A stretch of 63,891 bases of DNA, filler included, from Chrysochromulina tobinii (taxonomy: Eukaryota), in the NCBI GenBank assembly GCA_001275005.1. It is 8 parts of 8 records of this genome, joined end to end, with 100 filler letters (N's around TTAATTAATTAA, not from the genome) between each part and the next. Parts side by side here need not be neighbours in the genome. Positions count along the whole stretch, not along the records: positions 50,345 to 62,663 come from JWZX01000788.1; 7 more parts are not named here. One strand, written 5' to 3'. Below, piece after piece: positions 1 through 63,891 of the stretch. The notes under the pieces were generated by a model, which ran no database searches, was not told the origin of the DNA, and saw nothing but the letters and a program-made list of their open reading frames with translations. The position numbers were made by a program, and so were the translations under genes. Positions within the stretch are counted from its first letter, which is position 1, and each line of letters starts with the position of its first letter.

Positions 1-2
1 GC

Positions 3-851
3 GGTGCAGACAATTGCGACGCTGCCCTGTGCGGGGCGGAGTTTCCAGAGGACGAGTGCGACGAGGGCCTCTGCGAGATCAGCTTCCCCTCCTGCGTCAA
101 CCGCGCACAGTGCCCGGATGAGCCGACCACGTGCGCGGCGGCGCAGCTCTTCTTCGCAACGGGCGGCTGCGCTGCCTCGTGCACCAACGCGGACTTCGTG
201 TCTGTCGTCGGCACTCTCGTGCCTCTCTACCCGGCTCTGGCGGGCTGCACTCGCCAGGCGCCCACGATCGTGACGACCGCGTTCACGGCGTCGGGCGACG
301 TGTCCGACTTCACGCCGTCCAAAAAGGATAGCATCAAGACCGTCTTCGCCACCGCGGCGGGCGTCGACCCCTCGGTCGTCACGGTCACCGTCACGTCCGC
401 GTCCGTGCTCATCACCGTCGCGATCGCGTTCTCGTCCCCAGCCGCGGCTACCACGGCCGTCTCCACGCTGTCGACGGGCATTCTCGCCAACCAAGGCTCG
501 CTCGCGGCCGCGCTTCAAGCGGCGGTGCCCAGCATCGTCGTTCAGGCCATCGTCACTGCACCAACCATCGCCGCAGGTTCCGCTGTACAAATCCAACTCC
601 CCACTACGAGTCGGACTGCGGGGATGGGTACGGGTGGCTATGTGGGGATTGCCCTGGCCGTCTTCTTCGCCCTCGGCTGTATCTTCGGCGGGATCGTCTT
701 CGCCCTGCGTAAGAATCCGCCGGCGGGGGCCAAAGCGGGCACTGCTATTGCGGTCACAAGCTCTGCAAGGACCTCTGCAGTGTCCGTCACCACGGATGAC
801 AAAGCAGACGACGTAGTGTCCGGCGGTCGCACGTTCAATGACAAGATCTGA
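3..851 (+). CDS. 5'-truncated Cys-rich single-pass membrane/surface protein (SEA-like 'ASGDVSDF' module + C-terminal TM helix)
   Basis: Frame open from position 3 (GADNCDAALC..CVNRAQCPDEPTTC) into ORF 198-851; hydrophobic GYVGIALAVFFALGCIFGGIVFAL followed by RK; stop TGA 849-851. Confidence 0.7.
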   Translation, partial: GADNCDAALCGAEFPEDECDEGLCEISFPSCVNRAQCPDEPTTCAAAQLFFATGGCAASCTNADFVSVVGTLVPLYPALAGCTRQAPTIVTTAFTASGDVSDFTPSKKDSIKTVFATAAGVDPSVVTVTVTSASVLITVAIAFSSPAAATTAVSTLSTGILANQGSLAAALQAAVPSIVVQAIVTAPTIAAGSAVQIQLPTTSRTAGMGTGGYVGIALAVFFALGCIFGGIVFALRKNPPAGAKAGTAIAVTSSARTSAVSVTTDDKADDVVSGGRTFNDKI

Positions 852-1699
852 TGAGAGGGCTGACGAAGATATCTGGTGACTCTTCGGGCCGGTCGGGGGG
901 AAATGCGCCGAATGGCTATACGTAAGATTGCGGGCACACCGCATCTTGACCCTTGACGGGTCTGGCTCTGTGGTTAGACGGAGACATTTCGTGTGGTATA
1001 CGCCGCGAGCCCGCTACGGAGGGTGCACCATATGCTGTACCTGCTTCGCGGCGACGAGCTCTACCGTGGATCGTCCGGCGGGCTCGGTGCCGTCGCGCGC
1101 TGAGTTACCGAGCGATTAAGGATTATCGGTTGAGCTCTTACTACCGAGGATCGTCCGGCGGGCTTGTTGCCGTCGGAGCACTGTTGAGTTATAGCGTGTC
1201 GCGGGTACACGTGGTTCCTTGTGTGTGAATTTGACGTCGGCGACGCGCGGCGCATGTCGTTTGACTTTTCGTTTCGCCGAGACAGACGCGTCAACATATT
1301 CATATACAACTTACGAGTCGAACTACACACTCGCGCGCGGCGACGTGGTCGTACTAAGGTCGTACCCCGCGGCGCAGCTCCGACGAGTACGCGCCCTCGC
1401 GCCGGTACCCCGGTCGGCCGGGTAATTCGTAATTGCTGCCTATTGCTATAGGCTATTGTACGCCGCCCGCGTCGCGAGGTCCGCGCGCCTCCCGCGCGAC
1501 GGCCGGGCCGACGGTGCGCGAATGCCATATGCGCCACCATGCCATCATATGCGTAGCCATACACTGTAGGGAGCCATGTTGAGTATGCGATGCCATTCTG
1601 TATCTGAGAGATGGGGGTCCTGCCCACCTGCCGATCCCAGCGGTGTCTCCCCGGCTCCAGAATGCGGTAGATGATGCGGTGTTGTTCACCCCCCTCCTC

Positions 1700-3329
1700 T
1701 CACCCCCCTTTCTCCCTGGGCGTGGTGCTGGCCCACACCTTCCCATACGGTGTGAGCTGCTGCACTTGCTCGGCGGTGAGGTAGCGCCCGTCGACGAGGG
1801 CCTTCGCCGGGTCACTCGCCACTAGATGTACCTTACCCATGGACTGACGGTCAATCAGTTTCGTCAGTACGTGATCGACGACCCAAGCTCCAATCGCGGG
1901 CGCTCCCATCACAAGGCACGCGCCGAGCAGCTGCGGATAGTGCGCCTTGCTCACTCTGGCCACCTCCGTCCAAAACGGGATCGCGCTGAAAAAGCGTAAC
2001 GGCTCAAACTCGCGCACTTCGTAAACCGCCAAGTGGCCGCGCGACGGGCAAGCTGAGCTGTCGACCTCCTGAACCACGACCTCCATCCATCGCAGGTAGC
2101 GCCTCACGATGTCGCGCTGCGAGACGCCTGTGGGGAAGGATGGGCGCCGTGGTGAGCACTTGCATGCAGGGCAGGATCCATCTTAGGTTCGATGTCGCGC
2201 TGCGACACGCCCTTGGCCAGCAGCTTGGGCACATCCAGCGCGCGAAGGTCGTAGAAGATCACCGGGCGGCCCTCGAGGTCGTGACAAAGGACTTGCATCG
2301 CATGTGGACCCATCGCGTGCTCCAGCGCCGCCTCGGCCGTTGGATCTGCCAGCTTGAGCGCGCCCGGGCGGAGGAGCTCATGGATCCCCTCTTCTTCGCG
2401 CCAGCGCGACGATGCCGCAAAGGCTACCGCGGCCTTGGCCACGTCGCCCTGGTGCTCTTTCAGATAGCGCGCGCCGCTGTGGGCGGAGGGCGGCTGGGCG
2501 CCGAGCTGGGCGCATGCCCCGCAGAGCTTTTCGAGGCTCTGCTCCTCTGGGGTCCTCGGGCTATCCTCGGGCGCCGTGTCCGGCGTCGTCACGAACCAGC
2601 TCGCATTCCTCCAGAGCCCGCCCGACTCCCCGCTGACCCCCTTGAAGCGCAAAGCATTGCGCGCGGCGGGCGCGAGCTCGTTCTCAACGTACCACCGGAT
2701 GCTGGGCCGCGCGAGCCCGATCCCGCCCGCGTCGACCTCCGTGTACACGCCGCCCTCCACCCTGTAGAGCACCCAGTTGCACAGGACGAGGCTCGCCACA
2801 TACTCGCGCGCCTTGCCCTCGTCCGTGTGCGTCGACGGCTCGAAGTTGTGGATGCCGTTCTCGGTGACGACGACGTAGCTCTCGGGCACAGGTGGGCTCA
2901 GGATTCGGAAGAGCTGGTCGAGCACGCCACGAAGCAGCGCCAGCTGGGTACGGCCCTCTGTCGCCTCCTTTGTGGCGAGCTCGTCTCAACACTACCTACC
3001 CGGATGCTCGGGCCGTCGCCGAGCCCGATCCCGCCCGCGTCGATCTCCGTGTACACGCCGCCCTCCACCCTGTAGAGCACCCAGTTGCAGCGGAGCCTGG
3101 CCACAAAGCCGCGCGCCTCGCCCTCGTCCGAGAGCTCCGACAGACCGGTCCCACGAGCGACATGCTCATGGGTCACAAAATTGTGGATGCCTTTCTCGGT
3201 GATGATGACGTAGCGCTGGTGCGGGCCGCCTCCGCCAAAGAGGCTCTTGAATAGATCCGGCACTAGCGAGACCGCTGGAACCGTGAAAGAGGCGTTCGGG
3301 ATGGATGGCATCTGGTCGAGAACCGTCAT
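1700..3329 (-). CDS. CRAL-TRIO/Sec14-like lipid-binding protein with two tandem N-terminal domains; one intron (2128-2210) and an apparent frameshift at ~2985-3000
   Basis: ARYLKEHQGDVAKA..WREEEGI (CRAL-TRIO N), DLEGRPVIFY, HYPQLLG..MGAP (C-terminal); duplicated domain CNWVLYRVEGGVYTE[IV]DAGGIGL; splicing the GC-AG intron joins ORFs 2104-2925 and 1700-2107 in frame. Confidence 0.75.
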
Positions 3330-3755
3330 TTTCAAGCGCCCTTGAACTTGGGCATTTTGCCGAAGCAGAACCCAAAACAGCAAACATTCCTAATTCACAA
3401 CACACCGACCTCAAAGGGTGAAGGGCGGCAACACCTCGCACTCACAGTCGCTTCATTCTCATTCCTTCACAGACAAGGGTTCACACTATTAATTATCTCG
3501 ATCCTTTTCGCCGCGAATCACAGATCGACAGACACGGCACGCACGCGCTACGTAGCCGACACTACTCTGACATGCACTTGCTGAGCGGACTGAAAGGACA
3601 CGGAAGGTCACGCGATATTTCGTTGCGTTGCGTACGTGCGCGCTGATTCCTGATTCGCACGTCATGATGCCAGCACGCAACGCGTCTCGATCGTGATTCG
3701 TGTGCCTTGATATCGGCTACTTATCATCATCATCTCTCCCTGCCTGAGGCCTCGT

Positions 3756-4954
3756 CTACACGCTGCTCATGCTGCTCGACGAGAACATGCCAAACCGGAA
3801 AGAGGCGCGCACCTCGAGCCAATCTCGTGCCGCGCACCGATCGTCGGCAACCATGCGCGTGATGCGGTCCTGCTTCGCATGCTCACGTGCCGCGTAGTCA
3901 CCCACGCGTCTCCACCGACGGAGCGGATCTGCCTTGAGCGCCTGCTGCACCTGATGAGGGAGGCAATCAGCATGCAATCAGTCTCCACCGACGGAGCGGA
4001 TCTGCCTTGAGCGCCTGCTGCACCTGATGAGGAAGGCAATCAGCATGCAATCAGTCTCCACCGACGGAGCGGATCTGCCTTGAGCGCCTGCTGCACCTGA
4101 TGAGGGAGGCACTCAGCGGCGCTTGAGAGACATGCTGAGGGCAGGTCCGAGGACGATTGAAACTCAGAGAGTAACAGTAGCCCATCGGGGGGGTAGCCCG
4201 ATCGGGGGGGAGGGGGTCGGCAGCTCGGGCAGCGCTGTACCTGATGCTGCCAGACGGACACATAGTCACCAGTGGCCGCTGAGAGCTCTGAAGGCTTTGG
4301 AGCGGCCGGCGCCAAGGGCGGCGTGGGCAGCAGGGGCGTCTCGCATCGCGGCATGCCAAAGGGCGTCGTGCCAAGCTCCAGTCGGGTGAGCGTCCGTGAC
4401 TTGATACTGCTCCCCCTCTTGTGTGCATCTGCCGCGGCCGAATGCGGCCGGCTGCGATCGTGGCTGTTGAGCATGTCGGGCAGGCTGGTAGTGCTCGCGC
4501 TCGAGGTGAGAACTCGGCCGACCCGGCTCACAGTACGCGTCTGTGTCGTTGGCGTGAGCAGCTCCGCCAGCGCCTTGCGGGTCTTGTCACTCGCCTTGTC
4601 GGGCGTCGTCGGTGGCGCGGCTCCCTGGTGGTTCTCCTTATTCTCCTTGTTGACCTTGCTCCGAGCCCGAATGATGGAGTCACTGCCCATCTCTACCGTC
4701 GTTGGCGTCACCCACGCATTGGGCAGAACTGGCGCGGACGCGGTGTGCGGCATCTGCGGTGTTGAAGCGAACTGGACGATCTTGGCCACGGAGGAGCTCG
4801 CGCCTGTCGGCGTGCTCGCAATGCATCGAACGCGCGCGATCGGCGTTGGCGCGCTGGCTAGGTTGCGGCTCGTTGGGATCCGCGCGACGACTGGGGCGAC
4901 TGGCAGTGAGTTCGGAGCCTCGCGCTCAGGCAGCACGAAGAATGGCGACTTCAT
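3756..4954 (-). CDS. Hypothetical Pro/Ser/Thr-rich protein, 2 exons (intron 3951-4240)
   Basis: ORF 4040-4954 joins via CAG|GTACAG...CCCTCATCAG|GTG to VQQALKADPLRRWRRVG..., stop 3756-3758; contains KEN motifs. Confidence 0.55.
3908..4110 (-). repeat. Three tandem 73-bp units = 3' splice site + first ~42 nt of exon 2
   Basis: Units start at 3908, 3981, 4054. Confidence 0.95.
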
Positions 4955-5220
4955 GAGAAGAGGGACGAGGAAAGATCTTCTTTTGAATTCGGCTTTCGCG
5001 ACTGCGAGTTTGAGAGCGTCCCGTGTTCCAGTTCACAGCCAATGGTCACACTGTCGCACGAGTGTAACGAGATTGTTGAGAGATGGGGGAGGGTGGCAGG
5101 TTAGCGACGGAATCAAAAATAGACACCGTTCACAGCCGATGGTTTGGACGAAAGGGCTGGGAGGCCGCCTCCCTCTTGACTGTCCCTACAGCCGGCATCA
5201 CGACCGACTCCGAGTCGACG

Positions 5221-8200
5221 ATGCTGCTGCGCGCGACCAGCACCCGCTCGGAGGATGTAACCCGGCCGCCGCTGGCGCAGCGCTATCGATCTTCACCTCT
5301 CGCCTCGCCAGAGATGCCCACGGGCATCACCAACATCATCTCCAACGAGGCTGCCGAGCGCTTCTCCTTTTACGGCATGAAGTGCATCCTCGTCGTGTTC
5401 ATGACCTCGCATCTTCGCGACGCGCAGAGGCAGCCGGCCTATCTGAGCGAGAAGGTCGCACTCGTCTACTACCACTCATTCACCAGTGCCGTGTACCTGA
5501 CCCCGCTCGGCGGAGCGCTGCTAGCCGAGGCGGTGCTCGGCAAGTACCGCACGGTCGTGTACCTGTCGCTCGTGTACTGCGGAGGGCACCTCGCTCTCGC
5601 AATCGACGAGACGCGCACCGGTGATGGCCGCTGGGCGCACACGTAGTTGATTGCGTCCGATGGCCACGGATGGCCGCTGATTGCGTCGCGATTGGCGCTG
5701 AGAGCCGCTGATTGCGTCTGATTGCCGCTGAGGGCGCCCTCGCTCGAGCAGGCCTCTTCGTCGGCCTCGCCCTCGTCGCCCTCGGCTCCGGCGGCATCAA
5801 GCCGTGCGTCAGCGCCGTGTTGGGCGACCAGTTCGGCGAACTCAACCAGCACTTGGTGAGCGTCGCCTTGATTGCACTTGATTGTGTACTGGTTTGCTCT
5901 GGATTACAGTGGATTGGTGAGCTCGGCCTTGGTTGAACATGGTTGCTCTCGATTGCACTTGATTGCCTCAGGTGAGCACGGCCTTTGGGTACTTCTATCT
6001 GGCCATCAATCTGGGCGCCTTCACCTCGACGTTACTCACACCCTACCTTCTCGAGCACGCGGGCTCGCATGCGGCCTTTGGCGTGCCAGGTGGTTGCACT
6101 TGATTGCACTCGTTTGCACTTGAGTGTACTTGACGTGGTAGTGCTCACCACGGCGCCCTCGCCCACACACAGGCATCGCCATGGCTCTCGCAACGCTCGC
6201 CTTCTGGAGCGGCCGTCACAAGTACAGACCTCTGATGACCTCTGATGACCTCTGATGGCATGCTGATTGCCATACCGCCGCCGTAGGTACACGCACGTGC
6301 CCCCGAATGCGAGCCGCTTCCTGATGACCTCTGATGACCTCCCTCATCAGGTACACGCACGTGCCCCCGAATGCGAGCCGCTTCCTGCGCAGCACTTGTA
6401 GCCCCGAGGGTGCCCGCGCGCTGTGCAAGCTGATCGGCTTGTTTGGCTTCTTCGCGGTGTATTGGAGCTTGTATGACCAAAGTGGCTCGGCGTGGGTGCT
6501 GCAGGTGAGCGTCTCGGATGGCCCCTGATGGCCTCTGATGGCCTCCCTCATCGCATGCATGTGAGCGGCTCGGAGTGCTTCTGATGGCCTCTGATGGCCT
6601 CTGATGGCCTCTGATGGCCTCCGATGGCCTCTGATGGCTTCTGATGGCCTCTGATGGCCTCTGATGATCACTGATGGCCTCTACTGGCAGGCAGAGAAGT
6701 TGGACAGAAGGTTCCTGGGTGTGGAATGGCTCCCCTCCCAAATCGGGGCGATCAATCCTCTCTTGATCCTCACACTCGTACCGCTCCTGCACGGCGCCGA
6801 CTTTGGCACCCCTCTCGGCGCCGTGTCGGGCGTGGGGCGCTCGGCGTTCTTCGCACGGCTCGGGCTCGTACCACGACGGCGCGTGCGGCTGGTAGGGCTC
6901 TACGAGCTCGTCGCCCGACACGGCGTTCGCGTTACGCCGCTGCGTAAGATCGGCTGCGGGCTCGTGCTCTGCGCGTGCTCGTTCCTGATCCCGCTGCAGG
7001 TGGAGGTTTGGATGGAGGCGAGCGGGTACAATCATAGCGCTGCAGCTCTGGCCGAGTGCAACGGCGCTGTTGGCGACGGCGGCGGCGGCGGTGCGCGTGG
7101 CTGTGGGCTCAGGCCCAGCATCGCATGGCAGGTGGTTGCCTTTGATCACGTGCCCACTGATTGCCCTTGATGAATACTGCTCAGTGAGGCCGAGCATCGC
7201 GCGGCAGCTCCTCGCTGATCTCGTGCCCCCTGATTGCCCTTGATGAATACTGCTCAGTGAGGCCGAGCATCGCGCGGCAGCTCCTCGCTGATCTCGTGCT
7301 CACGCTCGTTGATCTCGTCTCGATCTCGTCTGATCTCGTCTCGATCTCGTCTCGGTTTCGTCTGATCTCGTCTCGATCTCGTCTTGGTTTCGTCTGATCT
7401 CGTCTCGATCTCGTCTCGGTTTCGTCAGCTCGTCGCCTATTTCGTGCTCACTCTTTCGGAGGTGCTCGTCTCCGTCACTGGCCTCGAGTTCAGCTACACG
7501 CAGGCGCCACCGGCCATGAAGAGCATGGTGATGGCATTCTACCTCAGCGCGGTCGCCGCAGGCAATCTGGTCACCGTGGCCATCAATGCGAGCATCCTCA
7601 ACGCTGACGGCTCGAGCAGGTGAGTGCCGCTGCTTGCCGCTGATGGACTACGATGGCTTCTGATTGCTTCTGATAGCATCTCGAGTTCATCCCTGACTGC
7701 ATCTCTGATTGCCTCTGATGTGGCAGTTGGAGTGAGGTCGAGTACTATCGGTTCTTCACACTGATTGCTTCTGATTGCTTCTGATTGCTTCTGATTGCCT
7801 CCGATGTGGCAGTTGGAGTGAGGTCGAGTACTATCGGTTCTTTACACTGATTGCTTCTGATTGCCTCTGATGTGGCAGTTGGAGTGAGGTCGAGTACTAT
7901 CGGTTCTTTACACTGATTGCTTCTGATTGCTTCTGATTGCTTCTGATTGCCTCTGATGTGGCAGTTGGAGTGAGGTCGAGTACTATCGGTTCTTTACACT
8001 GATTGCTTCTGATTTACTTCTGATTGCTTCTGATTGCCTCTGATGTGGCAGTTGGAGTGAGGTCGAGTACTATCGGTTCTTTACACTGATTTCTTCTGAT
8101 TGCTTCTGATTGCCTCTGATGTGGCAGTTGGAGTGAGGTCGAGTACTATCGGTTCTTCACACTGATTGCTTCTGATTGCTTATGATTGCTTCTGATTGCT

Positions 8201-8560
8201 TCTGATTGCCTCTGATGTGGCAGTTGGAGTGAGGTCGAGTACTATCGGTTCTTCACGCTGCTCATGTTCGTCACCGCCGCCGCCTTCGTGCCGTACGCCG
8301 CGTGCTACAAGGAGAAGAGATACTTTCAAGGCCATGGGATGGACGAGATAGAGACGAGATCGGACGAGATGGAGACGAGAACAGACGAGATAGAGACGAG
8401 ATTTCAAGGCCATGGGACGGACGCGGACGCGGACGGTCCCGAGGCGGGGGCGGGGCCGCAGCCGACGTGGCGATCGTCGCAGCCGCTGCTGCCCGATGAG
8501 GTCAAGCTCGCGACGACTCGACCACGAGACGCTATAGTCGCTCGACACGAGACGCTTTAG
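5221..8560 (+). CDS. POT/PTR family proton-dependent oligopeptide transporter (multi-exon; start may be 5083)
   Basis: [12 protein letters not shown] (ExxERF), [41 protein letters not shown] motifs; introns ~5621-5751, 5856-5971, 6090-6172, 6222-6350, 6505-6690, 7132-7428, 7620-8223. Confidence 0.92.
7715..8260 (+). repeat. Seven copies of acceptor + exon start (GATGTGGCAG|TTGGAGTGAGGTCGAGTACTATCGGTTCTTYAC) separated by variable numbers of CTGATTGCTT decamers
   Basis: Direct reading; only the last copy (exon from 8224) continues into the ORF. Confidence 0.95.
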
Positions 8561-9186
8561 AGGGCTTTAAAGGCCGACTCGGTCTCGCGCGGGGTCGGAT
8601 CCGTTACGATTAGTACGACGTTAAAGCTACGACGTATGACGCGGGCGATACGCGGGCGAGGACGCGAGGTCAAGGCCGTATATTACATACTCTACCGCAC
8701 GGGTCTAGGCCGTCCGGTCTAGCCGACCGCGACGCGCGACCTGACCACGCGACGTCATACACGACGCGCGCGAGACGGGCCGAAGCGCGCGGCGACCGGC
8801 GTGGAGAGTTTCAGAGTAGCCCGAGCTGGAGTACCTGGTTAATATCATATTATGCGCGCCCCGGCGGCGGTCTTCTAGAGAGACGCGCCGGGCGGACCGG
8901 CACTTATAAATCGAATTCATCCCGACACCGTTAGGTCCCTTCTCTAGAAGAAAGCGCATTCAGCATTGTATGTGCATTGAACGCCATGGAGATTCATGTG
9001 TTTATGACACTTCGATCTCCCATCTGTGCGAGCCTTCGGACTTCGCTCACATGATCCTGATCGCCGGCGCGCTCGCCGTGGTTCGCGCGGCACGCCGCCA
9101 GACCCGAGACCGCAGAGGATCCGTATAGCCCGAAGTCCCGGACGAGATTCTACGAGATGCTCCCGAGATTCTTCGAATTTCGTCAG

Positions 9187-11115
9187 TCAGGTCGCCGAAT
9201 GCGGCGACACGCTGCCAGCATTGTCTCGCGCCGAGATCACGACCTCGCGGAGGGGGATCACGGCCTCCCCACTGGTGCTTCTCCCCCGAGCGTCGCTGGA
9301 CCTGCCCGGAGAGAGCGTCGTCCCGGGCGTTGGAGAGGGCCCCCCTCTTGAACGAGGCGAGAGGAGCGCGGCTCCGAGCCCAGTGCCGGAGCGTGTCATC
9401 TCGCGCTCGAGTGCCCACGACGGCGGCAGTGAGGCGGAGAGGCTAGGCGACGAGGTGACCTGATGAGGGAGCTCATCATGTACCATCAGAGGCGATCAGA
9501 GGCAATCAGATGCGATCAGAGGCCATCAGAGGCGTACTGAGGAGCGTTGGGAGGTGGCCAATTAGGGAGGCAATTAGGGAGGCGATCAGGGAGGCGTACT
9601 GAGGAGCGTTGGGAGGTGGCCAGCGTGGCCAGCGTGGCTACATGCATCTGGGACGAGATCAACGAGGGCGAGGTGCATCCGGGTCGAGATTGCATCTGGG
9701 ACGAGATCGACGATGGCGAGGTGAAGGATTCGGGTCCTCTGTTGAAGGCGAACTCGGAGCCAAGCTCCATCTCCGTCTCCAGCCGCGCGCGCTCGACGAT
9801 TGCAGCTGATGAGAGAGGCAGTTGGGGAAGCAATTAGGGAGGCCATCAGGGAGGCAATTAGGGAGGCAATTAGGGAGGCAATCATCTCCGTCTCCAGCCG
9901 CGCGATATCGACGATTGCAGCAGCAGCGAGATGCGAGCACATCCCGACAGAGGCCATCCGAGGCCATCCGCGGCCATCCGAGGCCATCCGAGGCCATCCG
10001 AGGCCATCCGCGGCCATCCGAGGCCATCCGAGGCACTCACCAGCGCGGATCTCATTATTAGGGAGGCAATTAGGGAGGCAACTAGGGAGGCACTCACCAG
10101 CGCGGATCTCCCGCTCGCGCGCCACTCGATGGCACAGCCCCGCATTCTCGGCCTGCAGCCGCGAGAGCTCGTGCTGCAGAGTTTCGTTACCCTTGCGCTG
10201 CTCTTCACACTCTCTCCGATAACGCTCCTGCTGCTCGCCCAGCCGATCGATCTCGCGCGTGAGGTGCGAGACGAGGAGATGCGTTCGCGCCGCCTCCTCG
10301 TCCGCCGCCGCGACGGTGCGCCCACGACGGCGCTCCTCGTCCGCGGCTGCCGAGGCCGTCGCCGCCGACGGCGACGCGCCGGCTGGCGGCGCCGTGTACT
10401 CGCACACGTGGGGTGGTGGCGGCAGGTCCTCCGCGGGGGCCATCCCCGCCGCCGCCGTCACCGCCGCCCCCATCCCCGCCGCTCCGCCGCCGCCGCCGAG
10501 GCGGCTGTCTGCGGCGGCGGCATCGGCGGCGTGGCCAGTCCAGCGCTGCAGGTGCCCCTGGATGCTCTGCAGGATCGACGACGTGTTCTCGCGCAATCTC
10601 GTCTCAAGGGCGCGCTTCTCATCGAGGACGGCGCCGAGCTGCTTCTGCAGCTTGTTCACGATGTACTCCTGCTCCTGCTCGAGCTGGATCTCAAGGTGGA
10701 CCTTCTCTTCCTTGACCTTCTGGAGCTTCTTGGTCAGCGCATTCGTGATCATCTCCTCCTCCACCTCCACCTGCCGCGCGAGCTCCTCCTTCTCCTGCTG
10801 GAGCGCCTCGAGCCTCTTCATGAGTTTGTTGGTGATGTACTCCTCCTCCTGCTCGGCCTGGACCTGCAACTGCCCCTGCAGCTGCGTCTGACGGTCGAGC
10901 TGCACCTGCAGCCGCGCTCGAGCTGATTTCTCGCGCTCGAGCTGAAGGAGCGCGCTCTGCAGCGCCTGCTGAAGCTCAGGCACAGACGCGAGCGCCAAAG
11001 GCACCGAAGCGAGGCTATCGGTCTCGGAGGCGGAGTCGGGCGCCTCTGACGGCACGGCAGACGACTCCGACGTGACCCGTTGCACAAGGTCAGGACGAGA
11101 CTCAGGCGTCGACAT
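9187..11115 (-). CDS. CCDC6/H4-like coiled-coil protein (DUF2046), introns 9806-10097 and 9460-9599
   Basis: AEQEEEYITNKLMKRL..EEEMITNALTKKL..LEQEQEYIVNKLQKQL repeats typical of CCDC6; splicing keeps the frame to the stop at 9187. Confidence 0.8.
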
Positions 11116-11291
11116 CGTTCCAAGCAGCGTGCGTGCGTGGGTGTCGCGGCAAGACGCGCAGAAGTAACTCGACTTTTTGCCCGAGGTGCTCGCCTTTACT
11201 GTAGAACATGCGAAATGTTATTTTTTCCGTGGGCGCGGACCACCAACTCAAGGCGGTAGCGCGGTGTTTGTTCACAGACGCGCACTGCACC

Positions 11292-13880
11292 ATGCGGACG
11301 CATATGCTTCTAGCTCTGCTCACATTGCGTGCCGCCTCGGGCTTCTACCTGCCTGGCGTGGCGCCTCGCGAGTACCTGGATGGAGAGAAGGTCGAGGTTA
11401 AGGTCAACAAGCTCACATCTACCGTCACGCAGGTGCGCTCTGCCCACGGCCAGCGCCTTCGCCATGGCCGGCGCTCTGGCCTGCTATCGACGCGTACGCC
11501 TGCACCCGCCCTGAACAGCTGCCGTACGACTACTATAAGCTTGCCTTTTGCAAGCCCAAGGAGCTCATCAACGCGGTCGAGAACCTCGGCGAGGTCCTTC
11601 ACGGCTCGGTGATCCAGAACTCGCCGTATCAGCTCTTTGCGCAGAAGCAAGACTTCAAGGTGCTCTGCAAACAGGATCTGGACGCGAAGCAGGTGGCCGA
11701 GTTTGGGAAGCGGATTGGCGAGGAGTACCGCGTGCAGCTCATCATGGACAACCTGCCCGCGGCCACGCGCATGATCTCCGAGCTGCCCAATGGAAAGACG
11801 GTCTACATGTACGACCGTGGCTACAGGTTGGGCTTCATGGGAGCCAAGGAGTTTCCTGGCACGATCCCAAAGACGCCGTACCTGAACAACCACCTGCGCT
11901 TCATCATCAAGTACCACAAGGACGCCAAGTTCGAAGGCGCGCGCCTCGTCGGCTTCGAGGTCGAGGCCTTCTCCGTGAAGCACACCTACAAAGGCAAGTG
12001 GGGCGTGGACGCGAGCCTCACCTCGGTGCCTCTGTCGCCGGACCTGCCACCCCAGCCGATCGTGGAGGCGGGCGAGTACATCTTCACGTACGACGTGCAG
12101 TGGGAGGAGTCACCTATCCGGTGCGACTCGCGATGATCGCGCCTAGACCTCCCCACATGGGTGATTGCCTCTCTCATTCTCTCATTGCATGCTGATTGCG
12201 TGGGGTAGGAGTCACTCGTCCGGTGCGCCTGATTGCCTCTTCTCATTGCATGCTGATTGCGTCGGATTGCGCTGCATGCAGGTGGGCTTCGCGCTGGGAC
12301 CTCTACCTCTACATGGGTGACGACCAGATCCACTGGTTTTCGATCCTCAACTCGCTCGCCATCGTGCTGCTGCTCACGGGTACGCGCTTCGGCTCGGATG
12401 GCCTCTGATGGCCTCAGATAGGTTCTGAGTGGCTCTGAGTGGCTCTGAGTGGCTCTGAGTGGCTCTGAGTGGCTCTGAGTGGCTCTGAGTGGCTCTGAGT
12501 GCGTTTCCATTTTCCGCCCTCATCAGGCATCGTGGCGATGATCATGATGCGCACGCTGCGGCGCGACCTCAACCGTTACAACTCGGTCGAGGAGAAGGAG
12601 GAGTTGGCAGACGAGAGTGGCTGGAAGCTCGTACATGGCGATGTGCTGCGCCCGCCGCCGCTGCCCCTGCTTCTCTCGTCGTCGGTGGGGACTGGCATGC
12701 AATTGCTCTTTATGGCCATCATCTCGATCTTCTGCGCGATGCTCGGTTTCCTCTCTCCCGCCAACCGCGGCGGCCTTCTCACTGCGACGCTGCTGCTCTT
12801 CGTGTTGATGGGCGTGCCTGCGGGCTACTACGGCTCGCTCCTCTACAAGTCCATCAAGGGCTCGCAGTGGAAGTCGTTGACCGCTTCGACCGCCCTCCTG
12901 TACCCAGGCGTCATCTTCCTCCTCTTCTTCTGCCTCAACCTCTTCATATGGGGCTGCGGCTCGTCTGCCGCTGTGCCCTTCACCACCATGCTTGCCCTGA
13001 TCTGCATGTGGTTCTGCATCTCCGTCCCCCTCGTCTTTCTCGGCGCGTTCTTCGGCTTCCAGACGACCCTGCCCGAGCCGCCGGTGCGCACACGATCGAG
13101 ATCGCACGCCAAGGACTGCCGCATGCAAGTGCTCACCACGGCGCCATCTCTTCCCCACAGGTGCGCACGAACGAGATCGCACGCCATGTACCGCTGCAGG
13201 CGTGGTACATGGGGTTGCCGTGCACGATGGCGGTGGGCGGCATCTTGCCGTTCGGCGCCGTGTTCATTGAGCTCTTCTTCATCATGAGCTCTGTCTGGCT
13301 GCAGCGCTTCTACTACGTCTTCGGCTTCCTCGCGCTTGTGATCTTCATCCTGCTGCTCACGTGCGCCGAGATCTCGATAGTCCTCTGCTACTTCCAGCTC
13401 TGCAACGAGGATTATCACTGGTGGTGGCGCTCCTTCCTAAACTCGGGCGCGGCAGGCGGCTACTTGCTTGGCTACTCCGCCATCTACTTCCATACACAGC
13501 TTGACATGGTCGGTTTCACACCGACGCTCCTCTACTTTGGGTGTGAACGCCCCCCGTGTGCTGTGGAAGATTGCCTTTGGGTCTCCCCCGCGTGCCTCTC
13601 TGATAGCCCCGATCACCTCCCTCCTCAGGCACACGTTGATTGCCACTGATTACCACTGATTGCCACTGATTGCCACTGAGTGCCACTGATTGCACCCCTC
13701 CTCAGGCACATGTTGATTGCCACTGATTCCACTGATTGCCACTGATTGCCACGGATTGCACCCCTCCTCAGGTACATGTTGATCGCCGCCATCATCTTCG
13801 CGCTGATGACGGGTACAGTTGGTTTCATGGCCGCGTGGTGGTTCGTGTGGAAGATCTTCTCGGCCGTTAAGGTCGACTAG
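11292..13880 (+). CDS. TM9SF: Transmembrane 9 superfamily (EMP70/nonaspanin) protein
   Basis: Signal peptide then [61 protein letters not shown]-terminal KVD; introns 11433-11518, 12122-12282, 12380-12526, 13084-13160, 13541-13771. Confidence 0.95.
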
Positions 13881-15195
13881 GACCGACACGAGCCCAAGCA
13901 GAGGCAGCTCTCTCGATTAGGAAACCGGAGGCCCTCTCCCGCTCGCAATAGCCTCGCCTAGCGCCGTGAGGCCTTGCGTGGAGCGTGCATGCAAGTGCTC
14001 ACCCCGGCGCCTCTCCTAGCGCCGTGAGGCCTTGCGTGGAGCGTCCCGCGGGGCGCTGTCTGTGTTGCGGTGTCGCGGCTTGCATCTCGGAGATCGCACC
14101 TCGGAGATCGCATCTCGTGTGCCCCAATCGTCGGAGATCGCATCTCGTGCGCCCCAGTCGAGCCGCCGTCGTGTATCACACCGCGGCGCCTGCAACGTAC
14201 TCACTGTGCTCTCACACAGCGACGCTCACCCCCACGCCCCACAGTGCCTCGCCGTCGACCGGGCGCGCGACGCACTGACCACGCTGTGTCCTACTAATGC
14301 TGACACTGCGCACCACTCGGCGGGCGTGTCGGCTGTCGCGACGGTGTCGCGCCGGTGTTCGGTGGAATACGATCCGATCGCAACGTCCCCGGGCGCTCGC
14401 GGAGACGCGTGGGGCACGGGCGGGAGCCGGTCCGCGACTACTTAGTTCGTCATCATAGTATTAGACTCTTGACGATGTGACCACATAACCTCGAGGGCGC
14501 GGGCGAGGTGCTGGGGACAGACAGACGAGAGTGAGTGTCCGGTCTTAGATGAAACAGAGACGGCGGAAACGGAGCGTCGGAGCCCCAGCCCGGGCCGAGC
14601 CCGAGGCACAGACCGCCTCCGGATGGCGCTCGGCGGGCCGGACCCGCGGCGCTCGCCGGATAGCCGTTATGATTACTAAGCGACACCGTCTCCGCAGCGG
14701 TCTGACACTGTGCGCTCCTATGACACGCCGCACGAGGTCGAGGACCGGACAACGTTTCAAACAAGCATGTTTCAAGCATGTGGGTGACTGAGTGCGCGTG
14801 CCCGCGCAACCGGAACCGCTCTCCTGCTTCCATTATGGCTGTTCCTGCTACGCCACTTCAAGCACGATTGTACCATTGTACGATTGTAGTTTGTACGAAC
14901 GGGCGCAGAGCGTACTCCGAAGTTCCACGTTCCACCGTCGGTGCGGAGTATATGGACTTTGGATGGACCGTGTGGCAGTTGCGCGCCGTCGTGGACAGCC
15001 GGACACGGCGATCCGCCGGCGCGCCGACCCGAGCGCGCGCCGTCGTGGACAGCCGGACACGGCGATCCGCCGGCGCGCCTCGACCCGAGCGCGGTCTACC
15101 CTCGGCCCTCTAGAGATGAGGTGTCGCACTTCAGTGCCTCTGTGCTCCGCAGAGTGATGCATGGCGTGCCATAGGATTGTCGACGTGCCCGCGCT

Positions 15196-15933
15196 CTAGT
15201 CCCGTCCATCCGTGCCAAAGTAGCGGTCGCCAAAATCGCCCAACCCCGGCACGATGTAACTTTTGCTGTTGAGAATTGGGTCGATGGCCCCAGTGACGAT
15301 CTTGACCTGCGGGTACTTGTTGTGTATGGCGGCAATGCCCTCGCGCACGCACACGATGTTCACAAAGATGATATTTTCTGGGCGCACCCCTTTTTCAACC
15401 AAGCACTCGATAGCCTTGACCGCTGAGCCTCCCGTCGCGAGCATCGGGTCGAGGAGCAGCACCTGGCGCATGGCGACATCCGGCGGCAGCTTGGAGTACA
15501 TGAGCGTCGGCAGCGCAGTCTCCTCGTCGCGCTGGATGAGGATCTTGCCCACGGCCACAGATGGCATCATCACTCGCACCTCGCCCAGCATGCAGTCGGC
15601 CGCACGTAGGATGGAGACCGCACACAGGGACGACTCGGCGGGCAGGCGCATGCCCTCGTACGGGCCGCATGGCGTTTCGACGAGGACGGCCTTCGACGGT
15701 AGCAACGCCATCGCCTCTTCGATGAGCAGGTGCGTGAGCCTATTCGAGGCAATCACAAACTGTGAGCGCGGCGCCGTCTTGTCACGCATGAGCGTCTGCA
15801 GCGAGCGCGTGAGCGGTGTGTCCTTGAGCACCGTGACGTGGTGAAGGTTTTCGCACATGGAGCTGGCCGACGCGAAGGCGCCCGCGGCCGTCGCCGCGGC
15901 ACCGCCCGCTGCAAGCATCAGCCGACGCTTCAT
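15196..15933 (-). CDS. UPRT: Uracil phosphoribosyltransferase
   Basis: VSILRAA, GKILIQRDEET, LLLDPMLATGGS (PRPP site), YIVPGLGDFGDRYFGT. Confidence 0.95.
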   Translation of the reverse strand: MKRRLMLAAGGAAATAAGAFASASSMCENLHHVTVLKDTPLTRSLQTLMRDKTAPRSQFVIASNRLTHLLIEEAMALLPSKAVLVETPCGPYEGMRLPAESSLCAVSILRAADCMLGEVRVMMPSVAVGKILIQRDEETALPTLMYSKLPPDVAMRQVLLLDPMLATGGSAVKAIECLVEKGVRPENIIFVNIVCVREGIAAIHNKYPQVKIVTGAIDPILNSKSYIVPGLGDFGDRYFGTDGRD

Positions 15934-16080
15934 GGCCGTCGGGCCCCGAACTTCGCGAGTTTGGTCATTGGTTGGTCTTGAGTGGAGAGTGGAAGCCCAC
16001 CCCGTCCCGTCCCTAGGTCTCCATGTTCTGTACATGAGCTACGAAATTGGACAACTGTTCCCCGCCGTATCGGGCGGCGC

Positions 16081-16744
16081 ATGGCCACGCTGAGCGCGGC
16101 CGACCTTGGGCGCCGCGTCCAGGTCACTACCTCGGATGGCGAGGCGAGCGAGGGCACCGTCTTCGCTGTCGAGGATGGCGTCGTCGTGCTCGAGTCGTTC
16201 TGCTGGCCCAGCAATCCAGAGATCACCCGTGCAAACTACAGCGTGCTGACGGCGGCCTCGATCACAAAGGTTGCTGAGGTGGCAGCGGTGCCGTCGGGCG
16301 CCGCCGCCCAGGAGCGTTCGTTGCCGGCCGTGGATTCAGCGTATCTGCAGGCACGCGAGGCACGGGCCGTCACGCGCGCCGAAGAGGAGGCCACCAAAAT
16401 CAACCCGAAGGCGACGGCGCGTTTCCAGGCTGTCTTCGACATGCTGTCGAAGACCATGCCTTGCACGTGGGGCACCAACCCGCAAGATGGCGGCCCTGCC
16501 ATCATGATCCTCGAGGCGGTGAGCAGCCCTCGAGATGTGTGCAGCGCTCCCCCTTGTCGAAGCATGGCCTGACTGGGTGGTGTTGTGTGCGCCGTCGCAG
16601 GTCATCATCACCGCCGCTCTCAACCCCGACAAGCTAGTCGCGAAAGCGGGGGAGGAGCGCCTGAAGGAGCGCGTCCGCAAGGTGCTCTCCGGCGTCATCG
16701 CCAAGCTCGAGAGCGATCCTCGGATGAAGTCATCCATTGGCTAA
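16081..16744 (+). CDS. LSM12-like protein (N-terminal LSm fold + anticodon-binding AD domain), intron 16519-16600
   Basis: GRRVQVTTSDGEASEGTVFA; ARFQAVFDMLSKTMPCTW; ERVRKVL; head-to-head with UPRT across ~150 bp. Confidence 0.75.
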
Positions 16745-16935
16745 GGAGACACCTGTGAGTGGATGCGAAAGCGATATAGCGGATGGGGCGTCGCGGGTTC
16801 GTTCGCTCGTCTCGTCTGCAGCCCGCTAACAACGGCTGATACGTGAGTATTTTTAACGATGAACGAACTTCATGACGCAGCCCCACACGTCTCGCTTACA
16901 CATGCGTTCGCACCTAAGCGTGTCCCCGAGGTCTT

Positions 16936-17262
16936 TCATTCACCGCGCTTGCCCTTGATGAAGTCGCTGCGACGCTGGCGAGACTTGTTGATGAGATTGA
17001 CCGACGAGGGCAGCTGGGCTTCGTCGCCGATAACGTCGCCGAGGGAAGCGTTGAGCAGCAGCGTGAGCACCAAGAGCGCGAGGGCGATGCCCACCACGAT
17101 CCGGTCGTCTGGAAGCGCGTTTGCGGCAGCCGCGGCGGACGCGTCGGCTGCGAAGGCGGCGGGCTGCAGCGCAAAGGCTGCCGTACCCGAGGCTGCGGCG
17201 AAGCGGGCCACACTCGCCGGTGACAGCAGCGAGGGCCGCAGAAGCTGTGGGATGCCGAGCAT
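16936..17262 (-). CDS. Small single-TM hypothetical protein, possibly organelle-targeted
   Basis: Ala-rich N-region, hydrophobic IVVGIALALLVLTLLLNASL, short C-tail; start uncertain. Confidence 0.45.
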   Translation of the reverse strand: MLGIPQLLRPSLLSPASVARFAAASGTAAFALQPAAFAADASAAAAANALPDDRIVVGIALALLVLTLLLNASLGDVIGDEAQLPSSVNLINKSRQRRSDFIKGKRGE

Positions 17263-17461
17263 CGGAGAAAAAAAAGATCGGGACCGCTGGGGTGTGAACC
17301 AAATCGCACATTTTTGCACAAGACGCAGCGACCGAGGCCGTCGCAAGCGGATGCCGCCTTGCTTTTTCGCCAAATGTTCTTCTGTGAACTCTTGATCGCG
17401 GCTGTGCCGAAGCTTTGCTGTGCTTTGCAAGTGTTCTGCCCTCGCCGCCTGACCGCGCGCG

Positions 17462-20400
17462 ATGTCGGGCTCGCATCTCAGCCGCGACTTCTTCGAGCTT
17501 ATGTGCGCGCACACCCCAGCTCCGGCCAGTGCACGGCCAGGCACTCAACGCGAGGCGATGAAGTAACGGGACGCACAGACAGCGGGTGCGCTCACGCGCA
17601 CCAATGGGAGTGTCCTCACGCGCGCGCCATCGCCTGCTGCTATGTGCGCAGCAAGAGCATCGGCGAGTGCAAGTCGAAGCAGGAAGAGGATAAGATCTTG
17701 GCCTCGGAGGTGTCCACGCTCAAGCAAATCTTCACCACGCAGCTCACTGATAAGAAGTTGAAGGAGGCGCTCATGCGGGTCATGTATGCAGAGATGCTCG
17801 GCCACCACGCCGATTTCGGCCACATCCACGCGGTGAACATGACGCAAAAGACGAATCTCGTCTCCAAGCGCGTTGGCTACATGGCGAGTGCTGCCTGCCT
17901 CCACCCGGGCCATGAGCTGGTCACGCTCGCCGTCAACACCATGCGACGCGACGTCGCGTCGTCGAACCACGTCGAGGTGTGCGCGGCGCTGATCGCGATC
18001 CCGAAGCTGGTGAGCAAGGAGTTCCTCCCCGCGCTGCTCCAGCCGGTCCTCGCCCTCCTCGACCATGCCATGGAGGCCATTCGTAAGAAGGCCGTGATGG
18101 TGCTGCACAAGTTCTACACCATTGAGCCCGAGAGTATGGCGAGTCACACGGATAAGCTGCGGCGCGCGCTGTGCGACAAGGACCCGGCGGTGATGGGCGC
18201 GGCGCTGTACATCTTGCATGCGATGGCCGAGCAGACTCCCGCGCATCACAAGGACCTTGTGCCCTCGTACGTTTCGATCCTCAAGCAGATCACCGAGCAT
18301 CGGCTGCCCTCCACGTTTGATTACCATCGCGTGCCAGCTCCATGGATCCAGATCAAGCTGCTCAAGCTGCTGGCCCTGTTGGGCACGAACGACCAACGCG
18401 CGAGCGAGGGCATGTACGAGGTGCTCAATGACGTGATGCGCCGCGCCGACACGGGCATCAACATCGGATACGCGGTCATCTACGACTGCGTGCGCACGGT
18501 CACAACGATCTATCCGAATATCCCACTGCTCGAGGCGGCGGCGGGCCACATCGCCCGCTTCGTCCAATCGGAGAACCACAATCTCAAGTATCTCGGGATC
18601 AAGGCGCTCGCCCAGATTGTGCAGGTACGGACGAACCCACGCCCTAATCCAAATTAGGCAGGCCATGCGCCCGAGCTGCCCGGCCTGCAGCACGTGCTCA
18701 ACACGGCGCGCACCATCGCCTCTCTCGCCTCTCTCTCTCCTCTCCCCACAGGTCAACCAAAAGTACGCGCTCGACCACCAGATGGTCGTCGTCGAGTGCC
18801 TCGAGGACCCTGACGAAACTCTCAAGCGGAAGACCCTCGACCTGCTCTTCGCGATGACGAACGCGTCCAACATCATCTTCGTGGCCGACACACTCCTCGG
18901 CCACCTGCGCTCGACAACGGACCAAACCTTCCGAGGCGGCCTCGTCGACCGCATCACGCAACTCGCCGAGCGGTCAGCGCAACTCCCTACAGCGCACTGC
19001 CGAGCAACTCCCCACAGCGCACTCCCGAGCGGCGCCCACCATGCGAGCGCTCACCACGGCGCCCGGCTCTCCGCGCCTCGGCCCGCTCTCAAGCGTGCGA
19101 GCGCTCATCACGGCGCGCATTCCTCCCCTGCCCCCCTCCCCTGCCCCCCAGGTACGCGCCCGACAACACGTGGTACATTCGGACCATGAACGCGGTCTTC
19201 GAGCTCGGCGGCGAGTTAGTCCGGCCCGACATCGCCCACAACTTGATGCGCCTGATCGCCGAGGGCTCCGGCGAGGATGAGGCCGCTGACATGGCCATGC
19301 GCAAGTACGCGGCGTCGCAGTACTATGAGCTGCTCGAGAAGCCAGTGCTGCCCGACAACCTCGTGCAGGTGCTCTGCTGGGTGCTGGGTGAATATGGTTA
19401 CCTGGTCGACGGCACCCAGGTCCTCGACATAGCGACGCGCTTGTGCGGCGTCATCAAGCGCCAGTTGACGCACGTCTCGACCCGCAATTGGGTCTTGGGC
19501 GCGCTCGTGAAGCTCGTCGCCCAGCTTGGCCAGGCCCCTTCCCAGGTGACCGAGCTCGCCCAAAAGTACTCTCGGTCCGCGGACGTGACTCTCGCAAAGT
19601 ACGCGAACGAGCTGCTCGTATTCAGGGAGCACATGGACGTGATGAAGGCGGTGCTGCCCGTGGACGCGTCGTGTGAGGACCTCGAGACCGATCGCTCGCT
19701 TTCCTTCCTCAACGGCTATGTGCAGGTGACGAAGCCCTGATGGCCTCTCTTGATTGCCTCTGATTGCAGGTGACGAGACCCTGCTGGCCTCTCTTGATTG
19801 CCTCTGATAGATTGCAGGTGACGAGACCCTGCTGGCCTCTCTTGATTGCCTGCTTCCCCCTTCTTCTCAGTCTCTCCCCTTGTTTGGCTCACGATCACTG
19901 ATGACCACTGATGACCACTGATGACCACTGATGATCACTGATTGCTTCCCTCATCAGTCTCTCCCCCTTGTTTGGCTCACAGGCTGCCGTCGCCAACGGC
20001 GCCCAGCCCTACCTCAAGCGCGGTCAGCGCCCGGCAGACCTCGAGGCTGCGGCAAAGCGGGCCGCGGAGATCGCCGCCAAGCAGCCGGCCCAGCCGACGA
20101 TGCGCTTCGAGGAGTATGAGCGAGCACAGCTGCCCGTGATGTCGGCGCCACCAGCGGCGCCGGAGCCATCGGCGCCTGCCGTCGAAGAGACGCCACCACC
20201 CCTCTCGAGCGGCCTCAACACCTCAGGCGTCAAGCAAATGTGGGGCGCCGAGGGCTTCATGGGCGACAAGCCCGCGCCCGCGCCCACCCCCGCACAGGTC
20301 TTCACACCGGCTGGGGCCCCTCCGGCGGGGGGGTACCCCGGGAGCGCGCCGCAGGCCCCCCCTCGCCCCGCCGCGCCACCGGAGAAGAGTGCCGAACAGA

Positions 20401-20497
20401 TCGCAAAGGAGAAGAAGATGGCGGCACTCTTCGGTGGCATCCAGGCCGCCGCGCCCGCGCCCGCGCCGGCGCCCGCGCCCGCGCCCGCGCCGGCGCC
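17462..20497 (+). CDS. AP4E1: AP-4 adaptor complex epsilon subunit (3'-truncated by contig end)
   Basis: MSGSHLSRDFFEL at 17462 spliced (intron 17503-17651) to IKSIGECKSKQEED; YHRVPAPWIQIKLL; NHNLKYLGI; EDPDETLKRKTLDLL; LPVDASCED. Confidence 0.92.
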
Positions 20498-20597
20498 NNN
20501 NNNNNNNNNNNNNNNNNNNNNNNNNNNNNNNNNNNNNNNNNTTAATTAATTAANNNNNNNNNNNNNNNNNNNNNNNNNNNNNNNNNNNNNNNNNNNN
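20498..20597. other. Artificial contig linker (N44-TTAATTAATTAA-N44); identical linkers at 26021-26120, 34181-34280, 38294-38393, 40335-40434, 50245-50344, 62664-62763
   Basis: Six-frame-stop linker embedded in Ns, 100 nt each. Confidence 0.98.
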
Positions 20598-23500
20598 GTT
20601 CCGCAGCGCCCCCGCCGCGTTCTCCTTTTGGCCATCCGTGCCGCTCTGCACCAGCGTCACGAGCGGCGCGATCGCGCCAGCCTGCGCGATCAAGACCTGG
20701 TTCTCGGCATTTTTGAACGCGAGGTTCCGCAGCGCCCCCGCCGCGTGCTCCTTTTGGCCAGCCGTGCCGCTCTGCACCAGTGTCACGAGCGGCGCGATCG
20801 CGCCAGCCTGCGCGATCAAGACCTTGTTCTCATCGTTGCCCGCGAGGTTCCCCAGCGTCCCCGCCGCCTGCTCCTTTTGGCCATCCGTGCCGCTCTGCAC
20901 CAGCGTCACGAGCGGCGCGATGGCGCCAGCCTGCACAATCAAGACTTCATTCTCGGCGTTGATCGCGAGGTTCGCCAGCGCATCCGCCGCGTACTCCTTT
21001 TGGCCATCCGTGCCGCTCTGCACCAGCGTCACGAGCGGCGCGATCGCGCCAGCCTGCACAATCAAGACTTCGTTCTCATCGTTGCACGCGAGGTTCCGCA
21101 GCGCATCCGCCGCGTACTCCTTTTGGCCAGCCGTGCCGCTCTGCACCAGCGTCACGAGCGGCGCGATCGCGCCAGCCTGCGCGATCAAGACCTGATTCTC
21201 ATCGTTGCACGCGAGGATCGCCAGCGCACCCGCCGCATACTCCTTTTGGCCAGCCGTGCCGCTCTGCACCAGCGTCACGAGCGGCGCGATGGCGCCTGCC
21301 TGCGCGATCAAGACCTGGTTCTCGGCGTTGTTGGCCGCGAGGTTCCACAGCGCATCCGCCGCGTACTCCTTTTGGCCAGCCGTGCCGCTCTGCACCAGCG
21401 TCACGAGCGGCGAGATCGCGCCAGCCTGCGCGATCAAGACCTGGTTCTCATCGTTGCCCGCGAGGCTCGCCAGCGCACCCGCCGCGTGCTCCTTTTGGCC
21501 AGCCGTGCCGCTCTGCACCAGTGTCACGAGCGGCGCGATCGCGCCAGCCTGCGCGATCAAGACCTTGTTCTCGGTGTTGTTGGCCGCGAAGTTCCACAGC
21601 GCCCCCGCCGCCTGCTCCTTTTGGCCAGCCGTGCCGCTCTGCAACAACGTCACAAGCGGCGCAGTCGCGCCAGCGTGCGCAATCAAGACCTGGTTCTCGG
21701 CGTTGATCGCGAGGTTCCGCAGCGCCGCCGCTGCCTGCTCCTTTTGGCCATCCGTGCCGCTCTGCACCAGCGTCACGAGCGGCGCGATCGCGCCAGCCTG
21801 CGCGATCAAGACCTGGTACTCGGCGTTGGCCGCGAGGTTCCACAGCGCCCCCGCCGCCCGCTCCTTTTGGCCAGCCGTGCCGCTCTGCACCAGCGTCACG
21901 AGCGGCGCGATCGCGCCAGCCTGCGCGATCAAGACCTTGTTCTCGGCGATCATCGCGAGCCTCCGCAGCGCCCCCGCCGCCTGCTCCTTTTGGCCATCCG
22001 TGCCGCTCTGCACCAGCGTCACGAGCGGCGAGATCGCGCCAGCCTGCGCGATCAAGACCTTGTTCTCGGCATTGGCCGCGAGGTTCCAGAGCGTTGCCGC
22101 CGCCAGCTCCTTTTGGCCATCCGTGCCGCTCTGCACCAGTGTCGCGAGCGGCGCGATCGCGCCAGCCTGCGCGATCAAGACCTTGTTCTCGGCGATCATC
22201 GCGAGCCTCCGCAGCGCCCCCGCCGCCTGTTCCTTTTGGCCATCCGTGCCGCTCTGCACCAGCGTCACGAGGGGCGAGATCGCGCCCGCCCGCGCGATCA
22301 AGACCTGGTACTCGGCGTTGATCGCGAGGTTCGCCAGCGCCCCCGCCGCGTACTCCTTTTGGCCATCCGTGCCGCTCTGCACCAGCGTCACGAGCAGCGC
22401 GATCGCGCCAGCCTGCGCGATCGAGACCTGGTTCTCGGCGTTGAGCGCGAGGTTCCCCAGCGCCCCCGCCGCCTGCTCCTTTTGGCCGGCCGTGCCGCTC
22501 TGCAACAACGTCACAAGCGGCGCAATCGCGCCAGCCTGCGCGATCACGACCTTGTTCTCGGCGTTCATCGCGAGCCTCCGCAGCGCCTTCGCCGCCTGTT
22601 CCTTCTGGCCATCCGTGCCGCTCTGCACCAGCGTCACAAGCGGCGCGATCGCGCCTGCCTGCGCGATCAAGACCTGGTTCTCAACATAGGCCGCGAGGTT
22701 CCCCAGCGTTGCCGCCGCCTGCTCCTTTTGGCCATCCGTGCCGCTCTGCACCAGCGTCACGAGGGGCGCGATCGCGCCAGCCTGCGCGATCAAGACCTTA
22801 TTCTCGGCGTTGACCGCGAGGTTCCACAGCGTCCCCGCCGCGTTCTCCTTTTGGACACCCGTGCCGCTCTGCACCAGCGTCACGAGGGGCGAGATGGCGC
22901 CAGCCTGCGCGATCAAGACCTTGTTCTCGGCGTTTGTCGCGAGGTTCCGCAGCGCCCCCGCCGCCTGCTCCTTTTGGCCATCCGTGCCGCTCTGCACCAG
23001 CGTCACAAGCGGCGCGATCGCGCCAGCCTGCACAATCAAGACCTTGTTCTCGGCGTTTGTTGCGAGGCTCCGCAGCGCACGCGCCGCCTCCGCCCCGGCC
23101 GCTGGGTCTTGGGCCGTGAGCATCGCCACGAGCGGCACGATTCCGCCCGCCCTCGCAATCGCCACCCGCGACTCATTGTCGCGCATGTCAGCCAGCGCTC
23201 CGGCCGCATCGGCGCTGCTGTTGCGCACCTGCTGGACCAGCCGCTGCAGCCGCTCGTCCTTCGAGAGCGCCGGCGCATCTGCGCCCGTGCCCACGCCCGC
23301 ACCACCACGCGATGGCATCGTTGGCATCTCTGGCCAAGTAGATCTTCCACCATCAATGGCCATCATTCGGCGTAAGTCGCGATCTCGCGCAATCTCCGCG
23401 GCATCTCGTGTGGTGTAAAAGAGCAGCGTATCCCGCATCTCCTCCACCTCGATCGTCTGGACAAACTGCGATGCGTGTCTGTCCTCAACCGCATGAGCTT

Positions 23501-25914
23501 CCGCGGCTGCTTCGCCCTGGTCGAAGCGAAACGAACGCACCCTCGGCGGCTCCAGACGAATAGCAACCATTTCGCCACGGATCCCGTGCGCGGGCAGCCC
23601 GCCAATGTCCGACGGGTACGCCGAGAACGCGCGCATCCCAAGACGGTTGATCGGCGACGTCTGATCCGCCCCATCAAAGTACACGTACAGATCCGGGTAC
23701 GTGGCACGCGCTGTGTAGGCTTTGAGCCCGAGGACACGTCGCCAGCCTCGGCTTGCCTGCAGGATGGCCATCTCCTGCACCTCTGTGGCCGCTGGGAAGG
23801 GCTCGGGAGCCACCGACACCGGGATCGCATCGCGAGCAGCCTCGAGTGGGCAAGGGCTAATCTGGAGGGCCTTCCCCCTTCTCGACGAGGCGGGAGGCGG
23901 CGTGGAAAGCACTTGCATGTTGGCGGGCTTGATCAAGATGGGGGCGCCGTCGCGCATGCCTGGCTTCTGCCGGTCGACCAGCTGCACCTCCCATCGCTCG
24001 ACACCGCCCGTCATATTCCGACGGTCCACAACGCCCATGCGCCCATTCAGCTCTGGCCGTGACGCGAGGCCGCACAGAGTGACACGCGCACCCACCCAAG
24101 GGGCGATGGCGCTGGCGGCATCCGCCTTTCGTGCCGAAGGCGGCCGGATGGCTGTTGTCGCCCCCTCCGCCTGTGCTGCGCTCTCAATGGGGATCCCTTG
24201 CGCAGCCGCGAGGCCATACAGCCGCCGCGCCTCAGCCTCGTTCTTTGGTCCGCCTAGTTCTTGCTCGTGCATGGCCCCAAGACTGTACTGTGCCTCAGCA
24301 AGCCCTTGCGCGGCCGCGAGGCCATACAGCCGCCGCGCCTCAACCTCGTCCTTTTGTCCGCCATGCCCTTGCTCGTACATGGCCCCAAGAATTTGCTGTG
24401 CATCAGCATGCCCCTGCGCGGCCGCGAGGCCAAACAGCCGCCGCGCCTCTAGCAAATCCTGCGGTCCGCCCTGCCCGTGCGCGTGCATGATGCCGAGGTT
24501 GCACTGCGCTTTAGCATTCCCCTGCGCAGCCGCGAGGCCATACAGCCGCCGCGCCTCCGGCAAGTCTTGCGGTCCGCCCTGCCCGTGCGTGTACATGATC
24601 GCGAGGTTGTGCTGCGCTTTAGCATGCCCCTGCGCGGCTGCGAGGCCAAACAGCCGCCGCGCCTCAACCTCGTCCTTGGTTCCGCCACGCCCTTCATCGT
24701 GCATGAGTCCGAGGTTGTACTGCGCGTCAGCATCCCCCTGTGCGGCCGCGAGGCCATACAGCCGCTGCGCCTCTGCCTCGTCCTTTGGTCCGCATCGCCC
24801 GTGCTCGTGCATGATTCCGAGGTTGAACTGCGCGTCAGCATGCCCTTGCGCAGCCGCGAGGCCATACAGCCGCCGCGCCTCTAGCAAGTCTTGCGGTCCG
24901 CCCTGCCCTTCGCGGTGCATGACCCCGAGGTTGTACTGCGCTTTAGCATCCCCCTGCGCAGCCGCGAGGCCATACAGCCGCCGCGCCTCTAGCAAATCCT
25001 GCGGTCCGCCTAGTCCTTGCTCGTGCATGATTCCGAGGTTTTGCTGTGCCTCAGCATGCCCTTGCGCAGCCGCGAGGCCATACAGCCGCCGCGCCTCTAG
25101 CAAATCCTGCGGTCCGCCCTGCCCGTGCGTGTACATGATCCCGAGGTTGTGCTGCGAATCAGGATCCCCCTGCATAGCTGCGAGGCCAAACAGCCGCCGC
25201 GCCTCAACCTCGTCCTTGGTTCCGCCACGCCCTTCATCGTGCATGAGTCCGAGGTTGAACTGCGCGTCAGCATTCCCCTGTGCAGCCGCGAGGCCATAAA
25301 GCCGCCGCGCCTCTGCCTCGTCCTTTGGTCCGCGTCGCCCGTGCTCGTGCATGATTCCGAGGTAATGCTGTGCCTCAGCAAGCCCTTGCGCAGCCGCAAG
25401 GCCATATAGCCGCCGCGCCTCAGCCTCCGTTCCTTTCGGTCCCGCCAATCCCTTTCTCGTGCATGATTCCGAGATTGTGCTGAGCCCCAGCATACCCTTG
25501 CGCAGCCGCAAGGCGAAACAGCCGCCGCGCCTCAACCTCGTCCTTTGGTCCGCCTAGCCCTTGCAGGAACATGACCCCGAGGTCGTACTGAGCCTCAGCA
25601 TACCCTTGCGCAGCCAAGGTGCGAAGCTGCTGCCGCTCCGCCTCCGCCTTGTCCCTTGGTATGCCACGTCCTTGCGAGTGCTTGGAGGCTCCATCAGAGG
25701 ATCGATCCGACGAAGGCGACGGTTTCGGTGCAGACATCGCTGGCGATGGCTTCGGCGCCATATGCAGCGACGTGGGCTGCACGGCGAGCATCTCGCCGTT
25801 CTCGCAGCGCACCTTCCACCGACCGCGGGATTCGACCCATTCCACCACGTCGGCAACGCGACCGTTGAGCTCGGGCCGAGCCACCAGTCCCTCCAGCACG
25901 ACGCGAGCACCCAC
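20598..25914 (-). CDS. Giant repeat protein: SH3-like domain, ~13 Sel1 repeats, second SH3-like domain, linker domain, >=21 armadillo repeats (3'-truncated; apparent frameshift at ~25425-25445)
   Basis: 36-aa AQxNLGxMxxxGxGGxxDxxEARRLYGLAAAQG units; 41-aa AGAIAPLVTLVQSGTDGQKEQAAGALxNLA units; GARVxLxGLxxRPELNG twice. Confidence 0.9.
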
Positions 25915-26120
25915 GGAGATCGCGGAGATCGTCGGAGATCGTCGGAGATCGTCGGCTCCTTGGCGCTCGCCCCGACGTTATTGGTCTCGTCCCGTGACCG
26001 CTCCTCCCTCGATGCATGCTNNNNNNNNNNNNNNNNNNNNNNNNNNNNNNNNNNNNNNNNNNNNTTAATTAATTAANNNNNNNNNNNNNNNNNNNNNNNN
26101 NNNNNNNNNNNNNNNNNNNN

Positions 26121-26854
26121 TCACGCTCCCCGCGTCGGTGACGGAGATTGGTGAGCGCGCCTTTTACGGCTGCACCTCGCTCGCATCGATCACGATCCCC
26201 GAGTCGGTAACGCAGATTGGTCCGGACGCCTTTAAGGTCTGCACCTCGCTTTCGTCGATCACGATCCCATCGGCAAACCTCGGCCAGACCTTGCTGCTCC
26301 CGCCGAGGGTTTACATGGGCGAGATGGAGGTGGACATCCCGACATTCCATCTCGCCATCAAGGACGGCCCCATCGAAGCGTCGATTCGGCAGCACTATGA
26401 GCTCGGCATCCGTTGCGTCCCTTTGCTCTCGGCCCTCGATGCGATGACGACATCGGGTCCGATGGCCATTTTGGGCATCCCCTTTCTGCGTGAGTACGCC
26501 GTGTACTTCGACCGCGCGAGCTGGGGCATGTCGGTCGCCCAGATCGAGGAGGGCTCTTCGGTCTGCTCTCAATGCGGCACTACCTTTGCTTCGAGACTGA
26601 TTGAACACATCAGCGGCAGCAGCGAGACGGCCCTTGCCGCCGGCTCCAGTGCGCTGCAGCCCGAGGCCATCACAGCAACCATGAGCTCGAACAACGTCCG
26701 ACGCGCCGCGCCCATCAAGGTGAGCCGGGTGCGCGGACCGAGCCTTCATGGGGTACCGACGGTCATCATGCCCAACATGCTCGATGATGCTCATCGTCAC
26801 GAAGTACCGGCGTGGACGCATCACAACAGGACGAGGCGAGTGTGGGTGCTGTGA
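26121..26854 (+). CDS. 5'-truncated protein: BspA-type LRRs followed by a pepsin-like (A1) C-terminal segment
   Basis: [48 protein letters not shown]. Confidence 0.65.
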
Positions 26855-27124
26855 TGACCCGTGGTCTACATGTTGGATTTTCATGTTCATGAACCGAAGT
26901 GTACCGGGTACCGTTGGTTGTTAGTTTGACTCGAGAGTCCGTAAAGCATAGTCGGCCAACTCGACTAGATCCCGCGTCCCTGACCCGCTGTGCGGCGCAG
27001 CATGATCGCTGCGCCAAGGTGCAAGGAAACCTACCGGTAACCAAATAAAGGCCGCGGTGCGATTCGCAAGAGCCTCGAACGCTGAGAACGCACGGGCGAA
27101 TAGTACAATCATCTTTACATTATC

Positions 27125-28588
27125 TTACGGTAAGCGTGCCGACTTATCCCGGTGCGCGGCCTCTTTCCGCTTGCACGCCGGCCGTACTCTTGCATGTAGC
27201 TCGCGCGCTCGCACGGCCACTGGATCCCGCGATTGGGCGGGCTTGGCAGAGCCGCCCACGACTTGATACGTCTGTGTACGGCTGTGAGTGCCCCGCCCCC
27301 GAATCGTAGCACGCTGTACGTCGGAAGCACAGCTTGGCATTGGCCCGCGCCTGGCATTGATCAGCCTGCCACGCGCCTCGACGAGCTCTCGTCGCTCCGC
27401 GATGGTCAGGTGACGAAGCATAGAGTCGTCGCACACCTGCGTGACGAGGCATAGAGTCAGGTGACGAAGCATAGAGTCAGGTGACGAAGCATAGAGACGG
27501 CACACCTGCGTCAGCTTGGGATCGCAGCAAGGCCTCGCCTTCAGCATCATCGTGCCGGGCGTGAGCATCGCACTGCGCGCAAAGCACTCCTCCACCGAGC
27601 GCGTCTCGTAGTGTGCGATGGAGAGCGTGCTGGGGGATGGGTACATGACCCCGCCCACGAGCTTTCCTGCCCAGCGTGTCGGGTAGTAGTTGCAATGGGC
27701 ACCATCATTAGCGCGCCCGAGTACCACGTCAGCCAGCCAACTGCGCGTGAAGAAGCTGTGAACGCAGCCCGGCACGAGGCCTGTGATGGAGCCTAGCAAG
27801 GCGAGCCCCTTGTGACGCACCGGCCTGCGCGTGGCATTCGGATCCGCGTCTCGCTGCCGCCAGGTGTACGATGCGCGCGCACCCGCCGACGTCGGCCGCG
27901 CGCTGTGTCCACTAGGGCCATACGAGCGCCGCATCACGTGCACGCTGCGTGCACCGGCCATGCGCGCGTCGTGAAGCATCATGCGCAGCGAGCCTCCCTG
28001 CGGGTTGAGGAATTCGTCAGCGTCGAGCAAGCCCACCCACAGGTGGTCGCGCACTGGGCTTCCCCCATACGCTTGGTCCGCTACCCGACTGCGCGCAAGG
28101 CGACGCCACATGTCGTGGTACGCAATCATTTGACGGCTGTAGAAGAGTTGGTTCTCGACATCGCCGGGAAGTCGAAGCGGTGGCGTCGATAAGGCTCTCA
28201 CGCCAAGAAAGAAGCGGCGGCCTTCGGGCACTGTCACGTTATGCAGAACGACACGGCCGCTTGCAACATCACTCGGTCGCACGCCCTGATGCCCGTGCGG
28301 CATGCTGTCATCGAGGACGTGTATGCGACCGACACCAATGTGCAGGTGGTGAGCTATCCATTCAGCAAGGTGCTCGTTGCGGGCAAGGACAACGAGCACA
28401 ATTTCATCCCGGGCCACTCGATCAGGTGCAAGCTCCCGGCGCGCCGGAGTCAGGCCGATCAGCACGCAAACGAGCGGTAGCTCGCAGAACGCGAATGGAT
28501 CGTATGCCCAGATGACGATGCTGGCGAACACTGCGATCGCAGTCGAGCACCGGCACCGTCGGAGTCCCGACGTCGACGCTCCGGCCAT
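27125..28588 (-). CDS. Type II membrane glycosyltransferase, GT-A fold (GT2_4/GT92-like)
   Basis: N-terminal TM; ARNEHLAEWIAHHLHIGVGRIHVLDD; WVGLLDADEFL (DxD); IAHY; likely 69-nt intron 27437-27505. Confidence 0.8.
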   Translation of the reverse strand: MAGASTSGLRRCRCSTAIAVFASIVIWAYDPFAFCELPLVCVLIGLTPARRELAPDRVARDEIVLVVLARNEHLAEWIAHHLHIGVGRIHVLDDSMPHGHQGVRPSDVASGRVVLHNVTVPEGRRFFLGVRALSTPPLRLPGDVENQLFYSRQMIAYHDMWRRLARSRVADQAYGGSPVRDHLWVGLLDADEFLNPQGGSLRMMLHDARMAGARSVHVMRRSYGPSGHSARPTSAGARASYTWRQRDADPNATRRPVRHKGLALLGSITGLVPGCVHSFFTRSWLADVVLGRANDGAHCNYYPTRWAGKLVGGVMYPSPSTLSIAHYETRSVEECFARSAMLTPGTMMLKARPCCDPKLTQVCRLYASSPDSMLRHLTLCLVTQVCDDSMLRHLTIAERRELVEARGRLINARRGPMPSCASDVQRATIRGRGTHSRTQTYQVVGGSAKPAQSRDPVAVRARELHARVRPACKRKEAAHRDKSARLP

Positions 28589-31084
28589 CCTACATGAAGA
28601 AGACGCAGACCTTCTCGTCTCGCGTGAGCGGCCCCGCACGTGAAGTGTCTCTGTGAATGCCTACATGCACGGGCTTGCACGGGCCTGAGTCGAAATGGGG
28701 GGGGAGGCGCGTCCCTGTTTTACGCGGAGCGCGGCGCGCGCTCAATTTACGCGCATCACATGGCGCTTCTCGTCAGTGCCGATGGAATAAGATGCAGGAC
28801 CGCAGCCACAAGCAGCGCAAAGATACGGCGCCGTCTTGGGCGTTATGCTTCCCCCCTTCTGATGAGATTTGGACAATACTTAACGCTAACACTTGTTATT
28901 TACACGCGGAGCGTTCCTTGTGTTGCAGCACGAAGCAACAGAGCCCTTCCGGCCTCTGCTGCTGGCGCCGCGCAAAGGTATCCGTCTGCACAACCGTTGG
29001 CCTGGCCCCGAGCGCTGACGCATGGTCTCGCGTGCTCCCATGCCCAGCGCCGTGCCGCGCGCGCGCGCGTGGCGCCAGCCCCGCAGCGCCCGCGTCACTC
29101 AATTGCGCTGATCACGCCCGCGCCAAGCACTGCGCTGGGCGCGGACGCGCGCGAGCCAACCCTAGTGGCCGCACGCCGGCGATCGATATCACGCCACTCA
29201 TCGCGCGCTACCCGCCCGCCTGCCTTCCTACGCAGACTACATCCTGAGACTTCAAGACACCGAACCCGAGAGCCTCGAGAACATATTGCGCCTTCTGCTT
29301 GTCGCATTTTCACTCGTCATCGCCTTGCCGGCGGCGTTCGACGCACAGGACGCCCTTCAGTTCGAGGTGCAGTCCCCGCTTCAGCTCGAGGTGCGATCTC
29401 CGCCCAAGTCCCGCCCTCTTCGCCCCGCCGCCACGCGAGTTCAACACGATAGCCCCGCCACAGCACACTCCACTCTGCTCGCACACCACCCCAAGCGCAC
29501 ACATCACAATGGACGCGCCGCGGCACTAGAACGCGGGCAAGACGATCCACCCCATGATCTACGTCGTCATCAACCTCTTCAGAGCCCAGGGATACCAACC
29601 CACCTACCACAGGTGCCCCCCAGCCCGGCCGGCCGCCACGCATGCGGCGCAGCTTCGGGTCGGCCTTGCTGCTGCGCGCGCAAGGCCGGTGCGCATGGTG
29701 CACGCGCACGCGCACGAGGCCGTGTGCGCGAGTGCGATATCTGCACCCGCACCTGCCCGACTCCGCGCCCGCCGAGGCGCGCCTGCCTCAGCGCGATGCA
29801 ACTTGCGCTGGCCATCGGCACGTGCGAGAGCGCCGCCTCGCCTGTTGTGCTGACGGCTTGCGCGTTGCTCCTCCGGTGCAGGCAGCCGCAGGTGCGAGCG
29901 GTCGGGCTCGACGGCCACCGCGCTCTCGACATCTCCGCCATGACCGGCAGGCGCGACGTCGACACCACGGTCACGAGGATCCGGCCGCCATCACGCCCGC
30001 GGGCTCTGCCGCTTGGCCAGGCGGCGCGAAGCCTGTGCCTGTGAAGCCTGTGAGCCGGGCGCGGGCGTCCTCGAGGCTGCGGCCCCGTCGGCGCACTGCC
30101 CGACCCGCTCACCATCGAGTACGGCCCCGTCGATTCCAGCCTAGTCATCGGCGCCACGCGAATCAAGGCGTTGCCACGCCGCCTCTCGCCACGGGTCCAC
30201 CACCGCCTCTCGCAGTGCACACTCACCCGTGTAGCATTCACATTCATCTACACCGCATGCACCACGCACTCACGTCACCGCCTGACACTTGCAGCCCGCT
30301 TCCACTCCACCGCCCGTGCCCCAGCTGACACGTTTCTCGTGCCTGCGCGCAGCCCTCGCAAGACAAGACCTTCTCGTCGCCCACCGCGGTCGGCGAGACC
30401 CCTGGTTCGTCCTACCAGCTTCATGAGGACAACAACGCCTCGGCCGCCGCCGGCCAGACGACCGCCACGGCGCTCACCTCGACGGCCACCCAATCGGACG
30501 AGACTTACTCGTGCGAGCTCGCCACGATCAATGGCGAACCTGGATCGCTCTACCAGCGCACCGAGGGCAACGCATCGGCCGCTTCTTCCGAGCAGGTGAT
30601 CGCCAGCAGTACCGAATGGCGACCACGGCGTGCTCTTTCCGCCGCGCAACGGCCCGTCTCTCTCGCCTCTGGCCGCGGCGACCTCTCTCGCCTCCGCCTC
30701 AACGTGCCCGTCTCCAACGTGCCCGTTCTGGTCTTTGATCTGACCCTTGCATTTCACCGTGCCCACGCTCCGCAGACGTGGTACTGCATCGATATCACCG
30801 TCTCCATCGCGGTGGCTTTCGCCGCCGTGGCTACGGCCGTTGAGTCGTCGGTCGCTGCGGTCCTCACCTCCGCCGCGGCCGCCACAACCCTGCTCGGCGG
30901 CGACTTCAAGGATCGCCTCTCGGGCTATAGCATCGCCATCATCGCCGCGGTTGCCGTGCTCGCCGCAGTCGCCTCCTGCAGCCGATGGATCTCCGACCCT
31001 GAGCGGGAACTGAAAACGGGTACCAACCTTTCCGGTGGGTTTCTCCGTCCACTCCCGAAGCTCTCGACCTCCGGTTGCCTCAGG

Positions 31085-34000
31085 ATGGCACGGTTCGTTC
31101 TGGTGCTCTTGCTTTGTCCCGGGGTCTTCTCTGTGGAGAGCGGCCCAACCGTCAGCCAGACAGCCCCTGCGCCCGAAGTGCAGGCTGCTCACAAGCACGT
31201 CCCAAGTGATTCGCCAAGGAGCCCCTCCCGCTCGCCGCCACCAACTTCAGATGAGCGTCACGAAAGGCGTCGACTCCTTTTCCACGGCCACACGCCGCAC
31301 GGCCACTCGCCGCCGCCACCGCCACCGCCGACACCGCCGCCACCGCCATCACCGGCACCGCCGCCCCCAGTGGTGAACGGATTGCCGCTTTGCCCTAATT
31401 GCGGCATTTGTTCATCGACAACTCTCACACTTCCTGCCTACACGAATGAGTATTACTACAAGACCACCATGGTGATGCCTTGCAGTGCTTGTTCAAGTGT
31501 TGCCAGTGGAGGAGGACGAATGCCCGTCTACCAAGCGCAGACTGGTACTGGGTCCTGGCTGCATGTATACGTGTGGTTCGACTGCGCGACTGGGAGATGG
31601 ACCCGATCTGTAGTTACTTCTAGTGGTCCTTTCCCCGCGGGAACCATTATTGATTCTGCTCCAGCGTGGAGCTCATGCCCGTACAGTGGCGCTGCATCAT
31701 GCCCGCTGCAGCCCTCATACTACACATGCAGCAGCTGCATGGCCGCCCGAGCCGACAACGTGTGGTGCGCCGCGGGCGCACTTTGTGCATCCTCTGCTCT
31801 TACAGGCACCTCGCTGCTTCCTGGCGATCGCGTCCTCTGCCCACAAAGCGCCTGGGTGGGCAGCAGCGGCTGCGTGGCGTCGACCGTCACCGACCCTTAC
31901 TACGAGACGAACGCCTGGGCGTACACTCTGATCAACCTGCAGCCCGCCTGGGCAGCGGGCTACACTGGTGCTGGCGTGACGATCAACATTGTTGATGATG
32001 GGCCCGATGAGACGCACCCCGATTTTTCGGGCAAGTATGATGCGTTGGGGTCGTGCCCGACGCACACCACCGGCAGCCACGGGACCACGACGGCTGCGAT
32101 CGCGCTCGCAGCCGGCAACGGCCAGTGCTCTCGCGGCGTCGCGTATGGTGCGACGCTGTCCAAGTGCGGTATGCACGAAACCGACACGAATAGGTTCATC
32201 GGCAGCTTGACCCGAAACCACATCTCATCCAACTCGTGGGGGACCAACTCGTGCGCTAGTTTTGGCGACGAGCGGCGCAAGCTCCGGCAGCGCCAGCTGC
32301 AGGGGTGCCCCTTTGCGGCCACGGCCGCCTCGGGCACCAGCCCATGCAGCGCGTTCCAGTGCGCCGGGGCCAGCTGGACGTCGCCGCCGAGCATGTGCAA
32401 CACGGTCATCTCGACCTACTGCCAGAACGCCTATAACTACGACGCGGACGGCGAGTGCGCCTCGTGGACGTACCTCTGGACGTTTTGCTTTTACACAGGA
32501 GAGCTGAACTGGGCGACCCAACGGGTCCTGCAGCGTGGCGTCCTCGAGGGGCGCAGCGGGCGCGGCATCGTGTACGTCATGTCGTCGGGCAACGAACATT
32601 CATCTGGCGAGGACGTCAACATGGAGCGGAAAATTCTCTCGCGCTTCACTATCTTCGTCGGCGCCACCGACAAGCTCGGCTTGCACTCGTATTACTCGGA
32701 GACGGGCTCGTCGCTCTTCATCTCCGCGCCGGGTGGCGACACAACTCAGCACCTCAACAACTGGCACGTCGCGGCAACTGGCAGCGGCTGTGCCGAGCAG
32801 GGGCAGGGAACTTCGTATGCATGCCCCGTCGTCTCGGGCGTGGTCGCGCTCATGCTCCAAGCCAATCCGCTGCTCGGCTGGCGCGACGTGCAGGGGATCC
32901 TCGCGGCGACAACGAGCCGAAATGACCCCACGAGCTCCCTCTGGACCACGAACGCGGCCGGCTTCATCCATAACATTAAGTACGGCTTCGGCATGGTCGA
33001 CGCCGGCGCGGCCGTGGCCGCCGCGCTGTCGTGGACCAACTGGGGGATCGAGCGGCGCATTTTTGCGAGCTCGTCGCAGCAGCTCACTGTCCCGTACAAT
33101 GGCTCGACGCTGTCGACCAGTGTCACGGTCGGCGCACAGAGTCAGGCGTGGGCGATCGAGTGGATCGAAATCTTCCTCAACCTCGACCACTCGTCGCGCG
33201 GCGACTTGCAGCTCGAACTCACGTCGCCCTCTGGCACGCACTCCGTCCTGATCCCCGGCCCGCGGCCCGAGATTTCGAACCCGCCGGTTATGGGCTGCTC
33301 GGCCGCGGCCGACACGTGCTCGACGAAAGACAATGGAGTTTGCGACAACCCTTCAACTTGTGAGTGCGATTACAACGACTGTCTTGCGGCGAACTGGACG
33401 GGCGCGAACGGGCAGCCCTCGCTGTACCTGCCACGCTTCAATTGGAAGATGACGAGCGTGCGTAGCTGGGGCGAAAGCCCGGTGGGCACGTGGAGGCTCG
33501 CGATCCGCGATCGGCGGCTCGCGAACGGTGTACAAAGTTCGCTGCTCAAGAGCTGGAACCTGCTCATCTACGGCCACCACGGCACCGCCACCCGCCTGAG
33601 CAATCCGCCTTCGCCCTCGCCCCCGCCGCCTTCGCCCTCGCCCCCGCCGCCTTCAAATCTGATCTGCACCAATACGTGCACTTACGCCAATCAAGGCACC
33701 TGCGATGACGGTGGGCCAGGCGCCGAAGGCTGCCCACAAGGCTGTGAGTACATATCCGTCTGCGCCCTCGGGACCGACTGCAATGACTGCGGCCCGCGCT
33801 TGATACTCCCTCCACAGCCACCGTCGCCGCCACCGTCGCCGCCACCGACTTTTTTACCGAAATGTGCGTCGTGCGGCGTTTGTTCATGGCCTGCTTTTAC
33901 GAATGCTAACTTCCCGAATGAGGTTTACTACAAGACCAGCTACTATTTCACTTGCAGTGCTTGTTCAAGTGTTTCCACAGGAGGACAAATGTACGTCTAC

Positions 34001-34180
34001 CAAGCATGGAATGATGGTACTGCCCTACCTTGGAATGTGTACGTGTGGTTCAATTGCATGACTGGGATATGGACCCGATCTGTCGTTGGTTTCTGCTCTC
34101 CTAATATCTATGCCTGTCCTGGGCCTTACCCAACGGGAACCGTGATTGGAGTTCCTGTGTGGAGTTCATGCCCGGACAGT
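31085..34180 (+). CDS. Secreted kexin/furin-like subtilase (S8 + P-domain) with Pro-rich linkers and Cys-rich modules (3'-truncated)
   Basis: Signal MARFVLVLLLC; triad IVDDG, SHGT, GTSYACPVVSG; oxyanion SGN; P-domain HSSRGDLQLELTSPSGT; CDDGG...GTDCNDCGPR module. Confidence 0.9.
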
Positions 34181-34725
34181 NNNNNNNNNNNNNNNNNNNN
34201 NNNNNNNNNNNNNNNNNNNNNNNNTTAATTAATTAANNNNNNNNNNNNNNNNNNNNNNNNNNNNNNNNNNNNNNNNNNNNCTCTTCTCGTTCGAACAGGA
34301 TGCAGTACGACCACTCCTCCTCAGCGACGTTGAGGAGTACATGCTTGGCCTCGACTCTCGCATCATGATGCCGCGAGGCGGGTGGTGCATCGAAGGCTAT
34401 GGCCCCTCATACCGTGCCCGCCTTGAACACGCAGCTTTCCGCATCTACTGCATGGCCCTCAACGCCCTTGCAGACGATGAGTCGTTGATCGGTGGCATTA
34501 TGCGCCGCTGCCACACCTGGAGATTCTCCACGCCTTTCCATCCCTACGTTCCGTACATGATACCCGATTCACACCTTGAGTCCACTTTCGACCCGACGAA
34601 GATCGACCTCTGGATTCGCCACCATGTGCGACAGCATCTAGTCATCGACTGCCGAGAGCACGACGCTCCTCAAACCGACGGAGGTGATCCCATTATCGCA
34701 CTCCAGGTCGAGCAAGACGTGCTCG

Positions 34726-37700
34726 TCATCGACGATCTGCTCGCCGCCGCACGGTCGCCCCTGCTCCGTTTCGTTTCTCGAGCGCGGTCGAGGTGACGAG
34801 AGCCTCCGCCAGGGCCTTGCAAATAACGTACAGCTCGGCTGTGCGGTGGAACGGAGTGTCACCCTCCTCAACAACGTAGCGCACGTCGCTTCTGGCGGCG
34901 ACGACCGGGTAGTCTGGGTCCACGGAGGGGCGGTTGATGCAGATCGGGTCGGCCCATTTGGTGTGGACTATGGCGGCGATGCTGCAGGTGGGGAGTGCGG
35001 CGGGCCGAGGTCGTCTCTGATCCGCCTCCGGCGCTCGCGTGGGAAGGGAGTGGACGCCGCCGACGTCGAGTGCGCGCAGTATTGCGGCGATCTGTGGGTG
35101 GTGTTCGAGTTCGGGGATGATCCGTGGCTCGTCCGGCAGGCATCCTGAGTGGTTAACGAGGTGACTGAATGCTGCCTCATGGCCGTGGTCCGAGAGGCAC
35201 TCGAGGCCGGCGCCATGCCGTACAGAGGTTCCTCCTTGCGGCCCGTCACTGTCGGTCGTGAGGTGCACGAGAGAGTAAGTCATCTGCAGGGCTCCGCAGA
35301 TCGTGCCAAGGCCGAAGTGGTCGGGGGGGCAATCTCCGTGGTTAGGGCCAGCTGGTACGCCTGAGGGGTCGACCACGGGCTGTGCCTGCGTGGGCTCTGG
35401 TGTCGGGGTGCGGCGGCGGCCAGCGCCTCGGAGACGCAAGATCATGCCGACCGGGGGCGGCGCTACGGGCAATCCGGGTACGACAACTAGCGCTGGCGCC
35501 GGAGCTGGTACATCTTCGGGCACGGTAGCCGTCGCCTGGGGCGGCGTGGGAACAGGGGCGTGGGAGACGTCGTGGTGCACGGAGGCAACCCTCGTGACCG
35601 TAATCGGCGCCGGAGTGTCCCAGAGAGCGATGGAGAGCTGGACCGTCACGCCGTTCATCGGGACGATCGTCGCGCAGAGCGCCGCGTAGGTCGTGGTGCG
35701 GCGGCTGGTCGGGTAGCAGGTAGTACTGCATGTTGCGGTGCGGGGCCGGGCGCAGGAGGCCTCGGCGCAAGCGCGCTGCCTTCTCGAATTCCTGCGGGCT
35801 TCGCGGATGCGGCGGCGTCGCGGTTGTAGAGGCTGCTCGCGGCACTTGGCTTCGATTGGGCCGACAGGCTCACGGCGTCGTAGGTGCAGCACACGTTGCT
35901 GGGACGCGTAGTGCCAAGGGCTTCGGCTGGATCGCGGTATGACGGCCATCGTGTGCTTGCATCGGTGGGATTCGATAGCGGCTACAAGCCTACGGCGGCG
36001 TTCCTTGGGGCTATCACCAACGGTATCCTGACGCCCCACGAGTGAGCAGCGGATGTGGTGTGCGCTTAACGAGTTGGGGGGGAAGTGGGGCTTCGGTTCC
36101 CTTACCTGCTCCGAGTCCTCCTCCTCCTTGGTCTTCGCCTTCGGCGTGGCCTTGCCGAACACTCTCGGGGCTGCCCCTCGTAGGTAGGGCGCATGCGGCG
36201 TCGAGTGCAAAATGGATGCGTACAGTGCGATGCCGAGTAGGGATGGCGTGGGAGTGTTAATGGCAGTGAACAGGAGTCGCACGTGGGTTGCCCGCTCATC
36301 GTTCGCCTGCATCTTGCCGACTTCCCTCGTCACGAAGATAGGCTTCCATTCGCAAACTTCCGGTCTCGGCCAGGTTTCGGGCAGCGCGAATTCCTTGTTG
36401 AACTCGCGCATCTCGTCGCGCCTCTTCCATGCCTCGTGTTGCTCACGGGCTTGACGTACTTCGAGCTGCTGCGATGCGAGTGCTCGCTGCGCGTCATGCA
36501 CTTGCGTTTGCTGTAGCTCGCGCGCTTTGACTTTGCGGGTCTTGCGTGCATCTCGCGCTCGGCGTACCTTACGCAGTTTCCATGCTGTGGATCGTGTCTT
36601 CTTGGTCTTCTTGGGTGCAGCGAGCTGATCGAACGTCTCGTGCTCGGCCTTGCGCTTGACGGTCTGGTCGGTCGCCTCGTGTGCGGCCAGTCCGGTGCGT
36701 GCCTCACGCGTCGCTCGCGGCTCGCACTCCTCAAGGCACTCGGGCTCCTCACATGCAGCAAGCTCGCCGTGCACCTTAGGGAGTTCGACGGCTGGCGCCT
36801 TCGGCTCCTTGGTCGTCTCGCCCGGAGAAATAGCGGCACCCTCGGCGGCCTCATGTAAGACTTGGAGTGCGGTGTCGATCCATGAGGCGATCTCGGCGGC
36901 TGCGTCTCCGGGGGGCACGTTCACGAGCAGCGAGTGCAACTCGTCCAAGGACAGCCCGTCGAGCAGCATGCCCGTGATCTTGCCAGGCATCGTCACGTTG
37001 TGGCACTCGATGAGTTTATAGAGACGCTCCCCGAGCATCGGGAGGGGCTCCGGGTGCGCGAGGAGTGCGTGCAAGTCGAGCGGCATCGAGTGGCGCTGCT
37101 GCTCGAGGAGCTTCAACACGGCCGCCTCCGCGTGCGTGGTAAGGTGCGTGACGGGGTCCATCTCCACGTGCACCACGGGCCTACTCGTGGTCGTCTCCAG
37201 CTCCTTGGGCGTGGCCGACACGTCGGTCTTCTCGAGCTCGCGCTGCGCGGGTGTCGCCGGCTCCTTGGGCGCGGTCGGCACGGCGGTCTTCTCGGGCTTG
37301 TGCGGCGCGGGCGTCGCCAACTTGTCGGTCTGCTTGGCCTCGGGCTCCCACGGCTTCAAAAGTCGCGTGCCGACCAGAGAGTCGTAGTGGTTCGACCCGT
37401 ATACGACGTCGATCGGTGGGATACTGGCGTTGAATGCCATGGGCGACTCGCCGAGGACGGCCCAGAGGTGGAAGCGGCCGGGGCCGACGTTCGTGAAGAC
37501 CCTGATGCATGCACGGTAGACATGCGCGGATGCGACGAGCTCGGGTATGCCGGCCCACACACGTTCATGCTGCATGCGGTTACAGTACTCTTGCCATTGC
37601 TCGCCTGTCTCGCCGAATGCGAGGTCGGCGAGGGTGGTGCCGGCGAACGGGTGGTTCGGGTTGGCCTTGAGCCAGGTCGTCACCTGCTCACGCATCTCCT

Positions 37701-38292
37701 TGGCGTCGCCCAGCTTGAGCGAGTTGAGGAGCGAGTGGGGGAGGCAAGTGCCATCGCGTGGAATCTTCACGACAGTGCCGGAGAAAACGTCTGCGATGCG
37801 CGTCGCGGTGGTGTTGTCGGCCGTCCAGAATGCATGCCAAGGCTTGGCAGCGTCGATGGAGGCGATCGTGGCCGGCGTGCTGCGCTCGGTGACGTTGCTC
37901 AGCTTTGCGTTGCGCAACTTCGCGTCGTGTGGCTTCGTGGCGATCGCGGCCTGCTTCGGCTGCAGTTGCGCCGCGGGGTTGGCCGCAGCGCACTTCTTGA
38001 CGGCCGTCGACGATGGGGAGGGCGCGCGCGGCTTGGTGGTGTCGATGACGGTGCTCGGGGAGGTAGCGCTGCGCGTGGTGCGCGTGCGCGTGCGCTCGCC
38101 GTGCGACTGCGCGACGATGCTTGCCAGCTTTGCCGCCTGCGGTGTTGCTGCGGCCGCGGCTTGCGTCGTCGGGATCGTCGTCGACGATGAGTTTTCCAGC
38201 ACTCGCGATGGTGAAGGAGGCGTCGGAAAGCTCTCGTTCGTGGGCTTCTTCTGGTGCCCGGGTTGATTGTAGACGAGATACGGGTCCTTGGG
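34726..38292 (-). CDS. 5'-truncated intronless polyprotein with OTU cysteine protease and MLLE/PABC domain; probably mobile-element derived
   Basis: IPRDGTCLPHS...WAGIPEL...NHYDSL (OTU Cys/His); LGERLYKLI..GKITGMLLD (MLLE); frame open to the contig edge. Confidence 0.75.
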   Translation of the reverse strand, partial: PKDPYLVYNQPGHQKKPTNESFPTPPSPSRVLENSSSTTIPTTQAAAAATPQAAKLASIVAQSHGERTRTRTTRSATSPSTVIDTTKPRAPSPSSTAVKKCAAANPAAQLQPKQAAIATKPHDAKLRNAKLSNVTERSTPATIASIDAAKPWHAFWTADNTTATRIADVFSGTVVKIPRDGTCLPHSLLNSLKLGDAKEMREQVTTWLKANPNHPFAGTTLADLAFGETGEQWQEYCNRMQHERVWAGIPELVASAHVYRACIRVFTNVGPGRFHLWAVLGESPMAFNASIPPIDVVYGSNHYDSLVGTRLLKPWEPEAKQTDKLATPAPHKPEKTAVPTAPKEPATPAQRELEKTDVSATPKELETTTSRPVVHVEMDPVTHLTTHAEAAVLKLLEQQRHSMPLDLHALLAHPEPLPMLGERLYKLIECHNVTMPGKITGMLLDGLSLDELHSLLVNVPPGDAAAEIASWIDTALQVLHEAAEGAAISPGETTKEPKAPAVELPKVHGELAACEEPECLEECEPRATREARTGLAAHEATDQTVKRKAEHETFDQLAAPKKTKKTRSTAWKLRKVRRARDARKTRKVKARELQQTQVHDAQRALASQQLEVRQAREQHEAWKRRDEMREFNKEFALPETWPRPEVCEWKPIFVTREVGKMQANDERATHVRLLFTAINTPTPSLLGIALYASILHSTPHAPYLRGAAPRVFGKATPKAKTKEEEDSEQVREPKPHFPPNSLSAHHIRCSLVGRQDTVGDSPKERRRRLVAAIESHRCKHTMAVIPRSSRSPWHYASQQRVLHLRRREPVGPIEAKCREQPLQPRRRRIREARRNSRRQRACAEASCARPRTATCSTTCYPTSRRTTTYAALCATIVPMNGVTVQLSIALWDTPAPITVTRVASVHHDVSHAPVPTPPQATATVPEDVPAPAPALVVVPGLPVAPPPVGMILRLRGAGRRRTPTPEPTQAQPVVDPSGVPAGPNHGDCPPDHFGLGTICGALQMTYSLVHLTTDSDGPQGGTSVRHGAGLECLSDHGHEAAFSHLVNHSGCLPDEPRIIPELEHHPQIAAILRALDVGGVHSLPTRAPEADQRRPRPAALPTCSIAAIVHTKWADPICINRPSVDPDYPVVAARSDVRYVVEEGDTPFHRTAELYVICKALAEALVTSTALEKRNGAGATVRRRADRR

Positions 38293-38697
38293 TNNNNNNN
38301 NNNNNNNNNNNNNNNNNNNNNNNNNNNNNNNNNNNNNTTAATTAATTAANNNNNNNNNNNNNNNNNNNNNNNNNNNNNNNNNNNNNNNNNNNNCGTCAGC
38401 GCCTTCGGAGGCTTCCATGGCCTGCCCGGCGGCCCGGCGATGGCGAAAGCCTCAATTGTTGAGTTTTACATGGGACGATTGAGCCAAAAAACCCTGAATT
38501 CCTCAGGGCATCTTTAAAAGATCACCCCAGAACATGGCGCATTAAGTCCCGGTACTTTGCCTGCGGTTCGCAGGTCGTTAAATATGCTGAGCTGCATGCA
38601 ACGTTAAAACGTTATATCTAAGCTCCTTGAAAGATTTAATTTTGCATGCAACTCAACTTGCAACTCCATAGAATTTTAACGGACCCAGATCTAAGAA

Positions 38698-39417
38698 ATG
38701 TGCCGTGCAGGCAAGCGTGTGGTCGTTCCGCCCGCTCGCTTCGATGACTTCGTCGACGACAGCGGCGACGACGAAGACGCGATGCCTGCAGCTGGTGCGA
38801 TCGAGGGCGTGGTCCACCACGCCAAGAACCGCCGCATCCGCGGCGCACATAGCAGGAGCGCGCACGCGCGCGCACACTTCCAGAACGGCGTCGTCGACAA
38901 GGCGCCCCTCAAGAAGATGAAAGGCAAGGTGGAGCCCGGCAAGCGCGTCATCGCCGAGTGGCTGCTCATCAAGGGCGCGCCCTTGTGCTTTACACGGAAC
39001 GCTGCGGGTAAGCCATACTACTACATCGACGAGAAGGCCATCAACAAGTTCTCACTCGCACAGTCCCACACTCCGCGGACCAGCACCGGAGCACCTAATG
39101 AAGGCGCCATCCGACTCAAGGAGTTGCTCGGCGCCGATGGCAAGCTGGTCTGCGGCCGCTGCAACGTCATCTTCGGAGCGAAGGTGTGCGACACCGAGGG
39201 CAACGAGTTCGGTCAACTCGGCGTCTCGTCGTTCCAGCTCGACCACATCGACCCCAAGCACCCGACCATGAGCCAGGGCCGGAGCTTCCAAGACTACATG
39301 GACGCGTACGAGCAGGGCCAGATCGAAATCAAGTGCTACGAATGTATCGGCCTCCAGTACAACAAGCAGGGCATGGAGCACGTCGGCAACTGCCGCAAGT
39401 ACGCCGCAACCGCATGA
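38698..39417 (+). CDS. HNH-type endonuclease-like Zn-binding protein
   Basis: CGRC...FQLDHIDP...CYEC spacing typical of HNH/McrA-like folds; start uncertain. Confidence 0.6.
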   Translation: MCRAGKRVVVPPARFDDFVDDSGDDEDAMPAAGAIEGVVHHAKNRRIRGAHSRSAHARAHFQNGVVDKAPLKKMKGKVEPGKRVIAEWLLIKGAPLCFTRNAAGKPYYYIDEKAINKFSLAQSHTPRTSTGAPNEGAIRLKELLGADGKLVCGRCNVIFGAKVCDTEGNEFGQLGVSSFQLDHIDPKHPTMSQGRSFQDYMDAYEQGQIEIKCYECIGLQYNKQGMEHVGNCRKYAATA

Positions 39418-40058
39418 GCGCGCGCGCGCGACGGCGAGCGTGAGCGCGCGAGGTGAGCGGCGCCGGTGAGGTCTCTAGTCTCTGGTCTCTGGTCTCTGGT
39501 CTCTGGTCTCTGGTGATGTGGTGAGCGGCGCCGGTGACGCGGGTCCGGTCTCTGGTCTCTGGTGTACGTGCTTAGGATCGGAGACTCCGTTCCGGTAGGT
39601 CGCGTGTCGGAGAGTGGCTGTTGCATTCGTGCTCGTGGAGTTTCATGGAGTTTGACCCGTGTGAACGCAGTGTGAACCCTTTTATTAATCACGCCCAGGT
39701 CGTCGCACATCGTGCTCCTCCGGAGCGGCGCTTTGGGAAACGCAAATTCAAGCATTTCCAGAAAGCTATCGTATGGAGTATGGTCGCGTAGCTCGTACGA
39801 GCCAAGAGGGGTGTGTGTTTTTGATAGGGTTTGGGTTAGGGATAGACGATCCGCCAGTAATCCGTCAGGCACATCTCCTAGTTCCGATACGGCAGCTCTC
39901 AGAGAGGCTTTCTGGTGTCAGGCTGGTGTGTCGAATTTGGACGAGTCTAAACATAAAAAATTCACTGCGCGTAATTTTACTGCGTTCCGCCGTTCTGGAC
40001 CACTTGTGGAGATTCCACAATCATGAAGGTTCGCATGTACGCTATAATGTCGACCTGA

Positions 40059-40334
40059 TCAGCCCCTCCCAACGAATGGCATGTTGGTGGCCATCACGGT
40101 CATGTGCAGCACGTTCGCCGTGAGCGGGAGCTGTGCCATGTAGAACACGGCGTCGGCCGCGTCAGTCTGCGACATGCGCGGTTCGGCCCTGATGCTGCCG
40201 TCCGCCTGCGGCATGCCCACGGCCATGCCTGCCGAGATGGCGGAGACGACGTTGCCAAAGTCAATCTGGCCGCACGCGACCTGGTGAGCGCGCCCGTCGA
40301 GGGCAATCGACTTTGTGAGCCCGGTGATCGCGTG
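40059..40334 (-). CDS. C-terminal part of an SDR oxidoreductase (5'-truncated; absent from the ORF track)
   Basis: Manual translation [28 protein letters not shown]...[27 protein letters not shown]. Confidence 0.85.
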
Positions 40335-40434
40335 NNNNNNNNNNNNNNNNNNNNNNNNNNNNNNNNNNNNNNNNNNNNTTAATTAATTAANNNNNNNNNN
40401 NNNNNNNNNNNNNNNNNNNNNNNNNNNNNNNNNN

Positions 40435-43400
40435 CCTTCGACATCGGGTCGTCGCGAGGCGCGAACGAGGCGCGCCATCCCTCGAAGCCAAGCGCGAGCT
40501 TGCGGTTGATCATCCGGCTCAGGCCCTTGCGCAGCTTGCGAAGGAACTCGGCGCGCTCGACGGCCATCTCGAGCCACGCGCCGAAGCCCCGAGACAAGCC
40601 GCGGTTGATCAGGTGGCTCAGGCTTCTGCGCATCGACTCGCGCTTCGCCTTCACCGCAGCCCACCGCGAGTGCCAGCCCACCCAGCCGCGGGCGAGCTCG
40701 CGGTTGAGGAAATAGAGGAGTGCCTTCGACATCGGGTCATCACGAGGTGCGAAGGCGGCGATCCACCGATCAAACCCGAACGCGAGCTTGCGGTTGATCA
40801 TCCGGCTCAGACCCTTGCGCAGCTTGCGAAGGAACTCGGCGCGCTCAGCCGCCATCTCGACCCATGCGCCCCAGCCGCGCGACTGGCCGCGATGCAGCAG
40901 GTGGCCCACACTCTTGCGCATCGACTCGCGCTTCGCCTTGAGCTCCGAAAACGCCATGTACCACGCCACCCAGCCTCGAGACAGCCCGCGGTTCATCAGA
41001 TGCAGCAGCGCCTTCGTCATGTGCCCCTGCTGCGACTCTCGCATCTGCTTATGCGCGATCGCGGACAGCCAGCCAGCAAACCCGAGCGCCACCTTCCGGT
41101 TGATCAAGAAGCCCAAGCCCTTGCGCAGCAGGCGCAAGAACTCAGCACGCTCGACGGCCATCTCGACCCACGCGCCCCAGCCTCGCGACAAGCCGCGATT
41201 GAGCATGTGGCCGAGACCGCGCTTCAGCGCTGCGCGCTTGCGAGCGCCTTCCTCCCATGTAGAGTGCCACGCGTTCCAGCCGAGCGCGAGCTTCCGGTTG
41301 ACGAAGTAGCTCAGAGCCTTCGACATCGGGTCGTCGCGAGGCGCGAACGAGGCGCGCCATCCCTCGAAGCCAAGCGCGAGCTTGCGGTTGATCATCCGGC
41401 TCAGACCCTTGCGCAGCTTGCGAAGGAACTCGGCGCGCTCGATGGCCATCTCGAGCCACGCGCCGAAGCCCCGAGACAGCTCGCGGTTGATCAGGTGGCT
41501 CAGGCTTCTGCGCATCGACTCGCGCTTCGCCTTCACCGCAGCCCACCGCGAGTGCCAGCCCACCCAGCCGCGGGCGAGCTCGCGGTTGAGGAAATAGAGG
41601 AGTGCCTTCGTCATTGGATTCGTTGTCCTCGGCGCGCGCAGCTCGAGCCACGTAGCGAACCCTTGCGCGAGCTTTCGGTTGATCAAGAAGCTCGCTCCTT
41701 TCCTGAGCAGGCGGATGGACTGAGCGCGCGTGACTGCGAACGTGAACCATGTTTCCCATCCTTGTGCTAATCTGCGATTGGCCAGACGTCCGATGGCGCC
41801 ACGTGTCTTCTCATGAAACTCGACTAGGCTCTGCCAGACGCTGAACCATCCATTCCAGCCCTTCGTGAGCCCACGACGGCGCTTATGGTTGACCGCACGA
41901 GAGAGCAGGGCTACTCGCGGATCTACAGCTTCCTTCGTGCGCCATTTCGTAAGCGCCATCGCCACCTTCCGGTGGATCAAGAAGCCCAGGCCCTTGCGCA
42001 GCAGGCGCAGGAACTCGGCGCGCTCGACGGCCATCTCGACCCATGCGCCGAAGCCGCGCGACAGGCCGCGGTTGAGCATGTGGCCCAGGCTCTTGCGCAT
42101 CGACTCACGCTTCACTTTCAGCTCCTCCCACGTCGCATACCACGCCGTCCAGCCGCGCGACAGCCCGCGGTTCATCAGGTGCCGCAGCGCCTTCGACATC
42201 GGGTCATCACGAGGTGCGAAGGCGGCGATCCACCGATCGAACCCGAGCGCGAGCTTGCGGTTGATCATCCGGCTCAGACCCTTGCGCAGCTTGCGCATGA
42301 GCTCCGCACGCTCAGCGGCCATCTCGGACCAAGCACCGAAGCATCGCGACAGGCCGCGATTGATCAGGTGGCTTAAGCTCTTACGCATCGAGTCGCGCTT
42401 CCCTTTAATCGCAGCCCACCGCGAGTGCCATGCTGTCCAGCCGTGCGAGAGATGACGGTGGACGAGGTGGCGAAGGGCACGGCTCATCGGATCTGCAGTG
42501 CGCGACTCGCGCAGCTGGGAGACAGCACTCCACGCGCCAAAGCCGATGACGAGCTTGCGGTTGACCATAAAGCCCATGCCCTTGCGCAGCAACCGGAGGA
42601 ACTCGGTGCGCTCAGCAGCCAGCTCGATCCATGCACCCCAGCCGAGCGAGAGCTTGCGGTTCTTTAGGTGTCCCAGAGCCTTGCTCATGGGCTCGAGCTT
42701 CGCCTTGCGCTCCACCACAAACCACTCCCACGCGGTCCACCCACGCGCGAGGCCGCGGTTGATGAGGTCGGTGAGGGCGCGACGGGCCACCCCGCGTGCT
42801 GCCTGCCGGTCGCCGCACAGCGCCCGCCAGCCCTGCCAGCCGAGTGCCAGCTTGCGGTGGATCATGTGCTTGAACACCTGCCTCATCTTCGTGCGGTGCG
42901 CGTCGCGCTTGCTACGGCGGGCGTCCCATGCGTTCCATGCAGCGACGAGCCCGCGCTTGCGGAAGGCACCCACTGCCTTCTTCATCAAGGCCACGCGGTC
43001 CTTGCCGCTGGCCAAGGCCGCGCGCCACTGCTGAAACGCCGCCTTTCGCAGGCTCGTGCGCTTGATCGTGAAGGCGCGGTTCAAGACGCGCAGCGAGTGC
43101 GTGCGCCACTTGCTGGACGCAGCCCAGTTTCGAAAGTCGCTCTTCTTGTCACGCTTCCCCGCCAGCTGGCGCGCGCGGCGCATCCTATCGCGCTGCTCGC
43201 GCTGCTCGACGGCGCGGACCTTCCACAGACGCAGCCGATCGAGGCGGCGGCGCCGATCGCGCCGCTGCCGGAAGCTCGCTGCCTTCTTGCTGAGCGAGCG
43301 GGCGTACGCGAGGTCACCCCACTGCTGGAACGCGCTGGCGCGAGCGCCGCTCACCCACTGCTCCGTCGCGGCGAGCGCCATGCGCCGCTCGCGCAGCTCG

Positions 43401-44958
43401 TGCCCGTGCATCACGCTCTGGTCCCACTGGTTCATCGCGCGCGACAGCTTCTGCTGCCGGAGGTGCTGCATGGCCTCGTGCATGAGCTGCAGGCCACGCA
43501 CGCGGTCCGCCCACCGGTAGAACCAGTTGGCCTTGCGGAGTTTCTGCATCAGCTGCTTCTGCTTGGCGCTCAGCGCGATGGGCACACGCGAACGGTTCCC
43601 CTTGAGAGCGCGCAGGCCGCGTCGCAGGCGCAGGCGCCTCGCCGCTTTCGCACCGTACTTGATCGCCGCACGCCCGTGCGCGATCGTGAACCAGCGTAGC
43701 AGCATGCCATGCTTCCACTTGCGCAGCGCGGCCTTGAAGGAGGCGGCCGAATCGGCGTGCAGCTTAGGCGAGACCGTGCGCCGCCGCCATGCGCGCCAGA
43801 AGCTCTGCCGTGTGATGCGCGCCACTGTTGTGCGTACCCTGCGAAGCTGCCGCGCCACCTTTGCCGCCCGCCTCCAGAGCTTCCATACCTGGCGCCGTCG
43901 CAAGTGCAGGAGCTGCACCCCCGCGGTCCGGCCGAACGTGCGAAGCGCGGCCTCCCGGCGCCACCGGCGCAGCGCACGGTGGAACTTGGAGCGCAGCAGC
44001 TGGCGCTTCTGCTCCTCGACCGAGACCTGCCAGCTGCGCACGTAATCGAGGAACTCGGCCCATTTCCACAGCCACACGCGGATGCGCGTGCGGCGCATGA
44101 GCACACCCACGCGGAGGAAGGCGGCGTGCAGGGCTGCATCGGACCTCCAGAAGCGCAGCGACTGTCGCCTTCGTAGGTTGTTGAGCGCCTCGAACGCCGC
44201 GCGCTCGGGTGCCGCGCGCTGCAGCTTGGCCACCGCCGCTTGCACCCACACGCGCAGGGCCGTGCGCTGGCGCAGGTTGCGCACGCGCTGCTCCTTGTCG
44301 AGCAGCCCAAGCCCGTAGCGCGTCCCCTCACGCCACACGTGGAACGCGTCAAACTTGGCCGCGGCGGACGAGTGCTTGCGCGCTGTCGCGAGCATCTGGC
44401 TCTGCATCTCGCGCCGTCGCGCGGTCGTTACTTGGCTGTTGAGCTTCCACTCGACGAGGGCCTGCCGCTGCAGGTACCCGTAAGGCAGCTCGAGGATCGC
44501 GCGCGGCCGGAGCTTGCGCGCGTGCGCCTTCTGCGCCCATCGCTGGAAGAGGCGCGACGCACGCTCGAGCACGAGGATGCGAGCCGCGCGCGCGGGCGCG
44601 ACGCCGCCTGAGCGCGCGGCCATCGCGCGCGCGTACTCCCACCAGAAGCGCGCCCACTTTTGCACCAAAGTGAGGTCTTGCTTCCGCCTCCAGGGCGCCA
44701 TCGCCTTGGCAAGCCGGACGCCGCTGTACTGGTCGGCATAGAACTCGCACCACGCCTCGAAGCCCGCCGACATCTTCGTCTTCTTGACCGACCAGCCGCG
44801 CGACTCGAGCTCGATCTCCCACTTTTTGTAGCCCTTGGGCTTCTCGCCCGGCCGGATGTGGCGGAGCGCGGCCATCTTGGTCGACTCTTTTGGGACTGTG
44901 AGCACGGTCCCGGGCTTGGCCGGCTGCTTTTTCAGCGCAGCCTTGCCCTTGCCGCCCT

Positions 44959-44995
<37 letters not shown>

Positions 44996-45232
44996 AGCGG
45001 CGGCTTCGGCCTCCTTGGCCGCCACCTCCTCGAGAGAGAGGATTGGACCGTGGAAGGGATCCTCCTGCTTCACACCGCCCTTAGTGGCCAGGATGGCGTC
45101 GCGCGCGGCCTTGCGCCGCACCGCTCGTTGGCCGGCGGCGATGGCCATCGCCACTTTCGTATCATAGACGTGCTGCTGCTGCTTCTGCTTGCTAAGTGCG
45201 ACCCATCGCTCCTGCGCGCGACGGGTCGTCAA
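40435..45232 (-). CDS. Large Sfi1-like (putative centrin-binding) Trp/Arg repeat protein, 3'-truncated; N-terminal exon unresolved
   Basis: Dozens of LxRG[FW]xxW / FxxW helical repeats, with higher-order DNA repeats in 40435-42700. Confidence 0.7.
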
Positions 45233-45308
45233 AGGCGGCCGTGGTCAGTCAGAGCTGAGGCGCTGCTGGGAGCGGCAGAACCGGGGTAGGCAGCGGCGAT
45301 GGCCGCCG

Positions 45309-45321
45309 CAGCAGCAGCAGC

Positions 45322-45408
<87 letters not shown>
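45309..45408 (+). repeat. (CAG)n microsatellite, ~33 units with one CGG interruption
   Basis: Direct reading. Confidence 0.97.
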
Positions 45409-45411
<3 letters not shown>

Positions 45412-45936
45412 TTGGGCGCTACTCCGGTTACCGCGCCTGCGGCGACGAGCAAAGACTTTGGTTCCTCGCTCCTTTATGACGTCGATTGAGCTGCCCGCCG
45501 GCTTCACGAGCATCGTGGACTAAGCAATTGTGCCCAAGGCCGCTCAAATCAAGCAGCGGGGCGACTGATCTGGCCTCACGAGCCTCGGTGATGCCGCATT
45601 CTTCACCTCTCCATTTCGTGGACTCCGGGAACCAGGATCATAACGCCAGAGTTGATCAGAGCAGGAGCGGTCGCAGGGAATCTGTGCAAAATCATTTTCC
45701 TCATTCCTGAACTATAGTCACTATCTTCCACAGAGCGCTTCGAAGAGCGCTAAAGACCATGGGGTAGTTCTTAGGTAGTTCTAGTTGGTACCACTTTATT
45801 AGTCTAATTAGTCTAATGATTCATGACGCAGCGTAACCGTAAGAGGGGAAATTTGTACGGCAGCGACGAGCGAGCAACGAGCAGCGAGCAGCGTTCTATC
45901 ACGCTATGGCGCTTCTGCGGTTCTGGCAGTTCTGGT

Positions 45937-46113
45937 ATAGTTCACCCAAAGTGGGGGGTATCATCCCGTAGGATCATCCTTGTGCAGCGGATTGCCTCCC
46001 GGAGGCTCAAATACTTCGCGTCATAGTTCCCAAAGTGGGGGGTATCATCCGATCATCCCCTTGGGCACAGCCACAGGGCAGCGGATGGCCTCCCGGAGGC
46101 TCAAATACTTCGC
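45937..46113. repeat. Imperfect ~85-bp tandem duplication with internal palindrome GCCTCCCGGAGGC
   Basis: ATAGTT..CCCAAAGTGGGGGGTATCATCC...GCAGCGGATxGCCTCCCGGAGGCTCAAATACTTCGCG occurs twice. Confidence 0.85.
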
Positions 46114-46695
46114 GATCTGGGGCGGTCGCGGCTCCTGCGGGCGGCTCGTGCGCGACCCTGTGGCCTGTGCTCACACTTTTGCAATTTGCATGCACTTTTG
46201 ACTTTAGTTTGCTTCCTGCTTAGACTAAGACTTAATCCGCTTGCGCCTACCTTGGCCGCTTGTACCTAGCTACCTTTCCTTCACCCGAGCGGTCGTGGGA
46301 GCCGAAGCCGGTACGGAGTCGGAGAGCGGCGGGAGCGCAGACCCCCGGTGCCCCGGCAGCGACCCACGGTAACGCCATGGGTAATGCGACTCTAAGAAAA
46401 TGGGCCTGCACACACTGGACACTCACACGGGACAAGAGTCAAGACGCACATATGATATATGATGCATGATATGATCTGACGAACGCGTAACGGAACCGCC
46501 GCGACCGGGCAACCGGCTCAACCGCGCACGTCACAGATCTCTGTCATCTGTGATCTGAGATCACACACGACGCCACAAATTCAAATACCAGACCGCGGGT
46601 CGACCACAGTACTCAGTAGCAGTACGGACTGGTCTCGTCGTGCGGTGGTCGCTTCGCGTTAACGGCGTTAAACCTGGCACCCGGCCTGTGCGCCT

Positions 46696-49158
46696 TCACT
46701 TCTGGCTACTCTCTAAACTGTTACTATCCGGATACATGGCCCCCTTCATGAGCGAAAGCCCGTCAATAACGCCAAAGTCGGCATCGGTGGCCGCGCGCAC
46801 GCTCGCGAGATCGACGCCAGATGCAATCTCGCGCAGCGTGAGGCCGGAGCCGTCGGGTGCGACGTCGAAGACGCCGAGTTCGGTGATGAGCATCGACACG
46901 CAGCGTGCGCCGGTGAGGGGCAACGTGCAGTGGCGGAGCACCTTCGAACGCCCTCTCTTGTCGCAGTGCTCCATCGTGACGATCACCTTGGCGGGAGAGG
47001 AGACGAGATCCATCGCGCCGCCCATGCCTTTGACGAGCTTGCCAGGGATAAGGTAGTTGGCCATGTCGCCGTTAGCAGCGACCTGCGCCCGAGCCGAGGG
47101 TGGTCGCAATCAGAGGCGCAATCTGAGGCGCAATCAGAGTCGCAATCAGAGGCGCAATCAGAGGCGCAATCAGACCTGCGCCCGAGCCGAGGGTGGTGAC
47201 GTCGCAGGAGCAATCAGTCTCAATCAGAGGCGCAATCAGAGGCGCAATCAGAGGCGCAATCAGACCTGCATCGAGCCGAGGATGGTCACGTCGCAGTGGC
47301 AATCAGTCGCAATCAGAGGCGCAATCAGCGGCGCAATCAGACCTGCATCGAGCCGAGGATGGTCACGTCGCAGGAGCAATCAGTCGCAATCAGAGGCGCA
47401 ATCAGAGGCGCAATCATGGGCTATCAGAGTCCATCAAGCCTGAGCCCGAGCTGAGGTTGGGCCTCATCAGGCGCAATCAGTCGCAATCAGAGGCGCAATC
47501 AGAGGCGCAATCAGACCTGCATCGAGCCGAGGATGGTCACGTCGCAGTGGCCGCCGCGGATCATTCCAAAAGAGGCATCCGCGCTGAAGTACGAAGCGCC
47601 GGGCAGTGCAGTCACCTGAGTAGGGACGTACTCCGATACACTCAGCCGCAATCAGCCGCAATCAGCCGCAATCAGTCGCACTCAGCCACCATCAGATGCA
47701 ATCAGCCGCCATCAGAGGCACTCAGCTCACCGTCTGCTTGCCCGCGTTGATCAGATCGGCATCCTCTTGCCCCCTTGTGGGGAAAGGGCCGACGCCGAGC
47801 ATCCCGTTCTCGCTCTGCAACGTGATCGAGACGCCTTCGGGAATGAAGTTGCTCACCTGATGAGGGAAGCCATCATAGGTCATCAGAGGTCATCGGAGGT
47901 CATCGGAGGTCATCAGAGGTCATCAGAGGTCATCAGAGGTCATCAGAGGTCATCAGAGGTCATCAGAGGTCATCAGGCGCTCACGAGGGTCGGCAGCCCG
48001 ATGCCCAGGTTGACGTAATCTCCGTCAGCGAGCTCGAGCGCCGCGCGCCGAGCAATCCGCTCTCGGTCCGGCGTCATGGCGTCCCCTTCGGTCCGTTCAC
48101 CGGCGAGGGTGAGGCGCTCGATACAACGCTCGGACGGTCCCTGCACAATCCGCTCGACGAAGAGGCGCCATCAGCGGGCGCAATCAGATGGCGTAATCAG
48201 CCGGCGCAATCAGCCGGCGCCATCAGCGGCGCCATCAGCGGGCGCCATCAGAGGGCGCAATCAGTGAGGTGCAATCAGAGGGCGCCATCACCTGCACGAT
48301 CCGGTCGACGAAGATCCCCGGCGTGTGGATGTCGTTTGGGTCGAGCGTCCCCGCGGGCACGAGCTCCTCCACCTGCCTCGAGGAGGCAATTAGTGGCAAT
48401 CAGAGGCAATTAGTGGCAATCAGAGGCAATTAGAGGCAATCAGGAGCGGGCACGAGCTCCTCCACCTCCGCGATGGTGATCTTGCCCGCCGTCGCCACCG
48501 CCGGGTTGTGATTACGCGAGGTCATGCGATAGATAAGGTTGCCCTCGGTGTCGCCCTTCCACGCGCGCACGAGGGCAAAGTCGCCAGGCAGCGCCCGCTC
48601 CATGATGTACTCCTTACCCTCGAAGAGCTGCGACGCGCGTGGCGTCGAGCCCTTGATGACCTTGCCCGAGCCATCGGATGCGTATCGAACTGGCATGTTG
48701 CCGTGATGAACGAGGGTTCCGACACCGGTGGCGGTGAAGAAGGCCGGGATGCCCGCGCCGGCCGCGCGCATCCGCTCGGCCAGCGTGCCCATCGGCACCA
48801 GCTCGACATCGATCTCGCCGCTCAGGAATTGCTTCTCGAAGAGAGCGTTCTCGCCCACGTACGAGCCGATCATCTTGGAGATCTGCTTGCCCTGGAAGAG
48901 CAGGCCGAGGCCACGCTCGCTCGTGCCCACATTGGAGCTCACCACCGTCAGGTCGCCCACACCCTTCTTTTGCAGCGCAGCGATCAGGTTCTCAGGCACG
49001 CCCGTAAGGCCGAAGCCGCCGACGAGCAGCGTCGCGCCCGACGGCACGTCGGCGACGGCATCGGCGGCCGACGCGAAGACCTTGCCGCCGACCGGCACCG
49101 TCGACGAGCGATGCCGTCGCGCTGCGGCCAACGTCGTCATCAAGGCGCGACGCACCAT
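46696..49158 (-). CDS. OXCT1: Succinyl-CoA:3-oxoacid CoA transferase (fused A+B), mitochondrial-type presequence, 5 introns
   Basis: [52 protein letters not shown] (catalytic Glu), [10 protein letters not shown]. Confidence 0.95.
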
Positions 49159-49341
49159 GGCGAACGCGCCGTGATGGGCTACTCGAATCTCCTCGGGGCA
49201 CCTGATCTTTAGAAAGCAGCAGGACGGGGCAAGTTCAAGTCATGCATAGAGTCGGAACCACGTCGCGTGCGATGTACATGTAGTACCAAGTACCTTTGTA
49301 CTAAGGGACCCAACCTGAAGGTGTGGCCCCAGTCTGCCCCT

Positions 49342-50084
49342 TCAGCGATGGCGCCCACTGGCATGCCCACGGGCTTCAGGGCGCTTGCTTCGTCTGTCCT
49401 TGCCATCCTCGCTGCCATGGCTTCCTTGGCGCTTGCCATCCTCGCTGCCATGGCTTGTTTGGCGCTTGCCATCCTCGCTGCCATGGCTTGCTTGGCGCTT
49501 GGGGCGTCGTCGGTGGTGTCCGCTGCCGCCGCCGCTGCGAAGCCTTTGAGGGGTGGGGCCTTCGCTGCGAGCGTCTCCGCCAGCCTCACCGCCCTCGCCA
49601 TCGCCACCGGCCTCGCCGCCCTCGCCCTCGTCGCCGTCATCGCCACCGTCGCCACCGTCGGCGCTACTGTTGGCACGCCTGCTGCCTGAGCTGCTGCCGC
49701 GCAGGTCGCCTGAGGTGCGCCGGTGGCGGTGCCGGTGCCCTTTTCCCGTGTCCCCTCGGCGCGTTGCAGTCGCCTTCTTGAACGAGCCGCCCATCGCGCC
49801 CGAAACGGCGCCCGATATGGCGCCCGACACGGCGCTCGCCGCGCCGCCGACCCACTTTTTGAACGAGCCGCTCGCGGAGGCGCCCGCTGCGGCACCACCG
49901 CTCACGACGGCGCTCACGCGCTTCAGAAAAGAGGGCGAAGAGTCCGGTGACGTGCCAGCGCCATCCGCGCTGCCGTGGGCGCCATCCGCGCTGCCGTGGG
50001 CGCCTCCCGCGCTGCCGTGGGCGCCTCCCGCCGCGCCTCCTATGAGCCGTTTGAATGAGTTCATCCAGGCTGAGTCTCCATGGG
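49342..50084 (-). CDS. Low-complexity Gly/Ser/Ala-rich 3' exon(s) of a truncated gene
   Basis: Acceptor CAG at 50085-50087 preceded by three branch-point-like repeats; SFKR/SFKK repeats; reading frame of the distal part uncertain. Confidence 0.35.
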
Positions 50085-50443
50085 CTGCGCCGTGGTCAGC
50101 GCCGTGGTCAGCGCCGTGGTGAGCATCGGGGTTGTCAGGGGAGGTCCAGTGGACGGCGGGGGGGCGCCCGGCGTACTCGGCGCCAAGGACATGTTTCCAC
50201 CACTCTGTTGTGCCCTGACGCTCGCAAAGTGGGAGGGGGGAGGGNNNNNNNNNNNNNNNNNNNNNNNNNNNNNNNNNNNNNNNNNNNNTTAATTAATTAA
50301 NNNNNNNNNNNNNNNNNNNNNNNNNNNNNNNNNNNNNNNNNNNNGCAGGGACCGGGTTGTCGCGCTCACCAGGCTGCTTGTGTAGCTCTGATGAACAGCA
50401 ATTCAAGTCAAACACGCGACCAAGTTTACGCACGCGGAGTCGA

Positions 50444-53400
50444 ATGGTGAAGCCCCCCTTGTCGATGAAGACAAAGCTCGACGTGGCCTCCAAGGCTCCC
50501 AAGCTCTTCATCCCGGGGAAAGCTTTCCCCGTGCCTTCAACAGCAGCGCCCGTGCCCGTGCCAACACCGGCATCAGCACCTTCCCGATCCGCTGGAGGGG
50601 CCGCCGTCACCGCACTCGGGCTCGCCGCCAACGCGGAGAAGGCGGCAGCGGAGAAGGCGGTAGTCATGGATGTGGCACCTGGCCGTGGATGGGACTACAT
50701 CCAAGGTAAGGGTGCAGCTGTGCTTCGACACCTCGAGACAGGTCATGCTGTTGGTCTTTCGGATGGCTCAAATGGCTATGTACATCTTAAGCAGGGTGAT
50801 ACAGCGCCTGAACTGGTCGAGTTTCCCCTCGGCACTCAACCACAGGATTGGAGTGCCGAAGAGCGCAGATTGCTTGGCATTCTCATGACTTCGCCAGGCG
50901 CTCATCCGCTGAGCACATCGTTGGGCTGCACCACCACGTTTGGTCGTTGGAAGTTCACTATCGAGGACAGTGGCCTTGTCATGCTACATAATTCGTCTCA
51001 AGGTGAGTCACCGGAGAGAACGCGCTGTCTCGCAGAGCATGGATACGAACGACCACGGAGCGCTCACCACCTAACGGAAATTGTGGCCAAACATGCAGCT
51101 TTGCAGGGGAAGACCGCCGGCACCAACGCGCCGGCGCTCGCGCTCGCGATCGCGACTCCGAGCCTCTTCGGAGGCGCACCGGCGCCAGCTGCCGGCCTTT
51201 TCAGAAGCACACCGGCCGCCGGCCTTTTCAGAAGCACACCGGCGCCAGCTGCCGGCCTTTTCAGAAGCACAACGGCGCCAGCTGCCGGGTTTTTCGTAGC
51301 CCCGGCGCCAGCTGCCGGCCTTTTCGGAGGCGCACCGGCGCCGGCTGTCAACCCCTTCAACGCGCCAGCCGCCGGCCTTTTCGGCGGCGCACCGGCGCCA
51401 GCCGCCGGCCTTTTCGGAGGCGCACCGGCGCCAGCCGCCGGCCCTTTCGGAGGCGCGCAGGCGCCAGCTGCCGGCCTTTTCGTAGCCCCGGCGCCAGCCG
51501 CCGGCCTTTTCGGAGGCGCACCGGCGCCAGCTGCCGGCCTTTTCGGAGGCGCACCAGCGCCAGCCGCCGGCCTTTTCGGCGGCGCACCGGCGCCAGCTGC
51601 CGGCCTTTTCAGAAGTACAACGGCGCCAGCTGCCGGGGTTTTCGTAGCCCCGGCGCCAGCTGCCGGCCTTTTCGGAGGCGCACCGGCGCCGGCTGTCAAC
51701 CCCTTCAACGCGCCAGCCGCCGGCCTCTTCGGAGGCGCACCGGCGCCAGCTGCCGGCCTTTTCGGAGGCGCACCGGCGCCAGCTGTCAACCCCTTCAACG
51801 CGCCAGCCGCCGGCCTTTTCGGCGGCGCACCGGCGCCAGCCGCCGGCCATTTCGGAGGCGCACCGGCGCCAGCCGCCGGCCCTTTCGGAGGCGCACAGGC
51901 GCCAGCTGCCGGGTTTTTCGTAGCCCCGGCGCCAGCCGCCGGCCTTTTCGGAGGCGCACCGGCGCCAGCTGCCGGCCTTTTCGGAGGCGCACCAGCGCCA
52001 GCTGCCGGCCTTTTCGGCGGCGCACCGGCGCCAGCTGCCGGCCTTTTCAGGAGCACACCGGTGCCAGCTGCCGGGTTTTTCGTAGCCCCGGCGCCAGCTG
52101 CCGGCCTTTTCGGAGGCGCACCGGCGCCAGCTGTCAACCCCTTCAATGCGCCAGCCGCCAGCCTCTTCGGAGGCGCACCGGCGCCAGCCGCCGGCCTTTT
52201 CGGAGGCGCACCGGCGCCAGCTGCCGGCCTCTTCGGAGGCGCACCGGCGCCAGCTGCCGGCCTTTTCGGAGGCGCACCGGCGCCAGGTGCCGGTTTTTTC
52301 GTAGCCCCGGCGCCAGCTGCCGGCCTTTTCGGAGGCGCACCAGCGCCAGCTGCCGGCCTTTTCGGAGGCGCACCGGCGCCAGCCGCCGGCCTTTTTGGAG
52401 GCGCACCGGCGCCAGCTGTCAACCCCTTCAACGCGCCAGCTGCCGGCCTCTTCGGAGGCGCACCGGAGCCAGCTGTCAACCCCTTCAACGCGCCAGGATC
52501 TCCGCCGACCTTCACCTTTGGAAGTGCCTCGATAACATTTGGCGCGCCCGCGCCCGCGCCCGCTGTCGGCTTCGGCGACTTTGGCGGTGGTGCCGCTGGC
52601 TTCGGCGATGGTGCCGCCGGCTTTGGCGGTGGTGCCGCCGGCGTTAGCGGGACGGCCGCGGCCGGCACGGGCGACCCACCGTATAAGCCGGTGCAGGAGA
52701 GGGAGCAAGTCGCGGGCGCGCCCGGCCAAGTGCAGGTATACCAGTACTGCTCGATCACCAAGATGCCTCAGTACGGAGCCAAATCGTTGGAGGAGCTCCG
52801 GTTCGAGGACTACGCCAAGGGTAATACGGGTGCAGTCGTACTTCGGGTGGAGGGCGCGGGTGCTTACGACCATGTCCAAGGTGAGTACAAGGTGGACGTC
52901 GCCGCTGGCCCTTGCGCTGCTGAGTGTGCAGATAAGGCGACTCGTGTTTGCGTCGAGTTTGATGGCGGGAAAGGAAGGAACAACTACATCGCTTCGACTG
53001 AGCTCAATCTGACAAGGCTCGCCGGCGGGTACCGGATGGGCGACCGCGTGACGACTCGCGTCGTTTGTGGTAAAGTCGCGGTTGGGGAGGCAGGCACGGT
53101 GATTGGCCCTTGCAGCTCTCAGGTGGACGATAAGGCGACTCGTGTTTGCGTCGAGTTTGATGGCGGGAAAGGACGGTTGAACTACATCGCTTCGACTGAA
53201 CTCCGTCTGACAAGGCTCGCCGGCGGGTACCGGAGGGGCGACCGCGTGACAGCTGGCTTGAACATGTACCCAGTCGCGGTTGGGGACGCAGGCACGGTGA
53301 TTGGCCCTTGCACTGCTGAGTGTGCAGATCAGGCGAATCGTGTCTGCGTCGAGTTTGATGGTGGAAAGGGACGGATCAACTGCCCTGCTTCGATTCTGAT

Positions 53401-56400
53401 GGAGCCGTTGCCACCTCGATTAAGCCAAGCCTTGACAGACAATCATGTGATGTTGAATCAGCTCGACCTGGGCGTGATCGATTGGATGGTAGCCTCGTAC
53501 AAGAAATGCGAATCCGATCAGGAGCGTGATTTTGTGCTCAAGATTATTCTGCAGACCCTCGTCCATGGGTGGCCCCAGTCTTCCAAGCAGGCGGACTGTG
53601 GACGTTACAAGTACTGGAACAGACTGGCACTCGTGCCGAGGAGTCGGCAAGCATTGCAAGCAGCGCTACGGGAGTACTCCGTTAACTACAAACGAGAGTT
53701 ACAAACGAGAGTCTCCGATTACACAGAATTCCTTCATAGTGCGGATAACCAATTCTACCAACAGGTGGAAGCGTGGGCACGGGAGGATGCCATCCTACGC
53801 GAGGCCAAGGAGAAGCAACGGCAGGCGCTCGAGGAGAAGAAGCAGGCCGAAATCAAGGAGCGGGAGGAACGCAGGAAGGCGGTTGAAGCGAGGCAGGCGA
53901 AAGGGAATGTTTCGTCAAGGCTCGAGGACGCTAACCCGGGGAAGAAGAAACCCTGGAGTGTGGATGAATTGGGTTCGGAGCTCTTCCGCCTTGCATTCGA
54001 GGGCGGAGATACGCGACAGCTCGAGCCCCTTCTCAACAAGGTCAGCAACCTGAGCCTCAAGAAGCGGACCAAGGTGCGCGAGTGGGTCGACGATTCGGGT
54101 GCGACGCCGCTGTATGCGGCCGCGTACAACGGCAACGTCGACGCACTCAAGCTGCTCCTACGTGCGCAGTTTGCGCCCGACATGTTCCACACCAAAGATG
54201 GCGTGACGCCCCTCTACGCGGCGTGTGACCGTGGTCATCTGGCGACGGTGAAGGAGCTCGTCAAGGGGCGTGCGGACCCGATGCTCAGCATGCGGGACAC
54301 CGCCTTCACCCCCTTGACCATTGCCGAGACCATCGCCGAGACCAAGGGGACGAAGAGTGTGCACCAGTCGATCGTGGAGCTGCTGCGTGCACACGTGAAC
54401 TCGCCGCAGGTGCTTACGGCAGCGCCGACCAAAAGCTCCGCTGTGCCGACCATGAAGACCCTCACGAAGCTTTTCGAGGACGAGGGTGAGGAGGGGGTCA
54501 AGAACAAGAAGCAACTCGAGGAACTGAAGTTGCAACTCGAGCAAGTCGGGAAGAACAAGAAGCAACTCGAGCAACTCGGGAAGAACAAGTTTGAGAAACA
54601 AAGGGCTTGGGGAGGAGGAGGAGTGATCGAGGAGGAGGGGGAGGAGGGGGAGGAGGGGGAGGAAGCGGAGGGCAGGAAGGAGGGGGAGAACAGGGAGGAC
54701 AGGGAGGACAGAGAGGAGGGGGAGGGCAGGGAGGAGGGTGGTTTCTTCACAAGCGTCGAAACACGTTCGAATGGAAAGGAGGGGGAGGAGCAGCAGCCAG
54801 AGGAGAGCCACTTTCATGTGGAGCAGCAGAGCATCGGGGAGGCAGAGCGTGAGGTGGAGCGAGTCGCTCATCGTCCGGCCTTGAGCTCGGGATTGAGCTC
54901 GGGATTGAGCTCAGCCACGCTCGACAGTGCGACCGTGCGTCCGGCCGAGTCCTTCGACTCCCTCATCACGGCCCTTCACTCTAGTGCCTCAAGCTCTGAT
55001 GTGTTGCGTGCTGCTCTGAAGCAGCTCGACTGTGTCGACGAGGACAGCCTCGATGACGCTCGCAAGAGGCGCTGGCGTGAGGCTCTGAGTTGGGGCCAAG
55101 AGCACCTCGACCACCTGACGATGAAGGAGGCCACCTCGCTCTACGCCCTGGAATGCGAGCTGCCTGTCGACCTTGGACCGAAAAGCTGCTTCTCGGCCCA
55201 CACCATTCTCGTGGTGGACAATAGCGCCTCGATGCGGCAGGTCGATGTGCACACGGGCACCGCTGAGGGCGACATCTCACGGACAGAGGCGGCTAAGCGG
55301 CTACTCACGACACACTTCCTCAAGACGCAGATCGATGCGGGCGCGCAGGCGCACGAGCGCGTGTCGCTGATCAAGATCCAGAGGGGTTCGACGAGGCCCC
55401 CGTTTGCCCTCTTCCCGCTCGATCATAGCCTCGCTGACCGCATCCTGCGCGCCATCGACGAGCCTCGAGGGCATGGCGACTACCTGCCCGCACTCGAGCT
55501 GCTCGCCAAGCTGGTGGAGCTCACAGCCCCTTTCATGAAGGAGAGCGCCAAGACGTCAATCCTCTTCTTCTCCGACGGCAAGCCCTCCGATCACATCGAT
55601 GAGCGCGTGCTGCCCGCGCACCTACGGCAGGCGCTGTCGGAGCTGCACAAGGCAGTGCAGCGGAGCGGCAGTTACATCGAGCAGTTCTCGCTCCTTGGCT
55701 TTGGCGAGGCCGATGAGGCGATGCTGCGCATGATGGCAGAGGCGTACCCCGCGCGCGTGGCTGAGTACCGCGCCGTGAGCGGGCCAGAGGGGTACAAGGC
55801 GCTTGAGACGGCCGTGACCACCTTTGCCTCGTCTGTGGCGGTCTCTCGCCTCTCGTCGGTCTCAGTGACCTTGGACAAGAAGCAGCGTGCGTTGCGTCGC
55901 GTCGACCGCTCCCTGGGCGAGCGCTTCTACCGTTACGAGGACTGCAAGGTGCTGCTCCCGCCAGAGAGGCTAATTCACCTCCATGATTGCCTCTGATATA
56001 CCCGAACGACTCTGATAGCCTCTGATGACCTCTGGTGGCCTATTGATCGCATCCCTCATCAGGTGCTGCTCCCGCCAGAGAGGCTCGGGGACTTTAACTC
56101 GGATCTGCTCAGGCTGCCTGAAGGGCACACCCTTCTGATCTCGTCCAAGCTACTTGGCCACGGCGGCGAGCGCAACGCGTTCGTAGCCTTCTTCCTGTCC
56201 AAGAACAGCTTCACCACTGAAGATGAGGAGTGGGTGGTCAAGGAGAGTCGACACGAGCGCGCGGAGCACGAAGATGACGACTTTCATCGCAAGGCGCTCG
56301 TCACGCAGCATGCGGCGCACATGCTCGCGAAGCGCTTCAACGACGATGCCGAGGCTCTCGAGATAGACGGCCTTCCGAGCGTCTCGTACATGAACCACTG

Positions 56401-59400
56401 CTTCATCAAGACGGGGCGCGTAACGCGCCGTGCCGGCGAGAAGGCAGATCCAGATGAGATCCCGCGTCGTTCGCTCTTTGCGGAGCGCAAGATTGAAGGT
56501 ACCTTCCGCAAGTGGAACACGAATTTCGGCGCCGTGGTCAAGACGATCGAACTCGATGATGAGGGCGGCGACGCCGCCGCGGGCGATGGGCGTGTGCGCC
56601 TCTCGTCCGATTGTGTGCCGCAAGCGTTCTCGCATTGGACGATTGACTTCTCCGGCCGGCCAGAATCCACCTTCAAGGGGCCCGACGGGACGGCGGGCCG
56701 GTGCCTCGTGTGCGACTTGCAGGGATGCTTCGACAAGGACGGCTCGCTCAACGGCTCGCCCAACACCTTCCTCTTCTCGGATCCGGTGATCCATTCCGAT
56801 CTTGGCACGCCGCACCTGTTTGGCGCCACGGACTTGGGTAGAAATGGGATCGCCGCGTTCCTGCGCTCGCACAAGTGCAACGACGTGTGCCGGCTGCTCC
56901 ACCTGCCGGAGAACAAGGACTTTGTCGAAGAGAACGTGGGACAGCTCGAGAACTCAAGTGTGAACACGTCCTTCATCTCGGTGGCCCAGACGAAACATCT
57001 GGCCTTGCGCGCCGCCGAGCGCAAGATTAACCATCGCGAGATGCAGGCCGCCAAGAAGCACGGCGAGAAGTACCGTGGGCTCAACGGCAACTTCCAGCAC
57101 GAGCTCGAGGACATCAGGCTCGTGACGAGCTCGGACCAGAAGGTGGGGGTCACGGTCATCAAGCAAGGGGCGCCGCGCCTGGACGCTCCCGGCGACGCTC
57201 CCGACGCCCGTCGCGCCCAGTACGACGCTCCCGACGCCCGACGCGCCCAGTACGACGCCCGCAGCGGCGTCGGGAGCGGTAGCAGCGGCGCTGGGGGCGG
57301 TAGCTCTCAAAAGAAGCCGGTCATCTTGTCGCTGCCCCGCGCCCCGCGACCAGCGCCGCCAATCATCACTCTTGCGCCACCCAAACCACGGACGCCACCG
57401 ACACTGCCCACGCCGGAGCTACTGGCTCCCTCCGGTGTCGTTGAACCGGTACCCGTTCCAGGGCATGCTCTCACACCCAGTGCGCCTCATGGTGAACGCG
57501 GAGGCGGGCGCGGAGGGCGTGGCGGCCGAGGCGGAGGCCGCGGTTTGGTGCACGCGGTCGCTGCTGCAGCTGCTCTGATGGCTGCAACGCCAGGTGGATC
57601 ACCAGCGGAGGTGGCTGCAGTACATCCACGTCCAGGAGCTGCATCGGAGATGACTGCAGTACATGCCCTGCCCCTGCCAGCTGCTCTGGAGGCAGGCCGA
57701 GGCGGCCGAGGGGGCCGAGGCGGCCGAGGCGGCCGAGGCCTGCATCTTGCGTCCGCCACGTCTTCGGCACTCATGATGAGCCTCACAGGGCCTGAGGGCA
57801 CCAAGTTTCTCGAGTCGATGGCGGCCGGCGTGTCGTCGTCTGCGCTGACGCACCTTGCACGCAGCCTGCCTCCGCAGGCCCTCCCATTCCCCGCTCAGCT
57901 GCTGCCTGCACGTGGCGCCGAGAGCACCGGACCACCCAACGTGGCCCTCGCCGCTGGTGTGTCGCCAACTGCCCTACCTGCCATGGAAGCTTTGCAGAGC
58001 CTTCCGAGCTTCCCCACAGCCGCCAGCTGCTCTCCTCCTGCTGAGGAAGTTGGGCGGCCCGATCCCTCTCGTCCGCCTCCCTCAAAAGCCTTGGCACCCT
58101 ACTCAAGAGAGCCGGCTGCTGAGCCTGTGCCTAAGCTCGGGGCTGCTGAGCCTGCTGCTGAGCCTGCTGCTGAGCCGCCCGGGATTGGGGCGAAGCTGGC
58201 GGCCAAAGGCGCCGAGTTGGAGTTGCCGGTCGCTGATCAACTCGCTCTACGAGCCCAAGCGGCCAAGATCGCCACTGCCCTGGCTGTCGCTAAGGAGCCC
58301 CGTACGATCGACGCCGCGCCTGAGCCCATATCAGCGCCTGCGAGCGTGTCTGCGGGTGCAGAGGCCTCCGCCGCCAGAGCCGAAGTGGAGGTGAAGGTCG
58401 GCGCGGAGGTCACCCCGGAGGTCATCTCGGAGGAGGCGATGGCGATTCGTAAGGACTGGCTCTTAAGGCAAGATCAGGCAAAGCGCGGCAACCTTCCCAA
58501 GATCAGCTTTGTGGAGTGGTATCGCCGGCTAACGCTCTTAGATCAGCGCCTTCTCACTCCACACCTCACCGAGGTGGAGAAAGAAGAGATCCGGGCGAAC
58601 TCGACAGGGTTCATGGAGGTCGTCACTCGATCGTCCGCGGCGCTCAAGGAGAAGGGTGAGGGGGCGAAGCCGACTGGCGACGTAGCCCTACGTTCGCAGC
58701 AGGAGGTGCCCAAAACAGCGCTTGCGCCCGGACGCCTAGCGAACCAATTTGGCGCGCTGGCAGCTGTGAGCCCCGAGGACACTCCCCTGACCGACAAGGA
58801 GATGCGCAAACAGGAGAAAAAGGAGCGCCGAGCCGAAGAACGGCGTCTGCAGGAACATGAGCGGCAATTCCATCCCTCATCTGTTCCCCCACAGGAGCGT
58901 CTCCAGGAGCACGGGCGGGCTGGAGCCGAGGCGCGAGAGGCGCCCCGAGAGGCACCCCCACGGAAAGTTGGAGCGCCAAAGGTTGCCGATGCAGAGAACG
59001 GCTTGCTCGAGGCACGGCTTGCGTCGAAGCACTCGACCGCGACGGTGGGCTCGGGAGCTCACAGTAAGCCGCACGTGCACAAGAAGATGACGTCCAAGGA
59101 GATCGATGCCTACACGACTCCCAAAGCGCTCCGTCGCGCGTTGCTGGATCGCGGCATCGCACAAGCCGTGGTGGAACAGTTCGAGGATAAGCCCGATGAG
59201 CTGAAGCGCCTGAGAGCGCATGCTAAGACGCTCCCCGGCGTGTGCTCCGAGGCGCGCTCGCGAGGACGCATTCACGTGGAAGGTGTCCACGTGGACCAAG
59301 TGGAAGCTCAGGAAATCGAGCGCATCTCTGAATTTATCAATAACCCTTCGCAATCCGCCAAGGGGGCAGCCTATGCAGACACGATCCAAAATGTGGTGAA

Positions 59401-59629
59401 CGATGTGGCACAGAAGGCCAGTGACGTGTTCAGCTACGTGAAGGATGCTGTTCTAGGCAGCACGAGTGCGTCGGCGCCGCCGGCGGTGGCGGACAAGGAC
59501 GATGAGGATGAACATGGCCACGGTGCAGCTACGGCACAGGTCAACGAGAGCAGCGAGGAAGGCAAGGAGCGCGAAAGAAAAGAGCAACTGAAAAAACTCC
59601 GCGCGCGCGCACGTGCGGCGCGTGCATGA
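50444..59629 (+). CDS. ~3000-aa multidomain alpha-kinase: GLFG repeats, GLEBS, SH3-like repeats, ankyrin, acidic tract, vWA, alpha-kinase, RGG/low-complexity tail; intron 55949-56062
   Basis: Splicing AAG|GT..CCCTCATCAG|GT joins ORFs 50357-55996 and 56063-59629 in frame; GGERNAF, WVVKE, FRKWNTNFG, QAFSHWT, CDLQG, DPVIH, DLGRNGI, HKCNDVC; VVDNSASM..FFSDGKP; GATPLYAAA. Confidence 0.88.
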
Positions 59630-60156
59630 GAGTGAGAAACCTTATACTTCCGATGGGGCCCAGGAGTACTAGCATGAGAACTACGAGTAGGCTGGCGCTG
59701 TGTGCGGCGCGCAGCGCATGCGCTGTGTGTACTGGTTTCGTACAAACCTCGAATTCCGCTGTGTGTACAGTACAAAAGGCAGTAGATGTGTGCGACTGTA
59801 CTTACGAAGTTTGGTACGAACGAAGTCGAAGATCGAAGTCGGCTCCTCGTCGGCGGCTAAACTTACGGGACCGGCGAGGCTGTATACGCCTTGTTGGGAG
59901 TTGAGCGTAGTTGGACGACGTTTGGGACTTCATAAGAAAGTCACCTTCAGATAATGGCAAAATTGCTTTGTGTCTCCACGGGACCTGTGGTCGTGCGACT
60001 TGCCGATATGGCAGTTTAACAAGCAAGCAAGCGTGCTTGCTTGCTTGCAGTTTAACGTCACAACGTCCGCGCCGAGATAATGCAAAAATGGGGAGGCGTA
60101 ACGGCTAATTAATTCTCGAATTCGTCGTGTCGTTCGTCTCGACCCCCGGGGGCACG

Positions 60157-60954
60157 ATGGTGGCCTTCACGATTCGCATTGTCGGCTTATTTGCGGTCGC
60201 GAGCGTTGCATGCGCGTTCACTGCAGGTCCCTTGGCTCCCGCCCTACGGCGATCGGCAGTAGTTGCTGGTGGTAGCTCTGACTATCTTCCACATTGGCGG
60301 TCTCAGGCCTCTGTTGCAATGCCTCGAGCAGCTGTGGTGAAGGCGGTCGCCCCTCGGCCAGGGCCGGCCGAGACAGGGGCGAGCGTGATGTCATTTATTA
60401 CTGCGTTGGGCACGCGCAACGCCGTCACTGCAACCGCTGCGTTTGTCCTGGCGGTTATAGGCGCATCCATTCTCCGCAAACGTGGAGAAGTCCGCCGTCT
60501 CAAGCGAGCAGAGGAGAAGAAGGGGGAGAAGACGGTGGAGAAGAAGGCGCCGCCTCCGAAAAAGGTGGAGAAGAAAGTGGAGAGCAAAGCTGGGAAAGGG
60601 GCGGAGACAAAGTCCGAGACGGACGCAAGCACGATTTTGGACTTCGGAGCAGCCATCTTCGGCGCTGCAGTCGATGCGACGGTCTGGGCGGGGACGGCGA
60701 TCGCAGAGGAGGGTGTCAAGGTGCTTGCTGTGCCGACGGTGGCAGCAGAGGCTGCCGCCATGCCGAAAGAGCAGGAGGAGAAGGAGGCAGCGCCCGAGAA
60801 GGTGCCCGCGAAGGTGTCCGCGAAGGTGTCCGCGATGGACGACACGCGTGCCTTCATTCCGACACCGAAATTCGCGGGCCCGAAGAAGAATTTCGTCTTC
60901 AAGGCGGGCCCAGAGGGCGTTGGCTATTACAATCGAGATTACACATGGGAATGA
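60157..60954 (+). CDS. Probable plastid-targeted membrane protein
   Basis: Signal peptide ending VACAF (ASAF-like) + Ala/Arg/Ser transit-like region; TM helix; C-terminal FxGxKxNFVFKxGPEGVGYY motif. Confidence 0.65.
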   Translation: MVAFTIRIVGLFAVASVACAFTAGPLAPALRRSAVVAGGSSDYLPHWRSQASVAMPRAAVVKAVAPRPGPAETGASVMSFITALGTRNAVTATAAFVLAVIGASILRKRGEVRRLKRAEEKKGEKTVEKKAPPPKKVEKKVESKAGKGAETKSETDASTILDFGAAIFGAAVDATVWAGTAIAEEGVKVLAVPTVAAEAAAMPKEQEEKEAAPEKVPAKVSAKVSAMDDTRAFIPTPKFAGPKKNFVFKAGPEGVGYYNRDYTWE

Positions 60955-61371
60955 TGCTAGAATCGGAGGGTATCAGTGCAGCAGCGTGCAGCAGTCAGTG
61001 ACAATCAGCGCCAACAATCGTGTGCGAGCCGCATGACGCCAGCATGTATATTCTGAATCTGAGGTGTCTGTTGGATGCGTCACTGGTCGTTTGAGGTCGG
61101 GGGCGGTCGGGGGCGGCGTGGTGCGTTGCGGTGCATTGCGAAGAATGTTGATTCCACCGCAAACCGCGCGCTCGAGAGGACTGGTGCCTCGACGGTCCCG
61201 AGAGCACATTTCAGGCGTTTGGTTCGCGAAGTTTGTTGTTAATATTCATGCGTGCACCGTGCCCAGAGGCCATCCCAGAGGCAGCGCGTTCAAAGGTTCG
61301 CATGCGGTATGTTTCCCTGGGCATGGCGAAGGCCAATACAACAATGTGATGCATTCTTGAGGTAACCTAAC

Positions 61372-62403
61372 TTACGCGAGACGGATCTGCGGCGGCGAGG
61401 GCGGCGGCGGCGGCGGCGGCGTCAGCGGCGGCGTCAGCGGCGGTGTCATAGCGGGCATCGCCTCTGCCTCCGCCTGCTGTAGCCACGACACCGCGTGCCG
61501 ACGAGCACTCGGCGATGGCGTCTCCTGCCGCCTTGGCGGCGGCGAGGTCAATGCGGGCTCCATCGCTCCCTGCACTGCGAGCGCGGCGCACAGGGCCTCA
61601 CGCATGTGTGGCACGCCGGATTGCTTTGCGAACTCATTCACCAGCCACTGCATTCCCACCCCCCTCGCCCTCCCCGCGGGCTTCGACGAGTGCGCGTTGG
61701 GCACGACGAGACTCTCGGGCATCTCCGGCTCGAGATTCTTGAACACGCTCACGAGATCCGCCTCAACCTTCGTGAGCCTCGAGCCCGCGACCTTTGCGAG
61801 GGACACCTGCGGGCGGCCCCAAAAGCGCTCCTGCGCCTTCGAGACGGGTATGTAATGCTGGGGGCTGCGCTCCGTCTTCTTGGGAAAGCGCGAATACTCG
61901 GACGAGGGCGAGCCAGGCCTCGACACCCCGCTTGGGGACGCCTGTGTGCTGCCCCAAAAGCGCTCCTGCGCCTTCGAGTCAGGTACGAAATGCTGCGGGC
62001 TGCGCTCGTGCTTCTTGGGGAAGCGCGAATACTCGGACGAGGGCGAGCCCGCGGGCCTCGGCACCCCGCTTGAGGCTTTGACGCGGCTGGGCGGCGGGTG
62101 CACGCTCGTCGTCTCGTTCCTTCGTGGCGGTGATGCGTCGTAGGTATGTTTGATGGTAGGCAATGGCGTCTTGACCTTAGCCTCACCCTCGCCGGCCTTT
62201 GCCAAGCTTCGCCGATCGGATCGCCCGCGCGCCACCGCCTGCAAGCGCGCCGCAGCGTAGTAGTCCTGCTCGACGTCCCGAAACTCATTCAGGTCCACGT
62301 CTTCGTCGGCATACTCGGCGTGCGCGTCGGCCGTGAATGCGCGCGGCGGCGTCCACATTTCTGACGCGGGGCGTTTGAACAAGAATTCGAAAACGTTTTG
62401 CAT
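61372..62403 (-). CDS. Hypothetical protein with IQ motif and a duplicated ~40-aa unit
   Basis: AAARLQAVARGRSDRR; two copies of GSPSSEYSRFPKKxERSPQH..SKAQERFWG. Confidence 0.6.
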   Translation of the reverse strand: MQNVFEFLFKRPASEMWTPPRAFTADAHAEYADEDVDLNEFRDVEQDYYAAARLQAVARGRSDRRSLAKAGEGEAKVKTPLPTIKHTYDASPPRRNETTSVHPPPSRVKASSGVPRPAGSPSSEYSRFPKKHERSPQHFVPDSKAQERFWGSTQASPSGVSRPGSPSSEYSRFPKKTERSPQHYIPVSKAQERFWGRPQVSLAKVAGSRLTKVEADLVSVFKNLEPEMPESLVVPNAHSSKPAGRARGVGMQWLVNEFAKQSGVPHMREALCAALAVQGAMEPALTSPPPRRQETPSPSARRHAVSWLQQAEAEAMPAMTPPLTPPLTPPPPPPPSPPQIRLA

Positions 62404-62763
62404 GCGAGTTCACACTCGAAAGTGTCTTTGTTCTCACAAAAGTTTCTTCGGCAATGGCCTCTCTTCGCAACGGCCAACGCTGAACGGACGCGAAAGGCGA
62501 AACTGAAACCGAGGGGGGCCTCAGCCGCACGGACAGTCAGTCAGTCAGTCAGTTTCGTCGTCCGCGGAGGTTCCGCACTCAGTTTGTAATCAGGGTATGA
62601 GGAAGGGGTGCAAATCCAGATATTAATCCCTCCCCTACCCCCTTGGGTAAATCACTCAGTTTGNNNNNNNNNNNNNNNNNNNNNNNNNNNNNNNNNNNNN
62701 NNNNNNNTTAATTAATTAANNNNNNNNNNNNNNNNNNNNNNNNNNNNNNNNNNNNNNNNNNNN

Positions 62764-63871
62764 AGCTGCTTGCACGGCCGGCCGCGTTGAAGTCGGCGCA
62801 CGGCCGCTTGCTCTTGTCGTCGCCGTTGCCGTTGGGCTTGATGGTCTTGGTGTCCTTAGAGGTATCAATAGGTGCTCCCCCGAGCTGCAGGTTCGCCCCG
62901 CCAGCACGAAAAAAGGCTGCGGCGTTGCGCCGCGCCTCCGAGAGCAAAGTATCTTGGCCTCCGCGGCGGAAGACGTTGCCCATGTGCATCACGCGCTGCG
63001 GGTCGATGTCGATCTCGCGAAAGTACACCATCAAGAGCTCGTGCGCCACCTTCCAGGGCTCTTTCATCCGAAGGGCGCCATAGACGACGTCGTCAAAGAA
63101 CTTCATGACGATCGTGGCAGAGGCCATGCCGAGCGCGACGATCACGATGATGAAGTAGTGGATCATCTCGTAGAACTCGCCCTCAGTCATCGGGCGCACG
63201 AGCGTCGCCGTGTGGCTGGTCGCCTTGGCCTTGCCCACCTCCAGCTTGAAGGTTGGGTCGTTGCGCTTCGACGGCACGTTCGAGACCTTGGCCCAAATGA
63301 ACGCCAGCGTGCCCGAGGAGGAGGAGATGACCGACTCGGCGCCGAGCCGGAGAGACTCCATAGCGCCCCGGATCTTATCGACGTCGAGCGCTTGAGTGGC
63401 TCCATCCAGGCGCTCCGCCAGCTCGGCCGAAGCTTCAGCAAAGGAGCAGTGCCCATACATCGCCGCCTTGACGACAGCATTGGCTGCCGTGTACGCCGCC
63501 GACTTGAGGTCGACGATGGCGCCCTGACATGGTGCGCACGCGATGCCCATGATCGCGTCGAGGACGGGCCGAGTGAAGTGGGCCGCAAGCTCGTGCGTCA
63601 AGGAGTAGGTGACCGTGGGCGCAGTGCCGAGCGTCTTCGCCGAGAAGATCTGCGCATTCGCAGCAATGTTCACCACCAGCGGGCAGGCGGCGTCGACATG
63701 GGTCGGCGCGATCGTGTCCTTGCAGTGCGTGCAGACCGCGCGCGCCGTCGGGAGCGAGCCCAGGACGATCATGATCGCGAGCGAAGTGGGCCGTGCGCGA
63801 AGTAGAGAGAGCGAGACGAAGTTGTACAGAATTGGTTGCCACTGCCAAGACTTCGTAACCATCTTCGGCAT
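62764..63871 (-). mobile_element. Probable gag-like ORF1 of a tyrosine-recombinase (DIRS/Ngaro-type) retrotransposon, truncated
   Basis: Intronless; N-terminal CTHC..H...C knuckle; begins a C-terminal RPCADFN zinc-finger-like motif at the contig break; no RT visible. Confidence 0.45.
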
Positions 63872-63891
63872 CTTCGACGGACTCGGAAGGA

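Follow-up and report, generated by a model that had tools for sequence, protein, structure and literature searches.

An intron core inserted in a 3' UTR of Chrysochromulina tobinii is apparently a truncated, unspliced member of a large, active intron-making family

Recent surveys, as represented by the accessible part of PMC12130899, attribute bursts of intron gain to transposons. The closest described systems are the introners of Symbiodinium, of Polarella glacialis (classes 4, 5, 6, 8 and 10) and of a marine Chrysochromulina sp. (Fig. 2C). In the available portions of the two reports concerned (10.1101/2020.10.14.339549, 10.1101/2022.06.06.494994), these elements form many similar short introns that are precisely removed, one splice site being borne by the element and the other supplied by the duplicated target. 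The C. tobinii family described here is alike in these respects. Introner target duplications measure 3-8 nt in the accessible text of the first report (10.1101/2020.10.14.339549), and the part available of a supplement to the second (PMC9860276) lists marine Chrysochromulina assemblies with introners.

C. tobinii itself is haploid with a 59-Mb genome, and the accessible text of PMC4580454 uses the word 'intron' once. In its available portion, PMC12130899 gives this species 0 introner families, and the cassette motif studied here had 0 matches in the accessible supplements of PMC12130899 and PMC9860276. Half of each intron in the C. tobinii family is locus-specific, and screens for end-to-end similarity would miss the family. 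The accessible part of PMC13685798 held nothing relevant, and no report on the family or on half-intron copying was found in a literature in which subscription papers and supplements were thinly covered. How new introns originate is an open question, and the burst in C. tobinii appears to be fed by the copying of parts of host introns.

The insert in the TM9SF 3' UTR

The window analysed is a 63,891-nt stretch of C. tobinii DNA, joined from eight parts of assembly GCA_001275005.1. It carries a TM9SF gene, of which the product of exon 12529-13092 is identical to a Chrysochromulina parva protein at 187 of 188 positions, which puts the host among the haptophytes of the C. parva/tobinii group. An earlier note on this DNA had described a 28-nt cassette between perfect 30-bp direct repeats behind this gene, and had taken it for the inserted unit with its target duplication, outside coding constraint. 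The features of the region are as follows.

11292..13880, plus strand: TM9SF (EMP70, PF02990) coding span with five introns (Pfam, protein comparison)
13881..14555, plus strand: TM9SF 3' UTR up to the limit of the RNA contigs (RNA contigs)
13951..13986, plus strand: first copy of the target duplicate, 36 nt, with the perfect 30-nt part at 13957-13986 (repeat comparison)
13987..14011, plus strand: inserted intron core, truncated (form C, see below), with a palindromic start, a putative branch motif CTCAC at 13998-14002 and the end GGCGCC (sequence)
14009..14044, plus strand: second copy of the target duplicate, with its sole mismatch (14014) inside the junction zone (repeat comparison)
13966..14019, plus strand: cryptic 54-nt GT...AG arising from the UTR event (sequence, RNA contigs)

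The 30-mers at 13957-13986 and 14015-14044 are identical and enclose a spacer of exactly 28 nt, as the earlier note had read them. The repeat grows 6 nt leftward to 36 nt with one mismatch (13951-13986 and 14009-14044; G13956 versus T14014), so that across 14009-14014 insert and duplication have no sharp border and the insert proper measures 22-28 nt. At its right end, GCC, or GCCTC-CC with one mismatch, is common to insert and target; the last 3 nt of the core thus match the target too, as a microhomology. A branch role of CTCAC is suggested by the motif and by its distance to the AG in intronic copies.

The site lies 77 nt after the TM9SF stop codon (13878-13880). The stretch 13771-14555 is spanned in two runs by RNA contigs, without a gap and letter for letter, which makes the copy part of a retained 3' UTR and bears out its placement outside coding sequence. 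A 3'-UTR intron, which had also been considered, was not found: among the joints listed for the RNA contigs of these two runs, which drop rare variants, none removes the cryptic GT...AG at 13966-14019. The site is also unchanged in contigs of two DNA runs. The repeat length is near the word length of assemblers, but single contigs from two DNA and two RNA runs span the site letter for letter, and an assembly artefact around the repeat is of negligible probability.

The cassette does recur in introns. Exact copies of its 17-nt motif stand at 13121 (+) and 2167 (-), each intronic; with up to 3 mismatches allowed, the window has six matches where 0.35 would be expected (none of 100 shuffles had as many); the family occupies more than 100 introns. 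In base-shuffled windows a 16-mer recurred within 130 nt in only 2 of 50, and the real window holds 68 exact repeats of at least 25 nt with a period of 35-130. By itself a 30-nt repeat is no rarity in this genome; what is enriched is its association with the cassette. Neither intron nor cassette folded better than shuffles (z 0.04 to 0.42), and the 94-nt whole gave z -2.0.

Further duplication-plus-filler events and a decayed CTCAC...CCCCACAG lie in and behind the TM9SF 3' UTR, at 14083-14260 and 14981-15079. An intron-free frame at 15129-15936 (-), convergent with TM9SF, is presumably, from its motifs, a putative uracil phosphoribosyltransferase. Long coding-type tandem repeats occupy 20586-23060, 24195-25650, 40471-42885 and 51176-52504; their periods of 123-126, 108, 99 and 33 nt suggest putative armadillo, Sel1-like, 33-residue and low-complexity repeats, respectively.

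Copies, flanking duplications and three forms of the family

A metagenome scan with a 25-nt pattern returned at least 134 stretches. The census rests on 132 metagenome loci (L002-L133), one viral-collection locus (L001) and the window, with strains mixed and loci chosen for the pattern. It comprises at least 339 cassette copies; merging left 281 distinct, similar copies at unrelated sites in 134 records (among the matches listed), of which 270 had sufficient flank. Array members and strain orthologues stayed in the sample, so the copies are not fully independent. The viral-collection contig carries a full core plus acceptor at its end (401-460), and may be a host fragment or an intron-bearing virus.

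Among the copies listed, a 24-nt core is conserved at 83-100% per column between unconserved flanks, and reaches from roughly -14 to +9 relative to the putative branch A. In 164 of the 270 listed copies it is followed by a pyrimidine linker and a CACAG-type end (CCCCACAG), with 149 different linkers among the 164. Only 16 of 273 listed copies have 10-mer repeats ahead of the core. At several unrelated loci (L008, L013, window 2167) the core is preceded by an extended upstream variant (CGAACC...GCCTT, about 25 nt), a donor sub-lineage. At the intronic copy 13143, contig depth summed to 114,567 in one run, where unique flanks had about 110-135, and to 40,335 in a second, where they had about 43; as a rough figure only, this puts the family at some 900-fold. 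The UTR insert is the branch-point core of this family of ~75-nt introns. It is less than 'the inserted unit' of the earlier note, having neither the pyrimidine tract nor the CCCCACAG of the 164 copies, and neither the ends nor the duplication length of the family are fixed; it is a truncated copy, likely a by-product, and not the element in full.

The proposed target duplication was upheld by the family. A flanking direct repeat (scored as present at 14 or more) accompanies 185 of the 270 listed copies and is undetectable in the other 85. The corresponding counts are 29 of 2645 for mispaired flanks and 262 of 2000 for random positions. This random-position rate is high (13%), and together with the 68 exact repeats of the window it indicates that the genome often duplicates short stretches. 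Among the listed copies the duplication spans 14-60 nt (median 29, 10th-90th percentile 20-44), and such variability leaves no fixed target-site duplication (TSD) length. In 130 of 185 cases the left breakpoint is no more than about 6 nt away from the start of the core, and unspliced copies (filtered at up to 12 nt) cluster there too. Random switching does not account for such clustering, which would suit a template whose end is defined; candidate causes are a protected fragment around the branch point or palindromes at the two ends of the core.

These properties bear on a classical introner, a MITE-like non-autonomous DNA transposon that carries the acceptor and takes its donor from the target-site duplication. 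The logic of splice-site recruitment is that of the Symbiodinium and Polarella classes 4-6 and others, the copy number is high and marine Chrysochromulina assemblies have introners, but the described families have fixed duplications of 3-8 nt, no terminal inverted repeats were found at the insert ends of the three window copies, and the 149 linkers, the 5'-truncated cores, the local donors and the mirror and core-only forms set out below are at odds with an element of defined ends. Given its variable ends this reading is largely refuted, and we hold it to be very improbable.

Three forms can be distinguished. In form A, the commonest, core and acceptor are copied and the donor GT comes from the duplicate of the next exon's start, the intron being a copy of that exon's first 22-50 nt followed by core, linker and acceptor (57-128 nt, median 76, in 109 listed cases). 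Among the matches listed, GT or GC follows core plus CCCCACAG in 136 of 143, and the exon start is duplicated upstream of them in 95 of 143 against 121 of 1500 controls. In acceptor-less copies the duplicate begins with GT or GC in only 5 of 24 (background 17%), and acceptor and GT start are therefore coupled. Form B is the mirror image: the donor half is copied and the AG comes from the duplicate of the previous exon's end. A CACTGATG...GCCTT motif precedes 21 listed copies, 12 of them with an element-borne donor; the upstream exon end is duplicated in 6 of these 12 against 6 of 540 mispaired, and exon ends are AG in 10 of 12. Form C consists of the core only and is unspliced; 24 listed acceptor-less copies have a clean duplicate (period 44-85), and the UTR copy at 13987..14011 is of this form. 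Near-complete introns with their own donor also occur. Sequence similarity thus does not reach both intron ends, the 5' 22-50 nt being target-derived in form A and the 3' end in form B.

Inserts are truncated at both sides: among the matches listed, 35 of 85 non-index acceptor copies begin within the core. Acceptor-less copies flush with the core end have 1-4 nt in common with the target in 7 of 7 cases outside one array, and at least 2 nt in 6 of 7 (chance 0.12), in small numbers. Mirror forms, variable duplications and two-sided truncation exclude an element with fixed ends. Selection for a minimum intron length was not seen in the lengths of intron parts (rho -0.14, p 0.20, n 81) or as a deficit below 66 nt (2 seen, 3.3 expected); a strong negative correlation between the parts was dropped as a boundary artefact. 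At L008, core-only copies at 6145 and 6081 (-) lie right after a stop codon contained in the 37-nt duplicate, a second 3' UTR case.

The window holds the following further copies and related introns, all read from the sequence.

13084..13160, plus strand: 77-nt form-A intron of TM9SF, with a decayed copy of the next exon's start (beginning GT), core, pyrimidines and CACAG
2128..2210, minus strand: 83-nt form-A intron with a GC donor from the duplicated exon start, splicing predicted
6141..6171, plus strand: 5'-truncated core with acceptor, intron end
18675..18751, plus strand: diverged core, long pyrimidine tract and CCCCACAG, intron end
19039..19151, plus strand: two diverged cores ahead of an acceptor
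6287..6350, plus strand: second intron-end family of the same build, with a duplicated exon start and a filler of 10-mer repeats plus CCCTCATCAG
13629..13771, plus strand: duplication plus filler stacked twice, as units of 77 and 66 nt, within the final TM9SF intron

Of 105 cases in the second intron-end family (CCCTCATCAG), 39 have this same architecture (median period 78), and the process thus does not depend on a single sequence. At 5620-8230, 12122-12527, 13543-13771 and 47080-47550, many introns consist of stacked exon-end duplicates and 10-mer repeats, each repeat with a branch-like CTGAT or CTAAT motif, and end in CCCTCATCAG or CCTCCTCAG; these are likely products of the same process with other donor lineages.

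Precise splicing of a form-A intron is documented by one RNA joint, which skips 71 nt, GT..AG (a single depth-4 contig, from one RNA run of three). For TM9SF intron 13084..13160, RNA contigs of two runs depart from the DNA at 13082 with 163 nt remaining and end at 13322, the DNA contig end, an arithmetic that points to splicing. Two relatives (P0007, P0016; protein sequences only) are unbroken through this position; their ends resemble intron read-through, and they are likely genomic calls. A third protein, P0005, reads through the intron, and gene callers will misread C. tobinii introns of this kind.

Donors, new positions and a proposed route of intron gain

Empty-site alleles, which the earlier note had suggested looking for, were found for another copy and not seen at the TM9SF UTR site itself. 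At L056, an 81-nt insertion has a perfect 33-nt duplication (34 nt with a shared G), of which L010 and L029 hold one copy; the filled site belongs to one strain and the empty one to two assemblies of another, and no contig crosses L056 590-749 or 830-869. The insertion stands within a frame of over 320 codons (~1 kb) that is open in both alleles and uninterrupted in L029; it keeps the reading frame and brings in no stop, and would therefore be tolerated even without splicing. Over 48 nt it is identical to an intron end ~0.5 kb downstream in the same gene, in the very intron with the 71-nt RNA joint, and the insert/donor junctions share 2 nt and 4 nt. A filled/empty pair like this would also arise if the repeats had recombined and the insert had been lost, and the polarity of the insertion is not proven. 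At L033, the first 7 nt of the insert at 7535 belong to the exon duplicated at its neighbour and follow 5 nt of microhomology (junctions 5 and 3 nt), which gives a direction.

It is quite unlikely, in our assessment, that these introns are an old family of whole introns onto which tandem duplication, slippage and gene conversion later pasted exon ends, with few new positions and the UTR copy as a stray conversion tract. Short tandem duplications abound in the window and at random positions, near-complete introns with their own donor exist, and arrays of unit plus duplicate differ between strains. Form-A introns, however, have nothing 5' of the duplicate, so that their donor site is target-derived, and two positions look new: the L056 insertion inside its open frame, against L010 and L029, and the TM9SF intron position, uninterrupted in P0007 and P0016. 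Strains also differ by 42-140 nt composed of a duplicate and filler in the comparisons of L028 with L063, L035 with L075 and L040 with L079, and array lengths change as well.

Copying from nearby sequence was seen in three independent locus groups. An upstream suffix of at least 8 nt is shared by 9 of 380 within-locus pairs against 12 of 35,544 between loci, a signal that comes from these three groups only, from non-independent pairs and with the L014-L100 and L013-L130 links left out. Upstream pairs at up to 3 edits number 6 of 209 within loci against 24 of 17,311 between, and shared variants 56 of 209 against 1195 of 8876, the latter count with L014-L100 and L013-L130 wrongly grouped. The density of copies around an index copy falls from 434 per Mb at 0.25-1 kb to 93 per Mb at 3-5 kb (27, 14, 12 and 11 copies in 62, 79, 71 and 118 kb by distance bin; 3 in 64 kb for the window). 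L014 and L100 carry identical inserts at separate loci; these and some other between-locus pairs look real, and there are thus distant donors as well. The UTR copy is not in the three groups: its nearest candidate donor, TM9SF intron 13084..13160, is one core substitution away and has no left microhomology. A single master template was set aside, being weakened by the 149 linkers in 164 copies and by the local donors.

As to the template, 41 of 53 acceptor-less clusters could be scored by a nearby intron signal, and 37 of the 41 lie on the gene's strand; at least one clear copy, L035 1228 (+), is antisense. Together these do not separate DNA from RNA templates. At L035 1228 (+) and L075 the antisense core ends a reading frame, giving its last codons and stop; the L035 peptide, which we take by eye to resemble the C-terminus of a family-A DNA polymerase, matched no Pfam family, as did the L056 frame.

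Some restriction-like-endonuclease LINEs leave long, variable target duplications. A LINE-type reverse transcriptase acting in trans, which would prime on a nick and copy intron RNA (excised, trimmed or spliceosome-protected), could produce such duplications here, together with the sharp left edge at the core start, the sharp AG end, a core of this extent around the putative branch A, the strand bias and the distant near-identical inserts. Yet excised intron RNA has no exon bases, and therefore cannot explain acceptors joined to GT-starting targets (136/143) or the AG ends of form B (10/12); nor does tolerance explain the acceptor-GT coupling, since most non-coding sites tolerate any start. 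The column profile of the copies has no poly-A or simple-repeat tail at one fixed end, and as to tRNA or Rfam heads, the window gave no Rfam match at gathering score, five loci gave sub-threshold matches only and ARAGORN found 0 tRNA in eight loci. The local donors, the decay of density with distance and the antisense copy also tell against a LINE, and same-gene donors would account for much of the strand bias. We therefore regard the LINE as unlikely.

Probably, part of an existing intron, near or distant, is copied through microhomology-guided template switching, with some 15-55 nt of the target duplicated in the process. At a break or stalled fork, the end of a strand would move to a donor intron, either DNA or unspliced pre-mRNA, often in the same gene and sometimes distant, and would copy a segment that includes the branch-point core before returning to the target upstream of its point of departure, whereby the target would be duplicated. 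A return via the donor's AG|GT junction would let the duplicate begin with GT and yield a precise intron (form A); an exit via the donor's exon|GT junction would let it end in AG (form B); and two switches that flank only the core would leave an unspliced product (form C), an event that would survive only in UTRs and introns. A template with exon-intron junctions, entered and left by short microhomology, explains the three forms, the local donors and the coupling. The clustered left breakpoints, the 85 copies with no detectable repeat and the small number of locus groups behind the local-donor signal tell against it. Each new intron would be a new donor, so that the family could spread without a transposase. 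The enzyme may be Pol theta-type end joining or break-induced replication, and the direction of events is as we infer it; the 24-nt core may correspond to the pre-mRNA stretch held by the spliceosome at the branch point, in which case nascent RNA would be the template.

The full proposition is put forward tentatively, at slightly less than even confidence: a transposase-free, self-propagating gain, active now, in which a half-intron is copied into an exon and microhomology at the splice junction makes the target duplication supply the missing splice site, with about a thousand introns made, more in the second family, and all invisible to introner screens. If the partial-copying reading is true, new introns arise here without a jumping gene, and screens that need end-to-end similarity undercount gains. 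Donor and recipient are still identifiable, at least one site is polymorphic and the host is a small, haploid, culturable alga, so that rate, template and enzyme are directly testable.

Comparison with known systems

From the introners of Symbiodinium, Polarella and marine Chrysochromulina, as far as the accessible reports describe them, the C. tobinii family differs in its duplication (14-60 nt and variable, versus 3-8 nt and fixed), in having no inverted repeats, in that half of each intron is locus-specific, and in that either half can be copied, often from a neighbouring intron. In the available material on introner fam24 of Emiliania huxleyi (PMC12130899, supplement file 8), a haptophyte family of about 70 nt is listed with 10-bp terminal direct repeats and the entry 'co-opt 5' carry 3''; that family has five copies and a class given as unknown, and is likened here by description, not by sequence.

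In tandem genomic duplication of AGGT exon sequence, as treated in the accessible part of PMC3443670, the duplicated exon likewise gives a splice site and leaves the coding unchanged, whereas here a family-forming foreign segment with branch point and second splice site stands between the copies. New introns with direct repeats that were read as repair of staggered breaks share the flanking repeats; those of C. tobinii are long, are present in about two thirds of the copies and enclose filler that stems from other introns. Existing introns are also the source in intron transposition and homologous introns of Oikopleura and Mycosphaerella (14 events, Table 1 in the available text of PMC3443670) and in fungal introner-like elements, but there whole introns moved with no long duplication, and in C. 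tobinii the copy is partial. Breaks with overhangs can give rise to small tandem duplications and to templated insertions (PMC8355091; Pol theta-mediated end joining). These resemble the present events in duplications of tens of bases, microhomology and local filler, although they concern mammalian cells with engineered nicks, and introns are not a product reported in the accessible text.

Thus, the C. tobinii family behaves as do introners that take one splice site from the duplicated target, yet lacks the structural marks of a transposon. It is best read as templated half-intron copying, which we consider the probable account, and there is a fair chance that this is a new route of intron gain.

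Follow-up and report, generated by a model that had tools for sequence, protein, structure and literature searches.

Exon-edge duplications of either polarity supply splice sites to two introns of a Chrysochromulina tobinii SCOT gene

The question of where new spliceosomal introns originate is an old one, and existing surveys point to transposons. In introners, one splice site is carried by the element and the other is recruited at the target, in either polarity, and the families have defined ends with short, fixed duplications of 3–9 bp (PMC9860276; PMC12130899; bioRxiv 10.1101/2020.10.14.339549). Introners are known from marine Chrysochromulina MAGs, Emiliania and Pavlovales, one Emiliania family being noted for its 10-bp terminal direct repeats (PMC9860276; PMC12130899; bioRxiv 10.1101/2020.10.14.339549); those of the marine Chrysochromulina MAGs have 4-bp duplications (PMC9860276), and not all introners have terminal inverted repeats (PMC9860276). 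The supplement of a 2025 survey lists zero families for C. tobinii (PMC12130899). Two further routes are tandem genomic duplication of an AGGT-containing segment (PMC3443670) and gain through break repair, in which direct repeats flank the new introns, young introns later acquire internal repeats (61% in that system) and parallel gains at one site are common. Direct repeats of 4–30 bp at or near intron borders have also been reported across taxa (PMC11782384), in a survey whose abstract describes no presence/absence test. The C. tobin genome is reported to contain about one intron per gene (PMC4580454). In the literature searched, which took in few subscription papers, we found no paper describing long exon-edge copies in Chrysochromulina. 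Intronic repeats of 10–11 bp occur in Emiliania; the same searches returned no account of them.

Here, we describe, in a species with no listed introner family, frequent young exon-edge duplications of both polarities, together with allelic differences at existing junctions and close relatives that apparently differ in intron presence. The window, that is, the whole stretch of DNA analysed, comprises 63,891 nt of eight joined parts of the C. tobinii assembly GCA_001275005.1. It contains a SCOT gene on the minus strand (46696–49158), identified by homology to a Chrysochromulina parva gene model (P0272; 99% identity to the spliced model) and to P0001 and P0003 (82–83%, gap-free). The gene has six exons, and the spliced model of 513 aa is of the fused eukaryotic type (PF01144). 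All five of its introns are GT–AG and phase 0, and are packed with 10–13-nt CTGAT-type repeats.

Intron 1 (48373–48465, minus strand; 93 nt, phase 0) interrupts a GAG|GTG site and carries in-frame stops. An earlier note on this DNA had claimed that it opens with a perfect 20-nt copy of the downstream exon, and that its donor therefore derives from the duplication; the exact match is indeed present, and is followed by a 71-nt CTGATT/CTAATT array and the terminal AG. The repeat also takes in the preceding AG, giving a perfect duplicated unit of 22 nt: the first copy (48446–48467, minus strand) consists of the exonic AG and the first 20 nt of the intron, and the second (48353–48374, minus strand) of the acceptor AG and the first 20 nt of exon 2. 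Both GT and AG consequently lie inside the repeat, and from local base composition, the chance of the anchored match is ~5e-11. The copy is non-coding, with frameshifted or substituted alleles in L075, P0264, P0266, P0268, P0270 and P0271, and it is drifting freely among alleles (L075, P0264 and P0271).

Intron 2 (48141–48291, minus strand; 151 nt, phase 0), at a CAG|G site, has the opposite, acceptor-type arrangement: a 127-nt CTGATGGCGCC-type array precedes a copy of the upstream exon end. The last 23 nt of the intron repeat that exon end with two mismatches, much as the earlier note had proposed, such that the acceptor is supplied by the duplication, and inclusion of the next G extends the unit to 24 nt. 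The first copy (48291–48314, minus strand) joins the exon 2 end to the donor G, and the second (48140–48163, minus strand) the intron's last 23 nt to the opening base of exon 3. The repeat contains the AG and, from the donor GT, the G, whereas the T comes from the filler; the anchored match has a chance of ~2e-9 from local base composition. Both mismatches fall at third codon positions, and both are also seen in L075. Relative to AGGT tandem duplication as described in PMC3443670, intron 1 is alike in that its unit holds AG|GT, with the donor and the acceptor AG in the repeat, and intron 2 fits in part only, its donor requiring filler; both differ in being mostly non-exonic filler, namely, 71 of 93 nt and 127 of 151 nt.

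Within the intron 2 copy, at 48141–48154, an in-frame AG has arisen through one of the mismatches, 12 nt upstream of the acceptor. In P0272, the C. parva model, an AG inside this copy is taken and four residues are gained as a result, for which RNA run X11 gives no support, illustrating how exon copies can mislead annotation; use of the acceptor 12 nt upstream is unseen in X11, where the contig ends fit the canonical site. There is also a hint of intron 2 retention, the contig depth being 3.9, against 6–7 beside it.

Introns 1 and 2 are real, and the RNA contigs are consistent with splicing exactly at the predicted sites. The joints were derived from contig ends and from a bubble in the 31-mer graph, the joint table being crowded by repeats and not listing them directly. 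Contig 6 of X11 spans 48117–48320 and is the intron-retaining arm of the bubble, whose branch points coincide with the donor and acceptor predicted for intron 2; contig 3 of the same run starts at 48146, as the intron 2 join predicts. Contig 7 runs from exon 1 into the 20-nt copy and ends in 8 unaligned letters, the length expected of the spliced intron 1 path, which, by that length, it appears to follow. In both introns, then, a splice site has been recruited from the duplicated target, and the spliced mRNA is unaltered. An assembly artefact is ruled out: contigs of DNA run X3 run unbroken over the donor of intron 1 and through all of intron 2, the X11 contigs agree, L065 and L069 match the window at 99.9–100% (these two may be from the same source as the window), and both copies are present in L075, a diverged allele with 98.8% exon identity and all five SCOT introns.

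The remaining SCOT introns present a more varied picture. Intron 3 (47857–47984, minus strand; 128 nt), across which X11 contig 3 joins, shares its first 6 nt with the next exon start, and in L075, it holds an additional internal 34-nt copy of the next exon. Intron 4 (47616–47730, minus strand; 115 nt), a CTGA repeat array with boundaries from protein homology, has just 4 nt in common with the next exon, which is at chance level. Intron 5 (47083–47516, minus strand; 434 nt), likewise bounded by protein homology, ends in a decayed copy of the upstream exon end, the score of which (10) is marginal, being matched by 2 of 702 null pairs; it also contains internal copies, of which one of 31 nt and one of 35 nt are perfect; L075 lacks these two. 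At ~1913–1973 of L075, flanked by the same short direct repeats, a T-rich filler of 61 nt substitutes for the final repeat block of intron 5, although this may be low-quality assembly.

How common such copies are was assessed for 27 introns in the window: 12 from RNA joints, the 5 of SCOT and 10 inferred from reading frame. RNA contigs of four runs on 8300–20440 gave 15 joints, from which the 12 with intron ends were kept and three repeat-copy joins were dropped. As a null, introns and exons were paired mismatched (702 pairs per side), and the maximum scores were 8 on the donor side and 10 on the acceptor side, compared with 20 and 17 for introns 1 and 2, respectively; 2 of the 1404 mismatched pairs reached or exceeded the threshold. 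An exon-edge copy was found in 13 of the 27 introns, three of which had been found through their modules; excluding these leaves 10 of 24 (3 of 12 in the RNA set, 3 of 5 in SCOT and 4 of 7 in a peptide-transporter gene). This recurrence, and the exact abutment of the copies on the exon edge, distinguish them from the border repeats of PMC11782384, as far as its abstract describes them. Terminal copies, of 20–28 nt, occur in six introns; the earlier note had suggested weighing the donor type against the acceptor type, and within the window, both are represented, by four (48373, 13084, 55949 and 2128) and two (48141 and 47083), respectively. Internal copies abutting an exon edge, of 13–43 nt, occur in nine of the 27 introns, with six cases of the downstream exon and four of the upstream exon. 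Since internal copies outnumber terminal ones, most events appear to have taken place at existing junctions.

Three donor-type introns lie outside SCOT. That at 55949–56062 (plus strand), in another gene and with boundaries from reading frame, has a perfect copy of AG plus 23 nt. The intron at 13084–13160 (plus strand), for which the RNA joint is seen in three of the four runs, has a gapped copy of 26–28 nt and a different acceptor module, of GTGCTCACCACGG type, with the CTGAT array absent. At 2128–2210 (minus strand), there is a likely GC–AG intron, predicted from reading frame, with a 21-nt copy of the next exon providing its GC donor. Elsewhere, positions 30–107 of the metagenome locus L111, from a distant relative placed with an Isochrysis model, form a donor-type SCOT intron with a 16-nt exon copy (one mismatch) and no CTGAT array.

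The symmetry of the two SCOT introns had been taken in the earlier note as the mark of an insertion that generates target-site duplications. That part stands insofar as splice sites are drawn from duplicated exon in both polarities (four donor-type and two acceptor-type cases among the 27 introns); in the sense of a transposon, it does not, given the absence of inverted or common ends, the uniform orientation, lengths of ~13–43 nt and the nesting of copies. A classic introner of the MITE-like DNA-transposon kind, in which a fixed target-site duplication donates one splice site and the other is recruited, would resemble known introners, which recruit a splice site from the duplication in either polarity (PMC9860276; bioRxiv 2020.10.14.339549). 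Against this, reported duplications are 3–9 bp and fixed per family, whereas those here are of 22 and 24 nt for introns 1 and 2 and vary widely overall. Moreover, a search of seven fillers for terminal inverted repeats found 0 leading matches and 2–6 matches in 15 in all seven, and no ends are common to the fillers of introns 1 and 2. The repeat units are sense-oriented in both introns, which excludes one element in two orientations; taken together, the lack of inverted repeats and common ends and the shared orientation indicate that the two polarities do not represent a single element flipped. The filler-end analysis thus largely refutes a transposon origin for introns 1 and 2, and we regard it as very improbable.

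In the window and the short loci, the fillers do have repeat units in common and, in some cases, 3' modules: the CCCTCATCAG-type module recurs at 13 sites in the window and the GTGCTCACCACGG-type at nine matches, and there are at least two unrelated filler types. The CTGAT/CTAAT units resemble the CTRAY branch-point consensus, a likeness that would explain the splicing of such fillers. No donor intron for the fillers was identified within the window and the short loci. Searches of viral and prokaryote collections with the repeat and module motifs gave 0, 5, 1 and 0 matches; the five prokaryote matches show no repeat enrichment and look like chance. A contig of the viral collection (L126, 4495–4554) ends in a GTGCTCACCACGG acceptor module beside another repeat-filled duplication, and is probably host DNA.

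Comparison with relatives shows that neither position is conserved among algae. A metagenome scan with a clade-specific motif returned at least 120 stretches, nine of the 120 listed being SCOT; four intronless SCOT loci (L021, L026, L047 and L093) are possible transcripts and were left out of the genomic evidence. L101 and L111 lack introns 1 and 2, and were taken as genomic because introns are present elsewhere in them. Three proteins with 97% identity (P0273, P0143 and P0274), which form the sister group to the window and C. parva (support 100/99), read through the intron 1 site and then enter the start of intron 2; P0273 is very likely genomic, because it is recorded on 20 contigs, the longest of 15.1 kb, and the absence of intron 1 from this lineage was judged from called proteins. 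P0277/P0145 (81%, contig of 10.9 kb) read through both sites, as do the P0013, P0015, P0148, P0150, P0154 and P0164 groups, in which homology is lost at the downstream introns as expected. In all, apparently genomic sequence from at least seven further algal lineages reads through both sites, and L101, L111 and P0277 are empty at both.

This pattern of read-through confines intron 2 to a close clade and makes intron 1 the apparently younger of the two: we infer that intron 1, which looks like a recent insertion, was probably acquired once the P0273 lineage had separated, and that the gain of intron 2 came before that. The age order agrees with the state of the copies, that of intron 1 being perfect and that of intron 2 having two mismatches in common with L075. 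One protein, P0144 (81%, 944-bp contig), complicates the account in that it departs from homology just where intron 1 lies, and its tail is possibly a CTGAT array. A search with P0144 returned no relative clarifying this tail, and lake runs X17 and X19 gave just short, divergent matches and no close relative. If the tail is an intron, two gains are as parsimonious as one gain and one loss, in a region of the tree that has moderate support only.

The earlier note had named ancient, shared positions for both introns as the finding that would overturn its proposal, and for the pair this is not what is seen; at site 1, however, there is probably an intron in human OXCT1, and maybe one in P0144. 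In the human gene, an exon boundary at c.732/733 probably places an intron at the same codon boundary as intron 1. The same literature searches found no exon table for human OXCT1. A reported 516-nt exonic circRNA (PMC7236241), a boundary at c.1173 (PMC10292751) and an alignment with the pig structure fit such a boundary, without proving it. Parallel gain is the likelier reading of the coincidence: GAG|GTG is a textbook proto-splice site, and parallel intron gains are reported to be common in Daphnia (PMC4202315).

These same observations bear on the possibility that both introns are older and that the copies are secondary, arising when duplications spanned the junctions of existing repeat-rich introns and the old donor or acceptor was then lost, whether to a microhomology deletion or to recombination, the partner being cDNA or an intronless allele. 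Such duplications evidently occur: L075 and the window differ by them in introns 3 and 5, and the intron at 7620–8223 holds six internal copies. Because the same copies lie inside existing introns and differ between alleles, a duplication alone is no proof of birth by insertion, and the possible intron in P0144 and the probable human coincidence point in the same direction. The three mismatches of ungapped terminal copies in the window, and the one in L111, are all at third codon positions; four of four is what a diverged intronless template would give, in a sample too small for a test. However, an extra exact deletion would be required, of which the old splice sites have left no trace, as would an independent loss in the sister lineage, and the lineages that read through both sites, numbering at least seven, would remain to be accommodated. 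C. tobin cells, moreover, are described as haploid (PMC4580454). We consider the older-intron scenario unlikely.

The reading that we favour, with a probability of roughly 0.55, is that introns 1 and 2 were made by DNA repair with template switching, in which a module was copied from another intron. A growing strand would leave the gene, copy a CTGAT-repeat and splice-site module from another intron, and rejoin 20–24 bases before its point of departure, thereby producing the target duplication. For the donor type, copying would pass a G|GT or AG|GT site, jump into the repeats of another intron, continue to the 3' AG of that intron and return at a short AG|G match; for the acceptor type, the jump would be into a donor and its repeats, with return upstream in the exon. 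At an intronless proto-splice site, the outcome would be a new, cleanly spliced intron with its other splice site in the duplicate, whereas at an existing junction, it would be an internal exon copy, possibly amplified later by unequal exchange. The likeness to break-repair gain extends to the flanking direct repeats and to the internal copies; the differences are that the repeats here are 20–40 nt and supply the splice sites, and that the filler consists of an intron module that recurs in this genome.

Several features argue for template switching. The inserts are flanked by a direct repeat of the target at sites that are empty in relatives. Inside the intron at 6222–6350 and in intron 3 of L075, the new acceptors are unlike the older one of the respective intron; simple tandem duplication is therefore not the source of the filler, and an outside template is indicated. 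Additionally, downstream of a stop codon at 13957–14044 (plus strand), there is an unspliced insertion, crossed without a gap by RNA contigs of all four runs, in which a 28-nt acceptor-type module lies between two 30-nt copies opening with CCTAG; the module ends at an AG belonging to the duplicated target, and does so without selection for splicing, albeit in a single case.

An RNA template would leave the same footprints as a DNA template, and the insertion might be of retro type, making target duplications of variable length through nick-primed reverse transcription of an excised intron or pre-mRNA, or through a short non-autonomous element. The spread of duplication lengths (13–43 nt), the sense orientation and the recurring 3' modules (CCCTCATCAG and GTGCTCACCACGG) with variable 5' ends are all compatible with this. 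Of the traits expected of a non-LTR or SINE-type insertion (variable-length duplication, a fixed 3' end with a tail and a truncated 5' end), the donor-type cases have the variable duplication and a recurring 3' module. In the acceptor-type cases, the geometry is turned around, the 5' donor end being fixed and the 3' end variable, which is the reverse of ordinary 3'-primed retroposition; there is no poly(A) tail, the fillers of introns 1 and 2 lack common ends, and an antisense repeat insertion with a 16–22-nt duplication exists (8324–8423). A retro-type origin seems improbable to us.

More broadly, we offer tentatively, as something that may be so, the generalization that in this alga introns breed introns without a transposon, repair, possibly templated by excised-intron RNA, pasting branch-point repeats and one splice site from existing introns. 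Equally tentative is the view that such repair would duplicate 20–40 bases of the target in either polarity, create new introns at G|GT-like sites and go on rebuilding old splice sites. Under this reading, introner surveys would miss such inserts, because they have no fixed ends. Intron gain by repair or from an RNA template can be tested directly across whole genomes, since two related genomes and many lake metagenomes are public.

Other duplications in the window deserve mention. The antisense array at 8324–8423 (plus strand) sits in the predicted last coding exon of a peptide-transporter-like gene, its 16–22-nt duplication being 78 nt apart and in frame. In the intron at 7132–7428 (plus strand), a decayed upstream exon end and downstream exon start adjoin, forming copies of the spliced junction; either an acceptor-type event and then a donor-type event or a cDNA template would fit this. 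At 7620–8223 (plus strand), the six internal copies reproduce the next exon's first 37 nt; each follows a CAG and is in turn followed by repeats. Two RNA-verified introns differ again: that at 9806–10097 (minus strand) has copies of the two flanking exons in its interior, the downstream one without a preceding AG, and that at 19726–19982 (plus strand) has purely intronic duplications, with the donor region present three times and the acceptor region twice. Pairs of 44 N around a 12-nt linker, at 20498–20597 and six similar places, are scaffold gaps, not biology. Finally, the coding-type tandem arrays at 20598–23089, 24195–25615 and 51162–52496, with periods of 123, 108 and 33 nt, respectively, look like ordinary protein repeats.

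Follow-up and report, generated by a model that had tools for sequence, protein, structure and literature searches.

GLEBS sequences are known mainly as part of Nup98/Nup116 and of the Bub1 family, and fusions of NUP98 mostly from somatic lesions in cancer. Nup98 itself is anchored in the pore by a C-terminal autopeptidase domain and holds the mRNA-export factor Rae1 by its GLEBS. In human Nup98, E201/E202 are the salt-bridge residues with Rae1 (PMC3783196), and NUP98 fusion oncoproteins form nuclear condensates (PMC11423334). Here we describe a gene of Chrysochromulina tobinii, a haptophyte and freshwater alga, in which a GLEBS and a GLFG array precede an alpha-kinase. The gene was found in a window of 63,891 nucleotides, by which we mean the whole stretch of DNA that was analysed. 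With a probability of about 0.5, we read it as a chimera of a host GLEBS copy, a local GLFG array and an older SH3-like/ankyrin/vWA/alpha-kinase gene, which would bring the kinase to Rae1-mRNA export complexes.

Layout and transcription of the gene

The fusion gene extends over approximately 50444-59629, encodes 3023 amino acids and contains a single intron that was confirmed by RNA. It is a real gene, and a larger one than the 51160..56900 given in an earlier note. Its features are:

50444..55948, + strand: exon 1; putative ATG at 50444, with the frame already open at the contig edge (50345); P0018, from other assemblies, has the same start Met
50666..51115, + strand: uncharacterised domain X, common to the sister GLEBS gene (L003/P0035, 89% at the amino acid level)
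51161..52490, + strand: GLFG/NPF array, a 33-bp minisatellite with the unit AGLFGGAPAPA (Pfam PF13634)
52573..52663, + strand: AAGFGG repeats, copied along with the GLEBS from Nup98 (blastn)
52664..52822, + strand: full GLEBS, the Rae1/Gle2-binding sequence (Pfam, PDB match, alignment)
52838..52908, + strand: 'VEGAG' domain, so named in this analysis, cut short after the first 24 of its 105 positions
~52905, + strand: fusion junction, within the truncated 'VEGAG' domain
52907..53404, + strand: SH3-like beta-barrel repeats of 66 aa, a half and two whole (198-bp period; model; fold matches)
53405..53953, + strand: likely helical, charged coiled-coil region, judged from sequence (no Pfam match above cut-off)
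54056..54325, + strand: ankyrin repeats (Pfam Ank_2)
55202..55582, + strand: core of the vWA domain; its DxSxS (DNSAS) and SDG motifs follow the MIDAS consensus (Pfam VWA_2)
55949..56062, + strand: GT..AG intron of 114 bp with a perfect 25-nt direct repeat on both sides (RNA reads)
56156..56890, + strand: alpha-kinase domain (eEF2K/MHCK fold), catalytic and zinc motifs intact (Pfam, alignment)
56891..59629, + strand: low-complexity C-terminal tail of ~900 aa (stop at 59627-59629; RNA cover to 59794)

All the domains and repeats that the earlier note had listed were recovered. P0001 (50345-55996) contains 21 GLFG, 34 FG, 5 GFF and 6 NPF motifs, and the Pfam scan exceeded the cut-offs for Nucleoporin_FG (47.1 bits, cut-off 32.2), Ank_2 (45.6, cut-off 27.3), VWA_2 (31.5, cut-off 27) and Alpha_kinase (104.2 in exon 2, cut-off 21.3). 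The GLEBS profile (Nup98_GLEBS, PF21240) was matched with 31.4 bits, or 36.7 alone, at a cut-off of 27. The motif is genuine, but its proposed location at ~52745-52813, starting with YCSITK at 52745, covers only the last 23 of the 53 residues of the full element. The SH3-like repeats are borne out by their predicted fold: an alignment-based model reached a pLDDT of 83.6 (39.6 for the single-sequence model), and its best structural match was 3fc3_A (Z 10.4, rmsd 1.2, 56 aligned), followed by KOW and SH3 chains (Z 7.9-8.2). The repeats match KOW, Tudor, SH3 and MIB-repeat and fit the SH3-like beta-barrel fold rather than one sub-family. Domain X had no match in Pfam or in the Atlas, and an exact-sequence look-up of the exon 2 protein gave none. 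Short blocks of the C-terminal tail are conserved in P0051, P0052 and P0073.

The intron was spliced in all three RNA runs and not in the single DNA run. Because the stop at 55994-55996 lies inside it, the kinase falls outside the uninterrupted ORF in which it had been placed originally. Spliced RNA contigs (55532-57210 and 55555-57500) run from the end of the vWA region into the kinase and, together with the VWA_2 match, locate the vWA domain directly N-terminal of the kinase within one transcript. In run X19, one RNA contig (52859-52960) spans the junction with zero differences and one RNA contig reaches into the end of the GLFG array. None of the assembled RNA contigs covers the span from GLEBS to kinase, and ~54512-54835, which consists of GA-rich repeats, is almost without RNA contig cover, a gap that proves nothing.

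A false stitching of paralogous GLEBS and SH3 repeats during assembly would fit the 2-3x higher DNA depth over 52470-53255 and the fact that several paralogs have these pieces in common, but it is highly improbable. L001 and L002 match the window identically over 10,131 bases, while P0015 (43-kb contig) and P0017 (38-kb contig) share its architecture as far as the vWA domain, with allelic changes but with an identical junction. Moreover, exact-match DNA contigs follow the path at a depth of 76-100, and the kinase likewise. Misassembly, an objection already considered in the earlier note, is unlikely because other assemblies contain these allelic versions and the junction is crossed by an RNA contig. 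The gene is real and transcribed, and its architecture, the transcription of its parts, its splicing, its donor genes and its breakpoint are demonstrated.

Origin of the fusion

A separate canonical Nup98 exists in the alga (P0008, P0043, L006-L008), and the GLEBS DNA of the fusion is 90-94% identical to it. By blastn, the segment 52573-52822 is 90-91% identical to the Nup98 loci L006-L008, and dS is ~0.2 to Nup98 and 0.03-0.08 to L003. From these comparisons the gene reads as a young chimera, in which a recent GLEBS copy came through a sister gene onto an older kinase gene.

The GLFG array had been described as Nup98-like, yet blastn against L004 and L006-L008 gave no match, and a derivation from host Nup98 was rejected. 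By its sequence, the array is a local repeat expansion and not Nup98's. The number of GLFG is 16-23 across the versions of the fusion gene, compared to 7-10 for the sister gene and 1-3 for host Nup98. The array units show only a weak silent bias (11/31 vs 14/68, p=0.09), which counts against the favoured reading.

We infer three steps. The Nup98 GLEBS would first have entered a modular ankyrin gene family, the kinase gene would then have received the X-GLFG-GLEBS block of an L003-type member, with a cut through two domains, and the array would have expanded from 7-10 to 16-23 GLFG. The junction leaves both domains broken, as random recombination would leave them, with 2-3 bases of likeness at the join. 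This junction also favours a neutral passenger, i.e. an X-GLFG-GLEBS block that reached the kinase by chance in a module-shuffling genome and is expressed and may bind Rae1, but is useless and will decay. We regard this explanation as possible, if rather unlikely. In its favour, domain X looks neutral (4 silent and 12 replacement changes, dN/dS ~1.0), and the sister GLEBS of P0006 is degenerate, having lost two nearly invariant residues and scoring under the Pfam cut-off. In addition, the same modules reappear in other, unrelated contexts (L010/L011, for example, have VEGAG but no GLEBS), and the copy is so young that its intactness proves little. On the other hand, the comparison of GLEBS with Nup98, which includes the Nup98 branch and different strains, gave a dN/dS of 0.17 (6 silent, 4 replacement; p=0.008); the values against the sister fusions, 0.27 (p=0.20) and 0.46 (p=0.12), were not significant. 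The EELR core is kept in all 29 GLEBS-bearing proteins compared, the array is longer than that of the sister gene and in frame in every version seen, and distant lineages have fusions of this kind, in many cases with several copies of GLEBS. Furthermore, since free GLEBS blocks the export of mRNA in human cells (PMC2133102), expression of the copy probably carries a cost.

Rae1 docking, FG condensates and the kinase

For the GLEBS, all eight PDB matches at E<=10 were Nup98 chains, and the alignment with residues 159-211 of human Nup98 (3MMY chain B) is ungapped over 53 residues. The motif keeps 6/6 invariant columns of a 20-sequence alignment as well as the E43/E44 pair, which equals human E201/E202, and it differs from P0008 Nup98 at three residues, each in a variable column. 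The fusion GLEBS thus likely binds Rae1 through E43/E44 and, because it is joined to the kinase gene, the kinase likely docks on Rae1 by this motif. The FG region of 501 aa has 6.4 FG per 100 aa and 1.6% charged residues, compared to 6.3-10.3 FG per 100 and a median of 2.5% charged residues in phase-separating Nup98 domains (PMC4283134). Its proline content of 17.6% exceeds the 3-9% of tested Nup98 spacers, which speaks against the analogy, although host Nup98 is similar with 14-15%. Partitioning of the array into FG condensates is likely by analogy. The autopeptidase domain (PF04096) had no Pfam match in P0001/P0002, and a local profile that detects it in P0008 and P0043 gave no match in the fusion protein. 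Since this anchor is missing, we would expect the protein in condensates or attached to Rae1 and not as a fixed part of the pore, and of the 'nuclear-pore or condensate-targeted kinase' proposed earlier, the pore part is the weaker one.

The kinase contains the catalytic Lys, C-D-x-Q-G, D-P and the zinc His/Cys, in motifs that match eEF2K, MHCK A, TRPM7 and ALPK1; K60, E141, H191, D218, Q220, D240, H270, C272 and C276 are invariant in 15 sequences. It is predicted to be active. With the GLEBS likely holding Rae1 and the array likely entering FG condensates, the kinase would be brought to Rae1-mRNA export complexes, where it may act on Rae1-bound proteins. Its nearest full relatives show 57-62% kinase identity, and in the kinase tree (32 of 44 sequences) no strongly supported clade surrounds the window kinase. 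Neither GLEBS nor a GLFG array was present in 43 alpha-kinase homologs, many of which are partial gene calls, and no fusion of GLEBS with an alpha-kinase was found in the literature. The view that no nucleoporin-type fusion is known holds for alpha-kinases, whereas GLEBS fusions as such recur elsewhere.

In Chrysochromulina, GLEBS also occurs on ART/PARP, ARM and WW proteins. Of 147 new top GLEBS matches, a selection biased towards the top 150 of 2373 GLEBS clusters, 114 were scanned, and 22 of these carry non-pore domains. RING is present in 16, and Deltex-C, PARP and a protein kinase domain also occur. The 22 comprise named proteins from plants, tunicates and a prawn. These comparisons indicate that GLEBS fusions are not unique and recur in Chrysochromulina and other eukaryotes. 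An Atlas search with GLEBS gave no usable match. A PARP-like assignment of L014 is weak, since Pfam gave an E of 0.13, BLAST an E of 0.004 to P0006, and the PDB no match.

Tentatively, the Nup98 GLEBS may be a portable Rae1 dock that eukaryotes have repeatedly grafted on RING/Deltex ligases, PARP/ART and kinases, with Rae1 as a general adaptor or as bait for viral export blockers. Chrysochromulina would then present this grafting in progress, including a NUP98-type fusion to an alpha-kinase that arose naturally and is inherited. ART, PARP, RING, Deltex and TIR domains are common in defence proteins, and the first four are partner domains of GLEBS, while TIR is found on the SH3-repeat relative P0004. 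This would suit an integrated decoy or sensor, in which GLEBS loads Rae1 as bait and a viral attacker of Rae1-Nup98 binds and thereby activates the kinase or, in the sister gene, the ART/PARP. We consider this scenario, which the earlier note had raised as speculation, improbable. The Rae1-Nup98 GLEBS complex is targeted by animal viruses, but the known antagonists bind the RNA pocket of Rae1 and not GLEBS (PMC12666860). Lytic giant viruses infect C. parva (10.64898/2026.01.07.698126), but no algal virus with a Rae1 antagonist was found reported in the literature, and the GLEBS is without sign of fast adaptive change. Pattern searches of viral contigs confirmed no relatives for the GLEBS profile (0/97 pattern matches), Nup98 GLEBS (0/27), SH3 repeats (0/5) or kinase (0/7), which does not imply absence.

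Comparison with known systems

Similar to Nup98/Nup116 (PDB 3MMY), the fusion protein has an FG domain of ~500 aa with similar FG density and low charge and a full GLEBS in which both contact glutamates are kept. Unlike these nucleoporins, it lacks the autopeptidase and a second FG block after GLEBS, its array is not derived from host Nup98, and it contains a kinase. The order of vWA directly before alpha-kinase is shared with Dictyostelium VwkA (PMC2827801) and with the SH3-like/Ank/vWA/alpha-kinase proteins P0046, P0047, P0056, P0057 and P0059, which also have the ankyrin and tail blocks; the GLEBS/GLFG array sets it apart from these relatives.

Docking of a kinase on a WD40 propeller adaptor by a GLEBS-type motif, which is predicted in the alga, is known from Bub1/BubR1 (PMC3061984). 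However, Bub1 binds Bub3 and has TPR/KEN and a conventional kinase, whereas the GLEBS of the alga is a near copy of Nup98's. In the fusion protein, Pfam reported no TPR/KEN elements, and neither TPR nor Pkinase had a match at E<=1. Rice APIP12 (PMC5311014) is likewise a non-canonical GLEBS protein and is linked to pathogen effector targeting, but it has a nucleoporin2 domain, no FG repeats and no enzyme domain. If the motif binds Rae1, it would offer enzymes a path to mRNA export complexes, and GLEBS-RING, GLEBS-PARP and GLEBS-kinase proteins would be testable by one assay, the loss of Rae1 binding upon EE-to-KK exchange.

The leukaemic fusions NUP98::HOXA9, NUP98::NSD1 and NUP98::KDM5A (PMC11423334) also place FG repeats and GLEBS N-terminal to an effector, with the pore-targeting C-terminus gone. 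In contrast to these lesions, the gene of the alga was made by duplication, Nup98 remains intact, and a kinase takes the place of the chromatin protein. A NUP98-type fusion is available here as an inherited and expressed gene, in which donor, intermediate and breakpoint are all readable, in a host alga with cultured giant viruses.

Layout and transcription of the fusion gene

The fusion gene, whose named homologs are proteins of Chrysochromulina parva and C. tobinii, has the following layout:

50345-62663, single contig of the joined window that contains the gene
50345-55996, open frame encoding 21 GLFG motifs, the Rae1/Gle2-binding GLEBS motif, SH3-like repeats, ankyrins and a vWA domain
50444, ATG from which the spliced frame predicts a protein of 3023 aa

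An earlier note had described Nup98-like GLFG repeats and a GLEBS that continue in one ORF into ankyrin, vWA and alpha-kinase domains. The FG, GLEBS, Ank and VWA parts all score above the Pfam cut-offs and the fusion to an alpha-kinase holds (104 bits), although the kinase is encoded by the next exon and not by the same ORF. The gene stretch is present in 19 of the 22 sequencing runs listed, six of them RNA. In 3/3 RNA runs the 114-bp intron (55949-56062) has been removed, and the DNA run retains it, indicating that the RNA comes from spliced transcripts. Most of 52470-59794 is covered by RNA contigs, with no single one among them spanning GLEBS to kinase. The 5' end of the intron copies the next exon as a 25-nt direct repeat, and the intron terminates in CCCTCATCAG. 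Similar repeat-bracketed units are found at 6287-6350 (+), 4024-4096 (-) and 7737-8233 (+), and some such units of the window stand in tandem arrays. The relatives P0046 and P0047 read through the intron position.

The GLEBS identity is borne out by a 20-sequence GLEBS profile, which aligns over its full length to human Nup98 159-211. Counted from this alignment, E43/E44 of the window correspond to human E201/E202, salt-bridge residues toward Rae1 (excerpt of PMC3783196). The repeats downstream of the GLEBS are predicted to fold as two SH3-like barrels. The catalytic and zinc motifs of the kinase are invariant in all 15 aligned sequences and agree with those of eEF2K, MHCK A, TRPM7 and ALPK1. 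The roles of these residues are taken from PMC2827801 and from general background on alpha-kinases.

Other genes of the window include:

20598-25553 (-), a further modular gene, whose 1652-aa open frame encodes 10 Sel1 repeats together with 18 armadillo repeats
34729-38292 (-), OTU-like protease with an MLLE domain
30329-34180 (+), subtilase with P-domains

The junction and its sources

Read depth and loose ends revealed several GLEBS and SH3 paralogs within the same organism, and because of this coexistence a false join needed testing. Chimeric assembly, named in the earlier note as a refutation, was not supported: an RNA contig crosses the junction (52859-52960) with zero differences, and the same junction occurs in the allelic versions P0017 and P0015, with 10 and 13 substitutions, respectively, in the part compared. 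An assembly artefact is thus very improbable, and the GLEBS-alpha-kinase fusion gene is real. The GLFG array of P0017 is shorter than that of the window. Apart from the GLFG array, the loci L001 and L002 show no difference from the window and therefore come from the same strain. The 15 of 28 members inspected in the cluster of P0015/P0017-type proteins end before the kinase because their gene calls stop at the intron.

Literature searches for a GLEBS, Nup98 and alpha-kinase fusion, and for chimeric genes, found none. The titles and abstract openings covered by further searches describe neither this fusion nor families of GLEBS-bearing enzymes, although it may be mentioned elsewhere in the literature. 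The earlier note knew of no nucleoporin-type fusion to a vWA-alpha-kinase. A term search of main text from the C. tobin genome paper gave no mention of kinase, nucleoporin or ankyrin (PMC4580454, in part).

A separate canonical Nup98 (FG-GLEBS-FG-autopeptidase) does exist, as the earlier note had proposed to check (proteins P0008 and P0043, loci L006-L008), and in run X17 a Nup98 transcript has its GLEBS running on into Nup98 sequence. Against Nup98 DNA, window 52573-52822 shows 90-91% identity, reaching 94% over the GLEBS in locus L004. Window 50648-52908 shares 86-91% identity with the sister gene L003 (Ank-X-GLFG-GLEBS-VEGAG; VEGAG, a name coined here, and X are uncharacterised domains). 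The match ends at 52908, and at the junction VEGAG positions 1-24 of 105 adjoin an SH3-like repeat of which the final 35 positions remain. Judged by sequence comparison, the downstream part is a member of an older gene family: P0056 combines the kinase start with seven SH3-like repeats, ankyrin and vWA, and a GLEBS was found in 0/43 kinase homologs (509-2000 aa, many partial).

Host Nup98, which has 1-3 GLFG only, was rejected as source of the GLFG array for want of a blastn match. The array may stem from expansion of a 33-bp repeat, or else from a further FG gene. A 48-bp piece (52496-52543, coding GSPPTFTFGSASITFG) is missing from L003 and matches another, deeper RNA contig of run X17 with two differences; it was possibly donated by a second FG gene. 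The mobile VEGAG domain (VLRVEGAGA...GLKDGVPCY..., ~105 aa, no Pfam match) recurs at L003:6925-7260 and in L005, L010 and L011, where unrelated Chrysochromulina genes contain it singly or as tandem copies. The closest relatives of the SH3-like repeats (~70%) are P0004/P0005, in which a single protein combines MIB-SH3, C1, PCMT methyltransferase, 5-7 SH3-like repeats, ankyrins and TIR.

GLEBS motifs on other proteins

A search with the GLEBS alone found 13 proteins, drawn from several samples and not one genome. Two have the autopeptidase; those without it include P0006 (Ank-GLEBS-ART-PARP), P0007 (Ank-GLEBS-ARM) and P0038 (FG-GLEBS-WW). The autopeptidase is also present in 11 of 32 metagenome loci. 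In L014/L015 and L032, two further cases from this set, the GLEBS is part of unrelated proteins. L014:1635-3467 and L015:977-2809 encode a protein in which three GLEBS come after a domain with weak likeness to PARP, with no autopeptidase in 13 kb. L032:8564-15202 encodes a 2212-aa protein with GLEBS, TPR, KH, a C2H2 zinc finger and, by eye, a RING-like cysteine pattern. Chrysochromulina Nup98 itself stops just past the autopeptidase, fused Nup96 being absent from the gene calls P0008, P0043 and L006-L008.

A GLEBS profile search returned 2373 clusters at E<=0.001, of which the best 150, biased to proteins with several GLEBS, were taken. From the 147 new ones, 12 with autopeptidase and 21 shorter than 200 aa were excluded. 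Among the 114 scanned, 22 have a clear non-pore domain (E<=1e-6), not counting P0112, whose extra matches look repeat-driven. Within this best-150 set, RING is present in 16 of the 22, once together with Deltex-C and once with a protein kinase. The other six contain Deltex-C, PARP, TRAF finger, DUF4246, DnaJ and SpoIIIAA-like domains, one each. The 16 need not be 16 independent events, because the list favours multi-GLEBS proteins and some RING matches are related. Three of ten looked-up GLEBS-fusion proteins are named, from Castilleja foliolosa, Styela clava and Macrobrachium nipponense. P0203 combines a protein kinase, two GLEBS and RING around a middle that appears PARP-like by eye, and P0115 joins three GLEBS to RING and Deltex-C.

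Selection and possible function

The dN/dS of the window GLEBS against Nup98 is 0.17 (p=0.008), a value that includes the Nup98 branch. Comparisons with the sister fusions are not significant, domain X looks neutral and the P0006 GLEBS has lost K40 and F47. The selection evidence for GLEBS function is therefore suggestive rather than conclusive. That the motif is a neutral passenger appears unlikely, yet deserves to be kept in mind.

The most likely reading, with a probability of about one half, is that the GLEBS would bind Rae1 and the low-charge FG block would enter FG condensates, a step supported by part of PMC4283134. As the protein has no anchoring domain, its behaviour may be closer to that of NUP98 fusion proteins, which localise to nuclear puncta (excerpt of PMC11423334). 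In human cells, free GLEBS titrates Rae1 and mRNA export is blocked (PMC2133102, in part). The earlier note had also considered a decoy for viral Rae1-Nup98 antagonists, which we regard as quite improbable (portions of PMC12666860, PMC5311014 and 10.64898/2026.01.07.698126). The proposed Rae1-binding arrangement resembles Bub1, whose GLEBS docks a kinase on a WD40 adaptor (PMC3061984, in part), as it may do here.

Follow-up and report, generated by a model that had tools for sequence, protein, structure and literature searches.

We found that intron gain with a long duplication of adjacent exon sequence is recurrent in Chrysochromulina, and that an intron lying between the VWA and alpha-kinase domains of a VWA/alpha-kinase gene is a clear example of it. 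The window analyzed here, 63,891 nt of Chrysochromulina tobinii sequence (assembly GCA_001275005.1), consists of eukaryotic contigs joined by N spacers, with the focal intron on the piece at 50345-62663 (JWZX01000788.1). The first-pass annotation had pointed to a 114-nt intron whose first 23 nt exactly copy the start of the next exon. The sequence agrees, and the exact direct repeat reaches 25 nt once the AG before each copy is counted (55947-55971 = 56061-56085, spacing 114), a match with a chance expectation of ~1e-7 over the window. Coordinates of the intron, its host gene and related introns are collected in Table 1.

A spliced intron that begins with a copy of the next exon

The focal intron is real and spliced. 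Contigs assembled from RNA runs X13 and X16 jump from 55946 to 56061 (GT..AG when the cut is shifted by +2), a skip of exactly 114 nt that bears out the 55948/56063 junction proposed as a check, and contigs of a third run (X12) end at 55971 and resume at 56061, that is, at the two repeat copies. For each of the three RNA runs, the binned depths are consistent with an insert free of RNA-contig cover. This evidence covers 54800-60000 and consists of assembled RNA contigs, rather than raw reads. A DNA run that is possibly the source sample (X9) contained one 3,538-nt contig spanning the intron; runs X18-X21, in which almost no query words occurred, were left out. As expected of a major spliceosomal intron, its ends are GT..AG and it is spliced out of the mRNA.

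With the intron removed, open frames of 1,899 and 1,210 codons become continuous and, counted from the ATG at 50444, run for 3,023 codons, giving a gene of ~3,020 codons. Exon 1 lies within an open frame at 50297-55996, and the spliced frame is open from 50444. Because splicing takes out both the exon copy and the filler behind it, the protein is unchanged. The intron had been described as the only evident one in the gene, and it is indeed the only RNA joint in 54800-60000, whereas upstream of 54800 the description draws on the open frame. Nup98-like FG repeats and a GLEBS motif (50444-52800, + strand) share the predicted open frame with ankyrin, VWA and, after splicing, alpha-kinase domains, and the length of the FG array varies among loci L001-L005.

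The duplicated segment includes AGGT, and the adjacent exon end is directly repeated at the intron's opposite end. As the first-pass annotation proposed, the duplicated exon start supplies the GT donor and the insert supplies the acceptor; branch-like CTRAT repeats also sit in the insert. Filler that is not exon sequence makes up 89 of the 114 nt, and the intron is therefore not made of duplicated gene sequence alone. Individual filler units carry 0-4 mismatches in 10 to pristine units, with 14 of 70 bases in total differing from the nearest pristine unit, a decay that may be overstated by the small unit library. The label "pristine" given to this intron suits the exon copy, which is exact, but not the filler, whose repeat units are decayed; this difference suggests that the filler was already old on arrival. 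The best relative of the filler in the window was intron 47984-47857 (67/88), and no donor template was found within the window beyond this match. Near-identical filler copies were absent from the window and from loci L007 and L008. We found no inverted pair at the two filler ends and no special fold of the intron (folding z 0.64).

Most annotated introns of the window are built of 10-13-nt units with CTRAT-like motifs. Introns of Emiliania also contain repeats of 10-11 nt. The shared tail was also recurrent, with CCTCATCAG occurring 10 times in the window against 0.75 expected: at six of the 26 annotated acceptors, at the ends of three inner repeated or inserted units, and once antisense. The twin and mirror introns of Table 1 have different tails. 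Two further features were set aside, a terminal hairpin (CATCAG pairing with CTGATG), which reached 7 bp in only 4 of 26 introns and had no control, and an 8-nt inverted match at the focal junction, which was absent from other events and is likely due to chance.

Table 1. Coordinates of the focal intron, its host gene and related introns in the window
Feature	Position	Strand	Description
Exon 1	50444..55948	+	FG repeats, GLEBS motif, ankyrin repeats, VWA domain (Pfam); putative start ATG
Exon 2	56063..59629	+	Alpha-kinase (Pfam PF02816, E 1e-30), then low-complexity tail to stop; most under RNA contigs
Spliced intron	55949..56062	+	114 nt, GT-AG, phase 0, in VWA/alpha-kinase linker; RNA contigs, homolog alignment
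Direct repeat, copy 1	55947..55971	+	Exonic AG and intron nt 1-23; source of GT donor
Direct repeat, copy 2	56061..56085	+	Acceptor AG and exon 2 nt 1-23
Filler	55972..56060	+	89 nt; decayed 10-nt units of TGATGACCTC/TGATTGCCTC type, then tail before AG
In-frame TGA	55994..55996	+	Intron retention would end protein before kinase
Candidate branch-site motif TTGAT	56043..56047	+	Predicted from sequence only; alternative CTGAT at 56022-56026
Family acceptor tail CCCTCATCAG	56053..56062	+	Sequence
Twin intron	48373..48465	-	93-nt intron 1 of 3-oxoacid CoA-transferase; 2+20-nt exact next-exon copy
Mirror-type intron	48141..48291	-	Ends with 23-nt, 2-mismatch copy of preceding exon end; predicted
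TM9SF intron	13084..13160	+	Starts with decayed 28-nt copy of next exon; other filler family; predicted
GC-AG candidate intron	2128..2210	-	Starts with 21-nt, 1-mismatch next-exon copy; upstream frame unconfirmed
Peptide-transporter intron	6222..6350	+	Inner 37-nt next-exon copy, then new tail ending CCCTCATCAG; predicted

Exon copies in other introns and empty sites in relatives

Twenty-six introns in nine genes were annotated by hand from splice signals and reading frame, the focal intron being the one with RNA support. Long terminal exon copies were observed in 6 of the 26, compared with 0 of 650 mismatched pairs, and inner exon copies in 7 of the 26, compared with 0 of 104 controls; 12 of the 26 had a terminal or an inner copy. 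The copies were variable in length (~20-43 nt) and were found at both intron ends. The next exon began with GT in 15 of the 26 introns (4.4% background), and donors were varied, with 13 different first five bases among the 26. Pattern scans of viral contigs gave 0 and 2 matches and of prokaryote genomes 2, all four of which look like chance in unrelated sequence.

Several introns showed variations on this structure. A second family of fillers, characterized by GTGCTCACCACGGCGCC or a motif close to it, was observed at 2128-2210 (-), 6090-6172 (+), 13084-13160 (+), 18973-19151 (+) and near 13990 (+); two of its members start with 21-28-nt next-exon copies, one of them with a GC donor. The AP-4 epsilon intron at 19870-19982 (+) contains a repeat-plus-CCCTCATCAG unit between two ~24-nt copies of intronic sequence, and as these copies are purely intronic, insertion needs neither an exon nor a GT. 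Two swollen introns contain repeats together with six copies of the next exon's start (7620-8223, +) or several copies of the previous exon's end (47083-47516, -). A 69-nt GT..AG segment at 27505-27437 (-), almost all of it copies of following sequence, could be an intron made by tandem duplication alone, but it does not interrupt the open frame, and as an unverified segment it was left out of the intron counts. A 308-nt spacing between two paralogous genes is not an intron and was likewise left out. Elsewhere in the window, an intron-less frame (34729-38292, -; ~1,190 codons) encoding OTU-like protease and MLLE domains lies on a contig of different style and is possibly part of a mobile element, and a (GCA)34 microsatellite (45308-45409) lies directly upstream of a long minus-strand frame.

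The intron most like the focal one is the twin in the CoA-transferase gene, for which an empty site was observed in a close relative. The hand-spliced protein is identical at 511 of 512 residues to one labelled Chrysochromulina parva, which places the organism in the C. parva/C. tobinii group of haptophytes. Three records with a different N-terminus (P0074, P0204 and P0205; 96-97% identical) read through site 1 and then enter intron 2 with near-same residues; since they run on into intron 2, they look genomic, sharing intron 2 and lacking intron 1. Both intron sites were read through in P0076, P0208 and P0209 (80-81% identical for the two aligned) and site 1 in P0079, P0081, P0085 and P0095 (67-74%). 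Among window-type records, two enter the intron in frame, four have a frameshifted copy and three end inside the copy. P0075 (81%, on a 944-nt contig) leaves the alignment two codons past the twin site, which may be a parallel gain or the contig end. A sister lineage with 97% protein identity has the next intron but not the twin, which argues that the exon copy is the footprint of a gain at a site that had been empty. The C. parva protein P0203 agrees with the site of intron 2 (48141..48291, -) except for a 4-residue repeat near 48141-48160, as would result from use of an AG within the exon-end copy, either through an annotation slip or as a real alternative acceptor.

The focal intron looks fixed within the species. 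It was present at all six near-identical loci in the DNA scan, with an empty allele at none, and in 18 of 18 same-species protein records reaching the junction among those listed (15 of 28 and 4 of 4 cluster members, one of which had no match). The protein searches spanned 653-2079 aa and 497-2000 aa, a range that leaves out an intron-less allele of ~3,000 aa, and the DNA scan had no such limit. Two records (P0294 and P0295) differ within the intronic exon copy, which, judging from these sequences, appears to be starting to decay; at locus L003 a C at the first base after the copy extends the repeat to 26 nt.

Outside the species the site was mostly empty. All seven close homologs spanning the junction (51-61% identical) align across it with no gap, and genomic loci L007 and L008 are without the intron. 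Read-through of the site was seen in 10 of the 13 distant homolog clusters placed in the tree; P0275 breaks at the site, and P0274 and P0276 break ~4 codons upstream (P0280 is short of the junction and was left out of this count). That read-through reflects genomic sequence is shown by loci L007 and L008 and, for the proteins, is judged from their running into other introns. The nearest homolog cluster, P0010 (~60% identical, support 90/97), reads through, and P0275 (~50% identical) falls in another clade (87/99), with neither branch starred; given these positions, a parallel gain at AG|GT is the shorter story. Alignment of orthologs had been suggested as the check on recent gain, and its outcome was divided: 10 of the 13 distant clusters are empty at the site, but one distant homolog (P0275) breaks at the same position. 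We conclude that the focal intron is probably lineage-specific. Locus L008 has kinase introns at two other positions (6181-6285 and ~6505-6715), one of them made of 13-nt repeats, and by sequence comparison intron positions in the kinase family look lineage-specific.

Whether the gain is also young, as first claimed, was upheld in part. Most homologs are without the intron and a twin of the same type is absent from a 97% sister, but the youth of the focal intron itself did not follow, as it is present at 6/6 loci and the nearest empty homolog is only ~60% identical. No sister-lineage ortholog of the host gene was found, and the age of the intron is therefore bounded only by the perfect copy, for which the chance of survival is 0.12 at 10% divergence and 0.04 at 15%.

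Possible routes of gain

The reading that we favor, with confidence evenly divided for and against, is that a single event of repair or fork-restart copying created the focal intron at an AG|GT site that had been empty, with filler from the 3' half of an older intron. The new strand would run 23 nt past the AG, duplicating the exon start, and would then take as its template a repeat-rich intron at another place in the genome, from which 89 nt would be copied up to the donor intron's acceptor before the strand re-annealed at the AG of the original site. The 10-13-nt CTRAT repeats could offer the switching strand places to land and at the same time supply branch sites, and donors as varied as these would allow an exonic GT to serve. 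We infer template switching at microhomology because junctions lie in repeat register with excess microhomology: 9 of 15 long copies had the junction in register, with a mean microhomology of 3.0 nt compared with 1.0 nt for the null (p ~1e-4), where the 6 of 15 failing the register test include the focal intron and its twin, and inner copies account for a large part of the microhomology signal. These inner copies may be local tandem duplications. A perfect copy beside decayed filler also fits copying from an older intron.

The main alternative, which we consider rather unlikely though it deserves serious weight, is RNA-templated insertion, in which non-LTR machinery, starting from a nick at the AG, would reverse-transcribe the RNA of an excised intron or a SINE-like RNA with CATCAG at its end. 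It stands as the main rival because CATC-AG closes new tails within introns as well: CCTCATCAG, at least 10-fold enriched, ends inserted units within introns at 6342, 19949, 4024 and 4097, where an acceptor is unneeded. Duplications of variable length and loss of the 5' part are characteristic of target-primed reverse transcription, and insertion of this kind predicts a long variable duplication together with an insert fixed at its 3' end and truncated at its 5' end; the observed repeat opens with the AG that also closes the filler. However, a fixed RNA 3' end is a misfit to the mirror events (48291-48141 and 47516-47083), in which the 3' end of the intron is a copy of the upstream exon's end. 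The different tail of the twin and the lack of a poly(A) tail also count against it, and no reverse transcriptase was observed among the 11 frames scanned, the window being a small sample.

We judge it improbable that an existing intron was instead given a new beginning, through tandem duplication of its 3' part together with 23 exon bases and then exact loss of the first unit. Such an intermediate state is common, in that inner copies lie in 7 of the 26 introns, the filler is decayed, and P0275 breaks at the same site. Two events are required, however, the 97% sister lineage has no intron at the twin site, and the clade mates of P0275 read through or break elsewhere, so that a shared ancestral intron would need several losses.

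Insertion of a short DNA transposon, either a MITE-type introner or a Replitron-like HUH element, with duplication of its target seems very doubtful. A donor from the duplication with an acceptor in the element is the known introner layout, and the duplications of Replitron-1 are variable with an RG target, according to the available account. Introner duplications, however, are described as fixed at 3-8 nt per family, and those observed here are ~20-43 nt and variable. With copy lengths varying, no terminal inverted repeats, no special fold and no close sibling of the decayed filler, a duplication made by a transposase is unlikely, and we did not retain the earlier interpretation of a 23-25 bp target-site duplication in that sense. 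The terminal direct repeats of Replitrons were also absent, and the accessible part of a published screen gives 0 introner families for C. tobinii. Lastly, an artefact is scarcely credible, whether an assembly duplication or reverse-transcriptase slippage imitating splicing: 25-nt repeats can promote template switching during cDNA synthesis and the RNA evidence consists of contigs, but the intron is present at 6/6 loci, two of them 98-99% haplotypes, and has GT-AG ends, an in-frame stop, an exact frame match to homologs and an insert without RNA-contig cover.

Relation to known systems of intron gain

To our knowledge, the origin of new spliceosomal introns is largely unsolved outside introner-bearing species. 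In a haptophyte group listed with 0 introner families, readable long duplication footprints were found in about one-quarter of the introns examined. We suggest, tentatively and as something that could well prove wrong, that Chrysochromulina is now gaining introns without a dedicated transposon, with any intron, as DNA or as excised RNA, serving as template and a repeat built of branch-site motifs and spread across the genome making 20-40-nt repair duplications at AG|GT functional as introns. If so, introns would beget introns through a self-feeding repeat that is invisible to similarity-based introner screens. The exon-copy route is likely missed by standard transposon screens.

In the open literature and the supplements searched, we found no description of a long exon-copy footprint in Chrysochromulina. 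In the available text of the C. tobin genome paper, introns come up a single time (PMC4580454). C. tobinii appears in the genome list of a 2022 introner screen, in the part of its supplement that was accessible (PMC9860276 supplement), and is given 0 introner families in the corresponding part of a 2025 screen (PMC12130899 supplement). From the portion available, microhomology-mediated repair has been invoked for intron shortening in fungi (PMC8469720).

The focal intron resembles introners in that its donor comes from the duplicated target, its acceptor is brought in and the protein is unaltered. As far as the accessible texts describe them, introners of Symbiodinium and Polarella recruit the 5' splice site from the target duplication (10.1101/2020.10.14.339549; 10.1101/2022.06.06.494994), and so does the fam24 introner of Emiliania huxleyi, with a target duplication of 2 nt (PMC12130899 supplement). 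Introner duplications are given there as fixed, at 3-8 nt (10.1101/2022.06.06.494994; 10.1101/2020.10.14.339549; PMC11282704), and terminal inverted repeats as absent from many families (10.1101/2022.06.06.494994). Introners differ from the focal intron in that their duplications are short and fixed (3-8 nt, or 2 nt in fam24), inverted repeats are often present and copies can be aligned, and the introner of marine Chrysochromulina, in the text available, differs in its 4-bp duplication and in a 5' site carried by the element. Replitron-1 of Chlamydomonas reinhardtii makes variable-length duplications including an RG dinucleotide, and one Replitron-like locus is reported in C. tobinii in the accessible text (PMC10288648). 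Replitrons are described there as elements of 0.9-3.6 kb that carry terminal direct repeats of 6 bp and whose fixed left end follows the RG; none of these features was observed at the focal intron.

Intron gain through tandem genomic duplication across AGGT has also been described, in the text accessible to us (PMC3443670). The likeness is that AGGT in the duplicated segment gives the donor and the coding sequence is kept; the difference is that 89 of the 114 nt of the focal intron are foreign filler rather than exon copy. New introns of Daphnia pulex, attributed to double-strand-break repair, have repeats of 4-12 bp in the 33 cases covered by the available text (PMC4202315). As there, the terminal bases of the adjacent exon are repeated at the opposite end of a new intron and young introns contain inner repeats. 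The Daphnia repeats of 4-12 bp with AT-rich fillers differ, however, from the 25 nt observed here (~20-43 nt in the window) and from a filler of branch-site-like repeats that occur across the genome, with a shared acceptor tail.
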